From: a virus
Virus genome (UHGV): UHGV-1421865
Reading direction: 5' to 3' (one strand)
Length of the DNA stretch: 64,000 nucleotides
In this document: positions 1 to 64,000 of the stretch, in pieces
How the letters are laid out: every line of letters starts with the position of its first letter
Numbering within the stretch: the stretch's first letter is position 1
Notes under the pieces: generated by a model
Database searches by the model: none
What the model was told of the DNA's origin: nothing
The model's input: only the letters and a program-made list of their open reading frames with translations
Position numbers and translations under genes: made by a program

Positions 1-44
1 AAATCAAACTATTATTAGACCAACGAGACAGGTCACAATTGAGA

Positions 45-392
45 TTAGAACAACCATAGAACATCTCTGACATAGTGAACCTCGTGAACTTCGGTAAATT
101 GTACATTGGATGTATTCCAAAGAGACAAATCACAGTTAAAATACTTACAATCGTAGAACATGCCGTGCATATCAGTGACATTACTGACATCCCATCCATC
201 GATTTCAATGTACCTTATATTTTTCCTATAAAATAAGCATTCCATATTATCTATTTCAGATACATCAATGAAATTCAAATCAGCATCCGGACCTTGACGT
301 TCCAGTTCTTGTTCTATGATAGTCTTGAGTTCATCTTTTGTCGATGGTTTAACTATACATGATTTTGTTGTAGATGTGATGTGAATTGCCAT
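45..392 (-). CDS. DUF285-repeat protein (family member, N-module type MAIHITS)
   Basis: N-terminal module MAIHITSTTKS...ELKTIIEQELERQGPDADLNFIDVSEI, followed by WDVSNVT.M.GMF repeats. Confidence 0.6.
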   Translation of the reverse strand: MAIHITSTTKSCIVKPSTKDELKTIIEQELERQGPDADLNFIDVSEIDNMECLFYRKNIRYIEIDGWDVSNVTDMHGMFYDCKYFNCDLSLWNTSNVQFTEVHEVHYVRDVLWLF

Positions 393-413
393 TTGTTCAC
401 TGTTTATACTACA

Positions 414-722
414 TCATTTCTCAAAAACACATTCAATACCGTATGCATCTGCAGCCTGGTGTTCAATCACACAACCACGTGCTTTCTCCCAACCTTTACA
501 AAAGTAAACAAGGTCGGCCTGTGCCATCAATTTCAACGACTCTCCCAAGTACAACAATCCTTTGTTCGGTACGTTAGAATTTTCAAAGTCATTACCAAAG
601 TAGGATTCCAGTACAGTCCAACCTATAGACTCATACCGTTCTTTGACACGATTGCGCACCGCACTGATTTCGATATTAGAAAGACCGTTCATCGGTTGAC
701 TGATAAATACTTTCTTTTTCAT
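414..722 (-). CDS. small DUF4406-like protein (nucleoside deoxyribosyltransferase-like fold), inserted after polymerase fragment
   Basis: 102 aa; MKKKVFISQPMNG... with C-terminal W.K..G...E...A...G pattern typical of DUF4406. Confidence 0.4.
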   Translation of the reverse strand: MKKKVFISQPMNGLSNIEISAVRNRVKERYESIGWTVLESYFGNDFENSNVPNKGLLYLGESLKLMAQADLVYFCKGWEKARGCVIEHQAADAYGIECVFEK

Positions 723-2239
723 TTGTTATTTTTTAATTTAATTAGACTATCGATATACGTAAGTAGTTCAGAATCAATACGTTGACCTGTATACTTAAAC
801 TCGTCGCGTTGCTTTTTCATACGACGCTGCATTTTCTTGAACGTATATTCTTTGTCATTTTTGTACACATTCCCGTTCACCGTAACGAAATAATTCGGAT
901 CTTTTCTGAACTTTTCTAGTTCCTCTTCGTCGAACTTTTCGCCATTTTCGTCGATTACAATGTTGTCGAACGACAGATTACAAGTTTGGATCTGTGACGG
1001 GTAAAGTGACGCGAAGTCATAACACACGTTCCATGTGTAGTGTCCGGAGATGCACTCACAGAAAGCACCTTTGTACGGTTTCTTTTCTCGAACGGTATGA
1101 TCCCAGTTGTATACAATTACTTTATTGTTATCGTAAAACTCATAGAACATGTTCGCATTGGTAATGGCTACCTGTCCGAAAGCATCTTTCAACGTAATCA
1201 TTGTACTGGTCGACATAGAACATGGTACTTCCAGTGACTTCAGTTTTCTATGAATCAGCTGTACCAACAAACTGTCGACAGCATTATAGAAATAATACCA
1301 TTCTACATCACGCTCGTAGAGTTGTTGCAACGAACCGTCGTACTTGATCTTATGTGCGTCGACTGCCCTGGACGATACATAATCCAACGAAAACGACTCG
1401 TACGGTACCAAAATTCTGTCGTACTGTTTACAGATTTCCATATAATCCAACACAACACTATGTTGAGGCGCCGGCAGGCTGTACGACGTACCGTCGAGTT
1501 CTTTCCATGCAATCTTAGTGACTTCCCTTGTCGGTGACGCATTATAGATCATGTTCTTGGCTGTAGTAGCACCGAACAGTCGCTTAATGCGTGTCGTAAG
1601 ATACATCCAGTCGAAACGATATGAATTCCACCCTGCAAGTACCGGTGTATTCGGAACTACCTTATTAAAGAATTCCTCTAACAATTCCTCTTCTGAAGAA
1701 AATGCTTTATAATATACTTTAATATAATCTTCTACTTTCTGTCCCGACTGTTCTACAATCGACATTGCAAATTTGTTGTCGCGGATCCATGAAATATATC
1801 GTTCTTTCAGTAAGTTGATAGACTCCTGCGATAGTCGATGTAGACCGTATACGATACAACTCAAATTATGTCCTACTACAGAGATAGCGGTCACTCGTTG
1901 GTCTGCGACTTCGGGGTCAGGGAACTCGTCCGATACCTCTGTTTCAATATCGAATGTATATAGATTAGGATAATTGTTCTCAAACAACGGAGCGAACTCC
2001 TCCTTGTTATTATAAATGTATTCTAATATATCAAACGTATTAGGGTTGTACTCAGATGTCTTCTTATTTACACGTTTTGCCCTTTGTCCGTCCCAGGTAT
2101 CGTACTCCCCGTCCGGGTCATATTCGTACGACGGCATATAACTAAGGTACTTAGTGATAAAGTCGCGTTTACCTTCTTTTGTAATATATGAAATACTGAG
2201 TTTTTTGTCTCGCTTATTCCAGGTTCTATCTAAGATCAT
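719..2239 (-). CDS. family B DNA polymerase, N-terminal/3'-5' exonuclease part with motif A only (gp43-like fragment)
   Basis: Exo I FDIETEV, Exo II GWNSYRFDWMYL, Exo III YNAVDSLLV, pol motif A DFASLYPS near C-terminus; stops about 90 aa later with no motif B (K...NS.YG) or C (DTD). Confidence 0.75.
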   Translation of the reverse strand: MILDRTWNKRDKKLSISYITKEGKRDFITKYLSYMPSYEYDPDGEYDTWDGQRAKRVNKKTSEYNPNTFDILEYIYNNKEEFAPLFENNYPNLYTFDIETEVSDEFPDPEVADQRVTAISVVGHNLSCIVYGLHRLSQESINLLKERYISWIRDNKFAMSIVEQSGQKVEDYIKVYYKAFSSEEELLEEFFNKVVPNTPVLAGWNSYRFDWMYLTTRIKRLFGATTAKNMIYNASPTREVTKIAWKELDGTSYSLPAPQHSVVLDYMEICKQYDRILVPYESFSLDYVSSRAVDAHKIKYDGSLQQLYERDVEWYYFYNAVDSLLVQLIHRKLKSLEVPCSMSTSTMITLKDAFGQVAITNANMFYEFYDNNKVIVYNWDHTVREKKPYKGAFCECISGHYTWNVCYDFASLYPSQIQTCNLSFDNIVIDENGEKFDEEELEKFRKDPNYFVTVNGNVYKNDKEYTFKKMQRRMKKQRDEFKYTGQRIDSELLTYIDSLIKLKNNK

Positions 2240-2316
2240 TGTTTATACTTAATGTTATATATAAGATATAGTACACATCGCGTGATAAATCAGTATTCCG
2301 AAACTAGTCTAATAGT

Positions 2317-2766
2317 TTAATGCCTAGTACGAATCTCAAATTGAGGATAGTATTCCTCTGGCATCTTATAACAAGCTGCAAACATTAGAAGCGCTTCAAC
2401 CTTATTGGATATATACCAACCAGACAAATCACAATTAAAGTTTTCACACATATAGAACATATTAGACGTGTCTGTCACATTCGATACATCCCAACTGGAC
2501 AAATCGCAATTAAACTTCCAACAATTACTGAACATGCCGCTCATGTTTCTAACATTAGAGACGTCCCATTCGTCTATTTTGATATTTCGGATGTCAAGTG
2601 AATTAAATAAATTAGACATGTCCGTGATCTTCGATGTGTCGATGAAATTGAGATCTGCATCTAGACCTTGATGATACAGTTCTTGTTCTATCAACGAACG
2701 TAACTCATCTTTCGTCGCAGGTCTCACTACAAGCGATTTCGTCTGAGATGTGATGTGTATTGACAT
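2317..2766 (-). CDS. DUF285-repeat protein (start corrected to internal MSIHITSQTKSL)
   Basis: Track ORF extends 39 codons upstream into the neighbouring gene; family N-module begins at the ATG at 2766. Confidence 0.55.
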   Translation of the reverse strand: MSIHITSQTKSLVVRPATKDELRSLIEQELYHQGLDADLNFIDTSKITDMSNLFNSLDIRNIKIDEWDVSNVRNMSGMFSNCWKFNCDLSSWDVSNVTDTSNMFYMCENFNCDLSGWYISNKVEALLMFAACYKMPEEYYPQFEIRTRH

Positions 2767-3409
2767 GCTGATCAAATTTAGGATAATATTCAGGTAGCAT
2801 CTTAGTATACTTGTCAAACATGAATTTGTTGTGCTGAACGTTCGATGTGTTCCAACCAGACAAGTCTGATTTGAATTTTTCACAACAGTAGAACATCGCA
2901 GACATATCCCTCACATTGGACACATTCCAATAGGACAGGTTACCGTTGAATTTTCTACAATTAAAGAACATGCACCACATACTACGTACATTAGAAACGT
3001 CCCAATAGATCAGGTCGGAATTGAAGATGCCACAATTGTAAAACATGTGTGACATGTTGGTGACATTGGACACATTCCAACTAGACAAGTCGCTGTTGAA
3101 AAATAAACACCAATCAAACATGTGTGACATATCCGTCACTTTCGATACATCCCATTTAGACAGATTACAATCTAAACAGGTACAATGACAGAACATCCAA
3201 GACATGTTTGTCACGTTGCTGACATCCCACTCGTCGATTTTGATGCTTCTGGGATTGAGTAACCAAAATAAATTAGACATGTCTGTAATCAGCGATGTGT
3301 CGATATGGTTCAAGTCAGCATCCCAACCTTGACGTTCCAGTTCTTGTTTTATGACAGAACGTAACTCGGCTTTTGTAGTTGGTCTCACTGTTTTAGTACT
3401 ACCATTCAT
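2705..3409 (-). CDS. DUF285-repeat protein (about 7 repeats)
   Basis: N-module ...ELRSVIKQELERQGWDADLNHIDTSLITDMSNLF, then repeated WDVSNVTNMSxMF units. Confidence 0.6.
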   Translation of the reverse strand: MNGSTKTVRPTTKAELRSVIKQELERQGWDADLNHIDTSLITDMSNLFWLLNPRSIKIDEWDVSNVTNMSWMFCHCTCLDCNLSKWDVSKVTDMSHMFDWCLFFNSDLSSWNVSNVTNMSHMFYNCGIFNSDLIYWDVSNVRSMWCMFFNCRKFNGNLSYWNVSNVRDMSAMFYCCEKFKSDLSGWNTSNVQHNKFMFDKYTKMLPEYYPKFDQHVNTHHISDEIACSETCDER

Positions 3410-3417
3410 ATATGAAA

Positions 3418-3696
3418 TTAAATAAAAGATGAAAGCTGTGGGTTAAGCTTAGTAAACAATTTTTGATATTCTTGTATATTCTTTTTCCATAATCCTACAG
3501 GTGTATTGTCAAGCCCACGTTCTATTATACCTTTTAATGTTTTCCACTCCTCAACAGTTAATGTTACAGTTTGCTCCGAACTTCTGTTTTCACTTCGTGG
3601 TCCACTACTTGGAGAGGAGAGGTCTTGTAGATCACATCCTGACGTCCTTTGTTCGTTAGAAGTAGGTCTTAAAATCTGCTTATTTGATACGGGCAT
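3418..3696 (-). CDS. hypothetical small protein (paralog of 40835..41071)
   Basis: Shared motif TLT..EW..L.GII..G with ORF 40835..41071. Confidence 0.4.
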   Translation of the reverse strand: MPVSNKQILRPTSNEQRTSGCDLQDLSSPSSGPRSENRSSEQTVTLTVEEWKTLKGIIERGLDNTPVGLWKKNIQEYQKLFTKLNPQLSSFI

Positions 3697-4210
3697 AGTT
3701 TACAAATGTATAAGGTTGTTCGTTGTGCTCGTCGGCTGGATGTGACTCTCTGAATGTACACTCCCAATCATTGTAGTCGACTTTCGGGAAAAAAGTATCG
3801 GCTTCCAGTGCTACCCCTTCAATGTGTGTCAAACATAGTCTGTCTGCCAGGGGCAATGCCGCTTTGTAGATAGACGCGCCACCGATAATGAATACTCGGT
3901 CGTCATCGTACGCTCCTACTAATGCAGTCTCTAAAGAATGAAACAGATGAGTACCGGGCGGTGCTTCACGGAGCGAACGACTAACCACAAAATTACGACG
4001 ATTAGGAAGAGCACCGTTCGGTAGCGACTCGAAAGTCTTCCGTCCCATAATTACAGTGTGTCCCGAAGTGAGTGTTTTGAAACGTTGTAGATCGCCTCGC
4101 AAATGAAAAAGCATGTGACCTTCGAAGCCGATAGCTCTGTTCTCATCGAGAGCGCAAATTATTGTGATCATATTATATAAATTGAATCCACGATGTCGAT
4201 TTATTGACAT
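3680..4210 (-). CDS. dihydrofolate reductase
   Basis: MITIICALDENRAIGFEGHMLFHLRGDLQRFKTLTSGHTVIMGRKTFESLP matches the DHFR N-terminal signature; 176 aa. Confidence 0.8.
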   Translation of the reverse strand: MSINRHRGFNLYNMITIICALDENRAIGFEGHMLFHLRGDLQRFKTLTSGHTVIMGRKTFESLPNGALPNRRNFVVSRSLREAPPGTHLFHSLETALVGAYDDDRVFIIGGASIYKAALPLADRLCLTHIEGVALEADTFFPKVDYNDWECTFRESHPADEHNEQPYTFVNYARIK

Positions 4211-4719
4211 TATTTTTCAAAAACAATATACGCTATTATAGGAATGACTATGGCGCCTATAAATAATAAAACTAAAGTAGCCAGAACCCAATAAAACTCA
4301 TCTTTACTATCATTGCCTGAATTATGATCTAAGTCAACAAAGTCGGTATACCAACGAGGTAGTTTAACAATGGCATTACAATCACGGAACATGTTTGTCA
4401 TTATCGCAACATTGTTAGTGTCCCAATTGTCTAAACCGGCACCCGTAAACCTATCACAACCGTTGAACATGGATTCCATCGTCTGCACATTGCTAACATT
4501 CCAACTGTCGATTTTGATGTCACGTACATCAAGGCAACAGAACAACCAAGACATGTCGGTGATCTCTGATACGTCAATATGATTCAAATCAGCATCCGGA
4601 CCTTGACGTCGTAGTTCCTGACGTATTAGTTCCTTCAATTCATCTCGTGAAGTAGGCCGCCCGTATGCTGGTTCTGGAACATATAAAGGTCTAGTTTTTG
4701 ACGTGATGTGTAGCGCCAT
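4210..4719 (-). CDS. DUF285-repeat protein with C-terminal transmembrane anchor
   Basis: N-module MALHITSKTRPL..., repeats, then hydrophobic tail YWVLATLVLLFIGAIVIPIIAYIVF. Confidence 0.6.
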   Translation of the reverse strand: MALHITSKTRPLYVPEPAYGRPTSRDELKELIRQELRRQGPDADLNHIDVSEITDMSWLFCCLDVRDIKIDSWNVSNVQTMESMFNGCDRFTGAGLDNWDTNNVAIMTNMFRDCNAIVKLPRWYTDFVDLDHNSGNDSKDEFYWVLATLVLLFIGAIVIPIIAYIVFEK

Positions 4720-4734
4720 TGTAAACTACCGAAT

Positions 4735-5064
4735 TTATTGTGCTTTTACCAGATTATCTTTATTTTCTGGCTTAACCGGATTGTTGTGTCTGTCCGTTGC
4801 ATGTACACATGTACCGTCTTCTGACCATCTGTAATCACACAGCTTACCGAACTGACTGACACTACCGACAATCTCGTTGGGTACTTTTTCCATATCGACT
4901 TCTGTGATGATCACTTGTCGACCATCAGCGGTCATCATCGGTCGTTCGTCGTTAACCCATTGCATATCAACAGGTTCACCTCTTCGTTCGCTTACAACAT
5001 GTGCATCGCACCACTGTTCTAAAATGTCTCGCAATCTTCCCATATTTTTACTTAAAAATTTCAA
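4735..5064 (-). CDS. hypothetical protein
   Basis: 109 aa ORF with coding-like composition. Confidence 0.35.
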   Translation of the reverse strand: MKFLSKNMGRLRDILEQWCDAHVVSERRGEPVDMQWVNDERPMMTADGRQVIITEVDMEKVPNEIVGSVSQFGKLCDYRWSEDGTCVHATDRHNNPVKPENKDNLVKAQ

Positions 5065-5476
5065 ACATCGATGCCTTATGACTCTTTACCTTTGCATACT
5101 GCTTAGGGTCGCCGTCGTCGAGCAACAACGTCATATTACGCTTATTATTGTATTCTTCTGTACACGGTACAGTAAATAGTCGGCTCAATTCAGAACACCA
5201 TACTGCGATAAAGTCACATTCACCGACGTAGTTTCTTGTCTTTTCTGTACTACCGGCCCACGATGCGGTGTTGAACTTTATATAGTCTTGTCCGTGGATT
5301 GTTCTTACACGACCGTGTTTTACTTGTACCTTATATAGCTTACCATATTCCGATTCTACGATAAAGTCATAACGTGCGTCACAGCCGTAAGGTACGTTGA
5401 CTGTATATCCTGCCTCTACAAAGCGTGCAAGAACGGCGAGTTCGGCTGCATTGCCGATTTGTTGTTGTTTTGTCAT
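5048..5476 (-). CDS. PD-(D/E)XK family nuclease (Hjc/resolvase-like)
   Basis: GNAAELAVLARFVEAGYTV...DARYDFIVE...KVQVK layout resembles archaeal Hjc-type PD-(D/E)XK nucleases. Confidence 0.4.
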   Translation of the reverse strand: MTKQQQIGNAAELAVLARFVEAGYTVNVPYGCDARYDFIVESEYGKLYKVQVKHGRVRTIHGQDYIKFNTASWAGSTEKTRNYVGECDFIAVWCSELSRLFTVPCTEEYNNKRNMTLLLDDGDPKQYAKVKSHKASMFEIFK

Positions 5477-5612
5477 ATTTTTATAGTTTACAAAAATCTT
5501 ACAAAGTACTATTAAAGTCTTAAATTGATATTAAAGACCACAAGACTTACAAAGTACTACTAAATACTGTTGTAGACTACCGACGTAGACTACTGCTGTC
5601 TATATAAGACTA
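5477..5612. repeat. short-repeat-rich spacer (CTTACAAAGTACTA twice, TAGACTAC three times)
   Basis: Direct repeats visible in 136-nt non-coding stretch; same motif family as 59170..59300. Confidence 0.5.
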
Positions 5613-6371
5613 CTAGAGGCCACAGAGGGATCTCAATACGGTTTTGAATTCACCCGACATATTACATTTGTCACTGAGACACCAGTCGATGTAGCTCGGA
5701 TCGATTTTATGAATTTTTTGTACGTCACAACTCCGATATTTACCGAAATTGAACACCACTGCACCGTCGCGGAATGTCTTCAACGAATTGTCGGTAACGA
5801 TAATCGGTACCATTAAGTTATCGGTTTGCTCTTTTTGTTTATTAAATACTTCAAACGTAGCTTTCACGTCCGAAAGTGCGTCGTGGGCGTTTAGTCCGGA
5901 CTCTTCCATTGAATGGCCTGTGTATTTTTCATAAATACCTTCCAGGTCGGTCGGATTGATTCTGTTGTTAATCAAGAAAGAGTCGAAAATAACACGGTCA
6001 GTGAAATTAATAGACTTACCGTATCGTTTGAGTTCCTCGTTCAAGAATGGAATATCAAAGCTATTGCCATTGAATGTCAATACAGCATTCTCTTTCGGAT
6101 TACCGAAGAATTCAACAATTTGGTCTGCGACTTCTTCAAAATGGGGGTATTGTTCCAATTGTTTCGGTGTGATACCGTGTTTGAAATATGCACCCATACT
6201 AATCTTATAAGGTTGTACAGGTTGGATTTTAAGGTCGAGTTCATCAACTACCTCATTTGTTTTCGCATCGTATTTAATAGCCGAGAACTGGATAATCTGA
6301 TCCGTCTCACGATACAGTCCGGTACATTCAATGTCAAATGCGACGATATACTTGTAATTTTGACTTTTCAT
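5613..6371 (-). CDS. DnaQ-like 3'-5' exonuclease (DEDDh; T4 DexA-like)
   Basis: Exo I VAFDIECTG, Exo III H.A..D (HDALSDV). Confidence 0.7.
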   Translation of the reverse strand: MKSQNYKYIVAFDIECTGLYRETDQIIQFSAIKYDAKTNEVVDELDLKIQPVQPYKISMGAYFKHGITPKQLEQYPHFEEVADQIVEFFGNPKENAVLTFNGNSFDIPFLNEELKRYGKSINFTDRVIFDSFLINNRINPTDLEGIYEKYTGHSMEESGLNAHDALSDVKATFEVFNKQKEQTDNLMVPIIVTDNSLKTFRDGAVVFNFGKYRSCDVQKIHKIDPSYIDWCLSDKCNMSGEFKTVLRSLCGL

Positions 6372-6559
6372 CGTATATGAAAACCTAAATTGTTTAGCTA
6401 AAATAGTTTCACTTCTTGTTTCAACCTATCACTACTAATAGTCCACAAGCGTAAATTCGGTACTACGAATACCTATTTAATTTCTTTATTTATTATGCAA
6501 CATTTATCATACAACCTTCATAGAATAAATGTTGTGTTCTTATCTATATCCTCAATTGA

Positions 6560-6814
6560 CTATTGTAGTTCAATCACTGTTTCATCATGGTCCAATTTAA
6601 GCGCTTTACGATCGCCTGCCATAATAGTACCACATTTAGTACAGGTGAAAACTGACATAGGATAGTTAATATCTTCACCGGCTTTACCTACTACGACGCC
6701 CGGAATCTTCTTTACGACCATCGCAGGCATAAATACATCGTGTCCGCATTTGTCACACTTTACATTAGGATAGTCTCTGGGGTCTACCGACCTATTCAAA
6801 TTTGGTTGTTCCAT
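6560..6814 (-). CDS. zinc-ribbon protein
   Basis: Two CxxC pairs (CDKCGH ... CTKCG). Confidence 0.4.
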   Translation of the reverse strand: MEQPNLNRSVDPRDYPNVKCDKCGHDVFMPAMVVKKIPGVVVGKAGEDINYPMSVFTCTKCGTIMAGDRKALKLDHDETVIELQ

Positions 6815-6828
6815 TTAATATAAGAAAT

Positions 6829-6978
6829 TTAATTGTCATTGTTAAAAACATACGTCGATACAGCTACACATGTCAGTACAAATACACCCATTGCGTTTAC
6901 AACAAAAGAGTCTGCACAGCATAAAAGTACACCGATAGTGATAAAAAGACTCATAAAAAATGATTTGAACTTTTCCAT
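6829..6978 (-). CDS. possible small membrane protein (49 aa)
   Basis: Manually found ORF MEKFKSFFMSLFITIGVLLCCADSFVVNAMGVFVLTCVAVSTYVF; below the ORF-track length cutoff. Confidence 0.25.
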   Translation of the reverse strand: MEKFKSFFMSLFITIGVLLCCADSFVVNAMGVFVLTCVAVSTYVFNNDN

Positions 6979-7083
6979 ATCTTTAATGTATGTTTAATTG
7001 GTTTACTTGTTCGTATATTTGTATTATAGCGAACTTTGTGAGCAAAATCAGTGCAGTTACAATCAACTTGTAATATACATACA

Positions 7084-7230
7084 AAAACTCAAGAAAATCT
7101 CGTCTGTATCGCGTCGAAATCTTCTAGCCTTCACATACCCAGGTAAGTACGTTTGGACGCGACAGAGAGGCTAAAAAGTGCCTCTATGGACGTGTAATAG
7201 TTCAGCATACCGGTACACGCAACATAAACT
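7084..7230 (-). repeat. conserved about 150-nt intergenic element, copy A (candidate structured RNA or regulatory module)
   Basis: Outer inverted repeat TCTGTATCGCGTC/GACGCGACAGAGA around inner hairpin; flank GAGGCTAAAAAGTGCCTCTATGG; contains TAcgTTTG. Confidence 0.6.
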
Positions 7231-7259
7231 CGAGAAATCAACGTAGTTTGTGCACAAAA

Positions 7260-7622
7260 TCAGCCTCTCGCCTCGGCATAAACTATATCCTGTTTTGGTA
7301 CATAACGATTTCCTGAAAGCCTTTTACCTTCAAACGCTACACATTTTTGTTTTCTTACTTCGTCCCATACAGGATCCCAAATATCGGTTGCGTGCACATA
7401 ACATACACCTCGCAGTCCTAAAATACCGTCTTTCAAGTTGTAATACTCAGTACAAACATCGTATCCTTTATATTTTGTTGTATCAATATCACGGGCTAGT
7501 GTATCGTTAAGATTTATTCGTAGCACACCAATTGCCTCTTGTATGGTACTATAACAGTATTCTGAGTCATTTATTGCTTTTATTGCCGTAGTTATACTTA
7601 TGTCAGTAAATGGTTTCATCAT
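7260..7622 (-). CDS. hypothetical protein (paralog of 42080..42709), start corrected to MMKPFTD
   Basis: Track ORF N-terminus (MCKVQQKSCV) is a translation of element copy B; C-terminal motif YNLKDGILGLRGV shared with 42080..42709. Confidence 0.4.
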   Translation of the reverse strand: MMKPFTDISITTAIKAINDSEYCYSTIQEAIGVLRINLNDTLARDIDTTKYKGYDVCTEYYNLKDGILGLRGVCYVHATDIWDPVWDEVRKQKCVAFEGKRLSGNRYVPKQDIVYAEARG

Positions 7623-7674
7623 AATTATTTTTCTATAGTATAGTACATTTGTACAGGACAAATCAAAACCTCTA

Positions 7675-7815
7675 AAAATTTGCTCTCTGACGCACGATTT
7701 TTGTTGGACCTTACACATACTAAGGTCACTACATTTGAGTGTGTTAGAGAGCCTTAAAAGTGCCTTTACGAGGACGTTAGGTATTTACATACCAGTGCGC
7801 AAAACAGAAACTGTC
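7675..7815 (-). repeat. conserved about 150-nt intergenic element, copy B
   Basis: CTCTCTGACGCAC...GTGTGTTAGAGAG stem with two G-T positions; inner hairpin GGACCTTA..TAAGGTC; TAcaTTTG motif. Confidence 0.6.
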
Positions 7816-7884
7816 TAAATCAGTGCATTTTACAGAATCTACACGTACAGATTTTTACATATACAACAAATATAAACCGACACA
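7815..7884 (+). promoter_or_regulatory. candidate promoter region upstream of giant gene (AAATCAGTGCA ... CAGATTTTTACATATA)
   Basis: Motif pair also present upstream of 26151 array. Confidence 0.3.
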
Positions 7885-10800
7885 ATGGCACGATCGTTAA
7901 TGGATACAATACGACAACGAGGAATTAGAACACCGTCTGGAGAAGAACCCGGATCCGAGGAACGCCCGTCGCTTGTAGACTCTATTATTTCCGGTGCGTT
8001 GGTGTCTTTGTTGTACGGCGTCGACGTATCACCCCGTGATGGAGACGACTTGTCTCGTCAAAGTCAGGCTCTTGGATCGAACAGAAACTCGTTATATAGT
8101 CTTATCGCAGATATTAAACGTACTCTGGAAAGTAGAAATGACGGTACACAACCTACTCTCGTTGAATTCAGTCCTACAACACAGTCTAAAATGGACAACA
8201 TCGTTAGATCGTTAGATAGACTAATTGATATTAAAGGTGTATTAGATACAACGGCTGTAGAATTAGAGTTTATACGTCGACTTTTAGAAAATTCTAATGT
8301 ATTATCTACATTGCCAGATAACAGAAACAGTATACAGCAATTAGATATTGTATTAAGATCCGACGGTAACGGTATAGATAAGTTGGTCGAGCTACTTGAT
8401 AAACTTAAAAATTTTAATATAGACGATGAAACAGCACAAAGACAGATTGTCGGTTTAACAGAAGTAGCTCGTGTTGTAAATACACTGAGTGATGTCAATA
8501 TAAATAGAGACGTACAAAATAATGTAAGTGTACTAAACGACATTATAAAAAACTTATCTAGTATACAAATACCGTCATCCGACACTAAACAAAAACAAAA
8601 CGCTACAGATTTCGGCGAAAGAATAACCAACATCATAAAAGCAATAAATAAGATATTTGAAGATGATACTTTTAAGAACTTAGCTAACAATATAAAGTCT
8701 ATAGAAGAAATTAAACATAAAAACGACCGCGACACTTTCGGTATCGGTATGATCGTCGGCTTCTTGGCATCTTTATCGGCCTTTATCGACAATGCAAATG
8801 TTATATCTAAAAAGAAAGTAAATAAAGGATTTAACAAGGTTTTAGTAAGCATGTCCTCTGAAATAGTAGATTCCCTATCAAAAGTAGCGCATAATATGGG
8901 ATCTGCAAAAAATGACATACTTGTCGTATCAGAAATGTTTTCCGGGTATGCTTCTTTTGTAGATACTGCATTGAAAATATCAGATAGATCGTTAGTATCG
9001 TTGTTATTGTTACATGTTAAATTAAAACTATCGTCGTCTGTATTTAATAAGGCATTTCTGGAACTTGTAACGTCTATAAAAGACATATCTATACAAATGG
9101 GTACTATCAGTGCCGTTACTAGAAGTGACTATAGACAACAAATCAATAACATTAAAGAAACATATTCGCAATTTAACGATACTATAGAAGCAATCGGTGA
9201 CGTTATTAGTATACGGTCGATGATAAAGACGATGCTGAAGTTGAAAGCGGCTAAGGGTACTGTCGACAGTGTTAATAAACTACTTACAGAAATGTTCACT
9301 GTTAGTATACCCCCGCGGGATGCTATGCAAGATCGTTTAGACTATTATATAGAACTCGCAACCGGTCTAAAACTAGTATTCGACGAATTACGACTAGTCA
9401 ACGACGCGGGTATCGGTAGACTCGACAAGTCCATAAAGAACCTCGTCGGTGCCGTTAAAGGACTAGATGCACTTGATAAAGTCGTCGGTAAGAAGACGGG
9501 TAAGAATGTAGGTCGTTTCATCCGAGGTTTCATGCACACCTTGTCTACTATCGACGAAAATGCCATCAATAATGCAGAGGAAACAAGTAAGACCTTCGCG
9601 TTGGTCGTCGGTGTCGCAGTCGGTGCATTACTCGTCGTTAGTGCAGCGTCCCTACTAATATCTTGGAAAGCTGTAGTAATGTTCGCTGCGGCGTTACCGT
9701 TGTTTATCTTAGGTGTATCGAAAGCGGCAGCGAAGATGAGCGGTCTTGATATTGACGACAGATCTATGAGTGCTTTTACTGATTTTGTTCTATCGTCTAC
9801 AATAGCGATGGCAGTCGGTAGTTTCTTGATGCGTTTTGTCCAACTTACCGACCTTACAATGTTCGTAGGAGGACTTATTGCTATGACAATCGGTGTCGGT
9901 ACGGCATATCGTATTATCTCCGCTATAGCAAATGCAGATACTATAAAGAATGTTGAAGCATTCAACCAGATGGTCTTGATGTCTGGTACAGTATTAGTTA
10001 TAGGTTCTTATATAACACAATATACCAATAAAGACGGTATATATAAGTTCCTCGGTATGCTCGGTGGCTTTACAGCCGGCGTCTCGTTAATCTATTTAGG
10101 ACTAGCAAAGATACTTAAAGACGACGTACTCAATGTATCAGAGCAATTTGTTGTGTTAGTCGCTGTATCAGGTGCTATTATGTTCGCCGGTGCATTGGTA
10201 TCTAAACTAATCGACCCCGTCGGTCTTATAACATTCACTGCATCGTTAGGTGCATTCTTGTTCGCCGTCAGCGGTATCTACATATTGCTGTCGAAGAAGA
10301 TTGGTAAGGAAGCCGTACAGATCGGTCGTGATTTCATGGTCTTGTTAGTCGTCTCGGGTGCTATCTTATTAGGCGCCGGTATGTTAATGCCTCTTGTTAA
10401 TAAAGAAGGTCTTATAACATTTACTGTGACACTCGGACTGTTCCTCTTAGGGGTCGGACTTGTATATAAGATAATGGGGTCTGTAGTCGACGACGCATTA
10501 AAGCACGCTCGTGACTTTACTATCCTCATCGCAGTGTCCGGTGCTGTACTCTTAGCCGGTGGTGCTATATTAGAAGCAATGGGTCCGAAAGGTATCGCAC
10601 ATGTTATACTGTTCGGTGTACTGTTATTCGGTTTTGTATACGGACTAACATGGATATACAAGAAGAATGCTAAAGATATAACCACTGCATTCGGTGTAGC
10701 GACAGGTCTTGCATTGTTAGTTGCTGTGTCCGGTGCTGTACTGTTAGCCGGTGGTGCTATACTTGAATTGATGGGCAAAGAAGGTGCCTGGTATACCGTC

Positions 10801-13800
10801 TTGTTCGGTGTCATGCTACTGGGCTTTGTCGCTGCACTAACATGGATATATAAGAAGAACGCTACAGATATTGCGATGTCGATACCGACGGCACTAGCAC
10901 TAGGTATACTCGTTGCTATTTCGGGTGCTGTACTACTGGCAGGGGGCAAAGTCATTGCCGATAACAAAGACATGTGGTGGGCAGTTCCTGAATTTGCGGC
11001 GATAACGGTGTTGTTCGTCGGCGGCATGTCGACTGTAATGTACTTATTAAGTCAAATAAAGGGTAATCTAGTCCAAGGTGGTTTAGCGATGTTGGCTATC
11101 GCAGGCATCACATGGTTGATGGGTAAAGCCCTCCAAGAGGTTGCCCTGGTTGCTCGTATCGCATCCGTCGATGAGGTAAAGCAAGTAATGTTGATAGGGG
11201 GTGTCCTAATTACGGGTGTGACGGCTATCGCCGCTGCATTGGGCGCTATCATAACAAGCGGTGTCGGAGCACTACTGTTGGGGGCCGGTGCCGCCGCACT
11301 TGCTGGTGTAATCGGCTTTGTATTCGCTATCAGTGAAATGGTGCGAAATGTCGTAGTGACAGCTACAATACTAAACAATGCACCTGAAATAGACTTTGAT
11401 AAGGTAAATGGTCTCGTCACCGGTATGTTCGGCATCGCTAAAAATATGGTAGAGGCGGCACCGTGGACGCTGATGGTGAAAGCAAAACTTGTGAGTAGTA
11501 CCATAATGGATCTTATCGGATCACTGGGTACTGTTGCTCAAGTAGTAAAAGACTTGGCAGACTTGAAGATTCCTATATATAACGGTACTAAATTATCCGG
11601 TTATATTACAATAGGCGACGAAACATTCGCTACTGTTGCCTCTAATATAGAAAAAATAATAACGGCGGTAACACGACCGCTTGTCGATACGATAAAAAAG
11701 AACCCAGATCTGTTCGGCACAGGTGATTTCTTCTCGAACCCATTTGTCGATACACCGGCTGTAGCCGCTGCGAAGATGGTAGGACATGTCGGTAATTCGT
11801 TAAGTAAGGTGGCACAGGGTGTTAAAGACTTAGCCGAACTTAAGATTCCTGTATATAACGGTACTACATTAACTAAGTATGTTACATTAGGCAACGAGAC
11901 GTTCAGTAAGGTCTCTACAAACGTAAAGAGTCTTATACTGGCAGTAGCTCGTCCGATTGTGTCGACTATTAAAGACAATCCAGATCTATTCAAAGAAGGT
12001 GCATTCAACGACAGTCCGGCTGTGAATGCGGCGAAAGCCGTCGGTGAAATAGGAAAAACGTTGACGCCGTTGGCACAGGGTGTTCAGTTCTGGTCGATGT
12101 TGAAGGTACCCGTTTACGAAGGTGAAAAGATAAAAGAATACATCACATTAGGAGACGATCAATTTGCACAGGTTGCTATAAATATAAAACGTGTAATCGA
12201 AGCTGTTGGCGGCGCACTTGTCACCACAGTAAAAAACAGTACGTTTATATTCGGTAGCTGGAACGGTGGTCTGATTAGTTCAGATGCACCAGCGTTGAAT
12301 GCGTCCAAGTCTATCTTACTGATTTCCAATTCGTTATCTCCAATAGCACAATGTCTGGCATATTATGCGTCTGGTAAATTCCCTATTATAACAGGATATG
12401 ATGCTCATGGCAAACCGATAATCGACTTGTCGACTACGATAACACAGGACACGATGAAGGTTGCACAACAGAACATCAAAGACGTTCTCACAGCTATATT
12501 AGATGTATTAAAAGACGTACAAGGCGATTTCGGAGGCGACTGGTTCGGTAGCGGTTCGGATGTAGAAAGAGCAAGTAAGGCTGTTACAGAAGTAGCGAAT
12601 TCGTTAAAGACAATGGTCGACGTCGTCGGTAATATGAGTAAAACGGACTTTGCAACTGTTAATGCTCAAGTAAATACGACACAGAAAAACATCAAGAGTC
12701 TATTAGAAGGTGTTGTTAGTATATTCACATTATTTAATAGTACAGCTAAAGATGCCGAGGGTAAAGACATGACAAACGGTTGGTTGAGTCGTATTTGGAA
12801 TGGTAAGAATAAGACAATAGAACAATTCTTAAACGACACTGCCGGTGATATTAAGTCGGCTATTGGTGGTATAGTAGATGCTTCTAAGGAAATAAGTAAG
12901 TTATTTACTGAAATAAGTGATCTTCAAAAGACAATTACCGATAACCAGAATTCAGTTACTAGCTTTATTAAACAAACACCTGTTGAGAAGGGTAGTAAAG
13001 AGATGCAATATGTTATTGTCAAGAACATAGGTAATATACTGTCTACGTTCACTGCGATAGTTAGTAGTATAGACAAAGAAGAACTCTCAAGCAACGCTTC
13101 GGATATTAAAACGATTGCTAAAGACGTTGATACATTCACCGACGGGTTCGGAGATATTCTAAAGTCACTTACCAAGGCGATGCAGTCGACCAATAGTTTT
13201 GTGAGTGCCGATCGCAGTGCGTTGGGTAACTTACAAGCGGTATTAAATGAATACAAGAACAGTATGTTGAAAATGGTAACTGTATTTAAGGGTATCGGAT
13301 CTGTTTCGATGCGAGATATTGCAGACACCACAATGTACCAGGACAGAGCGTTTAATCTACTTATAAGAACAGCACAGAACGCTTCGAACGCCGGAGGTAA
13401 CGGTTATTCTATCCTCGCGAAGGGTATTCTCGAGATTGCTGAAGCCGAAGCACAGCTTGGTCAGAACCAGACATTCGCTCAGCACGCCGCTGTCATGGAA
13501 CGGTATGTACAGACTATCAATGCGGTGAAGGTCGGCAACTTAGACAGGCTGAACAGTTTCGCTATCAGCTTAAACAACCTGGCAGAAAAGTTAGGAAATG
13601 TCGATAAACTCACTCATGCGTTAGCTGTGCATTTGACCGGTGTTCTTAATAGACTGGTTAAGGAAATAGAACGTGCCGAAAAGACCATCAATAACGCCGA
13701 TAAGATGCAGGTTCGTCGCTTCGATATGATCAAGAAATCTGTTAAGGACGTACAAAAGATTATGGACAAGAAGCTCGTTGTAGAAGTGAACCAAGGCATG

Positions 13801-14022
13801 GCTGGCGATGCCACATTAGAAGGCGGGGGTGTAGACTACGGTGGTACATCTAATTCAAGCACGACGATGAACGTTTCGGCGCCGTCCGGTTCTAGCACCG
13901 ACACTACTCCTACCACTAATAAAGCAAATAAAAAGAACGGTAGTATAGGTCTTACAGAACTCAACGAAGCACTCAGTGCAAACAACGACGTACTTGTTCG
14001 TAAATTAAAAGGTCGAAAATAG
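7885..14022 (+). CDS. giant 2045-aa membrane-spanning virion protein (tape-measure or ejection-protein candidate)
   Basis: Single 6.1 kb ORF; coiled-coil-like N-terminal third; at least 10 hydrophobic helices with 4 repeats of SGA.LLAGGAILE.MG...LFGV.L.GFV..LTWIYKKNA.DI; three repeats of about 85 aa KDLADLKIPIYNGT... Confidence 0.5.
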   Translation: MARSLMDTIRQRGIRTPSGEEPGSEERPSLVDSIISGALVSLLYGVDVSPRDGDDLSRQSQALGSNRNSLYSLIADIKRTLESRNDGTQPTLVEFSPTTQSKMDNIVRSLDRLIDIKGVLDTTAVELEFIRRLLENSNVLSTLPDNRNSIQQLDIVLRSDGNGIDKLVELLDKLKNFNIDDETAQRQIVGLTEVARVVNTLSDVNINRDVQNNVSVLNDIIKNLSSIQIPSSDTKQKQNATDFGERITNIIKAINKIFEDDTFKNLANNIKSIEEIKHKNDRDTFGIGMIVGFLASLSAFIDNANVISKKKVNKGFNKVLVSMSSEIVDSLSKVAHNMGSAKNDILVVSEMFSGYASFVDTALKISDRSLVSLLLLHVKLKLSSSVFNKAFLELVTSIKDISIQMGTISAVTRSDYRQQINNIKETYSQFNDTIEAIGDVISIRSMIKTMLKLKAAKGTVDSVNKLLTEMFTVSIPPRDAMQDRLDYYIELATGLKLVFDELRLVNDAGIGRLDKSIKNLVGAVKGLDALDKVVGKKTGKNVGRFIRGFMHTLSTIDENAINNAEETSKTFALVVGVAVGALLVVSAASLLISWKAVVMFAAALPLFILGVSKAAAKMSGLDIDDRSMSAFTDFVLSSTIAMAVGSFLMRFVQLTDLTMFVGGLIAMTIGVGTAYRIISAIANADTIKNVEAFNQMVLMSGTVLVIGSYITQYTNKDGIYKFLGMLGGFTAGVSLIYLGLAKILKDDVLNVSEQFVVLVAVSGAIMFAGALVSKLIDPVGLITFTASLGAFLFAVSGIYILLSKKIGKEAVQIGRDFMVLLVVSGAILLGAGMLMPLVNKEGLITFTVTLGLFLLGVGLVYKIMGSVVDDALKHARDFTILIAVSGAVLLAGGAILEAMGPKGIAHVILFGVLLFGFVYGLTWIYKKNAKDITTAFGVATGLALLVAVSGAVLLAGGAILELMGKEGAWYTVLFGVMLLGFVAALTWIYKKNATDIAMSIPTALALGILVAISGAVLLAGGKVIADNKDMWWAVPEFAAITVLFVGGMSTVMYLLSQIKGNLVQGGLAMLAIAGITWLMGKALQEVALVARIASVDEVKQVMLIGGVLITGVTAIAAALGAIITSGVGALLLGAGAAALAGVIGFVFAISEMVRNVVVTATILNNAPEIDFDKVNGLVTGMFGIAKNMVEAAPWTLMVKAKLVSSTIMDLIGSLGTVAQVVKDLADLKIPIYNGTKLSGYITIGDETFATVASNIEKIITAVTRPLVDTIKKNPDLFGTGDFFSNPFVDTPAVAAAKMVGHVGNSLSKVAQGVKDLAELKIPVYNGTTLTKYVTLGNETFSKVSTNVKSLILAVARPIVSTIKDNPDLFKEGAFNDSPAVNAAKAVGEIGKTLTPLAQGVQFWSMLKVPVYEGEKIKEYITLGDDQFAQVAINIKRVIEAVGGALVTTVKNSTFIFGSWNGGLISSDAPALNASKSILLISNSLSPIAQCLAYYASGKFPIITGYDAHGKPIIDLSTTITQDTMKVAQQNIKDVLTAILDVLKDVQGDFGGDWFGSGSDVERASKAVTEVANSLKTMVDVVGNMSKTDFATVNAQVNTTQKNIKSLLEGVVSIFTLFNSTAKDAEGKDMTNGWLSRIWNGKNKTIEQFLNDTAGDIKSAIGGIVDASKEISKLFTEISDLQKTITDNQNSVTSFIKQTPVEKGSKEMQYVIVKNIGNILSTFTAIVSSIDKEELSSNASDIKTIAKDVDTFTDGFGDILKSLTKAMQSTNSFVSADRSALGNLQAVLNEYKNSMLKMVTVFKGIGSVSMRDIADTTMYQDRAFNLLIRTAQNASNAGGNGYSILAKGILEIAEAEAQLGQNQTFAQHAAVMERYVQTINAVKVGNLDRLNSFAISLNNLAEKLGNVDKLTHALAVHLTGVLNRLVKEIERAEKTINNADKMQVRRFDMIKKSVKDVQKIMDKKLVVEVNQGMAGDATLEGGGVDYGGTSNSSTTMNVSAPSGSSTDTTPTTNKANKKNGSIGLTELNEALSANNDVLVRKLKGRK

Positions 14023-14029
14023 TACTTAT

Positions 14030-14070
14030 CAATAACAAAATAAGACGGTCTCTGGAATGAACGAGATCGT
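14030..14070. terminator. hairpin terminator after giant gene
   Basis: AATAAGACGgtctc...gagatCGTCTTATTTCAG; stem then T-run. Confidence 0.5.
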
Positions 14071-14109
14071 CTTATTTCAGTTATATATCGACTAAACTCT
14101 AAACGTCCA

Positions 14110-14258
14110 AAAATCTCCTCTCTAACGCACGATTTTTCTTTGACCTTCACTAGGCTAAGCCTAGTATATTTGAGTGCGTTAGAGAGCCTTAAAAGTGCCT
14201 TTACGGGCTTGTAATGTATTTGTACGTCCCTGCCCAAAACAGAAAACGTACAAATCAG
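14110..14258 (-). repeat. conserved about 150-nt intergenic element, copy C
   Basis: CTCTCTAACGCAC...GTGCGTTAGAGAG perfect stem; inner hairpin CTAGGCTAAGCCTAG; TAtaTTTG motif preceded by TTTG 22 nt upstream. Confidence 0.6.
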
Positions 14259-14322
14259 GACAAAAAGTATGATTTATCATATAAAAACAGCTATTGTAAA
14301 TATACAAATATAGTAAATAAAT

Positions 14323-14883
14323 GTGATAACAATCGGAATCGACCCGAGTATAAACTCTACCGGCATCTGCGTTAACGAACGAGATGTGAACGGAAAACAA
14401 AAAATAAAGTTCTATATTATAAGACCTAATAACCTTACAAAGAAAGAACAAAATATCAAGTTGAGTAACTTTAAGTTCTTATTGTACGATAAGGTATCGA
14501 GTACAGACAAGCATGAAAACGAGGTGTGTAAAACAAGAAATTTATTATATATAACAGATCATATTAAAACAGTACTAAAATCGGCTGTTCGAAAGGTAGG
14601 TACAGAGAACGTAAAAGTATACATGGAAGGTATCTCATACGGTTCGTTACAGACACTTTCGGTGTTTGACTTGGCCGGTCTAAATTATCTTATTCGCGGT
14701 ACTTGTGAATCGCTTAATATATCATATACCATAGTACCGCCGTCGGAAGCAAAGAAGCACGCCACCGGTAAAGGTAACGCATCGAAGGAACTAATATCGA
14801 AAACTTTCTTGACGTTGTATCCTAAAATGGGTGTACTAAAGAAGGTAGACGACATCGCAGATGCCTATTTCATGTCTATCTAG
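14323..14883 (+). CDS. RuvC-like Holliday junction resolvase
   Basis: MITIGIDPSINSTGICV (GIDPS...G), YMEGISYG, C-terminal ADAYFM acidic residue pattern. Confidence 0.55.
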   Translation: MITIGIDPSINSTGICVNERDVNGKQKIKFYIIRPNNLTKKEQNIKLSNFKFLLYDKVSSTDKHENEVCKTRNLLYITDHIKTVLKSAVRKVGTENVKVYMEGISYGSLQTLSVFDLAGLNYLIRGTCESLNISYTIVPPSEAKKHATGKGNASKELISKTFLTLYPKMGVLKKVDDIADAYFMSI

Positions 14884-14904
14884 ATTTTATAGATAAGTTT
14901 TATA

Positions 14905-15270
14905 ATGAAAGAAAAGAAAATTTTATATCTTTCACTCAAGAAAGAATGGTACAACTTAATCGATGACGGTGTAAAGACTGAGGAATATCGTGAGATTAAA
15001 TCGTATTGGGTTAAGAGATTGTTGTATATGACAAATGGTAAAATGGATGCAACCAATGTTGAGGATATTACAAATAGTATTAAAGAATTTGGTGATATTC
15101 CAACCGATATGTGTTTCGTGCCATATACTGATGTTTGTTTCTCTTATGGCTATATGAAAAAACGTATGACGTTTAAGATTGATGGCATTAGTATTTCCAA
15201 TGGGAAGACAGAATGGGGTGCACCTGAGCAGGACAAAGTATTTGTAATTAAATTAGGAGAACGAATTTAA
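14905..15270 (+). CDS. ASCH-like (PUA-fold) domain protein
   Basis: 121 aa; GVKTEEYRE fits the ASCH G.K..E.R motif; noticeably AT-rich codon usage. Confidence 0.4.
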   Translation: MKEKKILYLSLKKEWYNLIDDGVKTEEYREIKSYWVKRLLYMTNGKMDATNVEDITNSIKEFGDIPTDMCFVPYTDVCFSYGYMKKRMTFKIDGISISNGKTEWGAPEQDKVFVIKLGERI

Positions 15271-15507
15271 TGAAAAAAGATACAAAAGTATTTGGAAAAA
15301 TACTCCAAGTAAAGTATAATAGATTTGTAAGTTAAATGTTAAATTAAAAATTAAGGTAATGAGAGTTATGACAGTTAATGAACGTATTACCCAAGATGTA
15401 GTATTTTGGTAATGTCCCCAATTACGATACGTTCCTGGGAGAGGCGGTACATGATGATGTGCAATACCTTATTGATTCTTTGAAAGAACATAAGAAAGAA
15501 AACACGT

Positions 15508-15530
15508 AATGGAGGATTAATAGTCCTCCA
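15508..15530. terminator. hairpin GGAGGA-TTAATAG-TCCTCC in AT-rich spacer
   Basis: Perfect 6-bp stem followed by T-rich run; lies between ASCH and methyltransferase genes. Confidence 0.3.
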
Positions 15531-15627
15531 ACTTACATTTGTTTTAATGTTTACATTACATAATTTTATAAGTTTTGTTGGTTTTAACCAATCATTATAG
15601 TAAAATAAATAAAAAGACTTAAGATAT

Positions 15628-16893
15628 ATGGATATTATTGAAATGTTTGCGGGTGTTGGTGGTTTTAGAGTTGGCTTTGAACGTGTGAATGAAAATCATA
15701 AAGAAGAGCCGAAGTTCTTTAACACAATATGGAGTAATCAATTTGAACCTTCAACAAAAATACAACACGCTTCACGTACATACCAACGAGTTTTTGGCCA
15801 AGACGGTCATTTTAATCAAGATATTGCAACAGTGAAAAGTGATGATATTCCTATTCACGATATGTTGGTCGGTGGTTTTCCTTGTCAGGATTATAGTGTT
15901 GCACGTGTGCTTAGTCAAGCATCGGGTATTGAAGGAAAGAGTGGTGTATTATGGTGGCAAATTGTTAGAATTATTAAAGATAAAGGAGACAAAGGTCCAA
16001 AGATTTTGTTTTTGGAGAATGTAGACAGACTACTAAGTTCTCCTGCCAAACAACGAGGCCGTGATTTTGCCATTATTTTAGAATCATTGAATGATTTAGG
16101 TTATATTGTCGAATGGAGAATAATTAATGCAGCTGAATATGGTATGCCTCAACGAAGAAAACGTACCTACATTCTTGCATACAAGAAAGGAACAACAATT
16201 GCAAAAAAAATAAAAGAACCAACAGAATGGCTGTTTAATGATGGAGTATTTGCAAAAGCCTTTCCTGTTAGTGATTACTGTGAAGAAACACCAATTGTTG
16301 GTATTCCTTTGAAAAGTAACCCTAATTGGGACTTGGTCGATTTATCACAAGAATTCAATAATGGTGGAAAGAAAACGCCATTTCTAAATGCAGGGTTGAT
16401 GATTGATGGTGTCTTTTACACATACAAGACAAACCCATCATATAATGGAAAATTCACATTCTTAGGGGACATTCTTGTAAGTGGTAAAGATAGAGAATTA
16501 ATTACAGAGGATTTTTATATTTCAGAAAATGAGTTACCCAAGTGGAAATACTTAAAAGGTTCAAAACGTGAAATTCGTAAAACGAAAGATGGTAATGAAT
16601 TTACTTACACAGAGGGAGCAATGGTTTTTCCTGACCCACTTGATAAGGCATCAAGAACTATTATAACATCTGAAGGTGGTAAGACACCATCTCGTTTCAA
16701 ACACGTCATTAAAGACCCAATAAACGGAAGATATAGAAGACTTGTTCCATTAGAACTTGAACGATTAGATATGTTTCCTGACAATCACACAGAAGGAGAA
16801 AACGACGTAAAACGAGCATTCTTTATGGGCAATGCGCTTGTTTGTGGTGTAATCACAAAAGTTGGTGAAGAAATACGGAAAAGATTGATATGA
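15628..16893 (+). CDS. DNA (cytosine-5)-methyltransferase
   Basis: Motif I FAGVGGF, motif IV GGFPCQDYS, motif VI LFLENVDRLL, motif VIII QRRKRTYI, motif X FFMGNALV; low GC. Confidence 0.85.
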   Translation: MDIIEMFAGVGGFRVGFERVNENHKEEPKFFNTIWSNQFEPSTKIQHASRTYQRVFGQDGHFNQDIATVKSDDIPIHDMLVGGFPCQDYSVARVLSQASGIEGKSGVLWWQIVRIIKDKGDKGPKILFLENVDRLLSSPAKQRGRDFAIILESLNDLGYIVEWRIINAAEYGMPQRRKRTYILAYKKGTTIAKKIKEPTEWLFNDGVFAKAFPVSDYCEETPIVGIPLKSNPNWDLVDLSQEFNNGGKKTPFLNAGLMIDGVFYTYKTNPSYNGKFTFLGDILVSGKDRELITEDFYISENELPKWKYLKGSKREIRKTKDGNEFTYTEGAMVFPDPLDKASRTIITSEGGKTPSRFKHVIKDPINGRYRRLVPLELERLDMFPDNHTEGENDVKRAFFMGNALVCGVITKVGEEIRKRLI

Positions 16894-17082
16894 TTTGGAT
16901 TATTAACCAACACCGTGGTATAATGATTTAAACTATAATGGTTGATTTATGTTACTCTTCCTTAATAGAACTACCAAAAGGTTCAAAGGTAAAAGGTATA
17001 TGTCAAAACGACACAGGTACAGTAGAGTTCAAATTTACACACAGAGCATCGTTGAGATTATTATTTATAACTAGTATAATAT

Positions 17083-17781
17083 ATGTCAAATTTAGGAACA
17101 GCACATATCCTTGTCGGTGAACTGGCAAAGGATTATAGTAAACTTTCTACAGAAGAAAAAAATAAACTAGCACGTACCTTGTTCGGCATTTCCGATAAGG
17201 CGTCGTCTGAGTCTACACCAAAACCTACACTACCTACTAGTGATCTATCGTCTATCACAGAAATAACATCCGGCGATGCCGTTGCAACTGTTAAACCTGT
17301 AGCAGTTACTGAACCTACAGTTGTAGTAGGAGAAACAAAAGAGATTACCATATCGGCTGTGAAAGTATCTACTTTTTATAGCGATAAAGCGATGAAACTC
17401 CCCGAAGGGATTGTCGCAAACGCCGTAGAGGTCAATAAAGAGAACGGTACAGTCAAACTTAAAGACATCGGTCGTGTAGTACCTGCAAATACCGGTGTTA
17501 TCCTCACAGGAGAGTCCGGAACCTATACACTAACGTCGACTACAGAAGCTGCAAAGGAATTCGGTAAAAACGACCTTAAAGGTTCATTGACAGACATTCC
17601 TGCAAGTGAAGTATCCACATCGTCTGATGTTTATTATGCGCTGGCTGTTAATAAAGGAACTCCTTGTTTCGGTATTGTAGAAACCGATATTCCGGCAGGC
17701 AAAGCTTACTTCACTGTTCCTAAGTCTGATTCGACGGATAGTCGATTCCCCAATGGTTTTACTATTTCAAATCAAGACTAA
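17083..17781 (+). CDS. hypothetical Ser/Thr-rich protein
   Basis: 232 aa ORF. Confidence 0.4.
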   Translation: MSNLGTAHILVGELAKDYSKLSTEEKNKLARTLFGISDKASSESTPKPTLPTSDLSSITEITSGDAVATVKPVAVTEPTVVVGETKEITISAVKVSTFYSDKAMKLPEGIVANAVEVNKENGTVKLKDIGRVVPANTGVILTGESGTYTLTSTTEAAKEFGKNDLKGSLTDIPASEVSTSSDVYYALAVNKGTPCFGIVETDIPAGKAYFTVPKSDSTDSRFPNGFTISNQD

Positions 17782-17797
17782 CTTTGTACACAGAAAA

Positions 17798-17843
17798 AAA
17801 ATAACAGTCGAGCAACTCATTATGAATTGTTCGACTGTTATTA
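17798..17843. terminator. bidirectional hairpin terminator between convergent genes
   Basis: ATAACAGTCGA...TCGACTGTTAT, 11-bp stem flanked by A-run and T-run. Confidence 0.55.
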
Positions 17844-17845
17844 TG

Positions 17846-18958
17846 TTAATACAGTTCTATACGTAGACCTAACTTATTGGCTTTTAACATCTTAGATGAT
17901 GTAGAGTTTATATCACCCGTGAAGAGTACTTTCGCGTCTGACCAACTGTTTGTTTGAACGTACTGTGGATTCTTCTCCAGAAATTCTTTCTTAGACGCAT
18001 ATTTAGACGGACTACCCGTCAACATCACAGGCACTTGTGTAGTCTTGCTTGTACCGACGTGTAAGTTTGTAAGTTGACACATACCAATGCCGTAGTCAGT
18101 AAGTGCGTTAACCAACGCATTGAATTGCAACCATTTAGGTGATTGGTGATTATAGACCCAACTGTACCCTTCCGATGCGACACCACTGAAATCGGCTTGT
18201 CCAGTACCGATGAACTGCGCACATTTCTTAGCGCATGTGGAACCACATTTGTTGAAATTCAACGACTTGATGATGTCTACTAATGTGATTTGTCGTCGGT
18301 AATTCTTAAACGATTCGGCGGCTTTCTGCCCTCGTTTACCTTTCAACGCTTGTTCTATCTGTTCCGGTCTTACTTGGAGTATATTTGTTAAACTCTCGAA
18401 GTTATGTTGTAAAGTGTCGTACAACGCAGCCGCTACAGACGGACCGATGTTAGGTATCTTCAGAGTTTGTGCAGACGCGATGAACTGCCCACGGTTACTC
18501 ACAAGACCCACCAGATGACAACCTTCTACAACAGCATCATTTGGTAAACTACCGAGGTCCTTTGATGGATTGTCAAGTACAGAATAAAGAAACGGAATAA
18601 TGTCACCGGCTAAGGAAACTTCAATCTCCGTACCTATACCTACTTGATTATCAATAAGATAGCCGTAGTTATGTCCAGAACATTTAGTGACTATTTTATC
18701 AAGTAGTACAACAGGTTCAAAGACAATCACCGGTGTATACTCTCCGGTCTTACCTTGGTTCCATACAATATCTACTACCTTCGTCTTTTGAATTTCCGGA
18801 ACAAATTTCACAGCAACGCAGTCCGACGGTCGAACTTTATCGGTATTCTGTTCTCTGACAGGGAGTATAGGCTTGATAACAAACCCGTCCAGAGCATATT
18901 CACACTCTTCGGTACGGTATTTGTTAAAGTCGTTATATAGTTCTTGTAAGGTACTCAT
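17846..18958 (-). CDS. NAD-dependent DNA ligase, C-terminal polypeptide (NTase motifs IV-V, OB, HhH and BRCT-like regions)
   Basis: Begins inside adenylation domain: LDGFVIKP (motif IV), VAVKF (motif V); start ATG overlaps stop of upstream TS-like gene (TAATG). Confidence 0.7.
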   Translation of the reverse strand: MSTLQELYNDFNKYRTEECEYALDGFVIKPILPVREQNTDKVRPSDCVAVKFVPEIQKTKVVDIVWNQGKTGEYTPVIVFEPVVLLDKIVTKCSGHNYGYLIDNQVGIGTEIEVSLAGDIIPFLYSVLDNPSKDLGSLPNDAVVEGCHLVGLVSNRGQFIASAQTLKIPNIGPSVAAALYDTLQHNFESLTNILQVRPEQIEQALKGKRGQKAAESFKNYRRQITLVDIIKSLNFNKCGSTCAKKCAQFIGTGQADFSGVASEGYSWVYNHQSPKWLQFNALVNALTDYGIGMCQLTNLHVGTSKTTQVPVMLTGSPSKYASKKEFLEKNPQYVQTNSWSDAKVLFTGDINSTSSKMLKANKLGLRIELY

Positions 18959-19926
18959 TATACTGCGATAGGTGCTTTAATAACAGGGGGTGTATAAGAA
19001 CCGTCGAAATGTTTCTTTACCTTTATCTGTCGGCTTTCGTACATCTCCAAAATATAACACAAATAAGCGTCTAAGGACATCGGTACATTCACAGTAGACA
19101 TGGTCATATCCAAGGTGCATTCTACGGTATGATAACATTGCGTCACATAGTCATCGGTATTAGTAAAGAACGAATCGATATATTCCTGTACAGCATCTTT
19201 ATGATTGTCGTAGATATGGAAATTATCGGCGGTATAGTATATATTTCCGCATTTTACTTTATCGATACCATATTTCTTTTTGAACCATTCATGGTTGACC
19301 TTAAAATAGCCGTTTATAAACCAGTTGAACCAAGAACAGAATATGAAATTATACGGCGCACCCAAGAACGCGTCGTTACTGCGAATATGAGCATGTAGGT
19401 TGTGTGTAAGTACTGTATTCCCAGCGTCGTCTGTGTCCAACTGAAATGTAACGTTATATTCGAACATACAAGGTGCCAGTGCCATTTCCGGTAGGTCGTT
19501 CACATTCCAAAGTGAGATAATATGTCGGCGCGAGAATAAATTGTTATTGAAACCTTCAAATAGTTGTTTCAACTGATCAATACCGTTAAAGTTTCGAAAC
19601 TGATAACCGTACGCCTTACCGATAGTACCATCTTCCTGTACCCATTCATCCCAATAGGTAACACCGTGGTCGCGAAGCCACTGTACGTCGGTCCGTCCTT
19701 GCAGCATCCAGAGTAGTTCGGTGAGTGCCATTCGAGGATAAACACGTTTTCCGTTCACCACCATCAGTCGAACTTCGTCGGACGGTGAAGGAGACTGTTC
19801 AAATACAAAGTTGATACCGTAAGAGTTCAACGTACTGATGTCGGTTCTATTCGACATTTTCTGTGTGACAGTCGACAATATGTTAGTAAGCTGTCTTACA
19901 TAGTCTGTTTCAAATAGTTGTGTCAT
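18958..19926 (-). CDS. thymidylate synthase family enzyme (ThyA or dUMP-hydroxymethylase-like) with about 100-aa C-terminal extension
   Basis: LTELLWMLQGRTDV, RRHIISLWNVNDL, MALAPCM (catalytic Cys), PYN (Asn, uracil-specific); 322 aa versus about 260 typical. Confidence 0.75.
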   Translation of the reverse strand: MTQLFETDYVRQLTNILSTVTQKMSNRTDISTLNSYGINFVFEQSPSPSDEVRLMVVNGKRVYPRMALTELLWMLQGRTDVQWLRDHGVTYWDEWVQEDGTIGKAYGYQFRNFNGIDQLKQLFEGFNNNLFSRRHIISLWNVNDLPEMALAPCMFEYNVTFQLDTDDAGNTVLTHNLHAHIRSNDAFLGAPYNFIFCSWFNWFINGYFKVNHEWFKKKYGIDKVKCGNIYYTADNFHIYDNHKDAVQEYIDSFFTNTDDYVTQCYHTVECTLDMTMSTVNVPMSLDAYLCYILEMYESRQIKVKKHFDGSYTPPVIKAPIAV

Positions 19927-20602
19927 TGTTTAATGGATATTCTAGTTTATAAAATTTAGGTGTCTTGGGAAGTCCGTACCATTCTCGTTCTGTCCACTTA
20001 CCGTTTTCTAATACTCTATAATCGTATATGATAATGTCTAAATCATCGTCGTATTCGTGAGATGTACTATTCAAGACACCCGATACCATCGAACGAGGAC
20101 TCGAGAACTTATCTTTGTATTTCTCTTCAAATGTCTTCAGTTTTACCAGCACCTCACCACGTATAACTGCCTGTGCACCATATACATAGTAGTCTGGATA
20201 AACCGATCGAATTTGCTTAATAAGGTGGCTACGCAAGTCTTTACCGTAATTCCCGTCGCCCCGAGACGATATGCTGCCAACAGTACCGTTCGCATTGATA
20301 ACACATTCGAAAGAACAACCGTCGAATTTCGGGGTCACTTCTATGGCATTATCACCGACATATTTTTTAATATCTTCTGTATAATTAGAAAAATCATCTA
20401 AGCTATGAACTTGGACCTTGTAGAGGGATCCCATTATAAACGGATGCCGTACAGTATATGTTGTACTGGATTTAGTACCGATATAAGACTTGTTCTCGAG
20501 ACCTAGCTCTTTCTCTAACGCGTCAAATTCTGTGTCAGACATTATCTCCTGCCCATTGTAGTATGCTTCTTTTGCTTTATGGTATAATTCTTCTTTTGTC
20601 AT
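19910..20602 (-). CDS. NAD-dependent DNA ligase, N-terminal polypeptide (domain Ia plus NTase motif I)
   Basis: YYNGQEIMSDTEFDALEKEL (domain Ia), HPFIMGSL, KxDG lysine motif TPKFDGCSF; ends 17 nt after start of TS-like gene. Confidence 0.7.
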   Translation of the reverse strand: MTKEELYHKAKEAYYNGQEIMSDTEFDALEKELGLENKSYIGTKSSTTYTVRHPFIMGSLYKVQVHSLDDFSNYTEDIKKYVGDNAIEVTPKFDGCSFECVINANGTVGSISSRGDGNYGKDLRSHLIKQIRSVYPDYYVYGAQAVIRGEVLVKLKTFEEKYKDKFSSPRSMVSGVLNSTSHEYDDDLDIIIYDYRVLENGKWTEREWYGLPKTPKFYKLEYPLNNDTTI

Positions 20603-20684
20603 CTTATCATCATATAGTTTATACTTTATATAGTATAGTTTACAAGAAAAATCAGCTACTTAAAACATTGTTTTGGGTCTACTT

Positions 20685-20835
20685 TGACAGTTTCTATTTC
20701 GTGTACCGACGTGTACAAATCTAGAATCGTCATAAAGGCACTTTAGAGCTCCTGTATCGCGTCGAAATTATCTAGCCTTACTACAACCAAGGTCAACTAA
20801 TTTGTACGCGATACAGGAGAGATTTTTATTGAGTT
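20685..20835 (+). repeat. conserved about 150-nt intergenic element, copy D (core inverted relative to flanks)
   Basis: Flanks in the same orientation as copies E-H, but the core CCTGTATCGCGTC-gaaattatctagcctt...-CGCGATACAGGA matches copy A core as read on the opposite flank orientation. Confidence 0.55.
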
Positions 20836-20924
20836 TCAAATGGGTACACTGACGCCGTGTGGGACACGTTGTGTGTACCGTCTTGATGCTTTGCATCAAA
20901 TTGTTCACAAAGTGAACATAATTA

Positions 20925-20965
20925 AGACCTCAGTAGACTTATAACAATCTACTGAGGTCTCTAAC
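20925..20965. terminator. hairpin AGACCTCAGTAGA...TCTACTGAGGTCT
   Basis: 13-bp perfect stem. Confidence 0.45.
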
Positions 20966-21039
20966 TATGACTACTAAATCAATTTATAAATCAATCAAAT
21001 TTCGGCAGTTTATAAGTCAGTAGGGACCTTGGTTTTTAA

Positions 21040-21172
21040 TCTCTTGCTCTATTAGTACACGCAACTCGTTGTAAGTAGCAGGTTTTAATTTAGCCGATTT
21101 CGTATTCGATGTGATCTTTAGACGTTCGTTAATGAAATTTTGTAGACTCATTTATTCGCTAGTATTGTTTAT
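21040..21172 (-). pseudogene. DUF285 N-module remnant (truncated after about 44 codons)
   Basis: Translates MSLQNFINERLKITSNTKSAKLKPATYNELRVLIEQEIKNQGPY then stop; no repeats follow. Confidence 0.4.
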
Positions 21173-21810
21173 CAGTCTTTGAATTTTGGTTGAAGTTGTG
21201 GATTAGTTCCCATATTAGGACATTTATCAAATGTCATATAATACTTGATTACTTTCGACACATCCCACTCAGACAAGTCACAATTGAAACGTTCGCAAAA
21301 ATAGAACATATAACTCATATTTTTAACATTGGTGACATTCCAAGAACTTAAATCTACATTTAGCTTTTTACACCAAGAGAACATATCTTCCATGTTTTCT
21401 ACTTTACTAACGTTCCAATTTTCTATACCTTTGCCTTCAAATTTTTTACATTCATAAAACATGAAAGACATGTTCGTTACATTAGAGGTGTTCCAATTTT
21501 CTACTCCATCGCCTCTGAAGTTATCTTGACCTACAAACATGTTTTGCATAGTAGTTACATTTGATGTATTCCACTGGTCAATTTTGATATTTCCGATGTT
21601 TAATTTATAAAACAAACTAACCATATCTGTAATCTCCGATGTATCTATAAAGTTCAAATCGGCGTTCGGACCTTGTTCTTTTAGTTCTTGTTCTATAATA
21701 GATCTGAGTTCGTCTTTTGTTTTAGGTCTCAATCTTAATGGTTGGGTATCGGGCGTAATCTTTAATCGTTCTGTGATTAAACTATCGTGAATGTATCGTG
21801 AAAGTGACAT
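21172..21810 (-). CDS. DUF285-repeat protein; C-terminal 71 aa identical to 26151..26696
   Basis: N-module MSLSRYIHDSLITERLKITPD...; 3' 214 bp identical in inverted orientation to 26478..26694. Confidence 0.6.
   Translation of the reverse strand: MSLSRYIHDSLITERLKITPDTQPLRLRPKTKDELRSIIEQELKEQGPNADLNFIDTSEITDMVSLFYKLNIGNIKIDQWNTSNVTTMQNMFVGQDNFRGDGVENWNTSNVTNMSFMFYECKKFEGKGIENWNVSKVENMEDMFSWCKKLNVDLSSWNVTNVKNMSYMFYFCERFNCDLSEWDVSKVIKYYMTFDKCPNMGTNPQLQPKFKD
21177..21392. repeat. left arm of perfect 214-bp inverted repeat
   Basis: Reverse complement identical to 26478..26694. Confidence 0.8.
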
Positions 21811-21827
21811 TGAAGTAAATATGTATG

Positions 21828-23525
21828 TTAAACACCAGTACCGTCTAAAATCTTTCTAGCAACGTCATTTATTATTAAATGTTGGTTATTAGGAAACATT
21901 TGAAGTACTTCGCTTAAGTTGTCGACATAGTAGTCGTACACTTTGATATTTGTTATATTGCCAGGAAATGAATACAATACTATCTCCGATTTCTGTAATA
22001 TAGGAATATCCATGGTATATTGTTCGTGAAGCGTACTATTATCGCCGGCGGCATTGTCCATATCGAAGAAATAATGAACCGGTGCTAACTTATATATCGG
22101 TAATCGTTTATCGAAAGTGTATTTATAAGATGAAAACTCTACTGTTTTCAAATCGGGACAACATCTAAACACGACAAACCAGGTATCGCCTGTTTCCAAT
22201 TTAAGACCGCCGCTCTTCATTTTGTTTACCTTTAACGTACCGTTTTTGATATTGAATTTGAAGTCTCCAATAGAAAATAAAGGACCGTCATAGAGGTCGT
22301 CTGTCATACTGACAATAAATGATATAGTAAAAGCCTGCCCACAGAACTTTCGTTGGTATATCGTCGACGGTCGACCGAAGATCTTACTCATGTCGACATT
22401 CGGATCTTGTATATAATTAGACGAACGAACAAAATTGTACTGTGAGTCTGCGATTAAGGTTCCTTTATAATAGAGATTTTCACCCGTATTGATGTGTGTC
22501 GTTACGGTATCAACATATTTTCGTATCGCATCGCTTTCGTATACCGGTGTTAGGGTATTCGGTGCAGGTAACGGTGCTGATAATGTCTGGGTACCGGCGT
22601 CAACAGTGTCGTCGTATTCTGTAAACAAGTCCTCGTATTTCTTAGTAACAAAACTGTCTACCATCACCGAAAACTCGTCTTTCATATTAACACTGTCTTT
22701 CTCTTGGTATTTTACCAGTGCTAATTTGAACGTTGTGCCTATCCACATCAGCCCTTCCGATTTCTCTTCGTACGCACCGTTTACCATCCACATTCTCTTT
22801 GTTAACGGTATATAAATAAGATCACCTTCCATAGGTTGCACAGTATCACCAAAAGCCGTTGCAAAAGCCTCTTTTGTGACTTCTGTTTCCCAGTCGAGTT
22901 GAAAGTCCATTCCGAAGTCGGCAAATTCTGGTTTCGACGACGGCATCCTACCTTCCGGAACGACGAGTTTAATCATCTTAACACTTTCGACGTCCATCAA
23001 GGCGTATTCTTTGAATGTAAGATCCTTCGAACCGACATTGGGACTGAGTTTGAAATAGTAAACGGGAATACCGAAAAGGTCCCCTACCATATTCACCAGT
23101 TTGTTCTGTAATGCGACAGCGCCGTCGAGATTAGAATAAGGATTGAAATTGGCAGGTGTTGATTTACCGTACAAGAACTCAAAACATGACTCTTGACTAG
23201 TATTGTAGTCAATAACGTCTTCGCTGTTTATCTTTATTCCGCTAACAAGGCCTTTTATTTTAATACGAACATACAGGTCTTGACCTACTGCATTGATACC
23301 TGACAAGAACTCTTCCCACGACATATAGCACGACCAGGTAACAGTATCTAACGAATAAGCATATTCTAAACATGTCTCGTCGTACTGTGCTCCTTTATCG
23401 TCATACAAGTATATAGACGACAATTTTGACGGTGACAGCGGGAGATTGATGTTGATCACCTGGGGTACCGTCAAACATCCGGTGGCTGCATTTGTCGTTA
23501 CATCTTCCGGAATCGTAGAAATCAT
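21828..23525 (-). CDS. large hypothetical protein, probably virion-associated (adjacent to and overlapping CHAP lysin)
   Basis: 565 aa; ATGA-type overlap with upstream CHAP gene. Confidence 0.35.
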   Translation of the reverse strand: MISTIPEDVTTNAATGCLTVPQVININLPLSPSKLSSIYLYDDKGAQYDETCLEYAYSLDTVTWSCYMSWEEFLSGINAVGQDLYVRIKIKGLVSGIKINSEDVIDYNTSQESCFEFLYGKSTPANFNPYSNLDGAVALQNKLVNMVGDLFGIPVYYFKLSPNVGSKDLTFKEYALMDVESVKMIKLVVPEGRMPSSKPEFADFGMDFQLDWETEVTKEAFATAFGDTVQPMEGDLIYIPLTKRMWMVNGAYEEKSEGLMWIGTTFKLALVKYQEKDSVNMKDEFSVMVDSFVTKKYEDLFTEYDDTVDAGTQTLSAPLPAPNTLTPVYESDAIRKYVDTVTTHINTGENLYYKGTLIADSQYNFVRSSNYIQDPNVDMSKIFGRPSTIYQRKFCGQAFTISFIVSMTDDLYDGPLFSIGDFKFNIKNGTLKVNKMKSGGLKLETGDTWFVVFRCCPDLKTVEFSSYKYTFDKRLPIYKLAPVHYFFDMDNAAGDNSTLHEQYTMDIPILQKSEIVLYSFPGNITNIKVYDYYVDNLSEVLQMFPNNQHLIINDVARKILDGTGV

Positions 23526-24037
23526 GCGAAACGAAATATATTACAAACACCGTCACCGGAATACGGCCACATTTTGTTCTGAATAAAATCGCTAATCCAT
23601 CGCTTTCCTGTCCACATACAGATATGACCGTGTTGACCGTGGTTCATTACGGCAATATCACCGGGCACGGCGCTGGTATTCGTCCATTCCGCCTGTTTTG
23701 TGACACCGGACAGCATAGCAACGTGTTTGAAACCGATCTTGGGTAAGAATTCGGTGTATTTATACGCCGACGTAGGACGACCTGCGGTAGAAAGACCTCC
23801 GGCTTCTATTGCCTGACGAACATACATCGCACACCGCCCTACAGAAGACACATTCGCCGCAGATGTTAGGTGTGTTAGCGCTTTACGAATATCCCATCCT
23901 GTTTTCGACGGAATATAATTTCCTATAAGACTATTTCCTGACATAGATACATTTTGTCCTAAATTTATAGACGAGAGTATTCCGGATAGGATACCCTCTT
24001 TTGTATAACCTTCCATATACTTAAAAATCAGATACAA
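23522..24037 (-). CDS. CHAP-domain peptidoglycan hydrolase
   Basis: Catalytic Cys in GRCAMYVRQAIE and His in GDIAVMNHGQHGHICMW; 171 aa. Confidence 0.65.
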   Translation of the reverse strand: MYLIFKYMEGYTKEGILSGILSSINLGQNVSMSGNSLIGNYIPSKTGWDIRKALTHLTSAANVSSVGRCAMYVRQAIEAGGLSTAGRPTSAYKYTEFLPKIGFKHVAMLSGVTKQAEWTNTSAVPGDIAVMNHGQHGHICMWTGKRWISDFIQNKMWPYSGDGVCNIFRFA

Positions 24038-24135
24038 TCTGATTCAACATTTCAATTTATTGAAATCAAAAATCCATCGCATGTGGATTTCACAATTAGG
24101 CTCTACAGAAATCTACTTCGTAGTTATTTAGTATA
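24038..24135. promoter_or_regulatory. spacer with three consecutive palindromes (TCAGAtacaaTCTGA, TTCAATttaTTGAA, AAATCCAtcgcatgTGGATTT)
   Basis: Between topoisomerase gene end and CHAP gene start; terminator and/or promoter. Confidence 0.35.
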
Positions 24136-25998
24136 TCACACAGAAGCAGATCGTCTGTCGGAGATATTGTCTTTATCGAACCATAATGTAATAGCGGCAT
24201 CCGCAGCGTCGTCTTTTGTGAAATAGAGATAGTTCTTACTTCGCATCATCTCTTTGTACTGTGCCGTATTCTGTCCACCGAGACCTTTGATGTGTTTGAT
24301 GTCGCAGCCTTTCAATTTTGACGGATACTTCTTTTGGAAATCCCTAAATTCGTCTAATGTATAGAAATTATAACTATCTTTCTTCGACGATGCGATGATA
24401 ATAGGACTGATAACACGGCAGATTAGTTTCTGTTCGAACAGTTCGGGGAAATGATTAAAGAACACTAACAACAGCGACGCAATCTTATCCCCGTCATAGT
24501 CCATATCGGTAGAGATAACGATACGAGAGAACTTTAGATCTTTTTTATTATTGTATTTGCCCCATTGTAGACCTATCACTTTTACGATGTCGTTAAAGAC
24601 TTGGTTCGTCATCACCTTGGTTGGTTTAAGCCCATAGGTATTGAGGGGAACACCGCGCATTAGATAACCGGCTTGATTATCCGGATTTCTACCGGCTCTG
24701 AATCCCGATGCCGCGGAATCGCCTTCGAAAATCCATAGTTCGTTGTCCTGAGTCTTTTTAGAGTTACAGTTGATGAACTTGTCGTTACGAAGTAGCTTAC
24801 CGGCGTCTTTATTTAGTTTTCGTAGCTTCTTTGCGTCTTCGGCTTGCTCTTTCTTGGTATACCAGTCTAAGATGTTGTCGATAATCTCAGACTTCAGAAC
24901 TTTGTTTATAACATCTTGCGATAGTTCGTAATTGGGGTCCTTCGACAGGTTGTTGGTAAGACATTCTTTCGTCTGTGAGTCGTAAGTCGGATTATATACG
25001 GTGAATTTACAAAACAAGCTATACTGTGCGTCTATGGACTGCAATGTCGTTTGTATTTTCTTCTTTTTAAGTAAGAACTCTTGAATAGCCTTATTAAGTA
25101 CGCTCTTAATAGACTGAATGTGTGTGCCTCTGGAACATTCTACACCGTTTACAAAGCCTACTGTTACTTGTTTATCGTCCGACGGCAGTATGGTGTATTC
25201 TTTAATTGTATCCTTATATGATACTACTTTATTAGATACATCAAGACCGTACAGTTTAATATAGTCGTCAAAGTTGCCGAATTTGAATTTGTGGTGCTCG
25301 GTATTGTCGTTATAAGTCACTTCGAGACCTGGATTCGCAGCGGCGGCGTCGGCACATCGTTTGATAATAAGCGGTACAATGTCTTTAATAGAGAAAGCTT
25401 CGAATCTACTGTCGTCGATAACAAATATCGTCCGCATATAATGTTTCTTAGACGGCTTTACTTTTAGATCGTCGCAGAGCTCCCGCATATTGTTCTTCCA
25501 TGTACGATGGTATGCTTTCTTGCCGTCGGCACATTCGATAACAAATTCTTTAGAGAAGATATTGGCCAGCGACGCACCGACACCGTTTGTTCCGACAACA
25601 TTGCGGGACTCATCGTCGTTATAATTAGAAGATGTACGAAGTCGACCGAAAATGAACTCGGGAAGATAACAACCGGCGGTGCTGTGCTTTTGAACGGCGA
25701 TACCCCCGTTGTCTTCTACCGTTACCTTGTTTGTCTTCAAGTCGATTGTAACATTGATTTTATTAAGCCCCATATTAGAATCGCGACGGTATTCGTCGCA
25801 CGAGTTTGAGATAACTTCGTCGATAATCTTCAACACACCCGGTACGTAACTAATTTCCGACTGAACTATTACGTCACCCGACCAATGATAGGTATTAGAC
25901 TGCGTTAGTTTAGTCGATCCGATGTACATACCCGGACGGAGGAGGATATGATCTAGTTCGTCTAATTCTTTATATATATCTTCAATTTTCTTTTTCAT
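24136..25998 (-). CDS. type II DNA topoisomerase large subunit (GyrB-like ATPase plus Toprim; T4 gp39/gp60-like)
   Basis: HILLRPGMYIGS ATPase N-terminus, GTNGVGAS, Toprim EGDSAASG. Confidence 0.85.
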   Translation of the reverse strand: MKKKIEDIYKELDELDHILLRPGMYIGSTKLTQSNTYHWSGDVIVQSEISYVPGVLKIIDEVISNSCDEYRRDSNMGLNKINVTIDLKTNKVTVEDNGGIAVQKHSTAGCYLPEFIFGRLRTSSNYNDDESRNVVGTNGVGASLANIFSKEFVIECADGKKAYHRTWKNNMRELCDDLKVKPSKKHYMRTIFVIDDSRFEAFSIKDIVPLIIKRCADAAAANPGLEVTYNDNTEHHKFKFGNFDDYIKLYGLDVSNKVVSYKDTIKEYTILPSDDKQVTVGFVNGVECSRGTHIQSIKSVLNKAIQEFLLKKKKIQTTLQSIDAQYSLFCKFTVYNPTYDSQTKECLTNNLSKDPNYELSQDVINKVLKSEIIDNILDWYTKKEQAEDAKKLRKLNKDAGKLLRNDKFINCNSKKTQDNELWIFEGDSAASGFRAGRNPDNQAGYLMRGVPLNTYGLKPTKVMTNQVFNDIVKVIGLQWGKYNNKKDLKFSRIVISTDMDYDGDKIASLLLVFFNHFPELFEQKLICRVISPIIIASSKKDSYNFYTLDEFRDFQKKYPSKLKGCDIKHIKGLGGQNTAQYKEMMRSKNYLYFTKDDAADAAITLWFDKDNISDRRSASV

Positions 25999-26019
25999 AC
26001 ATTTATTTATAGCGATTTT

Positions 26020-26150
26020 TGTGAACTGAATCAGTGCATATCATGTAGTGAATCAACATGTTTACATACAAAAAATCAATGTAGCCAATATAATTAAAAT
26101 GTGAAATCCGTTATACACTGATTTTTACATATAAGAACAAAAGAATTCTA
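26020..26150 (+). promoter_or_regulatory. candidate promoter region for the plus-strand DUF285 array
   Basis: AATCAGTGCA at about 26027 and CTGATTTTTACATATA about 30 nt before ATG. Confidence 0.3.
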
Positions 26151-26696
26151 ATGTCACTTTCAACATTCATCACAGAACGATTAAAGATTACATCTAACTC
26201 TAAATCAGCTATACACAAACCATCGTCGAGAGACGAACTCAAATCTATTATAGAACAAGAACTGGAACGTCAAGGTCCGGATGCCGATTTGAACCATATT
26301 GACGTATCTTACATTACAGATATGTCTTATTTATTTTACAAATTAAACATCGAAAACATTAAAATCGACCAGTGGGACGTTTCCAATGTCACTAATATGG
26401 AAGGGATGTTTTATGAATGTAGTAATTTTGAAGGCAACGGCCTAGAAAACTGGGACGTATCGAACGTCACTACTATGGAAGATATGTTCTCTTGGTGTAA
26501 AAAGCTAAATGTAGATTTAAGTTCTTGGAATGTCACCAATGTTAAAAATATGAGTTATATGTTCTATTTTTGCGAACGTTTCAATTGTGACTTGTCTGAG
26601 TGGGATGTGTCGAAAGTAATCAAGTATTATATGACATTTGATAAATGTCCTAATATGGGAACTAATCCACAACTTCAACCAAAATTCAAACAGTAA
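26151..26696 (+). CDS. DUF285-repeat protein (N-module type MSLS.FITERLKITS)
   Basis: N-module plus repeats; 3' 214 bp identical in inverted orientation to 21177..21392. Confidence 0.6.
   Translation: MSLSTFITERLKITSNSKSAIHKPSSRDELKSIIEQELERQGPDADLNHIDVSYITDMSYLFYKLNIENIKIDQWDVSNVTNMEGMFYECSNFEGNGLENWDVSNVTTMEDMFSWCKKLNVDLSSWNVTNVKNMSYMFYFCERFNCDLSEWDVSKVIKYYMTFDKCPNMGTNPQLQPKFKQ
26478..26694. repeat. right arm of perfect 214-bp inverted repeat
   Basis: Reverse complement identical to 21177..21392. Confidence 0.8.
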
Positions 26697-26702
26697 TCAA
26701 CA

Positions 26703-27299
26703 ATGGCAATACACATCACATCAAATACAAAATCTCTCAGAGTAAAACCTACGGACGAAACAGAATTACGTGACATTGTCGAACAAGAGTTAGACAGTCA
26801 AGGTCCAGATGCCGACCTGAACTTCATTGATACGTCTCTTATAACAGATATGAGGGGGCTATTTTATAGTTTTAGAGGTATTAGAAATATCAAGATAGAC
26901 AAGTGGGACACTTCAAATGTTTTGGACATGCGTTCTATGTTCGGCAAATGTTACGAATTAAACACTGATCTATCTAAGTGGGACGTTTCAAATGTTAAAA
27001 ATATGTCACACATGTTCATCGAATGTTATAAATTCAATTCGGACCTATCCGGTTGGGACACATCAAGTGCGGTTAACATGGAATCTATGTTCGACAGCTG
27101 TACAATTTTTGAATCCGACTTATCCGAATGGAATACCAGTAAAGTTACCCACATGTCTAGTATGTTTCAAAAATGCTCTAAATTCGAGTCTGACCTATCC
27201 GCTTGGGATGTATCGAATGTCAAAAAGAACGGTGGGATGTTTTATATGTGTACTAAAATGATGGGTAAAAAACATCTACAACCTAAATTTAATATATAA
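26703..27299 (+). CDS. DUF285-repeat protein (N-module type MAIHITS)
   Basis: MAIHITSNTKSLRVKPTDETELRDIVEQELDSQGPDADLNFIDTSLITDM plus about 6 repeats. Confidence 0.6.
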   Translation: MAIHITSNTKSLRVKPTDETELRDIVEQELDSQGPDADLNFIDTSLITDMRGLFYSFRGIRNIKIDKWDTSNVLDMRSMFGKCYELNTDLSKWDVSNVKNMSHMFIECYKFNSDLSGWDTSSAVNMESMFDSCTIFESDLSEWNTSKVTHMSSMFQKCSKFESDLSAWDVSNVKKNGGMFYMCTKMMGKKHLQPKFNI

Positions 27300-27304
27300 A
27301 TAAT

Positions 27305-28081
27305 ATGTCACTTTCAAAATACATCACAGAACGGTTAAAGATTACGTCGAATACAAAATCGGCCAATAACCAACATACATTGTTTCCTAAAGATTTAAAG
27401 GAGCTCCTACCGATATTAGAAGATGAAATTAAAAAACAAGGTCCAGATGCTGACTTGAATCACATTGACGTATCGCAAATTACAGAAATGCACGATTTAT
27501 TTTATAGAATTTACATTAGAAACATCAAAGTCGACAAATGGGACGTGTCGAATGTAGTGAATATGCGTAAAGCGTTTACTGGTCATAAAGACTTTAACGC
27601 TGACCTATCATCCTGGGATGTATCAAATGTAGAGAATATGCGTAGTATGTTTGAAGGATGCCCGAACTTCAATGCTGACCTGTCAGAATGGGATGTATCT
27701 AAGTGTAGAGATTTCTGTAACGTATTTAATGGATGTGAAAAATTCAACCATGATCTGTCTAATTGGGATGTTTCTAAGGCTTGGATTACAGCAGGTATGT
27801 TTCAGGATTGTAATAGTTTTGAATCAGATTTATCTTCTTGGAATGTATCTAATGTAAAGGACATGAATAGGATGTTCCAAAACTGTTGGAAATTCAATTC
27901 CGATCTGTCTGGTTGGAATGTATCAAAAGTTGAAACAGTATCACAAATGTTCGAGAATTGTACAAGATTTAGAAGTAATTTATCTAAATGGGATGTAAAT
28001 CGTGTAAAAACTTGGTATAAGTTCAGTGCTGAGTGTCCAAATTTTAATGATAAGAGTAATTTGCCTGAAAAACTTAGATAG
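27305..28081 (+). CDS. DUF285-repeat protein
   Basis: MSLSKYITERLKITSNTKSA... plus about 8 repeats. Confidence 0.6.
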   Translation: MSLSKYITERLKITSNTKSANNQHTLFPKDLKELLPILEDEIKKQGPDADLNHIDVSQITEMHDLFYRIYIRNIKVDKWDVSNVVNMRKAFTGHKDFNADLSSWDVSNVENMRSMFEGCPNFNADLSEWDVSKCRDFCNVFNGCEKFNHDLSNWDVSKAWITAGMFQDCNSFESDLSSWNVSNVKDMNRMFQNCWKFNSDLSGWNVSKVETVSQMFENCTRFRSNLSKWDVNRVKTWYKFSAECPNFNDKSNLPEKLR

Positions 28082-28113
28082 ATTTAAACAATACTAACTA
28101 TATTTAATACACT

Positions 28114-28965
28114 ATGTCACTTTCAAAATACATCACAGAACGATTAAAAATTACGTCAAATAGCAAATCGGCTACTAGACTAAAACCTAAAACAAGATAT
28201 GAGCTTAGTTCGTTGATAGGGGAAGAATTAGAACGTCAAGGTCCCGATGCCGATTTGAACTTTATCGACACATCGGATATTACAGACATGTCTGAGTTGT
28301 TTTCTGGGTTTAACATAGAAAACATCAAAATAGACCAGTGGGACGTTTCTAATGTCGATAATATGTATCGTATGTTTAATTTATGTACTAGCTATAATGG
28401 TGACTTGAGCAATTGGGACGTTTCTAATGTTGAGAACATGTATGGTATGTTTAACGGTTGTATGTCATTTACCGGAGAAGGTATAGGAAATTGGAATGTC
28501 TTAAATGTTACTAATATGTCGACAATGTTTATGGGTTGTAAAGTATTGAATCCTGACCTATCTGGATGGGACGTTTCTAATGTCAATGACATGCGCGCTA
28601 TGTTCGATATGGCAAATTCTTTTGAAGGGAAAGGTTTAGATAAATGGCGTACCACCAAGCTTACTGATACAAAACAGATGTTTTATGGTTGTGATAATTT
28701 CAATTGTGACTTGTCTGACTGGGATGTGTCTAACGTAACAACCATGTTATCTATGTTTGAGTCTTGTTATAAATTTGATTCTAATTTGGGTAAGTGGGAC
28801 GTTAGCAATGTGACGGATATGAAATTTATGTTCAGAAACTGTTATAATTTCAAAGGCATCGGTTTGGAAATGTGGAATACTTCAAATGTAATTACAATGA
28901 ATTCAATGTTCGACGGTTGTAAGAAATTAAATGTCGATTTAAGTTCTTGGAATGTTTGTTTCTAA
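28114..28965 (+). CDS. DUF285-repeat protein
   Basis: MSLSKYITERLKITSNSKSA... plus about 10 repeats; first 45 nt nearly identical to 27305 start. Confidence 0.6.
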   Translation: MSLSKYITERLKITSNSKSATRLKPKTRYELSSLIGEELERQGPDADLNFIDTSDITDMSELFSGFNIENIKIDQWDVSNVDNMYRMFNLCTSYNGDLSNWDVSNVENMYGMFNGCMSFTGEGIGNWNVLNVTNMSTMFMGCKVLNPDLSGWDVSNVNDMRAMFDMANSFEGKGLDKWRTTKLTDTKQMFYGCDNFNCDLSDWDVSNVTTMLSMFESCYKFDSNLGKWDVSNVTDMKFMFRNCYNFKGIGLEMWNTSNVITMNSMFDGCKKLNVDLSSWNVCF

Positions 28966-29044
28966 AGTAGGACCTTATAATACATTTAAGCTAAAATCTG
29001 GCACCCACCCAAATTCAATATCTAAAAATAACACAGTTTCACTA

Positions 29045-29506
29045 ATGTCACTTTCACAATACATCACAGAACGACTAAAGATTACATCTAATAGTAAATC
29101 TGCAACAGTGACACCAAAGTCAAGAGACGAACTCAGATCTCTTATAGAAAAAGAATTAGAACACCAAGGCCCAGATGCTGATCTAAATTTCATTGATACA
29201 TCTGAGATTACCGATATGTCATACCTGTTCGAAGACTGTAATATCAGAAACATCAAAATAGACGAATGGGATGTCAGCAATGTAACTGATATGCGCGGCA
29301 TGTTTGTTTGGCGTAAAGATTTCAATTGTGACTTGTCTCGTTGGGACGTATCTAACGTCACAAACATGACTGATATGTTCAACACCTGTAAAGAATTTAA
29401 CTGTGACTTATCCGGTTGGGATGTATCTAATGTTGTTAAGCATTTTAGTGTATTTTTTAACTGTGATAAGATACAAGATAACATGACTCCTAAATTCAAT
29501 AAATAA
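29045..29506 (+). CDS. DUF285-repeat protein (start corrected to MSLSQYITERLK)
   Basis: Track ORF extended 31 codons upstream; family N-module begins at 29045. Confidence 0.55.
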   Translation: MSLSQYITERLKITSNSKSATVTPKSRDELRSLIEKELEHQGPDADLNFIDTSEITDMSYLFEDCNIRNIKIDEWDVSNVTDMRGMFVWRKDFNCDLSRWDVSNVTNMTDMFNTCKEFNCDLSGWDVSNVVKHFSVFFNCDKIQDNMTPKFNK

Positions 29507-29523
29507 ATAAATAAATCAAAAAT

Positions 29524-30051
29524 ATGAGTTTACAAAAATACATCAAAGAAGCACTGTCGCCCGGTAGCTTTAATAACAAACCTACTACGACACAAGAACT
29601 CAGAGATCTTATAAAAGAGGTGTTTGATAAACAAGGACACAATGCCGACCTGAACTTCATCGATACGTCGTTGATTACTGATATGTCCGAACTATTCAGA
29701 GACCTTTATCCCCAAAACATCAAAATCGACAAATGGGATGTCTCTAATGTGACGAAGATGAACCACATGTTTGTCGATTGTATGTATCTTAAAACAGATA
29801 TTTCTGATTGGGACACCAGCAATGTTACAGATATGCAATATATGTTCTGTAATTGTAGTTACTTCAACGGTGACTTGTCCGGTTGGGACGTATCTAACGT
29901 TACTAACATGGATTTGATGTTCAAAGGTTGTGCGCGACTGGAATGCGACTTATCCTATTGGGATGTCGACAATGTAGAAACTCACTTCGACGCTTTTGAA
30001 GGTTGTGAAAAGATGACCGATGAAATGCTACCGAAATTTGAATTTTCATAA
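29524..30051 (+). CDS. DUF285-repeat protein (divergent N-module)
   Basis: MSLQKYIKEALSPG...ELRDLIKEVFDKQGHNADLNFIDTSLITDMS plus repeats. Confidence 0.55.
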   Translation: MSLQKYIKEALSPGSFNNKPTTTQELRDLIKEVFDKQGHNADLNFIDTSLITDMSELFRDLYPQNIKIDKWDVSNVTKMNHMFVDCMYLKTDISDWDTSNVTDMQYMFCNCSYFNGDLSGWDVSNVTNMDLMFKGCARLECDLSYWDVDNVETHFDAFEGCEKMTDEMLPKFEFS

Positions 30052-30840
30052 ATGAAACTACAAAAATTCATCACAGAACGGTTAAAGATTACGTCTAAGT
30101 CAAGACCACTCAAACTAACAGAACGTACATTGTTTCCGACTAACTCCGGGCAACTTAAAGCTGTAATAAAACATGAATTGAAACATCAAGGTCCGGATGC
30201 CGATTTGAACCATATCGATACTTTTAAGATCACCGATATGTCTAAATTATTTGAATCTCTACAAATCGGAAACATCAAAATCAACGAATGGGACGTCAGT
30301 AATGTCACTAATATGAGGTTCATGTTTAGCGGGCGTACTAAATTCAATTGCGACTTGTCCGGTTGGGACGTCAGTAATGTAACAGATATGGGGTTCATGT
30401 TTAGTAGTTGTACGTTATTTGAGGGTGGTGGTTTAGATCATTGGGATACGTCCAACGTGGCAGATATGGAACAGATGTTTTACGGTTGTGAGAATTTCAA
30501 TTGTGACCTATCTAGTTGGTCTTCGCGTGTCTCTAATGTGACAAATATGAACGGTATGTTTTCTGGAGCTGATAAATTTGAAGGTAATGGTTTAGATCAT
30601 TGGGATACGTCCAACGTGACACGCATGCGTGCTATGTTTAAGGGTTGTAAGGTTTTTGAAAGCGACATATCCGGTTGGGATACGTCAAATGTTGAGGACA
30701 TGTCGTATATGTTTATGGACTGCGGTAAGTTCAAATCAAATCTATCAGGCTGGAACGTATCTAAATTAGGCGGTCCTCAGATTAATATATTCAAAAATTG
30801 TCCTAAGATGATACCTCCGTTGAGACCTCGATTTGAATAG
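30052..30840 (+). CDS. DUF285-repeat protein
   Basis: MKLQKFITERLKITSKSRPL... plus about 8 repeats. Confidence 0.6.
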   Translation: MKLQKFITERLKITSKSRPLKLTERTLFPTNSGQLKAVIKHELKHQGPDADLNHIDTFKITDMSKLFESLQIGNIKINEWDVSNVTNMRFMFSGRTKFNCDLSGWDVSNVTDMGFMFSSCTLFEGGGLDHWDTSNVADMEQMFYGCENFNCDLSSWSSRVSNVTNMNGMFSGADKFEGNGLDHWDTSNVTRMRAMFKGCKVFESDISGWDTSNVEDMSYMFMDCGKFKSNLSGWNVSKLGGPQINIFKNCPKMIPPLRPRFE

Positions 30841-30868
30841 TGAAATCTAACTTAGCTGATTTTCATAT

Positions 30869-31381
30869 ATGAAACAGGAATTCATATATAACCGAAACAC
30901 AATGCCCGCGTCGTTTAAGGATATTATTTCTGAACGACGCGGTCGTCTTTATACACAGTATCTCGATATTTGTCTGTATCGGTACTTTTTAGACTCGAAA
31001 CAACTACGGGCTATTATAACCAGTACAAATCCGGACATCAAGACCGACAAAGACTATATTAAGGAGATATATAACAAGTTTACTATAATAAACCGTTCTA
31101 AAGCGAACTATGTCGAATGCCCAAGAATTCTACTGATGCCGAAAGACGTTCGTATATCGTCACCTATCGACGTCGACTTGACAGATTATTGGAACGACGT
31201 GATTGAGATAGAACCCAGCAAGCTGACTGCACAGGAGATAGGTCATAAAGAATTAGTGTATCTTGATTATGTTAACGGGCAAGCGCGACTGCGAGACAAG
31301 ATAGAACAGGACATTACTAATTACGATTTTGACGTGATACCCGACGAGCTGCACATTGCAGACGAATATAAACTTAATTAA
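30869..31381 (+). CDS. hypothetical protein
   Basis: 170 aa ORF. Confidence 0.4.
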   Translation: MKQEFIYNRNTMPASFKDIISERRGRLYTQYLDICLYRYFLDSKQLRAIITSTNPDIKTDKDYIKEIYNKFTIINRSKANYVECPRILLMPKDVRISSPIDVDLTDYWNDVIEIEPSKLTAQEIGHKELVYLDYVNGQARLRDKIEQDITNYDFDVIPDELHIADEYKLN

Positions 31382-31387
31382 AACAAT

Positions 31388-33907
31388 ATGAGCTTATTTA
31401 GTAGTTTAGGCGGTGCGTTGCGGAACGGACTGCGTCTCGGTGTCGCACAAGGTATCAAAGACGGGCTCAAATTAGCGACTAACGAATCGGCCGGTGGTAA
31501 TGGGTACGAATACTATAAACATGCCGATTCTATACCAGTTAACTTGTATTCGCTACGCAGTGCAGGTATTTCGGCTAATGATAAGTCTACAGTAGAAAAC
31601 GACGACAGCACCAATCCTGGTATGAAACCCGTCAATGCACAAAACATAAAAGAAAACGGTGATGTACTTGTTACAAAGTATATTAAAAACGATGCGTACA
31701 GAGATTCCGATAAAATGGACATCGCCGTTCCTTCTTGGGGGTACGATGACTTTATAAATACCCGGGCTATATTCCAAAAAGGGATTCACTCGCCGTTTTC
31801 TTTGCCTGGCTTCTTTTATTTTAAGGTATTCTTTAAGTTCGATACACAGCACGGTCTTTTCGGCGGCATCTTAAATAATGGCAACTCAAAAAGCGATCAC
31901 AATTATACAACACAAAACGTAGAGCAAGACAAAGACGGTAATAAAAAAATAGTAGATAAAAAGCACACGGAAAGTGTAGATGGTATTTATGTCGGCACAA
32001 ATACGGCTGCGAAATACCTCAGTGTCTTACATCATTCTAAAAGATACAAGATGTCGGCACCCGGTGAACGATTGAACGCGTTGGTGAAATTTACCAAGAT
32101 GCTTTCTCATATATCTTGTAAAGAACCGTGGTACATTAAATCTATCAAGGGACTAGGACAGGCCGATTCTATTAAATTAGAAGATATGTCTAAAGAGAAG
32201 GTGATAGAAATCGGCATGGGAATGGAGGCTGTCGATATGCGTCTTACCACGATGTTCGACCTGTATCGCTTCGCATGTTATGATATGGCGAACTGTAGAG
32301 AGATTATCCCTGATAACCTACGGAAGTTCGAAATGCAGGTCGTCGTGTTCAATGTACCGTTGAAGAATTTCCACCAGGCGTTAAAGACCAACAGGGAGAC
32401 CTTTAAGTACAAACGGCTGGAAGGAGACGAAAAGATGTCTTATAAAGTATATACCTTCCAAAACTGCGAATTCGACCCGGAATCGTTCGGTTCCGGAATG
32501 CCGGATTTAGATGTAGAAAAAGCCGGTGAATTAGGACATCATACAATTAAGATAAAATACGACAGAGTCTATACGACAACCAGTGCAGAGTTTTATAATC
32601 TGTTGCTGTCACCGACCGGCTTCATTCCTAGTTACAACAACAAACATGTCGCTCGAATGAAGGCGATACAAGACGCTGTATTAAATAACAAATATCACGA
32701 CAAAAACGGCGAATACTCTAAAGACGTTATCTGTGCGTCGGAAGCGATAGCACAAAACGCACTATCAGAGCAAGCGGGACGTACTTTGTTGGGAAATATA
32801 TACGCTGAAGATGCCGTACCCGGGTTTAGAACAAAGAAATACGACAATGCACAGGTTAGTATCGCGAAAGGCGGTAAGCTTGGGTCTTATTATAAAACTA
32901 AATTAAAATATCTTAAAACAAGAGGTATGGAATCGTCTTTTATGACAGACGGTTTTAATATATTACTGAACAAGATACTCGGCGGTCGGGGTATGTCAAT
33001 CACGTCGCTGGGGAACATCTACGGATCTATCGGTAACAACGGTAATTATATTAAAGACAAAATAAAGAATCTAAAACGTGGTACACTGTATACGGGCTAT
33101 TCTTGGACACCTCCGTCGGAAGCCGACTTGCGAAGCCAAGAATTCGATAGATTCCGAAGCGGTGGTTACCGAGTCAATAAAACAACAAGCTCCGAAACGA
33201 TACTACCGTCGGCACCGAAAGAACGTCGTACCGATGCTCAACAGAAAGAACGTATTAGAAATAAGACATCCGATATTAAGAAGGGTTGGCAGAACGAAGT
33301 CGTCGGTATACCCGGTAACAATACAACTACAATGACTGTTTCGGAACATCAGTATAATATGGCTGAGTCAATCAAAGACGGTACTATTTCAAGTACGAAC
33401 GACACCGACCATGTTGCATATAAGACTAAATTAGAACAGATGACCGAACGTGTTAAGAACGGCAACGGTGACGTATTAAGTACAGTTGAGGCTGATCATG
33501 CAGCATACAAGGCTAAGATGTCTACTATGGTCGAGAAAGTCAAACAAGGAAACGGTGAAATTGTAGCTAACATACAAGCTGATCATCAAAACTACTTGGA
33601 CGAAATACAACAAATGACCGAACGTGTTAAGAACGGTAATGGTGACGTGTTAAGTACAGTCGAAGCTGATCATGTTGTATATAAGAACAAATTACAACAA
33701 ATGACCGAGCGTGTCAAACAAGGCAATGGTGATATAACAACTAACGTACAAGCTGATCATCAAAATTACTTAGATGAAATACAACAGATGACTGAACACA
33801 TAAAGAACGGCGATGAAAGTATAACATCTGGTACATCAACTGACGCTATCAGTGAACGAGGAAATCTAAAAGCTAAATTAGAAGCACTCAAAAACGGCAC
33901 TTTATAA
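31388..33907 (+). CDS. large hypothetical virion protein with C-terminal tandem coiled-coil-like repeats
   Basis: 839 aa; five repeats of about 30 aa (TVEADH..YK.KL.QMTERVKNGNGDVLS alternating with N.QADHQNYLDEIQQMTE.VK.GNG); DNA-level tandem repeats near 33400..33800. Confidence 0.45.
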   Translation: MSLFSSLGGALRNGLRLGVAQGIKDGLKLATNESAGGNGYEYYKHADSIPVNLYSLRSAGISANDKSTVENDDSTNPGMKPVNAQNIKENGDVLVTKYIKNDAYRDSDKMDIAVPSWGYDDFINTRAIFQKGIHSPFSLPGFFYFKVFFKFDTQHGLFGGILNNGNSKSDHNYTTQNVEQDKDGNKKIVDKKHTESVDGIYVGTNTAAKYLSVLHHSKRYKMSAPGERLNALVKFTKMLSHISCKEPWYIKSIKGLGQADSIKLEDMSKEKVIEIGMGMEAVDMRLTTMFDLYRFACYDMANCREIIPDNLRKFEMQVVVFNVPLKNFHQALKTNRETFKYKRLEGDEKMSYKVYTFQNCEFDPESFGSGMPDLDVEKAGELGHHTIKIKYDRVYTTTSAEFYNLLLSPTGFIPSYNNKHVARMKAIQDAVLNNKYHDKNGEYSKDVICASEAIAQNALSEQAGRTLLGNIYAEDAVPGFRTKKYDNAQVSIAKGGKLGSYYKTKLKYLKTRGMESSFMTDGFNILLNKILGGRGMSITSLGNIYGSIGNNGNYIKDKIKNLKRGTLYTGYSWTPPSEADLRSQEFDRFRSGGYRVNKTTSSETILPSAPKERRTDAQQKERIRNKTSDIKKGWQNEVVGIPGNNTTTMTVSEHQYNMAESIKDGTISSTNDTDHVAYKTKLEQMTERVKNGNGDVLSTVEADHAAYKAKMSTMVEKVKQGNGEIVANIQADHQNYLDEIQQMTERVKNGNGDVLSTVEADHVVYKNKLQQMTERVKQGNGDITTNVQADHQNYLDEIQQMTEHIKNGDESITSGTSTDAISERGNLKAKLEALKNGTL
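33400..33800 (+). repeat. intragenic tandem DNA repeats (period about 180 bp)
   Basis: Near-identical segments gaccgaacgtgttaagaacggYaaYggtgacgtRttaagtacagtYgaRgctgatcatg. Confidence 0.6.
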
Positions 33908-33920
33908 CATACTTTATATA

Positions 33921-33958
33921 TTAAAAGACGATCTCAGCTATTTTGGGTCGTCTTTTTT
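33921..33958. terminator. hairpin terminator AAAAGACGATCtcagctattttgggTCGTCTTTTTTGT (left inverted-repeat arm)
   Basis: Stem plus T-run immediately after plus-strand gene stop; inverted copy at 34449..34492. Confidence 0.6.
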
Positions 33959-33982
33959 GTATCATTTTACATCGATTTGTAT

Positions 33983-34130
33983 GATTTCTGTTTTGTGTAC
34001 TGGTATACCAAACTATAACAAGCCCGTAAAGGCACTTTTTAGCCTCTCTAACGCACTCAAATGTACTTACCTTGGTACTACCAAGCCTCAACAAAAATCG
34101 TGCGTTAGAGGGGAGATTTTTGTGTGTTTT
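33983..34130 (+). repeat. conserved about 150-nt intergenic element, copy E
   Basis: GTTTCTGTTTTGTGTACTGGTAT...CGTAAAGGCACTTTTTAGCC-TCTCTAACGCAC-[CCTTGGTAgTACCAAGG]-GTGCGTTAGAGG-GGAGATTTTTGTG. Confidence 0.65.
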
Positions 34131-34296
34131 CAAAATCAACCTACCTATTATGATGTTGGTTGTGTCACAACGTATAATAAAATACATATAAAGCGTACTT
34201 TACGTATATTATATGATACCTTATGGAAAATCACATTAACTTTATTAGTACAGTATCTTTAGTACTGTTTGGTAGCAGTTTAGTGTGATTTTGTCG

Positions 34297-34445
34297 GTTT
34301 CTGTTTTGTGTACTGGTATACCAAACTATAACAAGCCCGTAAAGGCACTTTTTAGCCTCTCTAACGCACTCAAATGAAGTGACCTTAGTAGTACCAAGGT
34401 CAAAGAAAAATCGTGCGTTAGAGGGTAAATTTTGTAGGTTTTTGA
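34297..34445 (+). repeat. conserved about 150-nt intergenic element, copy F (tandem with E)
   Basis: Same architecture; inner hairpin GACCTTaGTAgTACcAAGGTC. Confidence 0.65.
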
Positions 34446-34448
34446 TTT

Positions 34449-34492
34449 AGCAAAAAAAAAGACGACCTCAAAATAACTGAGATCGTCTTTTC
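34449..34492. terminator. hairpin terminator (right inverted-repeat arm)
   Basis: AAAAAGACGAcctcaaaataactgagaTCGTCTTTT; reverse complement matches 33921..33958 including the loop. Confidence 0.6.
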
Positions 34493-34502
34493 TTATATGG
34501 TA

Positions 34503-34859
34503 TTAGTGTGGTAGCGACTTATAGTTTTTATCAAATGACCTACCGACCTGTGTTAGTACAGGACCGTAACTAGTGCCGATAGTGTCACCTAAATGGTCTA
34601 TTTCACCTGTACCGTATTCCATGTATACGGAAAAGTCGCGGTCTTCAAATTCCTTATTTACAGCATCGACTAAATTGTCTACTGTGTCCGGTGCTGTAAT
34701 TATCTGAAAACAACATTGCTGAAATACCTCATAGTCGAACGTATACAACTTTTGTAGTCTTTTCAATATATTGTTAATATACCATGAACGAGGCATTTGT
34801 GTATACATCACTTTATCAGACTTAACAAGACCGCCTAAGATTACACTGTATTCTTTCAT
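34503..34859 (-). CDS. hypothetical protein
   Basis: 118 aa ORF, ATGA overlap with next gene. Confidence 0.4.
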   Translation of the reverse strand: MKEYSVILGGLVKSDKVMYTQMPRSWYINNILKRLQKLYTFDYEVFQQCCFQIITAPDTVDNLVDAVNKEFEDRDFSVYMEYGTGEIDHLGDTIGTSYGPVLTQVGRSFDKNYKSLPH

Positions 34860-35260
34860 AATTTCTTAAATTGTGAGTTATATAATGAAAAATCTGGTTT
34901 ATGTCTATCTAAGATATAACAGCCGAAGAACATTAATGCCGCACTTTTTACATTCGATACGTCCCAACTAGCTAAATCACAATCGAAATCTTTACACAAA
35001 GTAAACATACCGTGCATGTCAGTGACGTTGCTGACGTCCCACTCGTCGATTTTGATGTTTCGAGGGTATAAATTTAGAAATAAATCAGACATGTCTGTTA
35101 TTTTGGATGTGTCGATGAAATTTAGATCTGCATCTGGTCCTTGGCGTTCTAATTCTTTTTCTATAATAGATCTGAGTTCGTCTTTTGTTGTTGATTTTAT
35201 ACTGAGTAATTTAGACTTAGATGTAATACGCAGTCTACTGGGTCTATTATGTATCGCCAT
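34856..35260 (-). CDS. DUF285-repeat protein (N-module type MAIHNRPSRLRITS)
   Basis: N-module plus 3 repeats. Confidence 0.6.
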   Translation of the reverse strand: MAIHNRPSRLRITSKSKLLSIKSTTKDELRSIIEKELERQGPDADLNFIDTSKITDMSDLFLNLYPRNIKIDEWDVSNVTDMHGMFTLCKDFDCDLASWDVSNVKSAALMFFGCYILDRHKPDFSLYNSQFKKL

Positions 35261-35269
35261 AATAACATA

Positions 35270-36628
35270 CTAAAACTGTTTTGTTAATACTGTATTAAGT
35301 CTCTTCAAATCGGCGATGTACATTTCTTCGATTGTTTGTTTCTTAATACGTTTTATTTCTGCTTCTAGTTCTTTGTTGTCTTTTAATAGCTTGTCGTACT
35401 CTTCTTTTGTACACCGCACCATGGAGGTATGAACAAGTTCCCAGAGTAGCTTGTGCTTGTCCATATCGACCTTAATGTCTTTCTGTGGACGGTTGTTGAT
35501 CTTCAATTTGTTCTTTATAATAAGATCTATAAAACGAGCGAGGTCTGTATTCTTGTTGAGTTTCTTATTTAAGATGTCCAACAACAATGTTTTACGCTTC
35601 TTATAAATAGACAACCGCCAGTTTACAAAGTATTCTGTCAATTCATAGATGTTATTGAAATAACGAATTTTCTTGTTCTCGTCTAAGACGTACAACTGGT
35701 CGGACGGTACTTGTTTCGTCAGCTTCAGTGTCGTTCCAACGTATTTGTCGACTTGCTTGTCTGTCAATTTAGCCTTACCGGTACTGGTGAACTTGATTTT
35801 GTAGCTAATGTTAGAACCACTACTATTATTGACATAGTCCTTAACGATACCTTTCTCAATTTGTTTATTAAGGATACTTTCGAAATCGTCGAAGTCTATA
35901 TTATACGGCAACTCTGTTATTTCTAGTGTTGTCGAATTTAGTACTTTGTAAGTACCAGAACACAACCATGTGTTGTTTTCTTTATCGAACAACCATGCCG
36001 ACTTAGGAATATCTCTTATATAAGGACTAATCGTCGGTTTCTTCTTCGATTTTTCCAGGACGGCGATACAGTATTTTGTAACGTCGACAGGATTGTACGA
36101 CATACAGTAGAATCTATACCCCGGCGCCATTCCTTCTTGCATATTACAAATCACAGTCGGAATAATAGGAAGAAAACATTCCGGTTCGACATACTGTCCT
36201 TCGTCGTAGATATATTCCAACAACTCGCTGTCTGTTTTCCATATATCGGCATATTCTGATAACGACACATAAAGATAACGCGGTGCAGAAATTGCCTTCG
36301 GTGTTCGTAGCGTTCCGTTTTGTCCGTCGACGTACAGCGGATTTAGATTGAATCTAAACTGTTGCGACAGGGTGATGATAGTACCGTTCAGTGAGGCGTC
36401 ACCGTGAGGGTATAACGACAGGTTGAGTGTATCGCCCGACAGGTTGAGTAGTTTTTTCGAAGCACCGGATTTTAATCCACCGTTAAACGCAGCGTGCATG
36501 ATCTTTCGAGCACCCGTCTTTAAGCCGTCTCGTAGGTCGGGAAGGGCTCTGTTCTGGAGCACATAAAATACGTACCCTTTGTATTCTTCTGAAAGGAATT
36601 TAGATATATCTTTAGATTGTTTTGTCAT
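35270..36628 (-). CDS. type II DNA topoisomerase medium subunit (GyrA-like N-terminus; T4 gp52-like)
   Basis: RALPDLRDGLKTGARK and LYPHGDASL signatures of the topo II A subunit. Confidence 0.8.
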   Translation of the reverse strand: MTKQSKDISKFLSEEYKGYVFYVLQNRALPDLRDGLKTGARKIMHAAFNGGLKSGASKKLLNLSGDTLNLSLYPHGDASLNGTIITLSQQFRFNLNPLYVDGQNGTLRTPKAISAPRYLYVSLSEYADIWKTDSELLEYIYDEGQYVEPECFLPIIPTVICNMQEGMAPGYRFYCMSYNPVDVTKYCIAVLEKSKKKPTISPYIRDIPKSAWLFDKENNTWLCSGTYKVLNSTTLEITELPYNIDFDDFESILNKQIEKGIVKDYVNNSSGSNISYKIKFTSTGKAKLTDKQVDKYVGTTLKLTKQVPSDQLYVLDENKKIRYFNNIYELTEYFVNWRLSIYKKRKTLLLDILNKKLNKNTDLARFIDLIIKNKLKINNRPQKDIKVDMDKHKLLWELVHTSMVRCTKEEYDKLLKDNKELEAEIKRIKKQTIEEMYIADLKRLNTVLTKQF

Positions 36629-36906
36629 ACTTTACTTCTATTGTGCCGTCTGTGATCATAAAACATGTTGTGTAGGTATCTTACGCTACTAGTGTCCCAT
36701 TTATCTATTTTGATGTTACCGACACAAAGACCTTCGAATAAGTAAGACATGTCTGTGATCTTAGATGTGTCGATAAAGTTCAAATCGGCATCGGGACCTT
36801 GAAGTTCCAACTCATGTTTTATAAGAATCTTCAATGCTAATTTTGACGTCGGTCTAGGTCTATACAGCTTTGTAGATGAAGTGATGTGTATTGCCATATA
36901 AATCAA
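36625..36906 (-). CDS. short DUF285-family protein (N-module plus one repeat)
   Basis: MIYMAIHITSSTKLY...DADLNFIDTSKITDMSYLF...WDTSSV. Confidence 0.5.
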   Translation of the reverse strand: MIYMAIHITSSTKLYRPRPTSKLALKILIKHELELQGPDADLNFIDTSKITDMSYLFEGLCVGNIKIDKWDTSSVRYLHNMFYDHRRHNRSKV

Positions 36907-37343
36907 ATAATAGGTCTATTATTAGGTTCTAATTTATGTGCACCAAAGAACATTCCTGCTTTAGATCTTAATTTAGAAAGATTCCAGTTTGATAGATCAC
37001 AATTGAATTCACTACAGTTACGGAACATTTGGTGTGTATCTTCCAGATTCGATACGTCCCATCTTGAGATGTTACTATTGAAATGTCGACAATCGTGAAA
37101 CATATAGCGCATGTTTTTCACATTAGAGACATCCCAGTATTCGATTTTGATGTTTCTGATTTGAAGATTTTCAAATAAATAACACATGTCTGTCATCTCT
37201 GATGTGTCGATAAAGTTCAAATCAGCATCCGGACCTTGACGTTCAATTTCTTGTAATATAAGCGCCTTTAATGTATATCGTGATAATACTTTAACTTTGT
37301 ATAGTTTTGAAGATGACGTAATATGTAGTGCCATATAAATCAA
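36903..37343 (-). CDS. DUF285-repeat protein
   Basis: MIYMALHITSSSKLY...; C-terminal HKLEPNNRPII identical to next gene; 50-bp junction repeat. Confidence 0.6.
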   Translation of the reverse strand: MIYMALHITSSSKLYKVKVLSRYTLKALILQEIERQGPDADLNFIDTSEMTDMCYLFENLQIRNIKIEYWDVSNVKNMRYMFHDCRHFNSNISRWDVSNLEDTHQMFRNCSEFNCDLSNWNLSKLRSKAGMFFGAHKLEPNNRPII

Positions 37344-37780
37344 ATAATAGGTCTATTATTAGGTTCTAATTTATGTGCGTACAATAACATACCGTCTGAG
37401 TATTTTAGATTAGACAAGTTCCAACTCGATAGATCACAATTGAATTGTTTACAGCCGTAAAACATCTCTGTCATGTCTGTTACATTCGACACGTCCCAAT
37501 CACCTATACCGGCGCAATTTAAGTCGGTACAGTCATAAAACATGTGTGACATATTTTTGACATTTGAAACGTCCCACTCGTCGATTTTGATGTTTCCTAT
37601 TTCATAGCCTGTATTCTCAAACAAACCACACATATCGGTGACAAGTGATACGTCAATATGGTTCAAATAGGCATCCGGACCTTGTGTACGTAGTTCTTGT
37701 TCTATTATAGCCCGTAATTCCCCCCAAAGTATAGGTTTTATAACGAGATGTTTAGTCTTTGAAGTAATCTTGATTGCCAT
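37340..37780 (-). CDS. DUF285-repeat protein
   Basis: MAIKITSKTKHL... plus repeats; tandem duplicate of 36903..37343. Confidence 0.6.
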   Translation of the reverse strand: MAIKITSKTKHLVIKPILWGELRAIIEQELRTQGPDAYLNHIDVSLVTDMCGLFENTGYEIGNIKIDEWDVSNVKNMSHMFYDCTDLNCAGIGDWDVSNVTDMTEMFYGCKQFNCDLSSWNLSNLKYSDGMLLYAHKLEPNNRPII

Positions 37781-38325
37781 TATACTTTGAATTTTGGTCT
37801 AAACTTCTTCGGTAGCGCACTACATTTTTCAAAAATGTTATTTATGCGTTTTACTTTTGATACATTCCATCGTGATATGTCTGCATTAAATATCTTACAA
37901 CAATAAAACATATTACTCATCCAAATTACGTTCGAGACATCCCATTCTGAAATATGTGCATTAAATTGTTTACAGCAATAAAACATTGCGCTCATTTCTG
38001 CCACTTTTGATACATTCCAGTTTGACAGATCTGAATTGAACTGTGTACAGCCATAAAACATGTACGACATATTCGTTACGTTTGAAGTGTCCCAGTAGTC
38101 GATTTTGATGTTTCTAGGTTTAAGTTTATTAAATAACGAAGACATGTCTTCAATCAACGACGTGTCGATGAAATTTAGATCTGCATCGGGACCTTGCTGT
38201 TCTAACTCTTGTTCTATCAACAAATGTAACTCCTCTTTCGATGTAGGTCTCTGTATCGCAGATCTAGACTTTGATGTGATTCGTATACGCATAAATTTAG
38301 ATATTATACATAATAATACAATCAA
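37780..38325 (-). CDS. DUF285-repeat protein
   Basis: N-module ...ELHLLIEQELEQQGPDADLNFIDTSLIEDMSSLF plus about 6 repeats. Confidence 0.6.
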   Translation of the reverse strand: MIVLLCIISKFMRIRITSKSRSAIQRPTSKEELHLLIEQELEQQGPDADLNFIDTSLIEDMSSLFNKLKPRNIKIDYWDTSNVTNMSYMFYGCTQFNSDLSNWNVSKVAEMSAMFYCCKQFNAHISEWDVSNVIWMSNMFYCCKIFNADISRWNVSKVKRINNIFEKCSALPKKFRPKFKV

Positions 38326-38870
38326 ACCAACGACAGTAATCCGTTGACGATACCTTCATCTATTACCGAATTTACACATTTAGATAATACATCAATAGTA
38401 GCTCTGTATATCTTGTTCCTTTTCGGTGTAAATCCAGCATGCTTAGGTTTGTTCTTATTATCAAATGAACTACAAATAGCGAACATAAACCGTACATCGG
38501 TGACCTTACTCATGTTCCAACTGCGTAGGTTACAGTTGAAGTTATGACAATTCATAAACATCCCGTACATATTCCGCACGTTGTGGACGTCCCAATTAGA
38601 TAAGTCACAGTTGAAACTAGGACAGTTATAAAACATGTTCGACATATCCCTCACATTAGAAACGTCCCAGTAGTCGATTTTGATATTTCTAATGTAAAAG
38701 TGATGAAATAAAAAAGTCATGTCTTCAATATCGGACACGTCGATAAAGTTCAAATCGGCATCTGGACCTTGACGTTCTAATTCCTGACGTATCAGTTCTT
38801 GTAGCTCTTCTTTCGTAGTCGGCTTGGGTATTTTTAAGACTCTAGAACTAGATGTGATATGTAGTGCCAT
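38322..38870 (-). CDS. DUF285-repeat protein with distinct C-terminal tail
   Basis: MALHITSSSRVL...; C-terminal about 45 aa (DNKNKPKHAGF...LLSLV) shared with 39510..40052. Confidence 0.6.
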   Translation of the reverse strand: MALHITSSSRVLKIPKPTTKEELQELIRQELERQGPDADLNFIDVSDIEDMTFLFHHFYIRNIKIDYWDVSNVRDMSNMFYNCPSFNCDLSNWDVHNVRNMYGMFMNCHNFNCNLRSWNMSKVTDVRFMFAICSSFDNKNKPKHAGFTPKRNKIYRATIDVLSKCVNSVIDEGIVNGLLSLV

Positions 38871-38883
38871 AGTTGTATTTTTT

Positions 38884-39489
38884 TTATAACATAAACATAA
38901 ACAGTTGTGGTTTATGATCTGGTTCTATACCACAATTAAGAAATGTACCTGTACAATTTGCACTGTTACATGTAATAAACCAGCTGGAAAGGTCGCCGTT
39001 GAAAATTGTACAACCTTCAAATGTATTATTTAGGGATCTGACATTGGACACTTGTGGTCCCCATTCAGACAAACTACAGTTTAATTTGAAACACTCGTAA
39101 AATGTATTATCTAAGTTCTGTACGTTTGATACATTCCAAAAGTCAAGACCAATACCTTCGAAGTTGTGGCAACCGGAAAACATAGAATCCATCTTTGTGA
39201 CATTGGATACGTCCCACTTAGAAAGATCACAATTCAGTCCAGAACATCCCAAAAACATACCCTCCATATCGGTCACATTGCTGACGTCCCATTCATCGAT
39301 TTTGATATTTCGAATGTAAAATTGGTGAAACAAATACGTCATGTTGGTGATCAAAGATGTGTCTATGAAATTAAGATCAGCATCCGTACCTTGACGTTCT
39401 AGTTCATGAAATATCAACGTAATTAGTTCACGTTTGGTTTCAGGTCTTATTTTGAGTGCTCTTGTCTTAGATGTTATGTGAATTGCCAT
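38884..39489 (-). CDS. DUF285-repeat protein
   Basis: MAIHITSKTRAL... plus about 7 repeats. Confidence 0.6.
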   Translation of the reverse strand: MAIHITSKTRALKIRPETKRELITLIFHELERQGTDADLNFIDTSLITNMTYLFHQFYIRNIKIDEWDVSNVTDMEGMFLGCSGLNCDLSKWDVSNVTKMDSMFSGCHNFEGIGLDFWNVSNVQNLDNTFYECFKLNCSLSEWGPQVSNVRSLNNTFEGCTIFNGDLSSWFITCNSANCTGTFLNCGIEPDHKPQLFMFML

Positions 39490-39509
39490 AATAATAACAA
39501 TTATAAGAA

Positions 39510-40052
39510 TTACATTAGTCCTAGTATTTTACTAGCAATAGCGTTATCAATAGATTTATTGATAGTTGTAGTCATTTCATCGACTATTTCTTTATCTATA
39601 CTTCCGAGTAACTTTATACCTGGATGATTCGGCTTGTTATTTTCGTCAAAAGATTTACACATCGATAACATAAAGTTTACATTCCTTACACTTGACATGT
39701 CCCAACGTGATAAATCACAATTGAATTCATAACAATTCATAAACATAGCTTGCATGTTTGTCACTTTCGATACATCCCAATATGATAAATCACAGTTGAA
39801 TTTGGTGGCACCGCTAAACATCCCTTCCATTGTTGTCACGTTTGAAGTGTCCCAACTCTCTATCCCGATGTTCCTTATATCGAAATAATAGAATAACCAA
39901 GACATATCGGTAATCAACGACGTATCGATAAAGTTCAAGTCAGCATCCGGACCTTGCTTATATAGTTCTTTATCTATAAGTTGCCTAAGTTCTTTTCTGG
40001 TGGTAGGTCTAAATACCGCCAATTTAGAATCTGATGTGATGTGTATTGCCAT
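39510..40052 (-). CDS. DUF285-repeat protein with C-terminal tail like 38322..38870
   Basis: MAIHITSDSKLAV...; tail DENNKPNHPGIKLL...ILGLM. Confidence 0.6.
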   Translation of the reverse strand: MAIHITSDSKLAVFRPTTRKELRQLIDKELYKQGPDADLNFIDTSLITDMSWLFYYFDIRNIGIESWDTSNVTTMEGMFSGATKFNCDLSYWDVSKVTNMQAMFMNCYEFNCDLSRWDMSSVRNVNFMLSMCKSFDENNKPNHPGIKLLGSIDKEIVDEMTTTINKSIDNAIASKILGLM

Positions 40053-40055
40053 AGA

Positions 40056-40835
40056 TCAATAAACTGTGTAAGACCAACCACCACGATCCCCGAAACGTCG
40101 GTACATATCGAGTAGGACAAATTTAGTGTTGTTATACATTGTCGTTTGTGAACCGTGATAGTGACCGTAGTACCATTCTTTTATAGTATATTTTCTAATC
40201 AGTTTGTCGTGCAGCTTGTTTAGACCTTCACGTTCTGCCTTTATATCGTCTTCCAATCTGTCGTCTTGTTCGTACCACTCTTTTAGGTTTATATCACTGT
40301 AAGGGTACACATAATACGGGCTTGAATGTGTGACGACAGTGTCTATATCGAAGTCGGATTTCAGAATCTCGTCTAATACTTCTGGTTTATATACAAAAGC
40401 CTCACCAGGCCAGTAGGTTTTATATACACTATCTTTATCACAACCTATACGCATCTTCCTGTCAATAGACACAGCCCCACCGACAAACAGAAACGTTCTA
40501 TTTTGTGTTTTAATAACAGTATAGTCCGGTACAAACAGTATGTGACCGAAATCGTATGTTAGACGAAACCAAGAAGGATCGTCGTGGTTACCTCGGATAG
40601 CGACAACAGTGCAATCTCGTTCTTCAAGTGTTTTATTAAGGTTGTTTATTCGGATCATCGTGTTTTGAAAGTCACCGAATCCTACACCGAAATCCCCTAC
40701 TTGAACAAGTAGCGTATTTGTTATATCGTTATCTTGAACAAACTTAGAGATAGCTTCGAATTCACCGTGGATGTCACCCAACATTATCACGCTATCGTAG
40801 TCCAGTTTAATTTTGCTTAGTATTTTATAGTCCAT
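40056..40835 (-). CDS. calcineurin-like metallophosphoesterase
   Basis: GDIHG, GDFGVG, RGNHD motifs. Confidence 0.7.
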   Translation of the reverse strand: MDYKILSKIKLDYDSVIMLGDIHGEFEAISKFVQDNDITNTLLVQVGDFGVGFGDFQNTMIRINNLNKTLEERDCTVVAIRGNHDDPSWFRLTYDFGHILFVPDYTVIKTQNRTFLFVGGAVSIDRKMRIGCDKDSVYKTYWPGEAFVYKPEVLDEILKSDFDIDTVVTHSSPYYVYPYSDINLKEWYEQDDRLEDDIKAEREGLNKLHDKLIRKYTIKEWYYGHYHGSQTTMYNNTKFVLLDMYRRFGDRGGWSYTVY

Positions 40836-41071
40836 TATTCATTATTAAAATTAGCAAATTGCTCGTTCATTTTATCAAACAGGTCAATGTATTGATCATG
40901 GTACTTTTCTCGACGCTCTTGTGACATATTAAGAATACCTGTTTGAATAATACCATCTAATAAGCGCCATTCTTGTCTAGTTAATGTAAGAGAATAATTT
41001 TGTGATGACGGTACGCTCCTTTTACATATACGTCTTACTCGTTTAATTATATCTTTAATGAAGTCTAACAT
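40835..41071 (-). CDS. hypothetical small protein (paralog of 3418..3696)
   Basis: SLTLTRQEWRLLDGIIQTG motif shared. Confidence 0.4.
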   Translation of the reverse strand: MLDFIKDIIKRVRRICKRSVPSSQNYSLTLTRQEWRLLDGIIQTGILNMSQERREKYHDQYIDLFDKMNEQFANFNNE

Positions 41072-41074
41072 ATT

Positions 41075-41506
41075 CTAATTTATGTTTTGATGTATCTTAA
41101 ATAGAATTTTTACATTATTGTTTTCTACAATCTCCAACACAGACCAGTAGGTATCGTACTCGTACACAGTAACGACGACCTTGTCTCCGGTATATGTATT
41201 TAGACCTTTCATGATAAGTTTTTTGAGCCGCTTGCCGTCCCGCTTATAATATGTTTTCTTATAAGACTCAAATGTATAAAAGTATTGGTCTCCTTCGTTG
41301 TCTTCCATCGCCATTCTGGGATAGTCGAGTTCCATATACAGCTTAATCTGTGACTCTCTGTACTCGGACCAACGTTCACCTTCATTGTTCGATACGTAAA
41401 CAGTTCCACATTTATAAGTGCGTATAGGGCCGGCACCCACACTACTTGCATTGAATAACAAAGCCATTAATACTGTGATTATTCCATATTTGAGATAGAT
41501 ACCCAT
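41075..41506 (-). CDS. secreted hypothetical protein
   Basis: N-terminal signal peptide MGIYLKYGIITVLMALLFNASSVGA. Confidence 0.45.
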   Translation of the reverse strand: MGIYLKYGIITVLMALLFNASSVGAGPIRTYKCGTVYVSNNEGERWSEYRESQIKLYMELDYPRMAMEDNEGDQYFYTFESYKKTYYKRDGKRLKKLIMKGLNTYTGDKVVVTVYEYDTYWSVLEIVENNNVKILFKIHQNIN

Positions 41507-41867
41507 GTTGATTAAATAGTTGATTTGTGTATTATATAGTCTATTTTATGCTGAGAATCAGTGCATGTGACGTCCAGATTATTAACTATATTTTTGATAC
41601 AGATATGGACATCAAAAACGCACCGAAAAGTAAAATGTCGTTATATAAAGAAAAATATGAATACAACGGTAGTAACAAGTACGACTATGCCGCGAACGGG
41701 GTACTCACCAAAACACTTCCGAAGATACTATTTAAGGGCAATTCCTTGTTCGTTACATTCTTACAACTCATTGACCTTCGTATTATCAACCTACTAAAAT
41801 ACATCGACGAACTTAAAAACTTCAAGTCTGTTTGATACTATTTTGCTCGCATTTTGGTCTGATTTGC

Positions 41868-42020
41868 GCGGTTTCTGTTTTGTGTACTGGTATGCAAATA
41901 CCCAACGTCCACGTAAAGGCACTTTTTAGGCTCTCTGGCGCACTCAAATTAGTTGGGCTTAGTATGTGTAAGGTCCAACAAAAATCGTGCGTTACAGGGC
42001 AAATTTTCTTAGGTTTGGAC
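41868..42020 (+). repeat. conserved about 150-nt intergenic element, copy G
   Basis: Stem GCTCTCTGGCGCAC/GTGCGTTACAGGGC with G-T positions; inner hairpin TTGGgCTTA...TAAGgtCCAA. Confidence 0.6.
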
Positions 42021-42029
42021 TTTAGAAAA

Positions 42030-42075
42030 TAAACAAGACGATCTTATTCACTTAGGATCGTCTTGTTTATTGTGT
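42030..42075. terminator. hairpin AAACAAGACGATC...GATCGTCTTGTTT
   Basis: 13-bp stem sharing the AAGACGATC core with terminators at 33921 and 34449. Confidence 0.55.
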
Positions 42076-42079
42076 GTTA

Positions 42080-42709
42080 TTATTTCGAAGTGCCATAGAA
42101 ATATAGCACTTCGTCTTCTTTTTGGTCTTGAAGGTACTTATAATATCTCATTGTAATGAATACTCTATCGTCGTGACGTGTAACCTCACAAATCCGAACA
42201 ACACCGTCATCGGAGCGAACAAGATAAAGATCTTTGTTTGTAGTCACGTCAAACGACTTGCCCAGGATAAGCAACGTTTCCTTACCTCGTTTTAGGATGT
42301 ACTCGTCTTCTACGGTGTACACACCAGCGTATATCGTAGTGTACTTTGTTTTCTGGTGGACGATACTATTATATAAGCGTTTTATAAATTGCGTCAAAGT
42401 ATCAAACACATTCATATTATATTGTTTTTTATTTGTACATTGGCTGACTACGAAAGCGCGACACGGAATTCCCACATCATAGAATGTAACGTAGTCTTCG
42501 TTGTCGAAAATTCTAGTAACACCGCGTAGTTCTAAGATACCGTCTTCTAACTGATAATAAAACGAACTGATTTCATACCAACCGCTATCGCTATTAGTTA
42601 TAGTTGTCAATGTTGGTGTTCCTAACTTTAACAGAGCTGCCGCTTCATGTATGCTATAACAAGGTCTCTCTTTGTTATTGATGAGTTCAATTGCTTCTTT
42701 CACTTTCAT
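42080..42709 (-). CDS. hypothetical protein (paralog of 7260..7622)
   Basis: YQLEDGILELRGV motif shared. Confidence 0.45.
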   Translation of the reverse strand: MKVKEAIELINNKERPCYSIHEAAALLKLGTPTLTTITNSDSGWYEISSFYYQLEDGILELRGVTRIFDNEDYVTFYDVGIPCRAFVVSQCTNKKQYNMNVFDTLTQFIKRLYNSIVHQKTKYTTIYAGVYTVEDEYILKRGKETLLILGKSFDVTTNKDLYLVRSDDGVVRICEVTRHDDRVFITMRYYKYLQDQKEDEVLYFYGTSK

Positions 42710-42974
42710 AGTCCAACCAAATCCATTTATTCAAGATACAATGATATGCGAACGCTAAACCGGAGTTTGCCACTAAGTAATTCACTTGCTCGTCCGTAAC
42801 GTCGGTAATATAACATACAGGATTAAAATCCCACCAGTCAATTGTTTTAGGTAAACCAACGGCACTTTCGTCAATAAAATACTCATCAAGTTCTAAAAGA
42901 ACACGTAAGTCAATTTGTACTTTTTGAAACTGTTGCATCGTTATAGTTTTTGAATTACAGAAAGGACTTTCCAA
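42687..42974 (-). CDS. hypothetical protein
   Basis: 95 aa ORF in a co-oriented operon. Confidence 0.35.
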   Translation of the reverse strand: MESPFCNSKTITMQQFQKVQIDLRVLLELDEYFIDESAVGLPKTIDWWDFNPVCYITDVTDEQVNYLVANSGLAFAYHCILNKWIWLDYESERSN

Positions 42975-43273
42975 TAGTCGAATACAGAAAACAGTTCGGC
43001 CATTTCTTTCATTGCTTCGTCTGATGTTATAGCCAATATATGTAGGTTAGTAATATGCTCGGTGTCCAACCCGTGTGCAGAAATAAAATTCAGTACGTCA
43101 TCAACACTTGAAATTCTGTATTTTACCAAATCAGAAGGTGTAATGTCTAAGGTGTATTCATCCTTGTCCGTAGAGAATTGACATTCTAGTGCCAATTTAT
43201 CGTCGTATTTGTCATATCTAGACACATAGTAGTTGTGTTTATGATAGAACGTCATGTTAATTTGTTGCGACAT
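42941..43273 (-). CDS. hypothetical protein
   Basis: 110 aa ORF. Confidence 0.35.
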   Translation of the reverse strand: MSQQINMTFYHKHNYYVSRYDKYDDKLALECQFSTDKDEYTLDITPSDLVKYRISSVDDVLNFISAHGLDTEHITNLHILAITSDEAMKEMAELFSVFDYWKVLSVIQKL

Positions 43274-43467
43274 AAATACTGTTTTACACTGTTCAAATCA
43301 AAACTGGCGTGATGAATGGCGCGCCATGCCCCGTAGAGGTACGTTTGTTCATATTGCCCAAGCGAATTTACGATGTTAGGCTCTAATATCTGTCTTAGTC
43401 GCTCATCAGCTTTGTTTATAATTTTACTTAATTCGACTATTTCGTTGTAAAATTCTTTTGTATTCAT
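43252..43467 (-). CDS. hypothetical protein
   Basis: 71 aa ORF. Confidence 0.3.
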   Translation of the reverse strand: MNTKEFYNEIVELSKIINKADERLRQILEPNIVNSLGQYEQTYLYGAWRAIHHASFDLNSVKQYLCRNKLT

Positions 43468-43522
43468 GTGCGTTTAAGTTCAATGAATAAATATATAAGT
43501 CCTCCAACAAATACGATACCGA

Positions 43523-43855
43523 TTACATAAGCAATACAACCGGAAGGACATAGTTGTTATCGTTGGCAACTCTCTGCCTCGTATGCAACGGAATGCTTAC
43601 ACCACCACCGTAAGTCTGGTAAGTCGAGAAACTGACCGGCATGTTATAAGGCATATAATCAGGATAATATGGCTTGATGTTCATATACAAGTCATCATCA
43701 CCCATTATTTCGTCACAGTCATTTTGAGTCATTTCTATACCAGCTACAATACCGGTACAGTTTTCTTCGGTAAGATTCCAACCATAAAGTGCGCACAGTC
43801 CAGAAACAACAATTGCTACAACAACGATGGTTTTGAGATTCATCAACTTAGTCAT
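43523..43855 (-). CDS. putative lipoprotein
   Basis: Signal peptide with VSGLC lipobox-like cysteine. Confidence 0.4.
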   Translation of the reverse strand: MTKLMNLKTIVVVAIVVSGLCALYGWNLTEENCTGIVAGIEMTQNDCDEIMGDDDLYMNIKPYYPDYMPYNMPVSFSTYQTYGGGVSIPLHTRQRVANDNNYVLPVVLLM

Positions 43856-43872
43856 GATTTATTACCTTTTAA

Positions 43873-44058
43873 TTACAATACGAAATTCAAAAGTCCGAAA
43901 CCGACGACCATCAAGATAATACCACCGATCATACCTACAACAGAAAGACCGTGCACAAACTGGTCCTTCTTACTGAGAAACGGTACAGGACGAATGGAGC
44001 TGAGTGACAGAACTGCCAACAAGGCAATTGCAAACAACGGGAAAATCATAATCATCAT
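43873..44058 (-). CDS. small two-TM membrane protein (family member 1)
   Basis: 61 aa; two hydrophobic helices; upstream mini-ORF ATGTTTCACCGCTCG... Confidence 0.45.
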   Translation of the reverse strand: MMIMIFPLFAIALLAVLSLSSIRPVPFLSKKDQFVHGLSVVGMIGGIILMVVGFGLLNFVL

Positions 44059-44144
44059 GATAAAATAGAATTTGTGCTCTTGTACGAGCGGTGAAACATA
44101 GTTGATTCAATGCAGATATAAAGCGTTACTATGAATTGTCATGT

Positions 44145-44315
44145 TCAGAAAATTACATATACAAAACAGAAACCTACACCCACAGTACCGAGGATAATGC
44201 CAAGACCGGAGAGGACGTACAGGAACACTTCTTCATTTTTGAGGAATTCCGACATACGAACAAAACCAAGTACCAGAGATACCAACAAACCGATTACAAA
44301 CAGAATGAGTGTCAT
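44145..44315 (-). CDS. small two-TM membrane protein (family member 2; 56 aa, manually found)
   Basis: MTLILFVIGLLVSLVLGFVRMSEFLKNEEVFLYVLSGLGIILGTVGVGFCFVYVIF; preceded by conserved cassette. Confidence 0.4.
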   Translation of the reverse strand: MTLILFVIGLLVSLVLGFVRMSEFLKNEEVFLYVLSGLGIILGTVGVGFCFVYVIF

Positions 44316-44520
44316 GATAGAATGTATTTTGTGCTCTTTTTAAGAGCGGTGAAACATTGTCTTTTTGATTACAATACAAAGATAGCAATTTATTTTGAAC
44401 TGTAAAACATTAAGGCAGTTTTTATTTCACCTTTAACGTCTTTTGACGTTTGACTCAATCAGTGTATCGACTGTACTACCGTAGATGGTTCAAGACACAG
44501 TAAATAAATTACTATCGTCT
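44316..44520 (-). repeat. conserved upstream cassette (copy 1) of small membrane-protein genes
   Basis: ACGTC..GACGT hairpin, then GTTCAAAATAAATTGCTATCTTTGTATTGTAATC, then ATGTTTCACCGCTCTTAA. Confidence 0.55.
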
Positions 44521-44649
44521 TCATCTTCGTTACGAGACTTAAAATAGTCCCAACTCGAAACATCAATATCGTCTGTTAATGGTTTATAATGACCCAGTTC
44601 TTGACATTTTATTTCAATCTGAATGTCTTTGAATGTTACCATAATAGAG

Positions 44650-44841
44650 TTATTTTGACAATAACAAAACTACGAGACAAGTGAAGATGATAAGAGGACC
44701 GGCAATTATACCGACACGAGACAGAACGTCCATCCAAAAGTCTTTCTTTAGAAGTGTTTCTTTGGGCAGAACAGAAATCGAAATCAAAAAGAGACCGACG
44801 AAAAATCCAAAGAACACGGACATAATCATAACCATAAGCAT
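44650..44841 (-). CDS. small two-TM membrane protein (family member 3; start at MLMVMIM)
   Basis: 63 aa; upstream CTCTATTATATC-ATG context like other members. Confidence 0.4.
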   Translation of the reverse strand: MLMVMIMSVFFGFFVGLFLISISVLPKETLLKKDFWMDVLSRVGIIAGPLIIFTCLVVLLLSK

Positions 44842-44854
44842 GATATAATAGAGT

Positions 44855-45040
44855 TTACGTGTTAAACACAAAAATAAGGAGATAGAAGAGGATAGCGCAG
44901 AGCGTCCCAAAACCACCCAACATAAAAATTTCAGTCTTGCTGAACATGTTGTTTCCATATTTGATGTTACCATGAATCCAAATGATGCAAGGGGTAAAAC
45001 CAAGAATAACGGCACTGATAAACAAAACAATTTGGTCCAT
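44855..45040 (-). CDS. small two-TM membrane protein (family member 4)
   Basis: 61 aa; preceded by cassette GTTCAAAATAAATTGCTATCTTTATATTGTAATC. Confidence 0.45.
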   Translation of the reverse strand: MDQIVLFISAVILGFTPCIIWIHGNIKYGNNMFSKTEIFMLGGFGTLCAILFYLLIFVFNT

Positions 45041-45171
45041 AATAGAATAACGTCTTTTTGATTACAATATAAAGATAGCAATTTGTTTTTTACACAGAAA
45101 AATTATGTAACTGTTTTAACGTCAGTTCACTGACGTAGTCAGTTTAATGTCAATTAACTAACGTAGATGGT
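45041..45171 (-). repeat. conserved upstream cassette (copy 2, partial)
   Basis: TTAACGTCAGTtcaCTGACGT hairpin plus GTTCAAAATAAATTGCTATCTTTATATTGTAATC. Confidence 0.5.
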
Positions 45172-45387
45172 TCAATTGCAGTTACAAAGTTCAGCACCAT
45201 AAAAAATAACCACAAATCCGACAATCGTAAAACAAAGTCCCAAAATAGTAACAAAACCAATCCAGAAGTTGCTGAAGACCTTACCACCATTTACCTTGTC
45301 CACATTATCGGAAAGCATAAGAGGAAGCGGTGAAAATGAAATCATAAGCCACATGATAAACAAAACAACCTTAAGAAGCATTGTCAT
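45172..45387 (-). CDS. small two-TM membrane protein (family member 5)
   Basis: 71 aa; two hydrophobic segments. Confidence 0.45.
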   Translation of the reverse strand: MTMLLKVVLFIMWLMISFSPLPLMLSDNVDKVNGGKVFSNFWIGFVTILGLCFTIVGFVVIFYGAELCNCN

Positions 45388-45600
45388 AATAGAATAGAGT
45401 TATGCTCTTGTAAGAGCGGTGAAACATTATCTTTTTTGATTACAATATAAAGATAGCAATTTATTTTGAACAAATCACCTGTTATATAGACTTTAACGCT
45501 AGTTAGACTACCGTGAGGTATCTTAACACCAGTAAATCAACTATGTCGATTCATTGACATTAAACCAGTGTAGTTGGTTCAACGTCACTCGACTCTGTCT
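45388..45600 (-). repeat. conserved upstream cassette (copy 3)
   Basis: ATGTTTCACCGCTCTTACAAGAGC (GCTCTTgtaAGAGC hairpin) plus GTTCAAAATAAATTGCTATCTTTATATTGTAATC. Confidence 0.55.
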
Positions 45601-45663
45601 GACGACTACATAATAAAAATAAGACACCTCAAATTGAAGCATCTTATTTTTGTAGACTGATAG

Positions 45664-46494
45664 TCATCGTTTGATATTCCACATCGGTACTTCTGAACCA
45701 CCTACAAGTACATCAATGTTAGCACCGTCCTTCTTTTCAATTACGTCCCATTGGCGAAGTTGGATAAACTGTGAAGGTGACAGATTCATTGCGTTCATAT
45801 AGGCCTTGTCGGCAATAGCACGGGCATTTTCTGCCTTGGCGCGGGCATTTTCCATCTCAACTCGTTTCTCTTGAGTCTGCTTGGCCTGGATAGCCGCGGC
45901 CGTCTTGTTCATCTCGTGGAGCTGCTCCGAATTCGGCATCACACGGTCGGTAACAACTTGATTGATTGTAATAGGGAACTCGCCTTGTTTCTTGGACAAT
46001 TCCTTAATATAATTGTCCATACTTGTCTTCAGCGTATTGTCGAACTTGGCAAGTACCTCACGGTTACTCATCAAATCAAAAGGAGAATAAGTCGATACCA
46101 ATTCACGGACCTTGTTGCGAAAATATGGCTCGATGAATGTATTATAATAGTCCGCTCCGTAATTCCTCAACAACTGCGGCGTATGCCCTTTCTTGATTTG
46201 ATAAACAAGATACATGTTCACATCCAAAGGGGTGTTGTCGTTACTGAGCAAGTCGTCGAACTTAAATTCCTTCTTTTGAGGTAGGATGTTAAACTTCACC
46301 GCCTGGGTCGTAGGTGCATACATTGTGAAATTATTAGCCGGCTCGTCGAGGACCTTTGTATCGCCGAAGAAAATAGGTCGTGCCTTAAAGGCTACTTCTT
46401 CGTCATATTCTGGGTTCGTACAACTTACTGTTACGAGGCTAAGTGCCGCTAGTGCCATCGCACCGACACTGAAAATAATTTGTTTGATGTTCAT
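45664..46494 (-). CDS. lipoprotein with C-terminal coiled coil (possible SPFH/band-7-like)
   Basis: Signal MNIKQIIFSVGAMALAALSLVTVSC; C-terminal QAKQTQEKRVEMENARAKAENARAIADKAY. Confidence 0.35.
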   Translation of the reverse strand: MNIKQIIFSVGAMALAALSLVTVSCTNPEYDEEVAFKARPIFFGDTKVLDEPANNFTMYAPTTQAVKFNILPQKKEFKFDDLLSNDNTPLDVNMYLVYQIKKGHTPQLLRNYGADYYNTFIEPYFRNKVRELVSTYSPFDLMSNREVLAKFDNTLKTSMDNYIKELSKKQGEFPITINQVVTDRVMPNSEQLHEMNKTAAAIQAKQTQEKRVEMENARAKAENARAIADKAYMNAMNLSPSQFIQLRQWDVIEKKDGANIDVLVGGSEVPMWNIKR

Positions 46495-46501
46495 TTTTGT
46501 T

Positions 46502-46717
46502 TTATTTATAAATTCTAATATAACCGTCTCCGTCACATCGCGAGCATTCTTCGTGGTACATATTATCGTCGGGATAGAGATAACCCAGTCCTAACGTAAT
46601 CACCGCTGCGAAATAATTTGTATGGTAACCTTTACCACCACACTTTGGACATTTTACAATTTTACTACTCATCTGTTTCTTTGAAATTACAAAATTTATA
46701 CGAATTAGCCATTTCAC
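46502..46717 (-). CDS. DnaJ-type zinc-finger small protein
   Basis: CPKCGGKG ... CSRCDGDG (CxxCxGxG twice). Confidence 0.4.
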   Translation of the reverse strand: MKWLIRINFVISKKQMSSKIVKCPKCGGKGYHTNYFAAVITLGLGYLYPDDNMYHEECSRCDGDGYIRIYK

Positions 46718-46910
46718 TCAATGTCATACAAGCAACTCTCAAACTATGGTGAGATCCACACAACATGACTTGTTCAAGCTTTTGAAGTTTATCAAAATGA
46801 TCAGGTTGTCCTTCTTGACCTTCCCAAATAATATCCTTCAACAACTTCTGGGCTTCTTCAATCAAATGCAAAGCATCGTCAACACGTTTAATACGTTCTT
46901 CTTTTTTCAT
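46665..46910 (-). CDS. hypothetical protein
   Basis: 81 aa ORF. Confidence 0.3.
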   Translation of the reverse strand: MKKEERIKRVDDALHLIEEAQKLLKDIIWEGQEGQPDHFDKLQKLEQVMLCGSHHSLRVACMTLSEMANSYKFCNFKETDE

Positions 46911-46920
46911 GCGATTTCAT

Positions 46921-47280
46921 TTACTTAAAACTATACTTTTCAAATACTGCTTCGATTTGTTGTCTGTCGAACTCGTTGATTCCGTCTTTAATTTTATTAT
47001 AGAATTCTACAGCACTAAGTGGTTTAGATTCTTTAGTGAATCGTGCAGATTCCCAGTCTACCACCATTGATACGTAATCTTTAGGTCCGTATTTGTACTC
47101 TAAATGGTGTGCACTATGTTTTCGATGAAATTTCTGTACTGTTTTGTCAGACAAAAAACACAGAAGAAACGGCTTCTCAATGTCATGAAACAAATGCCTG
47201 AATCCCCAACACTTATGATTCATTGCTGTCATATTAAACGCGCACCAGTGGCTGAACCACCATGTAAAATTTTCTTTCAT
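46921..47280 (-). CDS. hypothetical His-rich protein
   Basis: 119 aa ORF. Confidence 0.35.
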   Translation of the reverse strand: MKENFTWWFSHWCAFNMTAMNHKCWGFRHLFHDIEKPFLLCFLSDKTVQKFHRKHSAHHLEYKYGPKDYVSMVVDWESARFTKESKPLSAVEFYNKIKDGINEFDRQQIEAVFEKYSFK

Positions 47281-47312
47281 ATTTATATTATAGCATTATT
47301 CGCCCGTATAAA

Positions 47313-48029
47313 TCAGTAAGGCATCGTCGGAAATTGTTTATAAAATACTGTATAAACATCTAACTTCGTATTGTCAAATATGCCGTCCATTCTCTTGATA
47401 TTCGATATATCCCAATTTTCAAGACCCTTACCTCTAAACAGTATTGCACCTTCAAACATCCAACGCATGTCCACTACTTTTGATACATTCCATCTTGAGA
47501 TATTACCGTTAAATACCTTCGCTTTGTTGAACATCATGTACATGTACATTACATTACCGGTATCCCAATTTTCAACACAGATTCCAGTGAACGATACTGC
47601 GCTACAAAACATACGAGACATATTCGTCACATTACCGACGTCCCATTTTGAAAGATCACCGTTGAATGACATTGCATCCTCAAACATCTGACTCATGTTC
47701 CATACATTACCGACGTCCCAAGTTGAGATGTTACCAATAAACATGTCACAACCATGGAACATTCCACTCATGTCTTCAACATTCGAAGTGTCCCACTCGT
47801 CGATTTCGACATTTCTAACACCAAGCCCCTTGAACAACTCAGACATATCGGTGATCAACGACGTATCGATGAAATTAAGATCGGCATCCGGCCCTTCCCT
47901 CACCAGTTCACATATTATCAACTCACGTAGTTCAAGTTTCGATGTTGGTTGGGATCGCTGTAAAGATTTAGACTGTGATGTAATACGCAGTCTACTGGGT
48001 CTATTATGTATAGCCATGTCAAACAGCAC
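47313..48029 (-). CDS. DUF285-repeat protein (N-module type MAIHNRPSRLRITS)
   Basis: N-module plus about 8 repeats. Confidence 0.6.
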   Translation of the reverse strand: MLFDMAIHNRPSRLRITSQSKSLQRSQPTSKLELRELIICELVREGPDADLNFIDTSLITDMSELFKGLGVRNVEIDEWDTSNVEDMSGMFHGCDMFIGNISTWDVGNVWNMSQMFEDAMSFNGDLSKWDVGNVTNMSRMFCSAVSFTGICVENWDTGNVMYMYMMFNKAKVFNGNISRWNVSKVVDMRWMFEGAILFRGKGLENWDISNIKRMDGIFDNTKLDVYTVFYKQFPTMPY

Positions 48030-48516
48030 AGAACATAATAATTGTTTTCAAATCTTTTTCTTCAAGCCAATCTGCTAGCACATCAATGTATTCAGTTTGT
48101 ATAGATTTCAAGAACTTATCCAATGTCAGATTATCGTCCAAATCGTAGTAGTCGACAATACCTTCAAAGTCACGTTCGATAAGGGCCTTGAGTATAATAA
48201 AAAAGTCATTTGTTGTAGCGGGATCTGCATACAGTTTGTTAACTTGTTTTACTAGTTCTCCTTTACTATAACCGAAAAGCCGTTCGTTAAAAAACTGAGC
48301 ATCGTAAACCCCGTCGAGGATTCTATGATACAGTTTGATCATCGGGTGATCGTCGGTATAATCCGGAAAGGAATTACTCAACTTTCGTTCGATTTCACTG
48401 TCTGTTCTCTTAGAGTCGTTGAACCAGTCAATCGATTCTTCTGTCAGATACGTAAGAATATCGATGTCTGTTTCATTGAGACGAGAAAGGTTCTCTTTAA
48501 GTTTGTTGCGATTCAT
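48019..48516 (-). CDS. hypothetical protein
   Basis: 165 aa ORF. Confidence 0.4.
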   Translation of the reverse strand: MNRNKLKENLSRLNETDIDILTYLTEESIDWFNDSKRTDSEIERKLSNSFPDYTDDHPMIKLYHRILDGVYDAQFFNERLFGYSKGELVKQVNKLYADPATTNDFFIILKALIERDFEGIVDYYDLDDNLTLDKFLKSIQTEYIDVLADWLEEKDLKTIIMFCAV

Positions 48517-48539
48517 AATGTTTACTTTTGAGTTGTCTT

Positions 48540-48920
48540 CTAAATCATATTATAGTACTCTTTATAAGACGAATCTTCATCATTGGCATTTTCGTAATAT
48601 ATAAGACCGTAAAATCGATAATTGAAGATCTCTGTCAACGTACGATACCGTTTACACGGCTTTACTGTTTTCTTTTCTTTGTCGATTTCAAATACAAATA
48701 ATGTATTATCGATTTCTTTTAGTACAACTAAATGTGATTTTACCTGGTTCACATTCGCACACTTTTCCGTTCTTTTCTTATACTTGTCCTTTTCGTTTCG
48801 TAAGATACAAACACCGAGTACATCACCGTCCCGTGGGTACGGACACGTCAGTACAGTCGTCTTAGGAAAAAGAATGTAATCCTTATAGTTAATTTGAGTG
48901 TAGTCTGTATGTTGTGTCAT
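48540..48920 (-). CDS. hypothetical protein
   Basis: 126 aa ORF. Confidence 0.4.
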   Translation of the reverse strand: MTQHTDYTQINYKDYILFPKTTVLTCPYPRDGDVLGVCILRNEKDKYKKRTEKCANVNQVKSHLVVLKEIDNTLFVFEIDKEKKTVKPCKRYRTLTEIFNYRFYGLIYYENANDEDSSYKEYYNMI

Positions 48921-49087
48921 TGTCTACTTTGCTTAAACAAAATTATGTAGTCTGGAAAAGTAGGCCCGATGTCGTTTAGATAAGCCCACTCTTTATATTC
49001 CTTCTCAAGCACCTCTTTCAGTGTGTTTTCTAAATAACACCGTAGTTGGTTTAGATACGTCTTATTCATCACCACTTTGTTTTTATA

Positions 49088-49372
49088 TTAAAATTCTTCT
49101 ACCACTTCAACATCGCAATAGATTAAATCACCGGCTTCTGTCTCTACCTTGATTCTGTTTGTATCCTCAGTAATAATAAAAGCATCTTCGAGAAGGCCTC
49201 CGTCGGTATAGCCCCACTCATCCATCCACTTGTTAATGCAATCACAAATTGTTTTTCTTTGCATCTTACGAGCCTTTGTTTCATCACCGATTACCACACC
49301 ATGATGAGTGATGATAGGATCTTCAAAGGCAATGATTTCAACCAAGGTGATAAGATAAATCTTCTTGTCCAT
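49088..49372 (-). CDS. hypothetical protein
   Basis: 94 aa ORF. Confidence 0.35.
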   Translation of the reverse strand: MDKKIYLITLVEIIAFEDPIITHHGVVIGDETKARKMQRKTICDCINKWMDEWGYTDGGLLEDAFIITEDTNRIKVETEAGDLIYCDVEVVEEF

Positions 49373-49384
49373 AACGTCGAGAGT

Positions 49385-49849
49385 TTACCAAGGTAAGCTA
49401 CAATCTAATTCGGTAATTTCAACCCCATCATAGAGTATAGAGCTATAGCTACCTCCACCGTCATCTGAATCACAATAATGCGTCTTCGTAGCCAGTTTGT
49501 CTTGTACACGAGCGTCGATTACCGAATTGATTTGCTCTTCCAATTCCGAAACAAACAACTTACGGTTGTCAGAAAGGAGCGTCTTAATAAGGCCCTTAGA
49601 CCAGTTGTCGGTTTCTTTCTTGTACTCTTCGAGTGCTGCCAACTTAGTCGATTTCTCTTCTACTTCAGTCTTGCACGACTTCAAATCGCCTTCACACTTA
49701 GCCAATTGTTCTTCGAGCTTGATAACACGTTCAATCAGCTGGTCTTTCTTAAACTTCTTGTAAAATTCTTCGTTGGTCATTTTCTTGTTCTTTTTTTTAT
49801 TACAATACAAAGATAGCACTTTATTTTGAAGAAGACAAGTATTATACAT
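49385..49849 (-). CDS. coiled-coil hypothetical protein
   Basis: 154 aa; heptad-like LEEQLAKCEGDLKSCKTEVEEKSTKLAALEEYKKE; preceded by partial cassette at 49790..49870. Confidence 0.4.
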   Translation of the reverse strand: MYNTCLLQNKVLSLYCNKKKNKKMTNEEFYKKFKKDQLIERVIKLEEQLAKCEGDLKSCKTEVEEKSTKLAALEEYKKETDNWSKGLIKTLLSDNRKLFVSELEEQINSVIDARVQDKLATKTHYCDSDDGGGSYSSILYDGVEITELDCSLPW

Positions 49850-49870
49850 CTTTTAACGTCAGTATTAGTA
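49790..49870 (-). repeat. partial copy of conserved upstream cassette
   Basis: TTCAAAATAAAGTGCTATCTTTGTATTGTAAT plus TTTAACGTC motif. Confidence 0.45.
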
Positions 49871-49956
49871 TCTTTTAACGATATACATACATAAATCAAA
49901 AAAGTACCGTCTGTTATAATATATAATAACAAACGATACTTTGTAGTATCACTGAG

Positions 49957-50991
49957 TCACTGAGTAATCACAATAGCTACTCGATTAGACGTTTCATTTA
50001 AGGCACCGTAACCTACGACTTCCTTTACCGTAACACCTTGTGCTTTCAGGAATCGCGCAACAACCTCTGCACGGCGATATGAAAGCATATCATTGTGTTC
50101 CTTCTTACCTTCAGGGGAGGCATAGCCGTATACATTCACCGTACCTACGATGTTCTTCAATACGTTCTGTACCTCTTCAGTAAGGTCATAACTGTTCTTT
50201 GCGAAGAACACGACGTGCTCTGTCGTGGTTTGTACTGTCACGGTTTGTACCACTGTGTCTTTTACTGACAAGTCCTTTACCACCTCTCGTACTTGTACTT
50301 CCTGGTGACGTAGTTGTTCACGAAGACGTGCAATAGTCGACTCGTAGGTTTCAATGTTGTATTCCTTGAAATAATGCGTACCGTTGCTCGTCTTAAAATG
50401 ATAGGTATAACCCACCGTCAGTAGATACTGGCTCCCATGTCGGTTAAAAGCAAGCTGCGAGTAACGATTACCAGGCTCCGAAAGGTTCCAGAAAATCTCA
50501 GGACGGACATTGATAGTATGTTTCTTACTCTGCCCGAGATTAAAAGCGATGTCAAGACCGGTCTTCGCCCCCAAATAATTGTTGTACTTATCGCTTTGAT
50601 GAGGCGTATAGTTGTGGATCCACCCGGTACCGGCAACGGCGCTTACTTCGAAAGTACGCGGCTTGTTATTATAACCGCAGAATAGGTTATTGAGATTAAC
50701 AAGACCGTTAAGTCCCAAATACGACGTCTTCACTGTATTATCGCTCTTGTTAGTACTGAAGAAGGCGAGACCTTCGATTTCTGCACTATAAACAGGAGAG
50801 AATTGCTTGCCCACCCGTAGAGACAACACAGGACTATCGGGTGATACTGTATTTAGACCTTTGTCAGTGGCGACACCACCGTTAAGACCTACATAAACAT
50901 TATCAAAAGGCTTTGTAGTCTGGAGTGACGTCTGAGCGCTCGCACCGAGCATCGTCATCAAACCCAAAGCAAAAATAAACATTTTCTTCAT
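49957..50991 (-). CDS. OmpA-family outer membrane protein (signal peptide, beta-barrel, OmpA C-terminal domain)
   Basis: MKKMFIFALGLMTMLGASAQ signal; C-terminal FAKNSYDL...GYASPEGKKEHNDMLSYRRAEVVARFL peptidoglycan-binding motif. Confidence 0.7.
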   Translation of the reverse strand: MKKMFIFALGLMTMLGASAQTSLQTTKPFDNVYVGLNGGVATDKGLNTVSPDSPVLSLRVGKQFSPVYSAEIEGLAFFSTNKSDNTVKTSYLGLNGLVNLNNLFCGYNNKPRTFEVSAVAGTGWIHNYTPHQSDKYNNYLGAKTGLDIAFNLGQSKKHTINVRPEIFWNLSEPGNRYSQLAFNRHGSQYLLTVGYTYHFKTSNGTHYFKEYNIETYESTIARLREQLRHQEVQVREVVKDLSVKDTVVQTVTVQTTTEHVVFFAKNSYDLTEEVQNVLKNIVGTVNVYGYASPEGKKEHNDMLSYRRAEVVARFLKAQGVTVKEVVGYGALNETSNRVAIVITQ

Positions 50992-51125
50992 ATAATATAC
51001 TTTATTTCTAATCAATTTGTTTTGGTACACTTGTACAACATCTTGTTCAGTATAATCAATTATCACAACTTAAATCACTGTAGACTGTAAACCTATGATA
51101 AAGGTTGCACAATATATCTGAATGA

Positions 51126-51668
51126 TCACGAAATCATCATTGCCAAAGTTTTCTTACGTCGCTCTACATGTCCCGTAGACCGTACAGCATGCGACCGAAC
51201 TGCAGCGCAAACATATTTCATTTCTTTATCGTTACGGCAACGACTGAGCCGAGCATAGAATTTAGACCGACGGACAGAACCTTCGCCGCAGTTGAACAAC
51301 AGATCACCAAGACCGTCGATAAATTTCTGTGAGAACTTGTGAGTTTTATTCTTCAGTAGCTTATTGATCGTCATGTTCACAATTGCCATATCCTCCACAA
51401 AGTAGCGTTCTGCTTGTGCCTTAGAAATCACTTGTCCTGGTCGTACCGATTTACTATGGTGACCGTAACCGATAGACCAACCACCTGCATCGCGATACGC
51501 TTTCAACGACAGTCCTTCGTTGCGTTTAATGAACGATTCACCCTGTGCCGACACTTTGTATGTTGCATAGGTAGGTACTGTACTGACCACCAACAAGAGT
51601 ACTGTCAAAATAACTGTCCAAAAACTTTTAAGATTCATGTCAAATTGTTTGTTAATGGTGACTGACAC
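51126..51668 (-). CDS. T4-type (GH24) lysozyme with N-terminal hydrophobic segment
   Basis: ESFIKRNEGLSLKAYRDAGGWSIGYGH catalytic region; N-terminal TM-like WTVILTVLLLVVSTV. Confidence 0.75.
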   Translation of the reverse strand: MSVTINKQFDMNLKSFWTVILTVLLLVVSTVPTYATYKVSAQGESFIKRNEGLSLKAYRDAGGWSIGYGHHSKSVRPGQVISKAQAERYFVEDMAIVNMTINKLLKNKTHKFSQKFIDGLGDLLFNCGEGSVRRSKFYARLSRCRNDKEMKYVCAAVRSHAVRSTGHVERRKKTLAMMIS

Positions 51669-51714
51669 ATTACCATGCCAGCCACCATAGTTATAAACTA
51701 GGCTAAACTAGACC

Positions 51715-52764
51715 TTAGAAAGGCAAGTCGTCAAGATTAGGCTCGGTCGTCGGCTTAGCCTGTTCTGCATTCGCCGTCACCTCTGTACTACCGACCTGAG
51801 CTGTAGCCTGAACGGTGCCTGCAAGAGGATTACCACCGCTCATAACAACATCCAACCAACGTTGAACACGTTCCTTTTGGTTATCCGACCACTCATGGTA
51901 GCTCAATTCGTTGAGGTCGGGGACGATTTCCTTCATACGAGCCAGTACCGTGTTGTAGATCTGTTTCAGAGCCACCGTATTGGGGTCTGCATTGATCTCT
52001 GCCATCATCTCGGCACGCTTTTCGGGGTCTTTGAGCTTCCATACCGGCATCATTGCCTCGATGTACTTGTCGAGAACCGCTTGTTCGTCACCGGTGAGAA
52101 GAGGACTGCCGTCGACATTCGTGTTCGATACACATTCGTCGGAGATTTCACACATATAAGAGATTTCTCGTGTCTTACGCTCAGGAGCACTCTTGTCGTC
52201 GGGGCCGGGATTAACCTCAAGCTCGATAGAACGACCGAACAAGAAGTCCATCACAGGAATCGGTGTACGACCGCTTTCTTCGGAAGGCTTCATCTTCGCG
52301 TTCACCACGTCGAGAACCGACTTCGGGAGCTTCCAGAAGAGGTATTTACCGACTAGGTCAGGTTGGTTCTTGTCTTCGAGGACCTGAACGATGCACCAGC
52401 GAGCGAAACGCTTTTCGAAGTACTTCTCTTGTTCTTTGAGCATATCCCCTTCCTTTGCATAGTGGCATTTCTTCCATGCAGTGAAGATAGGACAGCTGCG
52501 ATCGTTTACGGTGAGTGAAGATACCACCGAGAAGAAACCGTCGGTATCTTGCATCGCATAGTTTTGCTGCTCGAGAATCGAGTTCTTGAGGTCGAACGGA
52601 TTGTACACCATCTTAATGGTTGCACGGTACACACCGTCCTTACTTACGCTCTCTGAAGGACGAGTACGATAGATCTTCGAATCAGCGTACGATTGCTGGT
52701 CGTTTTCCGAAAAGGCCGTGAGGTCCGACGGATTGAAGTTAAGCGGATCAAAATTTTCTGTCAT
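51715..52764 (-). CDS. gp32-like single-stranded DNA-binding protein
   Basis: Cys/His cluster (C..C.H), GKYLFWKLPKSV resembles T4 gp32 core, acidic C-terminus ending LDDLPF. Confidence 0.55.
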   Translation of the reverse strand: MTENFDPLNFNPSDLTAFSENDQQSYADSKIYRTRPSESVSKDGVYRATIKMVYNPFDLKNSILEQQNYAMQDTDGFFSVVSSLTVNDRSCPIFTAWKKCHYAKEGDMLKEQEKYFEKRFARWCIVQVLEDKNQPDLVGKYLFWKLPKSVLDVVNAKMKPSEESGRTPIPVMDFLFGRSIELEVNPGPDDKSAPERKTREISYMCEISDECVSNTNVDGSPLLTGDEQAVLDKYIEAMMPVWKLKDPEKRAEMMAEINADPNTVALKQIYNTVLARMKEIVPDLNELSYHEWSDNQKERVQRWLDVVMSGGNPLAGTVQATAQVGSTEVTANAEQAKPTTEPNLDDLPF

Positions 52765-52886
52765 AATACTGTTAAGTTAATTACTGTTAAAAATTGTCAA
52801 ATTGGTGTGTGTACCCCCTGTCACACCGTCTTGTTAGGTTATATTAAATAAGTCTGTATTAGGGTACGTATACAGACGCTGTACAG

Positions 52887-53063
52887 TCACTGTCTGATGA
52901 CGGTCAACCAGTTGCTATGAATGCGATCTTCTGGGACATGTTGTCCGTCTTCAAATTCGAAATAACCACCTCTGTAGTAGGCCATTCCCCAGTCGACACC
53001 GTCGGCACTCATACGAACCAGGCTGTCACCTTTGATTTCGACGTTGTTTTTATCGTACATCAT
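52887..53063 (-). CDS. possible small protein (58 aa, manually found)
   Basis: MMYDKNNVEIKGDSLVRMSADGVDWGMAYYRGGYFEFEDGQHVPEDRIHSNWLTVIRQ; ATGA overlap with upstream stop. Confidence 0.3.
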   Translation of the reverse strand: MMYDKNNVEIKGDSLVRMSADGVDWGMAYYRGGYFEFEDGQHVPEDRIHSNWLTVIRQ

Positions 53064-53341
53064 TCTTCGTTTACACGGTTAAGGACGTCCGTAAATGTAT
53101 CTTCCAAGATTTCAGTCATATCCTCAAGATACCGAAGCGCCGGTTTATCGTCGGTGTACAAATCGGGGTGGTTGGTAAGCATACCGTTAGCCACGTCGAT
53201 CAAGAACCGTTGAACTTTGATAACGAGTTCAAATTCGTCCTCTGTCATCACGTCATTGTAAATTCGGACAGTATTGTTAACAACATTGATAACGGTCTGC
53301 ATGTTGTCAAGGCACTGGTCATATTCTTTAATTCCAAACAT
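53060..53341 (-). CDS. hypothetical protein
   Basis: 93 aa ORF. Confidence 0.4.
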   Translation of the reverse strand: MFGIKEYDQCLDNMQTVINVVNNTVRIYNDVMTEDEFELVIKVQRFLIDVANGMLTNHPDLYTDDKPALRYLEDMTEILEDTFTDVLNRVNEE

Positions 53342-53363
53342 AGTCTTTTATTGTTTTGATTGT

Positions 53364-53603
53364 TTATACATGTGACGTTACGTACTGGTCACGGAGCTTT
53401 TCGAGTTGCGTCAAGGCCTCACTTACTGTGATGGTATCGTCCAAAGCGATAGCCGGAAAGTCGTCGAATGTGACGTACAGCTTACCCTTATTGTCCGAAA
53501 TGTAGATTCTATGCTTAGCGTCGTGACGTACTCTTTTAAGTAGTTTCTCTTTAGAACGGTCGTCCCGAAGAGTAAACCAGTCTTTAATTGCTTTGATAAT
53601 CAT
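53364..53603 (-). CDS. hypothetical protein
   Basis: 79 aa ORF; upstream direct repeats. Confidence 0.35.
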   Translation of the reverse strand: MIIKAIKDWFTLRDDRSKEKLLKRVRHDAKHRIYISDNKGKLYVTFDDFPAIALDDTITVSEALTQLEKLRDQYVTSHV

Positions 53604-53625
53604 TGTTGTTGTTGTGAACTAACTA

Positions 53626-53747
53626 ACTTACATATATAATATAGACTGTTATGGTAACAAAATCAGTCTACACCAGTAGTAAAATCAGTGAGTTGTTTGT
53701 TGCTTACATATATAATATAGCGGACTTTGTGAGATAAATCAGTACAA
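53626..53747. repeat. two direct repeats of about 45 bp (CTTACATATATAATATAG...AAATCAGT) in upstream region
   Basis: Copies at about 53626 and about 53702; related to TATAGCGAACTTTGTGAGCAAAATCAGTGCA at 7020. Confidence 0.5.
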
Positions 53748-53753
53748 CTGAGA

Positions 53754-54116
53754 TCAAAATGTCAACGACGCTGTACTTTTGTATCTTAGAAAGTCCTCCG
53801 ACGATACTGTGCATTCACGAACAAGACCTTGTACTACGCAATTATAGTTATAAATAAGGTGGAAATAATAAGACTTACCGTTCGTTATATGAATGAACCA
53901 TGTGTTTTTGTTGAAATGATAAATGAATTCTACCGGACCTTCATTGATATTGTTTATATACAAGTCGTGAACAGCATCGGGGCGAAGATCTACCCAACTA
54001 TAATTAGAGGCTTTCTTTATAATGTACGAAAATTCCTCGGCGTGCTTGTTCATTCTCTCGACTGTGAAGTAAATACCCAGTACTATTAGTAGTATAATTA
54101 CTATAAGACCTGTCAT
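53754..54116 (-). CDS. membrane protein (N-terminal TM)
   Basis: MTGLIVIILLIVLGIYFTV. Confidence 0.4.
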   Translation of the reverse strand: MTGLIVIILLIVLGIYFTVERMNKHAEEFSYIIKKASNYSWVDLRPDAVHDLYINNINEGPVEFIYHFNKNTWFIHITNGKSYYFHLIYNYNCVVQGLVRECTVSSEDFLRYKSTASLTF

Positions 54117-54129
54117 GATGTTATGTTGT

Positions 54130-54639
54130 TTATATACCTGCCGGTTTTAACGGACGTGTCATTTTTCTACATTTATAGAACATGTCATCTGATATAATCA
54201 AATTAGGCATTTTCCAATTAGATAGATCTGATTTGAATATCGTACAATGTGAAAACATGCCTATTGTATCTATTACACTCTCAGGTCGCCACGACGACAG
54301 ATCAGAATTAAATAAATTACAATCGTAAAACATGTGAGACATAGATTCTACGTTTGAAACGTCCCAACCAGACAGATCACAGTTGAATGCAGCATGTTCA
54401 AAAAACATACTCGTCATGTTCTTCACATTGCTGGTGTTCCACTGGTCGATTTTGATGTTGTGAATAATTAAATATGCAAATAAGTTAGACATGTCTGTGA
54501 TGAGAGACGTGTCGATAAAATTTAGATCTGCATCTGGGCCTTGTTTACTCAATTCGCTAAATACCAAAGATCTAAGTTCGTCTTTTGTTGTGGGTCTTAA
54601 TGTTAATGATTTCGAATTTGATGTGATGTGTATACTCAT
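54130..54639 (-). CDS. DUF285-repeat protein
   Basis: MSIHITSNSKSLTLRPTTKDELRSLVFSELSKQGPDADLNFIDTSLITDMS plus about 5 repeats. Confidence 0.6.
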   Translation of the reverse strand: MSIHITSNSKSLTLRPTTKDELRSLVFSELSKQGPDADLNFIDTSLITDMSNLFAYLIIHNIKIDQWNTSNVKNMTSMFFEHAAFNCDLSGWDVSNVESMSHMFYDCNLFNSDLSSWRPESVIDTIGMFSHCTIFKSDLSNWKMPNLIISDDMFYKCRKMTRPLKPAGI

Positions 54640-54769
54640 TTTACTTTGATATTAGGTATTTTATCATGCGTTTTGAACTACACGTTATTATAATAACTAA
54701 GTATAATAAAAGTGACTTCGATGTTTCCATCAAAGCCACCAAATAATCCACAATTTACACCGTGTATTA

Positions 54770-55780
54770 TCAAGCAAACTCAAACACAACTCTTGTGTTG
54801 CATCGTTTGATCTTACCACTATTGGCGATTTCAAATCCAGGACGTCCCTTTGCGACTTCAAACTCCTTTACTTTAACCTTTACAGGCTGACCGGGTTTGT
54901 AGTTCACGAGGTCGTACGAGGATACTTCCAAAAAGCCGGTGATACAGCGTTCTTCCAACTCAACGAAGATACCACACTTCTTTTGTGACTTGATAACACC
55001 ACTCACCTTACCTTCGATAACAGCACGCGGCTTCTTTGCTTTGTCGTCGGCTTTCGTAGACTCTACCAGTTTGTACATTTCCAACATACCGTTGTACTGA
55101 AGCAATTTCTTTCGAGAACAGAGTAGTACGTTCGTCATCACACCGTCGATACGGTATTCAGAGAAGCTGTCGCTGAGTACATCGACGTACTGTCCTACCC
55201 ACCGTGCGAAGTCGCTTTCTATGTTCAACACAATTTGTGAACCGGGAACAAAGATAGGCTGCGTGTAGACGTTATCGCTGAGCGGTTCGAGACTGTCGAT
55301 AAGCATACTGCCGATATAACCACCGCGAACAAGACGGTCCAGGCGAACAGTGCGCATTGCACTGTAGTCGAAATGTTCCAGCCAGTACTTGTAGTACGCA
55401 TTCTTGATCGATACGTTGTACTGACCATGTACATTACTAAACGAACGAACCTCAAACATCACTTCACCGTCCGTCGTTTCGAGATAGTGCTTAAACTTCT
55501 CCTGACCGTAGAAATTATCGTTAGCAAAGATGATCTCTGAAACACCGGGTACTTCCAGAATAACACCGGACTTGTTGATCTCTTTAACCTTACCGGTATA
55601 AACCTGCCCCATTTCCAACGTAACAGGATTTACTACCCGTACATTTTTAAGCTTAATAGAATAAGCATCACAAAAAGCCTCGTTAATGGACTTTTTAGCA
55701 TACTTTTTTGTGTTTGACTTGATACGATCTAAGTCGTTGGCACAAAAATCATCATTTGGTGTTGCTGTTACAACTGCCAT
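54770..55780 (-). CDS. S1 RNA-binding domain protein
   Basis: Two S1-like OB segments (GQVYTGKVKEINKSGVILEV; IEGKVSGVIKSQKKCGIFVELEE...GFLEVSS). Confidence 0.45.
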   Translation of the reverse strand: MAVVTATPNDDFCANDLDRIKSNTKKYAKKSINEAFCDAYSIKLKNVRVVNPVTLEMGQVYTGKVKEINKSGVILEVPGVSEIIFANDNFYGQEKFKHYLETTDGEVMFEVRSFSNVHGQYNVSIKNAYYKYWLEHFDYSAMRTVRLDRLVRGGYIGSMLIDSLEPLSDNVYTQPIFVPGSQIVLNIESDFARWVGQYVDVLSDSFSEYRIDGVMTNVLLCSRKKLLQYNGMLEMYKLVESTKADDKAKKPRAVIEGKVSGVIKSQKKCGIFVELEERCITGFLEVSSYDLVNYKPGQPVKVKVKEFEVAKGRPGFEIANSGKIKRCNTRVVFEFA

Positions 55781-55931
55781 ATATTTTTTATTATGCTATA
55801 TGATAACTATTGTAAGGTACCGACGTCTATAAATACCTTAACATAGCTATCATATAACGGATTGAAATTAAAAACTATTGTGTAGACGTCTAAGCTATAT
55901 ATATAATATATTAAAACAATAAATTGACACA

Positions 55932-56401
55932 TCAGAACGGTCTCAATTGCGGCCAATTTAATTTGCTTGTATCTAATGCACGGCAGTTGTCAAACATACC
56001 AGTTATACCAATCAAATTCCTCGTGTCCCAAACAGACAGGTCACATTTGAAATCAAAACAACAACCGAACATTCTATTCATTCTCCTCACATTCTTTGTG
56101 TTCCAAGTAGATATATCAGTCATAAGCATATCACAACCCATAAACATCCCGTCCATATCAGTGACATTGCTAACGTCCCACTCGTCGATTTTGATGTTCC
56201 GAATATCCAGTTTGTGAAATAATCCGAACATGTCTGTGATCTCTGATGTATCAATTACATATAACACGGTAGTGTTATTAAGTTCAAGTCGGCATCCGGA
56301 CCTTGACGTTCTAATTCAGATCTTATTATAGACTGTAATTGTTCTCTCGATGTAGGTCTCACATAAAGTGATCTTGTATTAGATGTTATGTGAATTGACA
56401 T
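55932..56401 (-). pseudogene. DUF285-family gene disrupted by about 23-bp palindromic insertion
   Basis: N-module MSIHITSNTRSL...QGPDADLN then frame broken by TACATATAACACGGTAGTGTTAT; repeats resume in another frame (track ORF 55932..56267). Confidence 0.5.
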
Positions 56402-56414
56402 AGCTATTTTAATA

Positions 56415-56903
56415 TCATAAAAAGAACCAAACATATATGAAAGTGGCCCAAGTAAGTATACCGATAATCGACTGAACGATAGACATAAACAATGACGTTT
56501 TGTTGGTCGGCTTTATCAGACTGGGTAGTACTAATTGATTACCTTTATACCATTCAGGTAGTTTGTCAAGCGAACAACAAAGATCGAACATGTTACTCAT
56601 GTCTTTCACATTGGATGTGTTCCAAGAACTCAAATCACAATTGAACTCTGTACGAAAAGCAAACATACAAGACATGTTCGTCACATTAGAGACATTCCAC
56701 TGGTCTATCTTGATGTTTCTGACACTGATATACGGATTACAAAACAAAAACGACATGTCGCTGATCTCTTCTGTGTCGATATGATTCAGATCAGCATCTG
56801 GTCCTTGACGTTTCAGTTCTTGTTCTATTATAGACTGTAGTTGTTCTTTCGATGTAGGTCTTATAACAGACGACTTCGCCTGTGAAGTGATGTGTAATGC
56901 CAT
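56415..56903 (-). CDS. DUF285-repeat protein with C-terminal TM anchor
   Basis: MALHITSQAKSS...; tail MSIVQSIIGILTWATFIYVWFFL. Confidence 0.6.
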   Translation of the reverse strand: MALHITSQAKSSVIRPTSKEQLQSIIEQELKRQGPDADLNHIDTEEISDMSFLFCNPYISVRNIKIDQWNVSNVTNMSCMFAFRTEFNCDLSSWNTSNVKDMSNMFDLCCSLDKLPEWYKGNQLVLPSLIKPTNKTSLFMSIVQSIIGILTWATFIYVWFFL

Positions 56904-56937
56904 TATTTGTAGTCGGCTTATACATTCTTATAAAAAT

Positions 56938-57903
56938 TTAACAACCTCTACCACCACAATTGCCCAGAATAGGTTCTGCACTGTAACATTTCGGTTCTCG
57001 TTTCGGTTTGCTGGTTATAGTTACTGTAGTTCGATTGTCTAAATCACGAATCTTTTTAAGATCGATAGACGGGCTGTCCCAATCCAGTTTTATATCACCG
57101 TCTGGGAATATAATGACATCATTCACTTCAAAATAAGTAGAATTGTCTATCAACGTAAACCTTACACCTTTATGAAAGGAGATGGTATTATATCCGTTGT
57201 AGATAACAAGTACTGAATTGCACACATTACAACCGCTTATGTGTACATTTGTACCATATTTATTTCCGTAAGTATCAATTAGATAGCGCGATGTCTTATC
57301 GTCGTTATCCTTCAATGTAAATGTAGACCGTGTACCCGTCGATGTCTTCAGATAGTTTGCACGCAACTGAATATCGAAGTAATCGTAACGTTTAATGTCT
57401 TCGATATATGACAAGAACTTATCGCTATCGACCAAATCCTGAATATGGTCGTTGAGTAAGATATTGATTCGCACCCGCGCATTTGAAGTGACCGCTGCGA
57501 TAATCTCGTCGAAGGTACTAAAATCGGCGTAGTTATGTCCGTAATGACGAGATACATTAAATCCGTCTACAATACCTAAAATCTCATGAAAGATCTCACT
57601 GTCTGGATCGACCTTAGGAAACGACGTGTTTACGTATACATTGTATTTAGTCTTGTCGATACCTTTAATGATTTGGTACAGACTATCCAGATTGTCCAAC
57701 GGTTCGCCACCGGAGATAACAATGTCTTTAATAGACGATACCTTAGAAAGGACACTCTTGATTCGGCTCTTGATCTTTCGAACAGATGCCAGCTCTTTCT
57801 TGTACAGCGACTTTGTCGTACAAAAACTACAATTTTTCGTACAATCCCAAGGTACGAATACCGTCAATGCGAGATTAACTCTACCTGATTTGATGTCAAT
57901 CAT
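56938..57903 (-). CDS. radical SAM enzyme (QueE or activase-like core with about 120-aa C-terminal extension)
   Basis: CTKNCSFC (CX3CX2C) at residues about 21-28, SGGEP SAM-binding motif; Cys-rich C-terminal region. Confidence 0.65.
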   Translation of the reverse strand: MIDIKSGRVNLALTVFVPWDCTKNCSFCTTKSLYKKELASVRKIKSRIKSVLSKVSSIKDIVISGGEPLDNLDSLYQIIKGIDKTKYNVYVNTSFPKVDPDSEIFHEILGIVDGFNVSRHYGHNYADFSTFDEIIAAVTSNARVRINILLNDHIQDLVDSDKFLSYIEDIKRYDYFDIQLRANYLKTSTGTRSTFTLKDNDDKTSRYLIDTYGNKYGTNVHISGCNVCNSVLVIYNGYNTISFHKGVRFTLIDNSTYFEVNDVIIFPDGDIKLDWDSPSIDLKKIRDLDNRTTVTITSKPKREPKCYSAEPILGNCGGRGC

Positions 57904-57906
57904 AAC

Positions 57907-58467
57907 TTAGCACATTTCGAGTTCTTCGAAGATTCTTTCGTAGTCTGTTTTATCTTTAAGACTAGATACGTTCCAATTACGGATAGTATTTACGTCAAAA
58001 CAATAGTTTTCTTCACAAAAAATACCGTCCATGTATTCTACTTTGGACACGTCCCAGTGGCACAAATTAGAATCAAACAGTCCACAGCAATAAAACATAC
58101 TGCGCATGTCCTTCACGTTGCTGACATTCCAGTCGTACAAGTCGGCTCTAAATTCAACATCCTGGAACATACCTTGCATATTCGTGACGTTACTGACGTC
58201 CCACTTATCAATCAGTAGATAGAAACCTTGAAAGTCGTCGAATTTGATAACAAGATCCTTATTCTCCCACGAAATCGCCTGATTGAACACATAAGACATG
58301 TCCGTGATCTTCGATACATCGATGAAGTTGAGATCGATAGTTACAAGACCATATCTGTCATCGTCCTCTTCGATATAGTCATACGCCTCATCGAGTTGAC
58401 GTTGCGTTTCATCTTTGATGATTTGAATGAGCTCTTCTCTGGTTTGTGGTTGATACTTAAATTCCAT
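57907..58467 (-). CDS. divergent DUF285-family protein
   Basis: Degenerate N-module (DLNFIDVSKITDMSYVF) plus 3 repeats WDVSNVTNMQGMF. Confidence 0.5.
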   Translation of the reverse strand: MEFKYQPQTREELIQIIKDETQRQLDEAYDYIEEDDDRYGLVTIDLNFIDVSKITDMSYVFNQAISWENKDLVIKFDDFQGFYLLIDKWDVSNVTNMQGMFQDVEFRADLYDWNVSNVKDMRSMFYCCGLFDSNLCHWDVSKVEYMDGIFCEENYCFDVNTIRNWNVSSLKDKTDYERIFEELEMC

Positions 58468-58563
58468 TGTCGTACATTACTTTAGGCGTTCTCACTTTGT
58501 TTTCTTATATTATATATAGCTTACTTGTACGTACAAATCAATGTGGCAGACTAAAGATCTACA

Positions 58564-59145
58564 TCAGAGATTTAGTTGTTTACAAGCATCGGCTAGAATT
58601 GAGTTGATTCTACTTCGAACCGACGAGCATTCAGCATTAGACACCGCTCGTTCCATTGTACGCAATAAGGATTCGACTTCGGAACACGTCTTGTTGAATA
58701 GATGCTCTACATCGTCGTCGTTTTGAATGTTCTCGTCTAGATCGTAGTATTTGTTCAAAAACTCGTCGTAATCGTCTTCGGCTTTATTATAAAGCAATAT
58801 ATTTTGTGGACTGTATACAATAGCCGTATTTCGTATATGCTCAGCTACCGGATCCAGTTCATCGCCGCTAATAGTGTACGAATCGTTCAACTTAGCGAAG
58901 TCAACTACATTGTATTCTACCTCAAATGCCGCATTAGAACGACGCAGGTCGATAAACGACTCACAAAATACATCCTCGTCGTCGACATCGCAACAAAGAT
59001 GATATATGTAATCTCCGAACTTAAAGTATACATCGTTTTTGAGCAAATAGTCAACACCGTCGACATGAACCAAGATACCACGATACTTATATTGAACAGT
59101 TTTCTCCTCCTTGTCGGTGAGATACCTAAATGTAATCGTACTCAT
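58564..59145 (-). CDS. hypothetical acidic protein
   Basis: 193 aa ORF. Confidence 0.4.
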   Translation of the reverse strand: MSTITFRYLTDKEEKTVQYKYRGILVHVDGVDYLLKNDVYFKFGDYIYHLCCDVDDEDVFCESFIDLRRSNAAFEVEYNVVDFAKLNDSYTISGDELDPVAEHIRNTAIVYSPQNILLYNKAEDDYDEFLNKYYDLDENIQNDDDVEHLFNKTCSEVESLLRTMERAVSNAECSSVRSRINSILADACKQLNL

Positions 59146-59169
59146 ATTTTTACTTTTTACACGTTATAA

Positions 59170-59300
59170 CACTATTTTAGACACTACTGTAGACTACACA
59201 AGACAATACAGTAGACCCAACAAGACTGTACAAGACAATACAGTAGACCCAACAAGACTGTACAAGACTCGACAAGACTACACAAGATCAAAAAATATCT
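59170..59300. repeat. iteron-like cluster: ACAAGAC(T/A) repeated at least 7 times, including a perfect 31-bp tandem duplication
   Basis: caagacaatacagtagacccaacaagactgta occurs twice in tandem; motif TAGACTAC also present. Confidence 0.7.
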
Positions 59301-59374
59301 GCCAAGCAAAATAAATAATAGAATTTACTTTACCGTAAAACACAGCTATTTCTTGTCCATCAACTACAGCTCTA

Positions 59375-59430
59375 TATAATGTCAATAAATTGACATAGTC
59401 AATTCAATGTCAATAAATCGACATCGTGAT
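59375..59430. promoter_or_regulatory. two copies of palindrome ATGTCAATAAAT(T/C)GACAT
   Basis: Perfect 18-bp palindrome plus imperfect second copy 22 bp away, in a 450-nt non-coding region. Confidence 0.5.
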
Positions 59431-59598
59431 TCAATGAACTATCGTCGGTACCGGATAATTCGTTCAAATCTTGTAATGACGATTCCATAGTCTCCAAGAA
59501 CTCGTCTACGTCCGAACATGTTCTATTAAACAAATTCTCAAATTGTTTCTGAAAATTATTGTAGTACTCTTTAATAAATATAATCGATAGTTCTCATA

Positions 59599-59994
59599 TC
59601 ACAGGAAATAATCGTTTATCACTAAGTCATAATAATCTGGATAAACACAAATTTGTCTGAAGGTATCATTATGACCAACTTGTTCGCCGCTTTCATCAAA
59701 AATCAAATAGCTGAAATCTTCATCGCTATATACTAGCTTACAATCCATGTAATTACCATCGTGTTTAATATAAAAATTGATAGTATCATTGGAGTAAATT
59801 TCCCTACCGTCTTCTAATTCCGATACTAGTATACCAATAGTTTTGTTGTCGTTTACGTCAACTACAACATCTAATCCATTGTATTTATCTTCAATGAAAT
59901 GATATTCGTATTCAGTTTCAGAACTGTATACCTTAACTATTTGACCAAAGTAACTTTTGGAAAAATCACTATAACGATATTTGATATGTAACAT
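59599..59994 (-). CDS. hypothetical protein
   Basis: 131 aa ORF. Confidence 0.4.
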   Translation of the reverse strand: MLHIKYRYSDFSKSYFGQIVKVYSSETEYEYHFIEDKYNGLDVVVDVNDNKTIGILVSELEDGREIYSNDTINFYIKHDGNYMDCKLVYSDEDFSYLIFDESGEQVGHNDTFRQICVYPDYYDLVINDYFL

Positions 59995-60077
59995 AATTAG
60001 GCTGTTTTATGCTGTATAAATAGCAACATTTACAGACAAAATCAGTGTACCGTATAGATTCCTACACATATTTCTAC

Positions 60078-60228
60078 AGTTTCTATTTCGCGTACTGGTA
60101 TATACAAACATAGAATCGACGTAAAGGTACTTTTTAGCCTCTCTGACGCACTCAAATGCACTGACCTTGGTACTACTAAGGTCAAACAAAAATCGTGCGG
60201 TACAGGGCAAATTTTTGTACGTTTTGAA
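60078..60228 (+). repeat. conserved about 150-nt intergenic element, copy H
   Basis: CAGTTTCTATTTCGCGTACTGGTAT...CGTAAAGGTACTTTTTAGCC-TCTCTGACGCAC-[GACCTTgGTAcTACtAAGGTC]-GTGCGGTACAGGG-CAAATTTTTGT. Confidence 0.6.
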
Positions 60229-60240
60229 CAGCACAACAAG

Positions 60241-60612
60241 TTACTTGAAATTCGGACGGAACTTAGGTTGCATTTTATAACAACCCAAAAACGCATACTC
60301 ATGTTTTGTAACATTACTAACGTCCCATTTAGATAGGTCGCAACTGAATTTATCTTGATTCATAAACATAAAAGACATATCTGTAACATTACTAACGTCC
60401 CACTCGTCGATTTTAATGTTTTCGATATGAAGTAGGTCGAACAACTTCGACATATCTGTGATCTCTGATGTATCAATGAAATTTAAGTCGGCATCCAGCC
60501 CCTGTCGTTTTAGTTCTTTGTCTATGATGACTTTCAGTTCGCTATACGATGTAGGACGTACACTTAGGGATTTGCTCTTAGATGTTATTTTAAGCCGTTC
60601 GTTGATGTACAT
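60241..60612 (-). CDS. DUF285-repeat protein (short)
   Basis: MYINERLKITSKSKSL... plus 2 repeats. Confidence 0.55.
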   Translation of the reverse strand: MYINERLKITSKSKSLSVRPTSYSELKVIIDKELKRQGLDADLNFIDTSEITDMSKLFDLLHIENIKIDEWDVSNVTDMSFMFMNQDKFSCDLSKWDVSNVTKHEYAFLGCYKMQPKFRPNFK

Positions 60613-60617
60613 TGAAA

Positions 60618-61400
60618 TTAGTTTTTTATTTTAGGACGGAATCGTTGAGGTTGATTATCACAACCGTAGAACATTTTCTTTTTACTATCTCTATGTATTT
60701 TTGATAAGTCCCAATGTGATAAATTACATCTAAATTTTTTACAGCCGTAGAACATCAATAATGTATCACGAACATTGGTCGCAATCGTTCCCCATTTACT
60801 TAAATCTACATTTAGATTTTCACAGTTTTCAAACATTCTAGACATGTTTTCTACATTGGACACGTCCCAATTTTCTAGTCCTTTGCCTTCAAAGTTTTTA
60901 CAAATAGCAAACATACTGGACATGTTTTCAACATTTGATACATTCCATTTATCTAAACTAATACCTGCAAATTTTGAACAACCATTAAACATACTGGACA
61001 TGTTTTCAACATTTGATACATTCCATTTATCTAAACCAATACCTTCGAATGCTGAACACTTAAAAAATATAATTGACATATCCTTAACCTTAGACACATC
61101 CCAACCGGACAAGTCACAATTGAAGTCACTACAAAGTTTGAACATGCCGCGCATATTTGTCACATTAGATGTGTCCCATTTGTCTATCTTAATGTTTCCA
61201 ATCTTATTCCACCAAAACAGCATAGACATATCTGTAATACGCGATGTATCAATATGATTCAAATCGGCATCCGGACCCTGACGTTCTATTTCGTCTTTTA
61301 TTATATCTATAAGCTCCTCTTTTGTAGTAGGCGTTTTTGTTATTGATTTAGTATTAGACGTAATCTTTAATCGTTCATTTATGAAATGTGAAAATGACAT
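60618..61400 (-). CDS. DUF285-repeat protein
   Basis: MSFSHFINERLKITSNTKSI... plus about 8 repeats. Confidence 0.6.
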   Translation of the reverse strand: MSFSHFINERLKITSNTKSITKTPTTKEELIDIIKDEIERQGPDADLNHIDTSRITDMSMLFWWNKIGNIKIDKWDTSNVTNMRGMFKLCSDFNCDLSGWDVSKVKDMSIIFFKCSAFEGIGLDKWNVSNVENMSSMFNGCSKFAGISLDKWNVSNVENMSSMFAICKNFEGKGLENWDVSNVENMSRMFENCENLNVDLSKWGTIATNVRDTLLMFYGCKKFRCNLSHWDLSKIHRDSKKKMFYGCDNQPQRFRPKIKN

Positions 61401-61409
61401 AATATAGTG

Positions 61410-62186
61410 TTATTTTGTTTTCGCTCTAAATCGTTGCGGTTGATTATCACAACCATAGAACACTTTCTTTTTATTATTCGGATTTATTTTAGATAAGTCC
61501 CAGTGTGATAAATTACATCTAAGTTTTCTACAATTATAGAACATCGATGATATGTTTCTAACATTAGAGACGTCCCATTTTGAAAGATCTGTATCGAGAT
61601 TTTCACATACGTTGAACATATTCTCCATATTAGTCACATTAGATACGTTCCAATTTCCTAATCCGTCACCGACAAGATTTTCACAACCATCGAACATACC
61701 TAACATATTTTTAACGTTAGAAACGTCCCACTTACCTAAACTATTACCTTCAAAAATGTCACAATCTAAAAACATATAAGCCATATTAGTCACATTAGAG
61801 ACGTCCCAACCAGATAACTCACCATTAAAGTTCTTACAACTGTCGAACATTGAGTTCATCTTGGTTACTTTTGAAGTGTCCCATTTAGATAACGCAGTTT
61901 GTCCTGTAAATTCCTCACAACCATAAAACATCGATGCCATATCTGTAACATTAGATGTGTCCCACTTGTCAACTTGGATATTTCTTATATCGAGATCCTC
62001 AAATAACGCAGACATGTCTGTTATATTCGACGTATCGATGCAGTTCAAATCGGCATCTGGACCCTGACGTTTTAGTTCTTGTTCTATAATAGATCTAAGT
62101 TCGTCTTTTGTTTCAGCTGTTCGTGTAGCTGACTTGCTATTAGATGTTATTTTAAGCCGTTCTGTCACGAAATTTTGTAGGTCCAT
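61410..62186 (-). CDS. DUF285-repeat protein
   Basis: MDLQNFVTERLKITSNSKSA... plus about 8 repeats; C-terminus similar to 60618..61400. Confidence 0.6.
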   Translation of the reverse strand: MDLQNFVTERLKITSNSKSATRTAETKDELRSIIEQELKRQGPDADLNCIDTSNITDMSALFEDLDIRNIQVDKWDTSNVTDMASMFYGCEEFTGQTALSKWDTSKVTKMNSMFDSCKNFNGELSGWDVSNVTNMAYMFLDCDIFEGNSLGKWDVSNVKNMLGMFDGCENLVGDGLGNWNVSNVTNMENMFNVCENLDTDLSKWDVSNVRNISSMFYNCRKLRCNLSHWDLSKINPNNKKKVFYGCDNQPQRFRAKTK

Positions 62187-62237
62187 ACAGTAATAAAACT
62201 TGTTATATATCTAAAAATCAAAAATCAACTCACAAGC

Positions 62238-63278
62238 CTACAAGAAGCTCGTGAGTTGATCTATATTATTTCTCGTACCTATAACATCGTTCATTGCATT
62301 CTCTAGTCTGTCTCTTAACGTACCGTCCAGGGATTCTGTGAAAGTGTCCGGCAAGTCGTAATCGTCAAGCACTCTTAAGATATTCTCCGGATAGTTTCGT
62401 CTGTCGAGATAAACAAGACGACGATTGTACTTATAATGCTCTAAGGCATCGTCGACACTACCGACTACATTAGTACTATATTTGTCGTACATCCGTTTAA
62501 TGTAATTAGTATAGTCGTCTGGGTTAAAGACGTCTATGTCCAAGACCATGTCCCCCTTAGAGATCTTATAGTTCCGGTCTTTCTTCCGTCGAACAAGAAT
62601 AGGTAATATATTATCCGATACATCACCGTGAAGTATCTTATCGACGACTACCTCGTACGGATTGATTCGTTTCTCCCCCGCTACACCGAACAGGCTGTTG
62701 TAGATATTAAACGTATCTTCTGCACTCGAAAAGAAGAAATCCATCTCATCGTACTTGTACGTTCCGTCCACGATGATGTTCTTTCCGTTGTAACATACTG
62801 TAAATGAGTCCTTTGTAGACCGAACAAGTTGTGTTAAGTCCTTGTCGGTACTCCATATCATACAGTTGTTACCCTTCTCGTTCAATTTTGTCGACCAAAA
62901 CCAACACCAGTCGTCACCTTCTATACCGTATTCTTTGTACGTCGGAATATACCTGGACATCTGGTCTTGCCATTTGTCATATACTTTATATAACTTCGAC
63001 CAGTCAAATTCATCGGTATGTACTCTGTTCGATTTGTAAACCTCCTCAGATAGATAATTAGGCTTCGGTAATTTCTTTCGCCAGCTACCACCGTCACAGA
63101 CTAAGATACATTCTGTAAATTCGAATGTATTCACCATTTGACGTATCGAATTCGTCAGCAACTGCGGTAACTCTGCAAAGACTCGGTTTTGATCGTTTTT
63201 GTACTTCGATCGTAAGACGGAAACACGACTCATCAAGAGCCAGTTTCCATCCACGACTAACGTTAGTCTATAATTCAT
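62238..63278 (-). CDS. T4 RNase H-like 5'-3' exonuclease (FEN family)
   Basis: LVVDGNWLLM, ILVCDGGSWRKK, YKSNR aligning with T4 rnh (CLIDFS.., CIDNAKSGYWRRDF, YKKNR). Confidence 0.65.
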   Translation of the reverse strand: MNYRLTLVVDGNWLLMSRVSVLRSKYKNDQNRVFAELPQLLTNSIRQMVNTFEFTECILVCDGGSWRKKLPKPNYLSEEVYKSNRVHTDEFDWSKLYKVYDKWQDQMSRYIPTYKEYGIEGDDWCWFWSTKLNEKGNNCMIWSTDKDLTQLVRSTKDSFTVCYNGKNIIVDGTYKYDEMDFFFSSAEDTFNIYNSLFGVAGEKRINPYEVVVDKILHGDVSDNILPILVRRKKDRNYKISKGDMVLDIDVFNPDDYTNYIKRMYDKYSTNVVGSVDDALEHYKYNRRLVYLDRRNYPENILRVLDDYDLPDTFTESLDGTLRDRLENAMNDVIGTRNNIDQLTSFL

Positions 63279-63280
63279 AT

Positions 63281-63451
63281 TTACTGAACTACAGAGTCAC
63301 AAAGTACGGTATCACATTGTACACTGTCGAGACTGTCGACTTGTACAGTGTCAATAGAATCAACGTCAGTAGTTTTCTTCGCGGTGCCGTTGCATGCCAC
63401 GAATGATGATGCCATTACCATAGCAATGGCTGCGATAACTAAACTTTTCAT
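63281..63451 (-). CDS. possible small lipoprotein (56 aa, manually found)
   Basis: MKSLVIAAIAMVMASSFVAC signal with lipobox-like FVAC. Confidence 0.35.
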   Translation of the reverse strand: MKSLVIAAIAMVMASSFVACNGTAKKTTDVDSIDTVQVDSLDSVQCDTVLCDSVVQ

Positions 63452-63615
63452 TTTTGTTTTTATTATAGATTTGTTAAAAATTTTGATACTTACTTGTATA
63501 TTCTTGAACAGACTGTATAAGACTGTTAAATTTGAAGTAGTTATATATAGATGACTATTAAAGCCTATCGACTAAATTGTGCTTATGAAGACTGTAGTAG
63601 TGTGTGTAGACTAGA

Positions 63616-63987
63616 CTATTTCCGACTATTAAAAACGTCGACGAGGATTTTCCCTAATCTAACCGCCTTGTTAGCGACGTCTCTGTAATACTTTTCGTCG
63701 TTCAGTCGATCTTTGTCCGCTAAATTCGTAAATATAGTAGCTGCGACCTGCAGGGGCTTATCTATATTCGGATTTAAAGATTTAATAGCCTGTACGATTT
63801 CTTCTGAACTTGTGTCGGACGTTGTTGTACTGCTTTTATCAGAAGAATCAGTCGAACTTTGTCCTTTTGTGTCGATAGAGCGTACAATGTCGCCTAATTT
63901 ATTTACCAATTCGTCTAATTTGTCAACTATAGGTGCTATATCGACCGGATCGTGTTGTTGTATTACTAGTTTGTTTGCTGTCGGCAT
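63616..63987 (-). CDS. hypothetical Ser/Thr-rich protein
   Basis: 123 aa ORF. Confidence 0.35.
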   Translation of the reverse strand: MPTANKLVIQQHDPVDIAPIVDKLDELVNKLGDIVRSIDTKGQSSTDSSDKSSTTTSDTSSEEIVQAIKSLNPNIDKPLQVAATIFTNLADKDRLNDEKYYRDVANKAVRLGKILVDVFNSRK

Positions 63988-64000
63988 TTGTTCAGATCAT

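What the first reader, a model, noticed from the sequence alone, without database searches (positions are those of the whole stretch)
33921..34492. Two tandem element copies enclosed by a pair of inverted, loop-matched terminator hairpins
Element copies E and F sit head-to-tail between convergent gene ends. They are bounded on both sides by the same 36-bp unit, AAAAGACGATCTCAG(C/T)TATTTTG(G/A)GGTCGTCTTTT, in opposite orientation. Stems and loops both match, so this is a true inverted repeat and not just two unrelated hairpins. The composite of about 570 bp resembles a miniature inverted-repeat element or a double terminator cassette. Related AAGACGATC-core hairpins accompany element copies at 14030 and 42030.
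Basis: seen in the sequence. Interest (0 to 1): 0.55.

Follow-up and report, generated by a model that had tools for sequence, protein, structure and literature searches.

The report
Flippable repeat cassette between twin terminators
Between two genes that face each other in a very large phage from the human mouth, two copies of a scattered ~175-base structured repeat sit between twin copies of one terminator hairpin. In related phages this block has been flipped, so it is a recombination-prone cassette and not a transposon.

Summary
At 33921-33958 and 34451-34497 lie two copies of one terminator-like hairpin in opposite orientation, stems and loops matching (about 90%). Each sits 8-14 nt after the stop codon of one of two convergent genes. 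Between them are two head-to-tail copies (E, F; 85% identical; period 313 bp) of a ~175-nt repeat that has 8 copies in the window and at least 30 in related contigs. It matches no Rfam family.

The repeat has a 14-bp helix with compensatory changes, a hairpin with a hypervariable loop, and a U-run. It has no terminal inverted repeats and no target duplications.

Orthologous loci in about 11 related oral huge-phage lineages keep the cassette at the same place. Copy number varies from 1 to 3. In 3-4 lineages the whole block is inverted, with breakpoints in the hairpins.

A second, independent locus has a different twin hairpin. It also shows the inversion, between contigs with 95-97% identical flanks.

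Best reading: this is not a MITE. It is a PeSL/BIME-like modular intergenic cassette whose twin terminators act as ~40-bp inverted repeats for recombination. What the repeat does remains inferred; an RNA terminator or small RNA is most likely.

The parts
31388..33907 (+). 839-aa gene, the left convergent neighbour. It is coiled-coil-like and has 87-bp (29-aa) tandem repeats near its 3' end.
   Evidence: ORF; repeats D1; only weak Pfam hits. Orthologues are 839, 868 and 897 aa.
33921..33958 (+). T-L: terminator-like hairpin plus U-run, 14 nt after the stop codon of the 839-aa gene. It is the left arm of the inverted pair.
   Evidence: RNA fold -14.1 kcal/mol on + vs -9.6 on -. Conserved in relatives.
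33961..34136 (+). Element copy E. Its parts are a 5' conserved unstructured half, helix P1 (34043-34056 / 34100-34113), an inner hairpin (34069-34085) and a U-run.
   Evidence: (I5).
34137..34273 (.). Spacer of the tandem unit. It carries promoter-like matches on both strands: + strand ATGATG(34150-34155)-17-TATAAT(34173-34178); - strand GTGATT(34234-34229)-15-TATAAT(34213-34208).
   Evidence: Sequence. The phage promoter consensus YTGATTT-N15-CTATAWWATA was read. The spacer is conserved and duplicated together with the element in relatives. Promoter activity is inferred only.
34274..34449 (+). Element copy F. Helix P1 is at 34356-34369 / 34413-34426. The inner hairpin 34384-34400 is the reverse complement of the one in E.
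   Evidence: (I3, I6).
34451..34497 (-). T-R: terminator-like hairpin plus a 9-U run, 8 nt after the stop codon of the 118-aa gene. It is the right arm of the inverted pair.
   Evidence: Fold -22.4 kcal/mol on - vs -14.3 on +.
34503..34859 (-). 118-aa gene of unknown function, the right convergent neighbour. It was used to fetch orthologous loci.
7078..7252 (-). Element copy A (divergent subfamily).
7659..7834 (-). Element copy B. Its 3' TTGATTT (7666-7660) serves as the -35-like box of a promoter-like site (CTATACTATAG) in front of a co-directional small gene (ATG at 7622).
14094..14269 (-). Element copy C.
14036..14079 (+). Hairpin of the AAGACG..CGTCTT family after the 2045-aa gene, next to copy C. 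It is absent at the orthologous site of a relative.
20667..20842 (+). Element copy D (divergent subfamily), followed by a mini hairpin element at about 20845-20885.
41848..42023 (+). Element copy G.
42028..42071 (.). Hairpin of the same family with a perfect palindromic stem, between copy G and the stop of the convergent 209-aa gene.
60056..60231 (+). Element copy H.

Best explanation
The 570-bp composite is the whole intergenic region between two convergent genes of a huge (>200 kb) phage from the human oral microbiome. It is built from reusable modules.

(1) Each gene ends in its own copy of one dispersed terminator hairpin (T, core AAGACGAYC...GRTCGTCTT). Because the genes converge, the two copies are inverted relative to each other.

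(2) Between them lies a tandem array (period about 313 bp, two units here) of [element + spacer]. The element is a dispersed ~175-nt repeat with a conserved unstructured 5' half, a 14-bp helix enclosing a hairpin with a hypervariable loop, and a U-run.

Shown:
- the architecture;
- the family;
- the helix with compensatory changes;
- copy-number variation (1-3 units) at this locus;
- inversion of the complete block between the two hairpins in related phages;
- the same kind of inversion at a second, independent twin-hairpin locus.

Inferred:
- The twin hairpins act as ~36-47-bp inverted repeats for the phage's general homologous recombination, which flips the block.
- Recombination among element and hairpin copies expands, contracts and moves the modules, as PeSL cassettes do in T4-type phages. 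No transposition is involved.
- Twin hairpins with inverted loops are what persists, because direct twins would delete the block.
- The element works at the RNA level as a one-directional terminator, insulator or small-RNA-like unit.
For: Identity of the genome:
- The topoisomerase II large subunit is 49% identical to that of Prevotella Lak megaphages.
- DNA polymerase, methyltransferase and topoisomerase subunits are present, as are a gp32-like SSB, a split ligase, thymidylate synthase and an exonuclease, and a weak RuvC-like hit.
- Identical contigs come from a human oral metagenome, and contigs of 0.2-1 Mb carry the 118-aa protein.

Hairpins:
- They are twin inverted copies.
- Both fold best on the strand of their own gene.
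- All four AAGACG-type hairpins in the window lie next to an element copy, whereas four other strong hairpins do not.

Element family:
- 8 copies in the window and 40 nhmmer hits in the window plus 22 metagenome loci.
- Helix P1 is 92% paired, 6 of 14 pairs have compensatory changes, and 0 of 500 shuffles reach the observed score.
- There are 34 G.U against 5 A.C cells on the element strand, and a U-run follows only on that strand.

Locus 1 in relatives:
- Same arrangement with two copies in L078 and L083, three copies in L086, one copy in L056.
- The whole block is inverted in L076/L077. BLAST shows window 33916-34498 matching on the minus strand while both flanks match on the plus strand.
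- It is also inverted in L088/L089 and L093, and probably in L091.
- These are independent samples and assemblers, with k=141 contigs, so an assembly artefact is unlikely.

Locus 2:
- A different hairpin (AAAAAGAGACTGTACAGTTACTTGTACAGTCTCTTTTTT) flanks one element between convergent genes.
- The block is inverted between L073 and L071, although the flanks are 95-97% identical.
- Five loci without twin hairpins are collinear between the window and relatives.

PeSL precedent: PMC2839356 and PMC4122927.
Against: - No reads or transcriptomes were available. Inversion is shown only between lineages, not within one population, and its rate is unknown.
- At locus 1 all inverted lineages share a variant hairpin next to the 118-aa gene. 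This may be one old event spread by recombination rather than repeated flipping.
- No conserved sigma-70-type promoter lies inside the element. Only a -35-like CTGATTT is present. Copies boxed in by two strong terminators may not be transcribed at all, which weakens the RNA-function part.
- The G.U excess comes mainly from two columns.
- The origin of the twin hairpins (integration at a palindromic terminator, or duplication) is a model, not an observation.
Confidence: 0.6

Rival explanations
1. Programmed inverton. A phage- or host-encoded site-specific recombinase recognises the twin hairpins and flips the cassette at high frequency. This would be a regulatory switch that decides which of the two convergent genes faces the element's one-directional terminator or the spacer promoters.
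For: - The block is bounded by inverted repeats and occurs in both orientations at two independent loci.
- At locus 2 the flanks are 95-97% identical, so the flip is recent.
- The block carries strand-specific features: a U-run terminator-like end and promoter-like sites.
- Viral invertons have only just begun to be reported (PMC13501310).
Against: - No recombinase was found among about 30 window proteins scanned. The window covers under a third of the genome, so this is a partial test.
- The inverted repeats are long (36-47 bp), differ between the two loci, and double as terminators. That fits homology-driven rather than site-specific recombination.
- In the inverted lineages of locus 1 the two hairpins have diverged to about 76% identity, which looks like a fixed state.
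- No within-sample heterogeneity was seen. The two states in sample ERZ1757403 belong to different alleles.
Confidence: 0.15
2. Miniature inverted-repeat transposable element. The hairpins would be the terminal inverted repeats of a ~570-bp non-autonomous transposon that moves between loci.
For: There are inverted terminal units of about 40 bp, and related hairpins lie next to other element copies.
Against: - The cassette is at the same locus in all about 11 relatives.
- No target-site duplication is visible.
- Other element copies lack the pair, and a second twin locus uses another hairpin sequence.
- The element ends are not inverted repeats.
- No transposase was seen.
- There are no hits in 185,579 species genomes or in IMG/VR.
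Confidence: 0.03
3. Small-RNA genes with ordinary terminators. E and F would be members of a multicopy phage sRNA family transcribed from their own or the spacer's promoters. The hairpins would simply be shared bidirectional terminators, and the inversions neutral accidents without functional meaning.
For: - The module is conserved and strand-asymmetric, with a helix and U-run.
- Placement is gene-like: the 5' end faces divergent promoters or upstream terminators, and the 3' end faces convergent terminators or a downstream promoter.
- Copy F is about 91% identical to its counterpart in L076, against 84% for the neighbouring 118-aa gene region in the same comparison.
- Variable loops sit on a constant scaffold.
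- The spacer has a -35/-10 match 100 nt upstream of F.
Against: - The element contains no conserved -10 element.
- The 5' half has no consensus structure and no detectable complementary target in the window.
- There is no Rfam match.
- Several copies are interrupted by mini-hairpin insertions at different places, which a constrained RNA would tolerate poorly.
Confidence: 0.3
4. Nothing beyond two unrelated terminators and junk. On this view the similarity of the hairpins is convergence (A-run, GC stem, U-run) and the inversions are assembly errors at inverted repeats.
For: Bidirectional terminators all share an A-tract, a stem and a T-tract. Short inverted repeats can confuse de Bruijn assemblers.
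Against: - The loops and inner stems match, and the pair is conserved across lineages.
- The inverted state recurs in independent samples, sources and assemblers (ENA, JGI, Logan), with k-mers longer than the repeat, and carries its own diagnostic hairpin variant.
Confidence: 0.05

Closest known systems
PeSL cassettes (promoter-early stem-loop) of T4-type phages (Arbiol et al. 2010, PMC2839356; Comeau et al. 2014, PMC4122927)
   Same: - Both are dispersed, conserved intergenic modules in large lytic phages.
- Both combine a terminator stem-loop with an AT-rich stretch and sigma-70-like promoter parts.
- Both serve as sites of homologous recombination that insert, delete or swap neighbouring modules.
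- Here the element's 3' end (helix, U-run, GGTTTTGATTT) supplies the -35-like box of a downstream promoter at copy B.
   Different: - PeSLs are about 100 bp, co-directional with genes, and contain a full -35/-10/SD/ATG.
- This element is ~175 nt and lacks a -10.
- At four of its seven loci (copies C, D, G and H) it is antisense to both neighbouring genes.
- It has an 80-nt conserved 5' half and a 14-bp helix with an inner hypervariable hairpin.
- Inversion between twin terminators has not been described for PeSLs.
REP / BIME / REPIN elements of bacterial chromosomes
   Same: Both are families of about 35-40-bp imperfect palindromes at the 3' ends of genes. Both are often found as inverted pairs around a conserved inner motif between convergent genes, acting as terminators or mRNA stabilisers.
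   Different: REPs are chromosomal, very numerous and mobilised by RAYT (Y1) transposases. Here there are four hairpins per 64 kb, in a phage, no RAYT was seen, and the inner part is a 175-nt repeat that also occurs alone. (Comparison from general knowledge, not tested against sequences.)
Invertible DNA segments / invertons (Mu G-Gin, P1 C-Cin, fimS, Bacteroides invertible promoters)
   Same: In both, a segment bounded by inverted repeats is found in both orientations and contains strand-specific regulatory signals.
   Different: Known invertons use short recombinase sites and a dedicated invertase, and flip within a clonal population. Here the repeats are whole terminator hairpins, they differ between loci, no invertase was found, and only between-lineage polymorphism is shown.
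Bacterial MITE-like structured repeats (Correia/NEMIS, ERIC, RUP, bcr1)
   Same: Both are about 100-180-nt intergenic repeats in many copies, able to fold and carrying terminator or promoter fragments.
   Different: Those elements have terminal inverted repeats and target duplications. Neither is present here.

Membership tests
Intrinsic (factor-independent) terminator | GC-containing hairpin directly followed by a U-run, placed just after a stop codon | tested here: met
   T-L lies 14 nt and T-R 8 nt after the stop codons. Stems are 12-18 bp, followed by 6 and 9 U. Folding energies are -14.1 and -22.4 kcal/mol, z -4.8 and -7.4.
Intrinsic (factor-independent) terminator | Transcript 3' ends at the U-run in vivo | not testable with these tools
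   No Term-seq or RNA-seq data were available.
MITE | Terminal inverted repeats shared by all copies of the element | tested here: not met
   Ends of 27 copies give an inverted local score of 5.4 against 6.8 for shuffled controls. The hairpin pair is present at only one of seven element loci in the window and differs at the second twin locus.
MITE | Target-site duplications and presence/absence at non-homologous sites | tested here: not met
   The cassette is at the same locus in about 11 lineages. Differences there are tandem copy number and orientation only. No flanking duplication is seen.
Inverton (programmed invertible segment) | Segment bounded by inverted repeats | tested here: met
   (about 43 nt, about 90%); for locus 2 (about 45 nt).
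Inverton (programmed invertible segment) | Both orientations exist | tested here: met
   Shown between lineages: locus 1; locus 2.
Inverton (programmed invertible segment) | Both orientations within one clonal population | not testable with these tools
   This needs read-level data. The two states seen in sample ERZ1757403 belong to 82%-identical, that is different, alleles.
Inverton (programmed invertible segment) | Dedicated serine or tyrosine recombinase | tested here: inconclusive
   None was found among about 30 window proteins, but the window is under a third of the genome and not every ORF was scanned.
PeSL cassette | Stem-loop terminator followed by a complete sigma-70-like promoter, SD and start codon of the downstream gene | tested here: not met
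   The helix, U-run and -35-like TTGATTT are present. A -10 and a gene follow only at copy B and its orthologue L059. The other copies face a convergent terminator.
PeSL cassette | Indels or rearrangements between close relatives with breakpoints in the repeats | tested here: met
   Unit number varies from 1 to 3 and inversions have breakpoints in the hairpins. The hairpin is present or absent at locus C.
Any Rfam RNA family | Covariance-model score at or above the gathering threshold | tested here: not met
   0 matches in the window at gathering thresholds. The best E-value in 33850-34550 is 1.5.
REP/BIME/REPIN | Associated RAYT (Y1) transposase and high copy number of the palindrome | not tested
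   There are only four hairpins of this family in 64 kb. No systematic search for a RAYT gene was made.

The most novel reading that the evidence does not exclude
The twin-terminator cassettes are genuine invertons of huge lytic phages, flipped actively during infection. They would re-aim a one-directional terminator or small-RNA module (a new phage RNA family with hypervariable loops) at one or the other of two convergent genes. That would be phase-variable gene regulation encoded by a megaphage itself.
Probability: 0.12. Interest if true: 0.75.

Novelty: new variant of a known kind. Interest (0 to 1): 0.45.

Why it matters
Huge phages of the human mouth are known almost only from metagenomes, and their non-coding DNA is uncharted. 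This locus shows three things:
- these genomes carry a private family of structured intergenic repeats (about one per 8-10 kb);
- terminator hairpins are reused as modules;
- two inverted copies of a terminator are enough to make the DNA between them flip.

This offers a concrete, testable mechanism for small-scale genome plasticity in megaphages. It is a possible route to phage-borne invertons. It is also a caution for annotation pipelines, which call spurious ORFs (88 and 101 aa) across these repeats.

Tried and rejected
- **Known RNA families.** Rfam gave no match at gathering thresholds or permissive E-values. ARAGORN found no tRNA or tmRNA.
- **Other collections.** BLAST of the cassette against INPHARED phages and PLSDB plasmids gave no match. 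Three IMG/VR scans returned only chance 15-mer hits or nothing. A scan of 185,579 species genomes found nothing, so the repeat is not borrowed from a sequenced host.
- **Second helix in the 5' half.** A pairing of the GACGTG/CACGTC or GGACAT/ATGTCC type exists in some copies. It is not alignable across the family and RNAalifold does not support it, so it was dropped.
- **Replication-linked orientation.** The element strands run -,-,-,+,+,+,+,+ along the window. However, GC skew simply follows gene orientation, and with 8 copies the pattern has p of about 0.06, so this was dropped.
- **Internal sigma-70 promoter in the element.** Only a -35-like CTGATTT is conserved, with no -10.
- **Targets of the 5' motif.** The motif GTTTCTGTTTYG was searched as a possible target or promoter elsewhere in the window. 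The only extra exact hit is inside a small ORF.
- **Overlapping ORFs.** ORFs 33921-34187(-) of 88 aa and 33957-34262(+) of 101 aa overlap the repeats. They are not called or conserved in relatives with the other orientation or sequence, so they are spurious.
- **Recalled resemblances.** The 5' motif loosely resembles type II CRISPR repeats, and CGTTAGA resembles SPO1 late promoters. These are memories only, with nothing to support them.
- **Recurrent flipping at locus 1.** The 118-aa protein tree places the inverted lineages apart. All of them share one hairpin variant, so a single event plus mosaicism cannot be excluded.

Full report
**1. What is in the sequence**

The finding's coordinates span the whole intergenic region between two convergent genes. 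These are an 839-aa gene on the + strand (31388-33907) and a 118-aa gene on the - strand (34503-34859).

The repeat finder reports inverted arms 33916-33945 / 34469-34498 (30 nt, 90%) and 33941-33958 / 34455-34472 (18 nt, 89%). Read in the sense of the adjacent gene, the two units are:
- left: AAAAGACGATCTCAGCTATTTTG-GGTCGTCTTTTTT
- right: AAAAGACGATCTCAGTTATTTTGAGGTCGTCTTTTTTTTT

The stems and the loops both match, so the pair is a true inverted repeat, with one indel.

Each unit begins 8-14 nt after a stop codon and folds into a 12-18-bp hairpin followed by a U-run. Each is clearly more stable on the strand of its own gene: -14.1 vs -9.6 and -22.4 vs -14.3 kcal/mol. On the gene strand a G.U wobble stands where the other strand has an A.C mismatch. 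They therefore look like the intrinsic terminators of the two genes.

Between them lie two head-to-tail copies (E, F) of a repeat. The copies are 85% identical over about 170-180 nt, with start-to-start spacing of 313. They are separated by a ~135-nt spacer.

**2. The element family**

BLAST, a degenerate pattern and nhmmer all find the same eight copies in the window:

| Copy | Coordinates | Strand |
|---|---|---|
| A | 7078-7252 | - |
| B | 7659-7834 | - |
| C | 14094-14269 | - |
| D | 20667-20842 | + |
| E | 33961-34136 | + |
| F | 34274-34449 | + |
| G | 41848-42023 | + |
| H | 60056-60231 | + |

All eight are intergenic. The consensus reads:

(c)TATTTTAGgtCTGATTTygacGGTTTCTGTTTyGyGTAC - variable ~25 nt - CGTAAAGGCACTTTTwAG - helix P1 5' arm - TCAAATG - inner hairpin GACCTT(loop)AAGGTC - AAAGAAAAATC - P1 3' arm - AAATTTTT..GGTTTTGAttt.

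Structure:
- P1 (14 bp) is 92% paired across 27 distinct copies. Six of its pairs show compensatory changes, and 0 of 500 shuffles reach the observed score.
- On the element strand there are 34 G.U cells against 5 A.C cells. A U-run follows the helix only on that strand. This points, weakly, to a single-strand (RNA) role in that orientation; two columns carry most of the signal.
- The 5' half has no consensus structure.
- The loop of the inner hairpin is hypervariable. It even occurs as exact reverse complements in different copies, for example E versus F (I3).

There is no Rfam match and no tRNA. The element ends are not inverted repeats.

**3. Where it comes from**

The window encodes:
- a family B-type DNA polymerase, topoisomerase II subunits and a methyltransferase;
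- an exonuclease, a split NAD-ligase, thymidylate synthase and a gp32-like SSB;
- a weak RuvC-like protein and many DUF285 paralogues.

The best topoisomerase relatives are the Lak megaphages, at 49% identity. Contigs identical to the window come from a human oral metagenome, and contigs of 0.2-1 Mb carry the 118-aa protein.

The element pattern gives no hit in IMG/VR, in INPHARED or PLSDB, or in 185,579 species genomes. It does hit 22 real loci in metagenome contigs of related phages. That includes at least 20 copies in two contigs totalling 212 kb. The family is therefore private to one clade of oral huge phages, at roughly one copy per 8-10 kb.

**4. Context of the copies**

A promoter-like consensus for protein genes, YTGATTT-N15-CTATAWWATA, can be read from the window.

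The 5' end of the element faces one of two things:
- the -35 side of such a divergent promoter, 66-80 nt from the start codon (copies B, C, D, H and many relatives);
- the U-run of an upstream terminator, within 2-5 nt (copy E and at least 8 relatives).

The 3' end faces one of two things:
- a convergent terminator (copies C, F, G and relatives);
- a downstream promoter for which its own TTGATTT serves as the -35-like box (copy B and its orthologue L059).

This placement is gene-like. However, the element has only a -35-like box and no conserved -10, so its own transcription is unproven.

**5. The hairpins are themselves a repeat family tied to the element**

A hairpin scan of the window finds about eight strong terminator-like hairpins. 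Four of them share the AAGACGAYC..GRTCGTCTT core, and all four lie next to element copies C, E, F and G. The others lie elsewhere.

At locus C the hairpin and about 30 flanking nt are present in the window but absent at the orthologous site of a relative.

A loop variant (TYATTCAYTTRG) occurs both at the G locus here and next to the 118-aa gene in some relatives.

**6. The decisive comparison**

Homologues of the 118-aa protein were used to fetch the orthologous locus from about 11 lineages. All keep the convergent gene pair and the hairpins. None shows an empty site or target duplications.

| Property | State | Loci |
|---|---|---|
| Number of [element + spacer] units | one | L056 |
| | two | window, L078, L083, L076 |
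| | three | L086 |
| Orientation of the block | as in the window | window, L078, L083, L085, L086, L092, L056 |
| | inverted | L076/L077, L088/L089, L093, probably L091 |

Sources for the table are.

In L076/L077 the whole block between the hairpins is inverted. With the genes made collinear, window 33916-34498 aligns on the minus strand. At the same time 33423-33958 and 34448-34860 align on the plus strand. The junction GAGGTCGTCTTTTTTTGCTAAAATCAAAAC is the reverse complement of the window's right junction.

The inverted state is seen in independent samples, sources and assemblers, and in k=141 contigs, so misassembly at a 40-bp repeat is unlikely.

The protein tree does not group the inverted lineages together. 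All of them share the variant hairpin, however, so one event plus mosaic exchange cannot be excluded.

**7. Independent replication**

A flank comparison of all copies found a second twin-hairpin locus (L073 and L071). There a single element lies between convergent 182-aa and 157-aa genes. It is flanked by inverted, loop-matched copies of a different hairpin, AAAAAGAGACTGTACAGTTACTTGTACAGTCTCTTTTTT.

Between these two contigs the flanks are 95-97% identical and collinear, yet the hairpin-element-hairpin block is inverted.

Five loci without twin hairpins (B, C, D, G, H) are collinear between the window and its relatives. Inversion therefore goes with the twin hairpins.

**8. Interpretation**

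Shown:
- a modular intergenic cassette;
- twin terminators as inverted repeats;
- inversion and copy-number change confined to it;
- no transposon hallmarks.

Inferred:
- The flips are products of general homologous recombination. This is very active in phages with T4-type replication proteins, and a gp32-like SSB and a RuvC-like protein are present here.
- Because each hairpin is a palindrome, a crossover in one arm between a lone terminator and a circle carrying an element plus a hairpin would create exactly such a twin, with inverted loops.
- Twins with direct loops would be 40-bp direct repeats and would delete the block. This would explain why only inverted twins are seen.

This parallels the PeSL cassettes and their mini-circles in T4-type phages (PMC2839356, PMC4122927). 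It also resembles the inverted REP pairs of BIMEs.

A programmed inverton remains possible. No recombinase was found in about 30 proteins scanned, but most of the genome lies outside the window. Viral invertons are only now being proposed (PMC13501310).

What the element itself does is not settled. The strand-specific helix plus U-run, and its higher conservation than the neighbouring coding sequence (about 91% against 84%), favour an RNA-level terminator, insulator or small RNA. Two points argue for caution: the missing promoter, and the tolerance of mini-hairpin insertions.

**9. Verdict**

The 'MITE' part does not.
- The real feature is a recombination-prone, invertible repeat cassette of a new repeat family in oral huge phages.
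- It is a new variant of known kinds (PeSL/BIME-like modules, inverted-repeat-bounded inversions).
- Interest is moderate.

Noticed in passing
window 20845-20885 (core 20855-20872, - strand); also L056:10919-10936, L067:1628-1645, L073:2000-2017, L076:3318-3335, L086:2658-2675, L093:1754-1771: A ~31-37-nt mini hairpin element (GGTACACACAACGTGTCCCACACGGTGTTAC) occurs once in the window, just 3' of copy D. In six related loci it always lies inside or right next to copies of the 175-nt element, at different positions. It looks like a tiny insertion element that targets the repeat.
   Followed up: partly
L072, L066, L057, L067, L086 (relatives; alignment, sequence): A second ~37-nt double-hairpin insert (GACAACGCTGTGCGTTGAGTGTTCACAGAGTGAACAT and its reverse complement) interrupts element copies at two different internal sites and in both orientations.
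   Followed up: no
window 34069-34085 vs 34384-34400 (and the same hairpin in many relatives): The inner hairpin of the element occurs as exact reverse complements in different copies (GACCTTGGTACTACTAAGGTC vs GACCTTAGTAGTACCAAGGTC). These are small hairpin 'flip-flop' inversions like those known from chloroplast non-coding DNA. Orthologous copies often differ in this loop and in the variable 25-nt segment, although their flanks are 85-90% identical.
   Followed up: partly
window 33527-33815: There are three 87-bp (29-aa) tandem repeats near the 3' end of the 839-aa gene. Orthologues are 839, 868 and 897 aa, which are steps of exactly 29 aa, so the repeat number varies between strains.
   Followed up: partly
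window, e.g. 2293-2250, 7051-7010, 20655-20610, 47316-47280, 53742-53700, 53666-53620, 58541-58500, 60045-60000 (all - strand): A well-defined promoter-like consensus YTGATTT-N15-CTATAWWATA lies 30-55 nt upstream of many start codons. The CTGATTT box is also conserved at the 5' end of the repeat element, and a TTGATTT version at the 3' end of many copies.
   Followed up: partly
window 17846-20602 (- strand): The NAD-dependent DNA ligase appears split. The adenylation domain is in 19910-20602 and the OB-fold domain in 17846-18958, with a thymidylate synthase gene (18958-19926) between them.
   Followed up: no
window, many loci (e.g. 21172-21810, 30052-30840, 34856-35260, 47313-48029, 60241-60612): There is a large paralogous family of DUF285 (BspA-like repeat) genes. 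Their number and arrangement next to the topoisomerase gene differ between related contigs.
   Followed up: no
window 33921-34187 (-) and 33957-34262 (+); gene called at L074:3673-3939: ORFs of 88 and 101 aa run across the repeat copies, and one is called as a gene in the public assembly. They are not conserved in relatives and are almost certainly spurious.
   Followed up: yes
window 14026-14100 vs L063:184-190: The terminator hairpin after the 2045-aa gene, together with about 30 nt of flank, is present in the window but missing at the orthologous site of the ERZ651108 relative. There the reverse-complemented element directly follows the stop codon. This means terminator hairpins are gained or lost as units.
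   Followed up: partly

Follow-up and report, generated by a model that had tools for sequence, protein, structure and literature searches.

Comparative analysis of a 64,000-nucleotide stretch of viral DNA (UHGV-1421865; the whole stretch is called the window) indicates that a cluster of small membrane-protein genes is accompanied by a repeated cassette, in which a host-type promoter and a short leader form a reusable unit that would both regulate these genes and shuffle them. We put the probability of this overall reading at roughly 70%. Specifically, the cassette would consist of an A/T-rich upstream element, GTTAAA(A), a promoter of the type recognised by the host primary sigma factor (-33 TTG and -7 TAnnTTTG, here TATCTTT[G/A]), a short 5' UTR and a U/A-rich start region, TCTATTATG, that lacks a Shine-Dalgarno sequence. 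In some copies, an optional ~31-nt insert, composed of AAUGUUUCACC and a stem-loop of 4-6 bp, would lengthen the 5' UTR to ~55 nt. Such cassettes are predicted to drive three short transcription units (P1; P2-P3-X50; P4-P5, as listed below), whose products would be clade-specific inner-membrane hairpin proteins of 56-71 aa.

Small membrane genes of a T4-like phage

The window encodes T4-like replication genes, namely a split PolB, topoisomerase II subunits, a gp32-like SSB and an NAD-dependent ligase (PHROG/Pfam matches). It is best explained as part of a large T4-like phage whose host uses Bacteroidota-type gene expression signals, an assignment to the T4-like phages that rests on the replication genes. 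The genomes of its relatives measure ~136-326 kb. GGAG/GAGG/AGGA occurs upstream of 0/78 window genes, compared with a background of 6%, and A is enriched at -3 and -11 upstream of the same 78 genes, a pattern of upstream signals that is also described for Bacteroidota (PMC7366714). A different motif, CTGATT-N16-18-CTATA.., lies 5' of most other window genes. A sigma-70 reading of the promoters was dropped, as the scan gave 28 sites against 23.5 expected, and a terminator scan of the window likewise showed no enrichment (5 vs 3.6 expected). A search for tRNAs found none. The cluster and its boundary comprise the following features.

45664..46494: SPFH/Band_7 lipoprotein gene, upstream of the small-gene cluster
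45615..45651, minus strand: intrinsic terminator of the SPFH/Band_7 lipoprotein gene, 5' boundary of the cluster
45172..45387, minus strand: P1, 71-aa two-helix membrane protein, subfamily P1/P2 (ORF, hydropathy, paralogy)
45162..45175, minus strand: TTGAACCATCTACG repeat at the 3' end of the gene unit, start mark of each repeated intergenic unit
44855..45040, minus strand: P2, 61-aa two-helix membrane protein, subfamily P1/P2
44650..44841, minus strand: P3, 63-aa two-helix membrane protein, subfamily P3/P4/P5, without a cassette of its own
44490..44642, minus strand: X50, 50-aa acidic non-membrane ORF starting 7 nt past the P3 stop
44145..44315, minus strand: P4, 56-aa two-helix membrane protein, pN/pS 0.49-0.62
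43873..44058, minus strand: P5, 61-aa two-helix membrane protein, pN/pS 0.38-0.61

The terminator that bounds the cluster folds at -27.5 kcal/mol (z -3.5) and is followed by a T-run, and further copies of TTGAACCATCTACG lie at 44480-44493 and, with 2 mismatches, at 45569-45582. The sequence-only reading had described five tandem genes for proteins with two hydrophobic helices. All five ORFs are present on the minus strand at the positions that it gave, and P1-P5 each carry two hydrophobic segments of ~20 aa and a short polar loop. They constitute a tandem family with the subfamilies P1~P2 and P3~P4~P5 (alignment z-scores 4.4-7.1). Their proposed coding status is borne out as well, given that P1-P5 are intact in related phages with pN/pS values of 0.22-0.62. 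Specifically, P1 orthologues in L032/L037/L063 give 0.22, those of P2 0.35-0.56 with the distant L039 included, and the P3 orthologue in L035 0.50, while P5 has many orthologues. X50, absent from the earlier description, represents a sixth small gene of the cluster; its orthologue is intact in L035/L036, and its coding status is less certain, with a pN/pS of 2.1 that derives from few changes.

Exhaustive searches returned only 21 homologues of the small proteins, which fall into 6 clusters at 50% identity, and the P1-P5 family is found only in this phage clade. At the nucleotide level, a blastn comparison of the locus with 50,697 GenBank phages yielded no match, an exact IMG/VR scan for the hairpin element gave 0 matches, and Rfam returned nothing at the locus nor in three relatives. 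The hairpin pattern had 77 metagenome matches, most of them chance occurrences in high-GC contigs, and only 10 true relatives emerged. Two IMG/VR relatives found via the Band_7 protein (L030, L031) lack the small-gene cluster and are uninformative.

Predicted promoter and leader parts of the cassette

Four promoter cassettes and three leader elements are found in the window.

45434..45510, minus strand: promoter cassette 1, 5' of P1; -7 box TATCTTTA at 45448-45455, upstream element GCGTTAAAG; profile E 6e-13
45404..45427, minus strand: leader element 1, ATGTTTCACC plus stem-loop GCTCTTACAAGAGC; mini-ORF of 18 codons, out of frame
45056..45129, minus strand: promoter cassette 2, 5' of P2; -7 box at 45070-45077, no leader hairpin, ATG 37 nt after the box start; profile E 1e-8
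44363..44442, minus strand: promoter cassette 3, 5' of P4; -7 box TATCTTTG at 44377-44384; profile E 2e-11
44333..44357, minus strand: leader element 2, ATGTTTCACC plus stem-loop GCTCTTAAAAAGAGC; mini-ORF only MFHRS and a stop
44076..44099, minus strand: leader element 3, ATGTTTCACC plus GCTCGTACAAGAGC, between P4 and P5, without promoter core; mini-ORF of 14 codons
49794..49874, minus strand: promoter cassette 4, 5' of the 131-aa coiled-coil gene 49385..49780; -7 box TATCTTTG at 49808-49815, no leader hairpin; profile E 1e-13

The promoter core CTATCTTT[AG]TATTGTAAT occurs in 4 copies (44368, 45061, 45439 and 49799), a number reached in 0/100 shuffles; each copy is on the minus strand and precedes an ATG. 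Unrelated IMG/VR contigs contain the same 18-mer, preceded at ~19 nt by TTTG and followed after 20-40 nt by an ATG. A profile of 40 cassettes from the window and its relatives, built with the four window copies included, picks out these four and nothing else in the window, with E values of 1e-13 to 1e-8 against 0.18 for the next best match. All of them lie between 44.3 and 49.9 kb and adjoin small ORFs. For the gene previously delimited as 49385..49849, the most likely start is 49780, since the longer ORF contains the cassette and the orthologues begin MTNEEF.

The earlier claim that the genes are preceded by one conserved module holds in full at two of them, as promoter core and ATGTTTCACC hairpin occur together only at 45387 and 44315. 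In the remaining cases, the gene start at 45040 has the promoter core without hairpin or mini-ORF, that at 44058 has hairpin and mini-ORF without promoter core, and that of P3 at 44841 has neither and lies 13 nt past the P2 stop. The ACGTC...GACGT hairpin that was thought to open the module is present in two copies, whereas the third is imperfect. These inverted repeats upstream of the promoter, ACGUCAGUGAACUGACGU and AACGUCAAAAGACGUU, have in-context folding energies of -13.1 and -10.6 kcal/mol, lack a U-tract and are not called by a simple terminator scan. In relatives, the aligned segment forms no clear stem and contains the conserved non-palindromic upstream element GTTAATGgAATGTTAAAA.

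Bacteroidota primary-sigma (sigma-ABfr) promoters have the consensus -33 TTTG / -7 TAnnTTTG (quoted in Ryan et al. 2020, PMC7366714), and the conserved block GTTAAA...TTG...TATCTTT[G/A]TATTGTAATC fits this type. The -7 box TATCTTTG is an exact TAnnTTTG match, and across the 40-cassette alignment GTTAAAA, cTTG and, 20 nt further, TAyCTTTG form three blocks in register. The TTG 20 nt upstream of the box is seen in relatives and in one window copy, at 49815, whereas the -33 element is degenerate in 3/4 window copies, which show TTTT, TTTC or, at 15 nt, TTTG. In copies without the hairpin, the ATG follows 36-37 nt after the box start, and the predicted 5' UTR is therefore ~24 nt, compared with a mode of 23 nt in B. 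thetaiotaomicron (PMC7366714). As in Bacteroidota, there is no Shine-Dalgarno sequence here and the upstream region is A-rich. On these features, the main conserved block is a predicted promoter and not a leader, and would act as an early promoter for the host primary sigma factor; promoter, timing and transcription start site are predictions from the consensus. The conservation spans ~75 nt, beyond the sigma-ABfr consensus and including the GTTAAAA block, which would imply a phage-specific promoter class that is probably very strong or specially regulated. Larger relatives carry 8-14 cassettes per 5-15 kb, placed before unrelated non-membrane genes.

The leader is marked by ATGTTTCACCGCTC, which has exactly 3 copies in the window (44086, 44344 and 45414), while arithmetic gives ~0.0005 expected copies of an exact 14-mer in 128 kb. 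ATGTTTCACCGCTC...GAGC is a predicted optional stem-loop of ~31 nt in the 5' leader. Across 10 distinct variants, 92% of cells are paired, the loop varies from 5 to 7 nt, and in the stem one pair is changed on both sides (U-A to C-G) and another becomes a wobble pair (C-G to U·G). These two changes, the first of them compensatory, are weak evidence for an RNA hairpin, as the covariation comes from essentially one lineage and is reached by 26/500 shuffles. The mean folding z-score is -1.55 for 62 distinct leaders of this promoter class. The most likely place of action, we infer, is the mRNA, where the stem-loop would tune membrane-protein expression either as a binding site or by affecting stability. 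Two specific mechanisms were rejected: a transcription attenuator, as no U-tract follows the stem, and sequestration of the start codon by the hairpin, as the folds leave the start region unpaired. Only one copy offers an alternative AGAG/CUCU pairing 3' of the hairpin.

Phage T4 employs RNA hairpin translational operators, such as the gp43 operator, and 5' stabilising stem-loops. By analogy, the leader studied here has a stem-loop that is flanked by a sequence-specific single-stranded stretch and placed ~22-25 nt before the start codon, but has no sequence similarity to such operators. The leader element stands almost only before genes of the 2-TM family, and its 5' flank AATGTTTCACC is invariant, all third-codon positions included, two properties that a generic cassette model leaves unexplained. 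A bolder proposal, which we regard as tentative and somewhat unlikely, would be that AAUGUUUCACC and the stem-loop form an undescribed cis-regulatory RNA of the two-helix family in Bacteroidota jumbo phages (a translational operator or a uORF device of 4-5 codons), and that the ~75-nt GTTAAAA cassette is a phage-specific, factor-dependent class of early promoter and not a plain host promoter. If the cis-regulatory RNA is real, a phage or host factor would read the leader and so restrain or time the production of membrane proteins that may be toxic.

Probable cassette recombination and the PeSL comparison

The expectation that the module would be conserved beyond the window was confirmed, as it persists in relatives with a coding-sequence divergence of pS 0.2-0.6. 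Gene content between the Band_7 gene and a 110-144 aa gene differs in every relative examined, and the junctions of these differences fall at cassettes. Specifically, L035 lacks P1 and carries a chimeric cassette whose left half equals the P1 cassette of L032 and whose right half equals the P2 leader of L032. As near-identical repeats, the cassettes would act as recombination substrates through which small genes are added, deleted or swapped between related phages.

This arrangement resembles the promoter-early stem-loop (PeSL) regulatory cassettes of T4-type phages (Arbiol, Comeau & Krisch 2010, PMC2839356; Comeau et al. 2014, PMC4122927), a class in which recombination between flanking cassettes yields mini-circles, as examined by inverse PCR on infected cells or virions (PMC2839356). 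In both systems, composite intergenic cassettes are repeated in a T4-like genome, are concentrated in a variable region rich in small ORFans and begin with A/T-rich sequence, followed by a host primary-sigma promoter, a short leader and the start codon. Presence/absence junctions fall inside the cassettes, and the chimeric cassette of L035 compares with the RB49/phi1 ORFan192 case, in which the flanked ORF is missing and a single chimeric cassette is left (PMC2839356; PMC4122927). The gene-content differences and the chimeric cassette match the PeSL cassettes. The two systems differ in that the promoter here is of the Bacteroidota -33/-7 type, not sigma-70 TTGACA/TATAAT, and comes without a Shine-Dalgarno sequence. 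In addition, the upstream stem-loop that defines PeSLs is weak or absent here, where relatives have GTTAATGgAATGTTAAAA, and it is the 5' UTR, downstream of the promoter, that contains the prominent stem-loops.

Competing readings and significance

A leader-peptide or translational-coupling device, as the sequence-only reading had it, would mean that the ORF starting at ATGTTTCACC is translated and that its translation controls, or is coupled to, that of the membrane gene, for instance by melting the stem-loop. The AUG in AUGUUUCACC is retained in 18/22 distinct contexts, distant relatives included, the first four codons (MFHR) are invariant, and the A-rich context CAAAAAGACA-AUG is of the kind that favours initiation in Bacteroidota (PMC7366714). 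The end of the mini-ORF, which had been placed at or across the gene start, meets it in the 14-codon copy through an ATGA stop-start overlap with P5 at 44058, whereas another copy stops 30 nt upstream of its gene and the 18-codon copy runs 17 nt into P1 out of frame. Lengths are 5, 14 and 18 aa in the window, 8 aa in L109 and elsewhere >50 aa out of frame, and in L032/L037 the mini-ORF is fused in frame with P1 because of a 1-nt indel. At the site of leader element 3, four relatives (L032, L034, L035 and L037) lack ATGTTTCA, and with it the ATG, 5' of the P5 orthologues but retain the stem-loop, and orthologous P2 and P4 genes differ in whether they have the hairpin module at all. Conservation is seen in the nucleotides, with no synonymous change, as is typical of a nucleic-acid motif and not of a peptide, and the main start codon is left free by the stem-loop. 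As such, a leader peptide is improbable, and the mini-ORF would be a by-product of the conserved AAUGUUUCACC motif and not a conserved coding unit. Similarly improbable is the proposal that the palindrome GCTC(T)T..A(A)GAGC and its flank act as DNA, either as a phage-repressor operator or as a recombination or nicking site that mobilises small-gene units. An inverted repeat with an invariant flank at ~+20 to +45 of the predicted promoter does sit in a typical operator position, and the discrete ~31-nt module shows presence/absence polymorphism, with a DUF723 homing-endonuclease-like gene inserted adjacent to it in L034/L037/L060. However, the half-site spacing of 5 to 7 nt is unusual for a dimeric DNA-binding site and harmless for an RNA loop, and the L063 variant pairs only via G·U wobble, which is tolerated in the sense-strand RNA but is a mismatch in DNA. 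Moreover, the copy at 44076-44099 lies between cistrons without a promoter, and the crossover maps anywhere in a shared stretch of 40 nt, as expected of homologous and not of site-specific exchange.

The cassette similarity could also be a functionless residue of recent tandem duplication of gene plus spacer, given that the genes are paralogues and that the repeat covers the entire intergenic unit, TTGAACCATCTAC through to the ATG. This reading is highly improbable and already contradicted by the comparative data: the paralogous proteins are 16-36% identical, compared with 97-100% over ~35 nt of the cassette; the cassette is retained where synonymous sites have diverged by 20-59%; and in distant relatives it precedes unrelated genes, with conserved blocks that fit promoter geometry. 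With regard to the proteins themselves, a holin/antiholin or pinholin set, which would make the cluster part of the lysis system, had been among the earlier suggestions and now seems unlikely. P1-P5 share with class II holins and pinholins their two transmembrane helices and similar size (56-71 aa vs ~60-70 aa), and genes for a T4-lysozyme-like protein (51126..51638) and an OmpA-like protein are found ~5.7 kb upstream with the same orientation, but more than 10 genes separate the cluster from this lysozyme, leaving no adjacent endolysin. The charged hydrophilic C-terminal tail of holins is absent, as the tails comprise 0-7 residues with at most one charge (..LLNFVL, ..VYVIF, ..LLLSK, ..FVFNT and ..AELCNCN). 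No significant Pfam, PHROG or PADLOC family was matched: the best Pfam hits were non-significant (SieB, E 0.05 and 13.6 bits vs a 26-bit cut-off; Phage_holin_5_2, E 0.21, far below the cut-off), PHROG gave no lysis match, and PADLOC gave nothing at E<=1. Holins are late genes, whereas the promoter is predicted to be host-like and probably early. Finally, copy number varies freely in close relatives (3-5 genes, one apparently frameshifted), a pattern better suited to accessory genes than to a lysis function in which timing is critical.

A role in superinfection exclusion, or some other early function at the membrane, is possible. T4 Imm is a small early inner-membrane protein that confers superinfection immunity. 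The proteins described here resemble it in having two helices and a similar size, in their location in a variable T4-like region and in apparently standing behind host-type promoters; they differ in forming five tandem paralogues and have no detectable sequence relationship to Imm (Pfam at E<=10 returned only noise).

Taken together, the favoured reading of a reusable promoter and leader cassette would extend the PeSL idea, according to which repeated cassettes regulate and shuffle accessory genes, from proteobacterial T4-type phages to large phages with Bacteroidota signals, and would include a direct example of a chimeric junction. It also corrects the attractive leader-peptide reading as unsupported. 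The ~75-nt cassettes are candidates for strong and compact promoter/5'-UTR parts in Bacteroidota genetics. In addition, a clade-restricted family of tiny membrane proteins and the leader motif tied to it are now defined, and both may serve as targets for the study of early host takeover or superinfection exclusion in jumbo phages of the gut or rumen type.

The small genes and their upstream cassette

All features of the locus lie on the minus strand, where six small ORFs follow a lipoprotein gene and its terminator.

Features of the small-gene cluster
45664..46494, minus: SPFH/Band_7 lipoprotein gene, upstream of the six small ORFs
45615-45651, minus: strong intrinsic terminator of the SPFH/Band_7 gene (-27.5 kcal/mol, z -3.5)
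45387..45172, minus: P1, 71 aa
45040..44855, minus: P2, 61 aa
44841..44650, minus: P3, 63 aa
44642..44490, minus: X50, 50 aa, acidic, not hydrophobic
44315..44145, minus: P4, 56 aa
44058..43873, minus: P5, 61 aa

P1 to P5 each encode a pair of hydrophobic segments, about 20 residues long, with a short polar loop between them, and alignment against shuffles divides them into two paralogous subfamilies, P1 with P2 (z 4.8) and P3 with P4 and P5 (z 4.4-7.1). Orthologues in related phage loci retain the frames and both helices, with pN/pS of 0.22-0.62 at pS 0.14-0.59; judged by these comparisons, P1 to P5 are real, fast-evolving accessory genes. The coding status of X50 is less certain (pN/pS 2.1, few changes). 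The neighboring 110-aa membrane gene (43523..43855, minus strand; region 43470-43855) appears frameshifted when compared with orthologues of 126-144 aa (L032, L034, L035 and L037), and a C-terminal TM segment (..VIGIVFVGGLIYLFIELKRT*) lies just downstream in a different frame; gene decay to a pseudogene, misassembly or programmed frameshifting could explain this.

The motif ATGTTTCACCGCTC occurs exactly three times in the window and the core CTATCTTT[AG]TATTGTAAT four times, always on the minus strand and 5' of an ATG, while 0 of 100 shuffles contained four copies of the core. The cassette motifs are real and non-random. The sequence-only reading had placed a conserved regulatory module before every gene: the module itself is supported, its presence at each gene only in part. 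Promoter core and ATGTTTCACC hairpin occur together before P1 and P4; P2 is preceded by the core alone and P5 by the hairpin alone, and P3, which starts 13 nt past the P2 stop, has neither. The fourth core copy lies 5' of a 131-aa coiled-coil gene with its true start at 49780; the longer ORF to 49849 reads through that cassette. The 5' edge of every repeated intergenic unit is the motif TTGAACCATCTACG (44480-44493, 45162-45175 and 45569-45582, minus strand), of which two copies overlap the P1 and X50 stop codons and another lies in the spacer past the Band_7 terminator; a related copy in relatives lies 5' of a 126-143 aa gene.

A predicted host-type promoter in a T4-like phage

The main conserved block of the cassette is a predicted promoter. 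Its core includes TATCTTTG, which fits exactly the TAnnTTTG -7 box in the consensus for the primary sigma factor of Bacteroidota. The core 18-mer recurs in unrelated IMG/VR contigs, there preceded by TTTG at a distance of about 19 nt and followed 20-40 nt later by an ATG. In hairpin-less copies the ATG lies 36-37 nt past the start of the -7 box, so the expected leader is about 24 nt long, nearly the modal length of 23 nt measured in B. thetaiotaomicron (PMC7366714). Six distant relatives (L039, L068, L072, L075, L109, L112) carry a cassette of about 75 nt in 8-14 copies per 5-15 kb, ordered as GTTAATGgAATGTTAAAA, about 10 nt, cTTGCAt, 20 nt and TAyCTTTGCA, before unrelated and mostly non-membrane genes. 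In an alignment of 40 cassettes the four window copies line up with these, and the "GACGTTAAA" pointed out earlier aligns with a nearly invariant GTTAAAA block. The profile derived from this alignment, which itself included the window's four copies, recovered only those four in a window scan (E 1e-13 to 1e-8; next best 0.18).

Elsewhere in the window, few genes have a canonical TAnnTTTG box upstream; most other genes, replication genes included, are preceded by a bipartite motif, CTGATT-N16-18-CTATA.. (10 found versus 0.26 expected from shuffles). The cassette thus marks a distinct class of predicted promoter, which we infer to be host-like and early. The bipartite motif probably marks another temporal phage promoter class, of middle or late type. 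It lies 2-45 nt 5' of the first ATG, with PolB and topoisomerase II among the genes that it precedes.

Starts of CTGATT-N16-18-CTATA(A/T).. in the window
2293, 7051, 20655, 26034, 41561, 47316, 53666, 53742, 60045: minus strand
42567: plus strand

Shine-Dalgarno-like motifs precede 0 of 78 window genes, versus a 6% background, and positions -3 and -11 show an excess of A, a pattern reported for Bacteroidota mRNAs (PMC7366714); these expression signals suggest a Bacteroidota host. Among the genes of the window, those for a split family-B DNA polymerase, both topoisomerase II subunits, a gp32-like SSB and an NAD-dependent ligase find their best matches in T4-like phage families. Blastn against GenBank phages returned no relative. 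Since these genes are T4-like, and the small-protein homologues occur only on metagenomic contigs (the longest 207-223 kb) and the loci found through the hairpin on contigs of up to 326 kb, the source is a clade of jumbo T4-like phages. Dozens of DUF285/BspA-like repeat genes are also present, a very large expansion of leucine-rich-repeat paralogues with 75-nt periodicity that fills a sizeable share of the 64 kb (for example 26151-30840, 36625-40052, 47313-48017 and 54130-62186).

An optional stem-loop in the leader

The ATGTTTCACC element was found in 22 distinct contexts, plus two further stem variants (L063, L109), always between GTAATCAAAAAGACA and the TTCTATTATG start region, with invariant flanks AATGTTTCACCGCTC and GAGCAyA and a loop of 5 to 7 nt. 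Stem pairing is retained in 92% of cells. In L109 the stem reads GCCC..GGGC, a double change that replaces U-A by C-G, and the C-G to U·G change in L063 is compatible with sense-strand RNA only. Each change stems from essentially a single lineage, and 26 of 500 shuffles score equally well. Read instead as a dimeric dsDNA operator, the element would have to accommodate a variable arm spacing, which argues against that alternative.

The proposal that the mini-ORF acts as a leader peptide fares poorly. In the window it is out of frame and 18, 5 or 14 codons long; it ends after MFHRS in one copy, has 8 codons in L109 and exceeds 50 codons, out of frame, at P2 orthologues. A 1-nt indel in L032 and L037 brings its ATG into frame with P1, where it is called as an 82-aa "MFHRSYKSILYSIM.." protein. 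ATGTTTCA is absent 5' of P5 orthologues in four relatives, with CCGCTCGTACAAGAGCA retained, and the whole module of about 31 nt comes and goes between orthologues: it is missing at P2 of the window and present at P2 of L032, L035, L037 and L039, and it is present at P4 of the window and missing at P4 of L035. The ATGTTTCACC element is thus best read as a stem-loop that a leader may or may not carry, and not as an ORF under conservation.

Leaders of the cassette promoter class are generally more structured than shuffled sequence (mean z -1.55, 62 distinct leaders), and include several further stem-loop classes, some of which covary. The ATGTTTCACC leader accompanies 2-TM genes almost exclusively; the sole exception, a 127-aa soluble gene at eight loci, looks like a secondary deletion of a P2-like gene. 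With this near-restriction and the invariant 5' flank, a family-specific post-transcriptional function stays plausible. A family-specific RNA operator or a mini-uORF of 4-5 codons that controls these membrane proteins is conceivable, at a rather low probability.

In L051, L068, L072, L075, L077, L108, L109 and L112 the leader has an extra small 5'-UTR hairpin just past the promoter, upstream of ATGTTTCACC, which covaries between phages (AGACaaacGTCT, AGGCaaacGCCT, AGGCtaacGCCT, AGGTaatcGCCT). Relatives also contain ORF-less repeated units of about 167 nt, absent from the window, in which a promoter cassette precedes a conserved predicted transcript, about 75 nt long, that has two hairpins and an A-run. 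Its hairpins change from C-G to G-C in 4 of 13 copies and from C-G to A-U in 2 of 13, and Rfam gave no match; the element is a candidate multi-copy phage small RNA.

ORF-less units in relatives
L072: 8461-8564, 7338-7441, 3093-3196
L068: 11148-11251, 9030-9133
L039: 3338-3441
Also in L112, L109 and L075

Accessory genes and cassette-associated shuffling

A word-indexed search of 5.8 billion proteins yielded 21 homologues of the small proteins, and HMMER, run exhaustively over 1.84 billion representatives, yielded 6 clusters, all of 56-90 aa and all from the jumbo T4-like phage clade; Pfam, PHROG and PADLOC gave no significant family for P1 to P5. The suggested holin role is disfavored, as a charged C-terminal tail was not found and the nearest lysozyme (51126..51638) lies more than 10 genes away, leaving no adjacent endolysin. 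That T4-lysozyme-like gene (minus strand), directly followed by an OmpA-family peptidoglycan-binding protein gene (49957..50991), sits just downstream of the gp32-like gene, and the two (49957..51638, both on the minus strand) may form an envelope or lysis-related pair. Given the nearby SPFH lipoprotein, OmpA-like and other envelope proteins and the host-type promoter, the best guess, of low confidence, is that P1 to P5 are accessory proteins of the inner membrane, made early and serving superinfection exclusion or host-envelope modification.

Gene order differs in every relative examined across the interval from the Band_7 gene to the conserved 110-144 aa membrane gene.

Gene order in the window and in related loci
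Window: P1, P2, P3, X50, P4, P5
L032: P1, P2, P4, P5, 41-aa
L035: P2, P3, X50, P4, P5, 41-aa
L034: DUF723 endonuclease-like, apparently frameshifted P2, P4, P5
L037: DUF723, P1, P2, P4, P5

L035, which has no P1, retains one chimeric cassette: on the left it is identical to the L032 P1 cassette (TATATTTATATTG type), on the right to the L032 P2 leader (GCTCTTTTAAGAGC), with the crossover somewhere within about 40 nt common to both. The deletion of P3, X50 and cassette in L032 has its junction at a shared CTATC|ATG start motif. In these comparisons gene shuffling and cassettes coincide. In some relatives the Band_7 gene and the cluster are separated by a DUF723-type homing-endonuclease-like gene that carries a TATCTTTG promoter of its own (L034:3933-4274; L037:4332-4667, remnants to 5000; L060); it is partly degraded in L037, adjoins the apparently frameshifted P2 orthologue in L034 and, as a 381-aa version in L031, a broken Band_7 gene.

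The same pattern is described for the promoter-early stem-loops (PeSLs) of T4-type phages, where RB49 has an ORFan between two PeSLs and phi1 one chimeric PeSL instead, the crossovers falling in the stretch from the -10 box to the ATG (PMC2839356; PMC4122927). In both systems a missing gene, here P1 in L035, leaves a single chimeric cassette. Unlike in PeSLs, the promoter consensus is Bacteroidota-type without SD, the stem-loop or terminator upstream of the promoter is only putative, and the conspicuous stem-loops sit in the 5' UTR. For these reasons the cassette system is not a textbook member, but in evolutionary behavior and probable function it is PeSL-like.

What the first reader, a model, noticed from the sequence alone, without database searches (positions are those of the whole stretch)
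59146..59598. 450-nt non-coding region dense in iterons, a perfect 31-bp tandem duplication and twin palindromes
ACAAGAC(T/A) occurs at least 7 times within about 110 bp, with caagacaatacagtagacccaacaagactgta exactly duplicated in tandem. About 80 bp further on, the palindrome ATGTCAATAAATTGACAT occurs twice about 22 bp apart. Related TAGACTAC and AAGACTG motifs cluster at 5477-5612 and 63480-63620. Iteron arrays next to operator-like palindromes are classic for replication origins or repressor-controlled switch regions. This is the longest gene-free stretch in the window.
Basis: seen in the sequence. Interest (0 to 1): 0.6.

Follow-up and report, generated by a model that had tools for sequence, protein, structure and literature searches.

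The report
Lineage-specific iteron-like repeat array in phage
Between two genes of an uncultivated ~220-kb virus of mouth bacteria lie ten evenly spaced copies of a short DNA word and a decayed gene fragment; the repeats look like protein docking sites that expanded in this strain only, and nothing marks them as a conserved replication origin.

Summary
The repeats are real, non-random and reproduced exactly in an independent assembly. Ten AGAC-led units run from 59179 to 59290 at 10 or 12 bp spacing (mean 10.67 bp, about one helical turn). Seven positions are invariant (AGAC…ACA), the 3-nt spacer varies, and a 32-bp block is exactly duplicated.

The 453-bp gap is not simply non-coding. Positions 59399-59593 on the minus strand are a start-less remnant of the C-terminal domain of the neighbouring 193-aa gene family. 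One of the two palindromes lies inside this remnant and the other just past its stop.

Relatives at about 81% nucleotide identity keep the flanks. One has about two units, no palindromes and a broken remnant. Another has one partial unit and a 55-bp spacer.

Two other loci in the window (about 5.5 and 63.5 kb) carry related AGWCT units, again with very different copy numbers between relatives (from none to at least 8).

No GC-skew inflection, exceptional AT-rich element, Rep-like gene or conservation supports an origin.

Best reading: a dispensable, expandable array of phased protein-binding sites upstream of a gene, grown by tandem duplication. The binding protein and its effect are unknown. 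An origin of the T4 oriE kind is not excluded.

The parts
58564..59145 (-). 193-aa gene directly downstream of the array in the direction of transcription. It belongs to a family found only in this phage group. The model shows a beta-rich N-terminal domain and a C-terminal helical bundle. Function unknown.
   Evidence: ORF list. 18 homologues at 56-100% identity, all from metagenomes. AlphaFold2 model with pLDDT 81. No PDB fold match with E<=0.001. No Pfam hit.
59146..59178 (-). Proximal leader of the 193-aa gene (…TAGTGTTATAACGTGTAAAAAGTAAAAATATG on the minus strand). It is conserved in relatives.
   Evidence: Alignment A1 of the window, L114 and L003. No Shine-Dalgarno sequence, as for all 94 ORFs.
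59179..59290 (.). Array of 10 units, AGAC-NNN-ACA(GT), at 10 or 12 bp spacing (mean 10.67 bp), ending in a degenerate eleventh unit AGATCAAAAA at 59285. The core is ACAAGAC or GTAGAC. The leftmost unit is the palindromic GTAGACTAC.
   Evidence: AGACNNNACAAGAC with at most 1 mismatch: 13 matches against 1.3 expected, 7 of them here. Core versus spacer statistics. Absent or minimal in L114 and L003. Identical in L124.
59199..59262 (.). Two exact head-to-tail copies of the 32-bp block CAAGACAATACAGTAGACCCAACAAGACTGTA (12+10+10 bp, about 3 helical turns). This is the most recent duplication step.
   Evidence: Exact matches at 59199 and 59231. TRF period 32.
59291..59378 (.). Moderately AT-rich spacer. 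The left part (…GATCAAAAAATATCTGCCAAGCAAAA) is conserved in L114 and L003. The rest is present in L114 and absent in L003.
   Evidence: Alignment A1. Duplex stability at the 81st-93rd percentile, not an outlier.
59371..59426 (+). Two 28-bp direct repeats, each carrying an 18-bp palindrome (59379-59396 exact, 59407-59424 with one mismatch). They are copies of a conserved phage element, ATGTCAATAAATCGACATCGTKGATTCAAT. Here they lie on the strand opposite to the genes.
   Evidence: (9 matches against 0.22 expected). Together they can fold into one long hairpin (-22.2 kcal/mol, z -2.8). No U-tract terminator. Deleted in L114 and L003.
59399..59593 (-). Start-less 64-codon open frame (ELSIIFIKEYYNNFQKQFENLFNRTCSDVDEFLETMESSLQDL…). 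It is a remnant of the C-terminal helical domain of a 193-aa-family paralogue. It is out of frame with the 131-aa gene and lies just after that gene's stop.
   Evidence: Three-frame translation. BLASTP against the 193-aa protein, E=2e-6. E=3e-11 against the same module in L010. Broken by a 21-bp and a 1-bp deletion in L114 and absent in L003.
59599..59994 (-). 131-aa gene upstream of the gap, with its own promoter-like TGATTT-N15-CTATTTA box in the next intergenic region.
   Evidence: It ends with the identical sequence …AACGATTATTTCCTGTGA in L114 and L003.
63510..63618 (.). Related AGACT cluster upstream of a 56-aa lipoprotein-like gene (63281-63451, minus strand). Read on the gene strand, the units are ACA(A)G(A/T)CT(A/T)Y, with 2 tandem copies here.
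   Evidence: Relatives carry 4 units (L114, L116) or at least 8 perfect ACAAGTCTAT copies running to the contig end (L003).
5516..5613 (.). Related cluster (GTAGACTAC twice, AAGACTAC, ACAAGACT) between the 3'-5' exonuclease gene and the PD-(D/E)XK gene. It includes an extra ~82 bp lying between two copies of the exonuclease gene's last four codons.
   Evidence: The spacer length ranges from 19 bp (L120, no motif) to 136 bp (window) in alignment A6.
4181..4210 (-). Sense-strand copy of the palindromic element, about 22 nt upstream of the probable DHFR start. Other copies lie at 45543-45560, with a variant at 24049-24066.
   Evidence: The DHFR Pfam match begins at residue 14 of the ORF.

Best explanation
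The 453-bp gap is a composite of two things.

(1) The right part, about 200 bp, is the decaying 3' remnant of a paralogue of the neighbouring 193-aa gene. Two antisense copies of a conserved palindromic phage element lie at its end.

(2) The left part is an array of ten phased binding sites. The core is ACAAGAC / AG(A/T)C, with one site per helical turn, so all sites face the same side of the DNA. It sits 35-145 bp upstream of the start codon of the 193-aa gene.

Shown: the array grew in this lineage by tandem duplication from a seed of one or two units that relatives still carry. The same motif family has expanded or contracted independently at two other intergenic sites of the replication and nucleotide-metabolism module.

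Inferred: the units are docking sites for an unidentified DNA-binding protein, phage- or host-encoded, that loads cooperatively along one face of the helix. This would modulate transcription of, or through to, the downstream gene. The array is a dispensable, copy-number-tunable cis-regulatory element and not an essential one.
For: Shown:
- 10 units at a mean spacing of 10.67 bp, against a maximum of 6 in shuffles.
- Seven invariant core positions against three near-saturated spacer positions, P about 3e-6 under uniform change. This argues for constraint on the core and against a purely neutral satellite.
- Position directly upstream of a start codon, as at the two other clusters.
- The flanks are conserved in L114 and L003 while the unit number is 10, about 2 and about 1.
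- Motif units persist at the 63.5-kb locus in four relatives, with copy number 2, 4, 4 and at least 8.
- The 5.5-kb spacer ranges from 19 to 136 bp and is built from TAGWCT/GTAGATCT units.
- The palindromic TAGWCTA falls in intergenic DNA in 8 of 14 cases, although intergenic DNA is only 10% of the sequence (p=2e-5). It also occurs in pairs in intergenic DNA just outside the window.
- The array is identical in an independent sample, so it is stable within the strain.

Inferred: protein binding and a regulatory effect.
Against: - No binding protein was identified. None of the 25 (of 29) matched Pfam families that one search lists for the 92 window ORFs is an HTH or other recognisable DNA-binding family. 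Only 64 of about 223 kb were examined.
- The promoter class I could define (TGATTY-N15-CTATAWW, 8 of 8 hits upstream of genes) is absent between the array and the 193-aa gene. The gene may therefore be co-transcribed with the 131-aa gene, and the array would then be intercistronic and transcribed.
- Relatives manage with one or no unit (L003, L120), so any function is dispensable.
- The extended unit ACAAGWCT lies on opposite strands, relative to the downstream gene, at the 59.2- and 63.5-kb loci.
- TAGWCTA is not over-represented in total count (14 against 10.4 expected).
Confidence: 0.4

Rival explanations
1. The array is a functionless variable-number tandem repeat. Replication slippage or unequal recombination expanded a 10-bp unit in slack intergenic DNA left by the decay of a paralogous gene. 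The shared AGWCT motif only reflects that the seeds resemble a common promoter-proximal sequence (…AG(A/T)CTATA…).
For: - An exact 32-bp duplication.
- A perfect run of at least 8 ACAAGTCTAT copies in L003 at another locus, ending the contig.
- Copy numbers from none to 10 between relatives.
- Short-read contigs break inside the array (L002 and L125).
- The neighbouring sequence is a decaying pseudogene.
- Many putative -10-like boxes read AG(A/T)CTATA, and most array units differ from AGACTATA by one base.
Against: - All 9 differences between independent units fall in the 3 spacer columns and none in the 7 core columns.
- Related units recur at three separate loci and in several lineages.
- The array is identical in independent samples of the strain, so it is not hypermutable on that time scale.
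Confidence: 0.3
2. The array is an iteron-type replication origin, one of several redundant origins, of a phage with a T4-like replisome. An initiator binds the phased repeats and opens the adjacent AT-rich DNA. [quoted passage not shown]
For: - Phased direct repeats with a conserved core next to a moderately AT-rich stretch and hairpin-forming palindromes.
- Location inside the replication and nucleotide-metabolism module: family B polymerase, topoisomerase II, SSB, 5'-3' exonuclease, DHFR, thymidylate synthase, ligase and RNR.
- Three clusters would fit multiple origins. T4 origins share no common motif, and the role of the oriE iterons is itself undefined (PMC3016281).
Against: - Relatives with conserved flanks have only about 2 or 1 units and no palindromes. 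In contrast, the T4 oriE iterons are reported as conserved at syntenic sites in related phages.
- No GC-skew inflection. The skew stays negative from 54 to 64 kb.
- The AT-rich flank is not exceptional and is partly pseudogene DNA.
- No Rep or initiator family is nearby.
- The 193-aa protein has no matching DNA-binding fold.
Confidence: 0.15
3. The array acts at the RNA level. If the 131-aa and 193-aa genes are co-transcribed, the array becomes a (G)UCUUGU-repeat intercistronic RNA and the palindromes become hairpins. These would bind a protein or set processing, stability or translational coupling.
For: - No promoter of the TGATTY-N15-CTATAWW class lies between the two genes.
- L003 has only a 55-nt spacer, which is compatible with co-transcription.
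- Sense-strand copies of the palindromic element sit 22-32 nt before start codons elsewhere.
- An S1-domain protein is encoded nearby.
Against: - The array strand has no significant fold of its own (z -1.9 as DNA).
- No Rfam match.
- The palindromes here are antisense to the genes.
- The helical-turn periodicity is a DNA property, not an RNA one.
Confidence: 0.07

Closest known systems
[quoted passage not shown]
   Same: Evenly spaced short direct repeats in an intergenic region of a large lytic phage with a T4-type replication apparatus. The binder and role are not established there either.
   Different: The T4 iterons are reported as conserved in syntenic regions of related phages. Here the array is nearly absent from relatives. 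No origin activity, skew shift or repE-like genes are known here.
Plasmid and phage iteron origins (R6K gamma, RK2 oriV, P1 oriR, lambda ori)
   Same: Tandem direct repeats with a conserved core, about one per one or two helical turns, next to AT-rich DNA.
   Different: Those iterons are 17-22 bp and lie beside or within the gene of their Rep initiator, and they are essential and conserved. Here the units are 10-12 bp, no Rep gene was found, and the array is dispensable in relatives.
Phased activator sites of OmpR/PhoB-type winged-helix regulators (pho boxes) (from my own knowledge)
   Same: Direct repeats at 10-11 bp centre-to-centre spacing immediately upstream of a gene, all on one helix face.
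   Different: Pho boxes usually come as 2-4 repeats placed next to a -35 position. No such regulator or fixed promoter spacing was found here, and ten copies is unusually many.
parC centromere of plasmid R1 (two sets of five 11-bp repeats bound by ParR) and tubC-type centromeres (from my own knowledge)
   Same: About ten 10-12-bp direct repeats in helical phase upstream of a gene. The several dispersed clusters recall the dispersed centromere sites of phage N15.
   Different: No ParM/ParR, TubZ/TubR or ParA/ParB genes are adjacent. The genome looks like that of a lytic jumbo phage.
Mycobacteriophage stoperators (asymmetric 13-bp repressor sites scattered through intergenic DNA) (from my own knowledge)
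   Same: A short motif recurs in short intergenic regions of one phage genome.
   Different: Stoperators are single dispersed sites, 20-30 per genome, in one orientation. Here the motif is concentrated in a few tandem arrays, and outside the arrays its count is close to chance.
Promoter-proximal VNTRs / contingency loci, and the rapidly evolving perfect tandem repeats of Borg elements (from my own knowledge)
   Same: Tandem units next to gene starts whose copy number differs between close relatives, including perfect arrays (L003).
   Different: No within-strain polymorphism was seen (identical in two samples). The units here have diverged spacers around a fixed core and are not perfect copies.

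Membership tests
Iteron-type replication origin | Several direct repeats with a conserved core, regularly spaced | tested here: met
   10 units at a mean spacing of 10.67 bp, with 7 invariant core positions.
Iteron-type replication origin | Adjacent, markedly AT-rich DNA-unwinding element | tested here: inconclusive
   59280-59339 is 75% AT and ranks at the 93rd percentile of instability. Twelve or more other sites in the window are less stable.
Iteron-type replication origin | Cognate initiator (Rep) gene next to or overlapping the iterons | tested here: not met
   The flanking genes have no Pfam family. The 193-aa protein model has no DNA-binding fold match. None of the 25 (of 29) matched Pfam families listed for the 92 window ORFs is a Rep family.
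Iteron-type replication origin | Conservation of the element in related genomes | tested here: not met
   L114 has about 2 units and L003 one partial unit, with both flanks conserved.
Iteron-type replication origin | Strand-composition (GC-skew) inflection at the site | tested here: not met
   The skew stays negative on both sides, and the cumulative curve falls steadily from 54 to 64 kb. Only 64 of about 223 kb were seen.
Iteron-type replication origin | Replication actually starts there | not testable with these tools
   This needs marker-frequency or 2D-gel data.
Transcription-factor binding-site array (operator/activator sites) | Position in the upstream region of a gene | tested here: met
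   The array ends 34 bp from the ATG of the 193-aa gene. The two other clusters are also directly upstream of starts.
Transcription-factor binding-site array (operator/activator sites) | Motif recurs upstream of other genes and is enriched in intergenic DNA | tested here: met
   The three top AGAC windows are all intergenic. TAGWCTA is intergenic in 8 of 14 cases, p=2e-5, with pairs in L126. The total count is not enriched.
Transcription-factor binding-site array (operator/activator sites) | Fixed geometry relative to a core promoter | tested here: not met
   No TGATTY-N15-CTATAWW promoter lies next to the array. Distances from the motif to the ATG range from 14 to about 100 nt.
Transcription-factor binding-site array (operator/activator sites) | An identifiable cognate DNA-binding protein | tested here: inconclusive
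   No HTH or wHTH Pfam family appears among the 25 of 29 matched families listed for the window ORFs. About 70% of the genome and the whole host were not examined.
Variable-number tandem repeat | Head-to-tail copies, including exact recent duplicates | tested here: met
   Exact 32-bp pair. TRF arrays.
Variable-number tandem repeat | Copy-number differences between related genomes | tested here: met
   10, about 2 and about 1 units at this locus. 2, 4, 4 and at least 8 units at 63.5 kb. Spacer of 19-136 bp at 5.5 kb.
Variable-number tandem repeat | Polymorphism within a strain or population | tested here: not met
   L124, from a different sample, is identical over the 453 bp. Only assemblies were compared, not reads.
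Intrinsic terminator (for the twin palindromes) | GC-rich stem followed by a U-run | tested here: not met
   The consensus scan found no terminator at 59370-59430. The stems are AT-rich and are followed by UAUAUAG.
Type II/III partition centromere (parC/tubC) | Adjacent adaptor and NTPase genes (ParR/ParM, TubR/TubZ) | tested here: not met
   No such families in the flanking genes or among the families listed for the window ORFs.

The most novel reading that the evidence does not exclude
The AGWCT arrays could be a family of expandable iteron clusters that act as redundant, fast-turning-over replication origins of an uncultivated jumbo phage of Bacteroidota. Alternatively they could be protein-titration arrays that set replication timing. 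Copy number would then be a tunable trait. This would also give a comparative handle on the still unexplained iterons of T4 oriE.
Probability: 0.15. Interest if true: 0.55.

Novelty: new member of a known kind. Interest (0 to 1): 0.3.

Why it matters
If the units are real binding sites, this phage group provides a natural copy-number series of a phased cis element: from none to at least ten copies, at three loci, across related genomes. That series could be used to find the binding protein. It could also be used to ask how site number tunes expression or replication in jumbo phages of oral Bacteroidota, for which no regulatory element has been characterised. As it stands, this is a well-documented but ordinary case of a lineage-specific iteron-like repeat beside a decaying gene. 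It is also a caution that 'iterons plus palindromes plus a gene-free gap' does not by itself identify an origin.

Tried and rejected
- **Known phages.** BLASTN of 58000-61000 against INPHARED phages found no match.
- **IMG/VR.** The exact 32-mer, the 193-aa protein and the exonuclease gave nothing.
- **Generic array pattern.** AGTCT(N5)x4 in IMG/VR returned 103 stretches, but tblastn found no homologue of the array's flanking genes in them. The only hits were weak ones to the methyltransferase and the head-closure-like ORF, so these are unrelated 10-bp satellites.
- **GTDB genomes.** No relative of the 193-aa family.
- **RNA families.** Only a sub-threshold miRNA model on the palindromes. No tRNAs.
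- **Sigma-70 promoter and terminator scan.** At background level.
- **TATATAAC as a general promoter box.** Rejected: 16 sites, only 3 within 60 nt of a start codon.
- **A real gene across the array.** The ORFs of 67, 41 and 32 aa over it are translations of the repeat, and they vanish in relatives that lack the array.
- **The 131-aa gene plus the remnant as one frameshifted gene.** Rejected as the current state: L003 has the identical stop and no remnant.
- **The 193-aa protein as an initiator or regulator.** No support from Pfam or from Foldseek against the PDB.
- **Packaging site.** Not pursued. No terminase gene lies nearby, and the region sits in the replication module.
- **Not attempted.** DNA curvature modelling, because I had no validated parameter set to hand.

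Full report
**Context**

The window is part of a phage genome of about 223 kb, assembled repeatedly from human oral metagenomes. It encodes a T4-like set of replication and nucleotide-metabolism genes:
- family B DNA polymerase with a separate 3'-5' exonuclease
- two topoisomerase II subunits
- an SSB
- a 5'-3' exonuclease
- DHFR, thymidylate synthase and a ligase
- RNR genes just beyond the window

None of 94 ORF upstream regions has a Shine-Dalgarno motif, which is typical of Bacteroidota hosts (my own knowledge). From 44.5 to 64 kb all the ORFs I called are on the minus strand. The region of the finding therefore lies downstream of a 131-aa gene (59599-59994) and upstream of a 193-aa gene (58564-59145).

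**Checking the observation**

The array is real.
- AGAC begins at 59179, 59191, 59201, 59213, 59223, 59233, 59245, 59255, 59265 and 59275.
- The spacings are 12,10,12,10,10,12,10,10,10 bp, with a mean of 10.67 bp.
- The window average is 0.53 AGAC per 120 bp. The maximum in 200 Markov shuffles was 6, against 10 observed.
- TRF finds a period-32 array with 95% matches. A 32-bp block, not 31, is exactly duplicated at 59199 and 59231.
- ACAAGACW occurs six times, not seven.

The palindromes:
- ATGTCAATAAATTGACAT is exact at 59379-59396.
- The second copy (59407-59424) has one mismatch.
- The two are 28 bp apart start to start, within a 28-bp direct repeat.

An independent assembly from another sample (L124) is identical across all 453 bp, so nothing here is an assembly artefact.

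**The gap is not purely non-coding**

On the minus strand, positions 59399-59593 form an open frame of 64 codons with no ATG. Its only usable start is an internal TTG, which gives the 44-aa ORF listed. The frame begins just after the stop of the 131-aa gene, in another reading frame.
- Its product (…YYNNFQKQFENLFNRTCSDVDEFLETMESSLQDL…) matches the C-terminal helical domain of the adjacent 193-aa protein at E=2e-6.
- It matches the equivalent module in a distant relative at E=3e-11.
- In relative L114 this stretch carries a 21-bp deletion, a 1-bp deletion and a deletion of about 52 bp.
- In relative L003 it is absent altogether. There the 131-aa gene ends with the identical …TTCCTGTGA, and only 55 bp separate it from the next ATG.

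I conclude that this is a decaying remnant of a paralogue. One palindrome lies inside its last codons and the other lies just past its stop.

**Comparative anatomy of the array**

L114 and L003 are about 81% identical to the window in the flanking genes. Alignment A1 shows both intergenic flanks conserved: …TTTTGCTTGGCAGATATTTTTTGATCTTGTGTAG… and …TAGTGTTATAACGTGTAAAAAGTAAAAATATG. Between the flanks:
- the window has ten units
- L114 has about two (TCTTGTGTAGTCTACAGTAGTGACT)
- L003 has one partial unit

So the array is a lineage-specific expansion from a pre-existing seed. The exact 32-bp pair is the latest step.

The units are nevertheless not simple copies. Among six independent units, all 9 differences fall in the 3 spacer columns and none in the 7 core columns (AGAC…ACA). 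The probability of this under uniform change is about 3e-6. That pattern is what selection on a binding core would produce.

**The motif family elsewhere**

At 63.5 kb, upstream of a 56-aa lipoprotein-like gene, units ACA(A)G(A/T)CT(A/T)Y occur:
- twice in the window
- four times in L114 and in L116
- at least eight times as perfect ACAAGTCTAT copies in L003, where the contig ends inside the array

The central base flips between A and T. This makes AGACT and AGTCT reverse complements of each other, so the core is quasi-palindromic.

At 5.5 kb, the spacer between the exonuclease and PD-(D/E)XK genes is:
- 19 bp in L120, with no motif
- 54 bp in L117
- 81 bp in L121-L123
- 123 bp in L119
- 136 bp in the window

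It is built from GTAG(A/T)CTAC and GTAGATCT units and local duplications.

The palindromic heptamer TAGWCTA is intergenic in 8 of 14 cases, although intergenic DNA is only 10% of the sequence (p=2e-5). It also occurs in pairs in intergenic DNA just beyond the window. Its total count is not above chance.

About 20 kb of additional flanking genome contain no further large array.

**Tests of the origin idea**

- GC skew shows no inflection at 59 kb.
- The AT-rich flank is at the 93rd percentile of duplex instability, and at least a dozen sites in the window are less stable.
- The flanking genes have no Pfam family.
- The 193-aa protein models confidently (pLDDT 81) as a beta domain plus a helical bundle, with no PDB fold match at E<=0.001.
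- None of the 25 (of 29) matched Pfam families that one search lists for the 92 window ORFs is a Rep or HTH family.
- The array and the palindromes are missing from relatives.

The closest precedent is T4 oriE. It has evenly spaced 12-nt repeats that are conserved in related phages, but their role is still undefined (PMC3016281). T4-type phages use several non-homologous, partly redundant origins. Non-conservation therefore weakens the origin reading but does not exclude it.

**Transcription signals**

A promoter-like class, TGATTY-N15-CTATAWW, gives 8 hits. All are on the gene strand, 7-111 nt upstream of start codons. A close variant (…CTATTTA) precedes the 131-aa gene. None lies between the array and the 193-aa gene.

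The two genes may therefore be co-transcribed. That leaves an RNA-level role or a passive intercistronic state open.

Many -10-like boxes read AG(A/T)CTATA. Most array units differ from AGACTATA by one base, so the seeds of the arrays may derive from such boxes. This last point is inference.

**The palindromes**

They belong to a conserved element, ATGTCAATAAATCGACATCGTKGATTCAAT.
- It has five copies in the window against 0.22 expected.
- It has 18/18-identical cores in relatives whose 193-aa-family protein is only about 60% identical (L005, L007, L009).
- Three of the copies (4210 and the variant at 24066 in the window, plus the one shared by L005, L007 and L009) are on the gene strand, 22-32 nt before a start codon.
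- At the finding, both copies are on the opposite strand.
- Together they can form one long hairpin (-22.2 kcal/mol, z -2.8).
- They lack a U-tract and match no Rfam family.

Their function is unknown. An operator, or a hairpin in the 5' leader, are the obvious candidates.

**Verdict**

The interpretation as an origin or a repressor switch is not supported by any independent criterion I could test.

The most likely reading (about 0.4) is a dispensable array of phased protein-binding sites upstream of the 193-aa gene, grown by tandem duplication in slack DNA left by gene decay. The alternatives are:
- a functionless VNTR (about 0.3)
- an oriE-like origin (about 0.15)
- an RNA-level element (about 0.07)

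This is a new member of a known kind, with low-to-moderate interest.

Noticed in passing
window 7141-7245, 7652-7823, 14098-14266, 20610-20744, 33950-34134, 34268-34457, 41838-42019, 60015-60225: A dispersed intergenic repeat family of about 150-200 bp with at least 8 copies. The conserved core reads …TTTGAGTGCGTTAGAGAGGCTAAAAAGTGCCTTTACGGGC…ACCAGTACACAAAACAGAAAC…CAAATCAG. Copies often lie where the gene strand switches. One copy lies about 420 bp to the right of the finding, and further copies occur in relatives and in L126. There is no tRNA or Rfam match. It may be a promoter- or terminator-bearing cassette like the PeSL cassettes of T4-type phages (that comparison is from my own knowledge).
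   Followed up: partly
window, 27 of the 92 ORFs scanned (e.g. 45-392, 4210-4719, 56415-56903, 57907-58467, 60241-62186): 27 of the 92 ORFs scanned match Pfam DUF285 (BspA-like leucine-rich repeat). This is an extraordinary paralogue expansion for a phage, and it probably causes many of the assembly breaks.
   Followed up: partly
window 4181-4210 (-), 45543-45560, 24049-24066; L005:3031-3059, L007:2884-2912, L009:996-1024: The palindromic element ATGTCAATAAATCGACATCGTKGATTCAAT is conserved base for base in relatives whose 193-aa-family protein is only about 60% identical. Where it precedes a gene it lies 22-32 nt before the start codon (e.g. DHFR). It is a candidate operator or leader hairpin.
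   Followed up: partly
window minus strand: 7023-7050, 20627-20654, 26006-26033, 41533-41560, 47287-47315, 53638-53665, 53714-53741, 58513-58540: A promoter-like motif, TGATTY-N15-CTATAWW. All 8 hits are on the gene strand, 7-111 nt upstream of start codons. It resembles neither the sigma-70 consensus nor the Bacteroidota -33/-7 consensus exactly. The box CTATAAATA recalls the T4 late promoter TATAAATA (my own knowledge).
   Followed up: partly
L009:4774-5877 and L010:1247-2290: In two assemblies of a distant relative, a 266-aa hexapeptide-repeat (bactofilin-like) gene is followed, in frame after a TAG codon, by the same 'YYDNF…FNRTC…' helical module as the remnant in the finding. This could be a recent nonsense mutation, or TAG read-through or recoding.
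   Followed up: no
L003:1-90: At least 8 perfect tandem copies of ACAAGTCTAT lie upstream of the 56-aa gene, and the 54-kb contig ends inside the array. The true copy number is unknown.
   Followed up: partly
window 63281-63451 (-): A 56-aa ORF with a lipoprotein-type signal (MKSLVIAAIAMVMASSFVAC…) directly downstream of an AGWCT cluster. It is conserved in L003, L114 and L127. It may be a superinfection-exclusion-type lipoprotein, which is a guess.
   Followed up: no
window 7885-14022 (+): A 2045-aa ORF with no PHROG family and only sub-threshold Pfam hits. Relatives encode ORFs of 1949-2255 aa. It could be a virion protein or a giant polymerase. Not examined.
   Followed up: no
L128:14472-15611 (about 4-5 kb left of the window start): An IS605 OrfB/TnpB (Cas12f-like) gene, split into 284-aa and 93-aa ORFs, inside the phage genome. 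It is followed by gaps of more than 1 kb in which no gene was called.
   Followed up: no
window 5474-5625: The exonuclease gene's last four codons occur twice, 82 bp apart (TGTGGCCTCTAG … TGTGGTCTTTAA). This shows that the motif-rich insert arose by a duplication that re-created the gene's end.
   Followed up: yes
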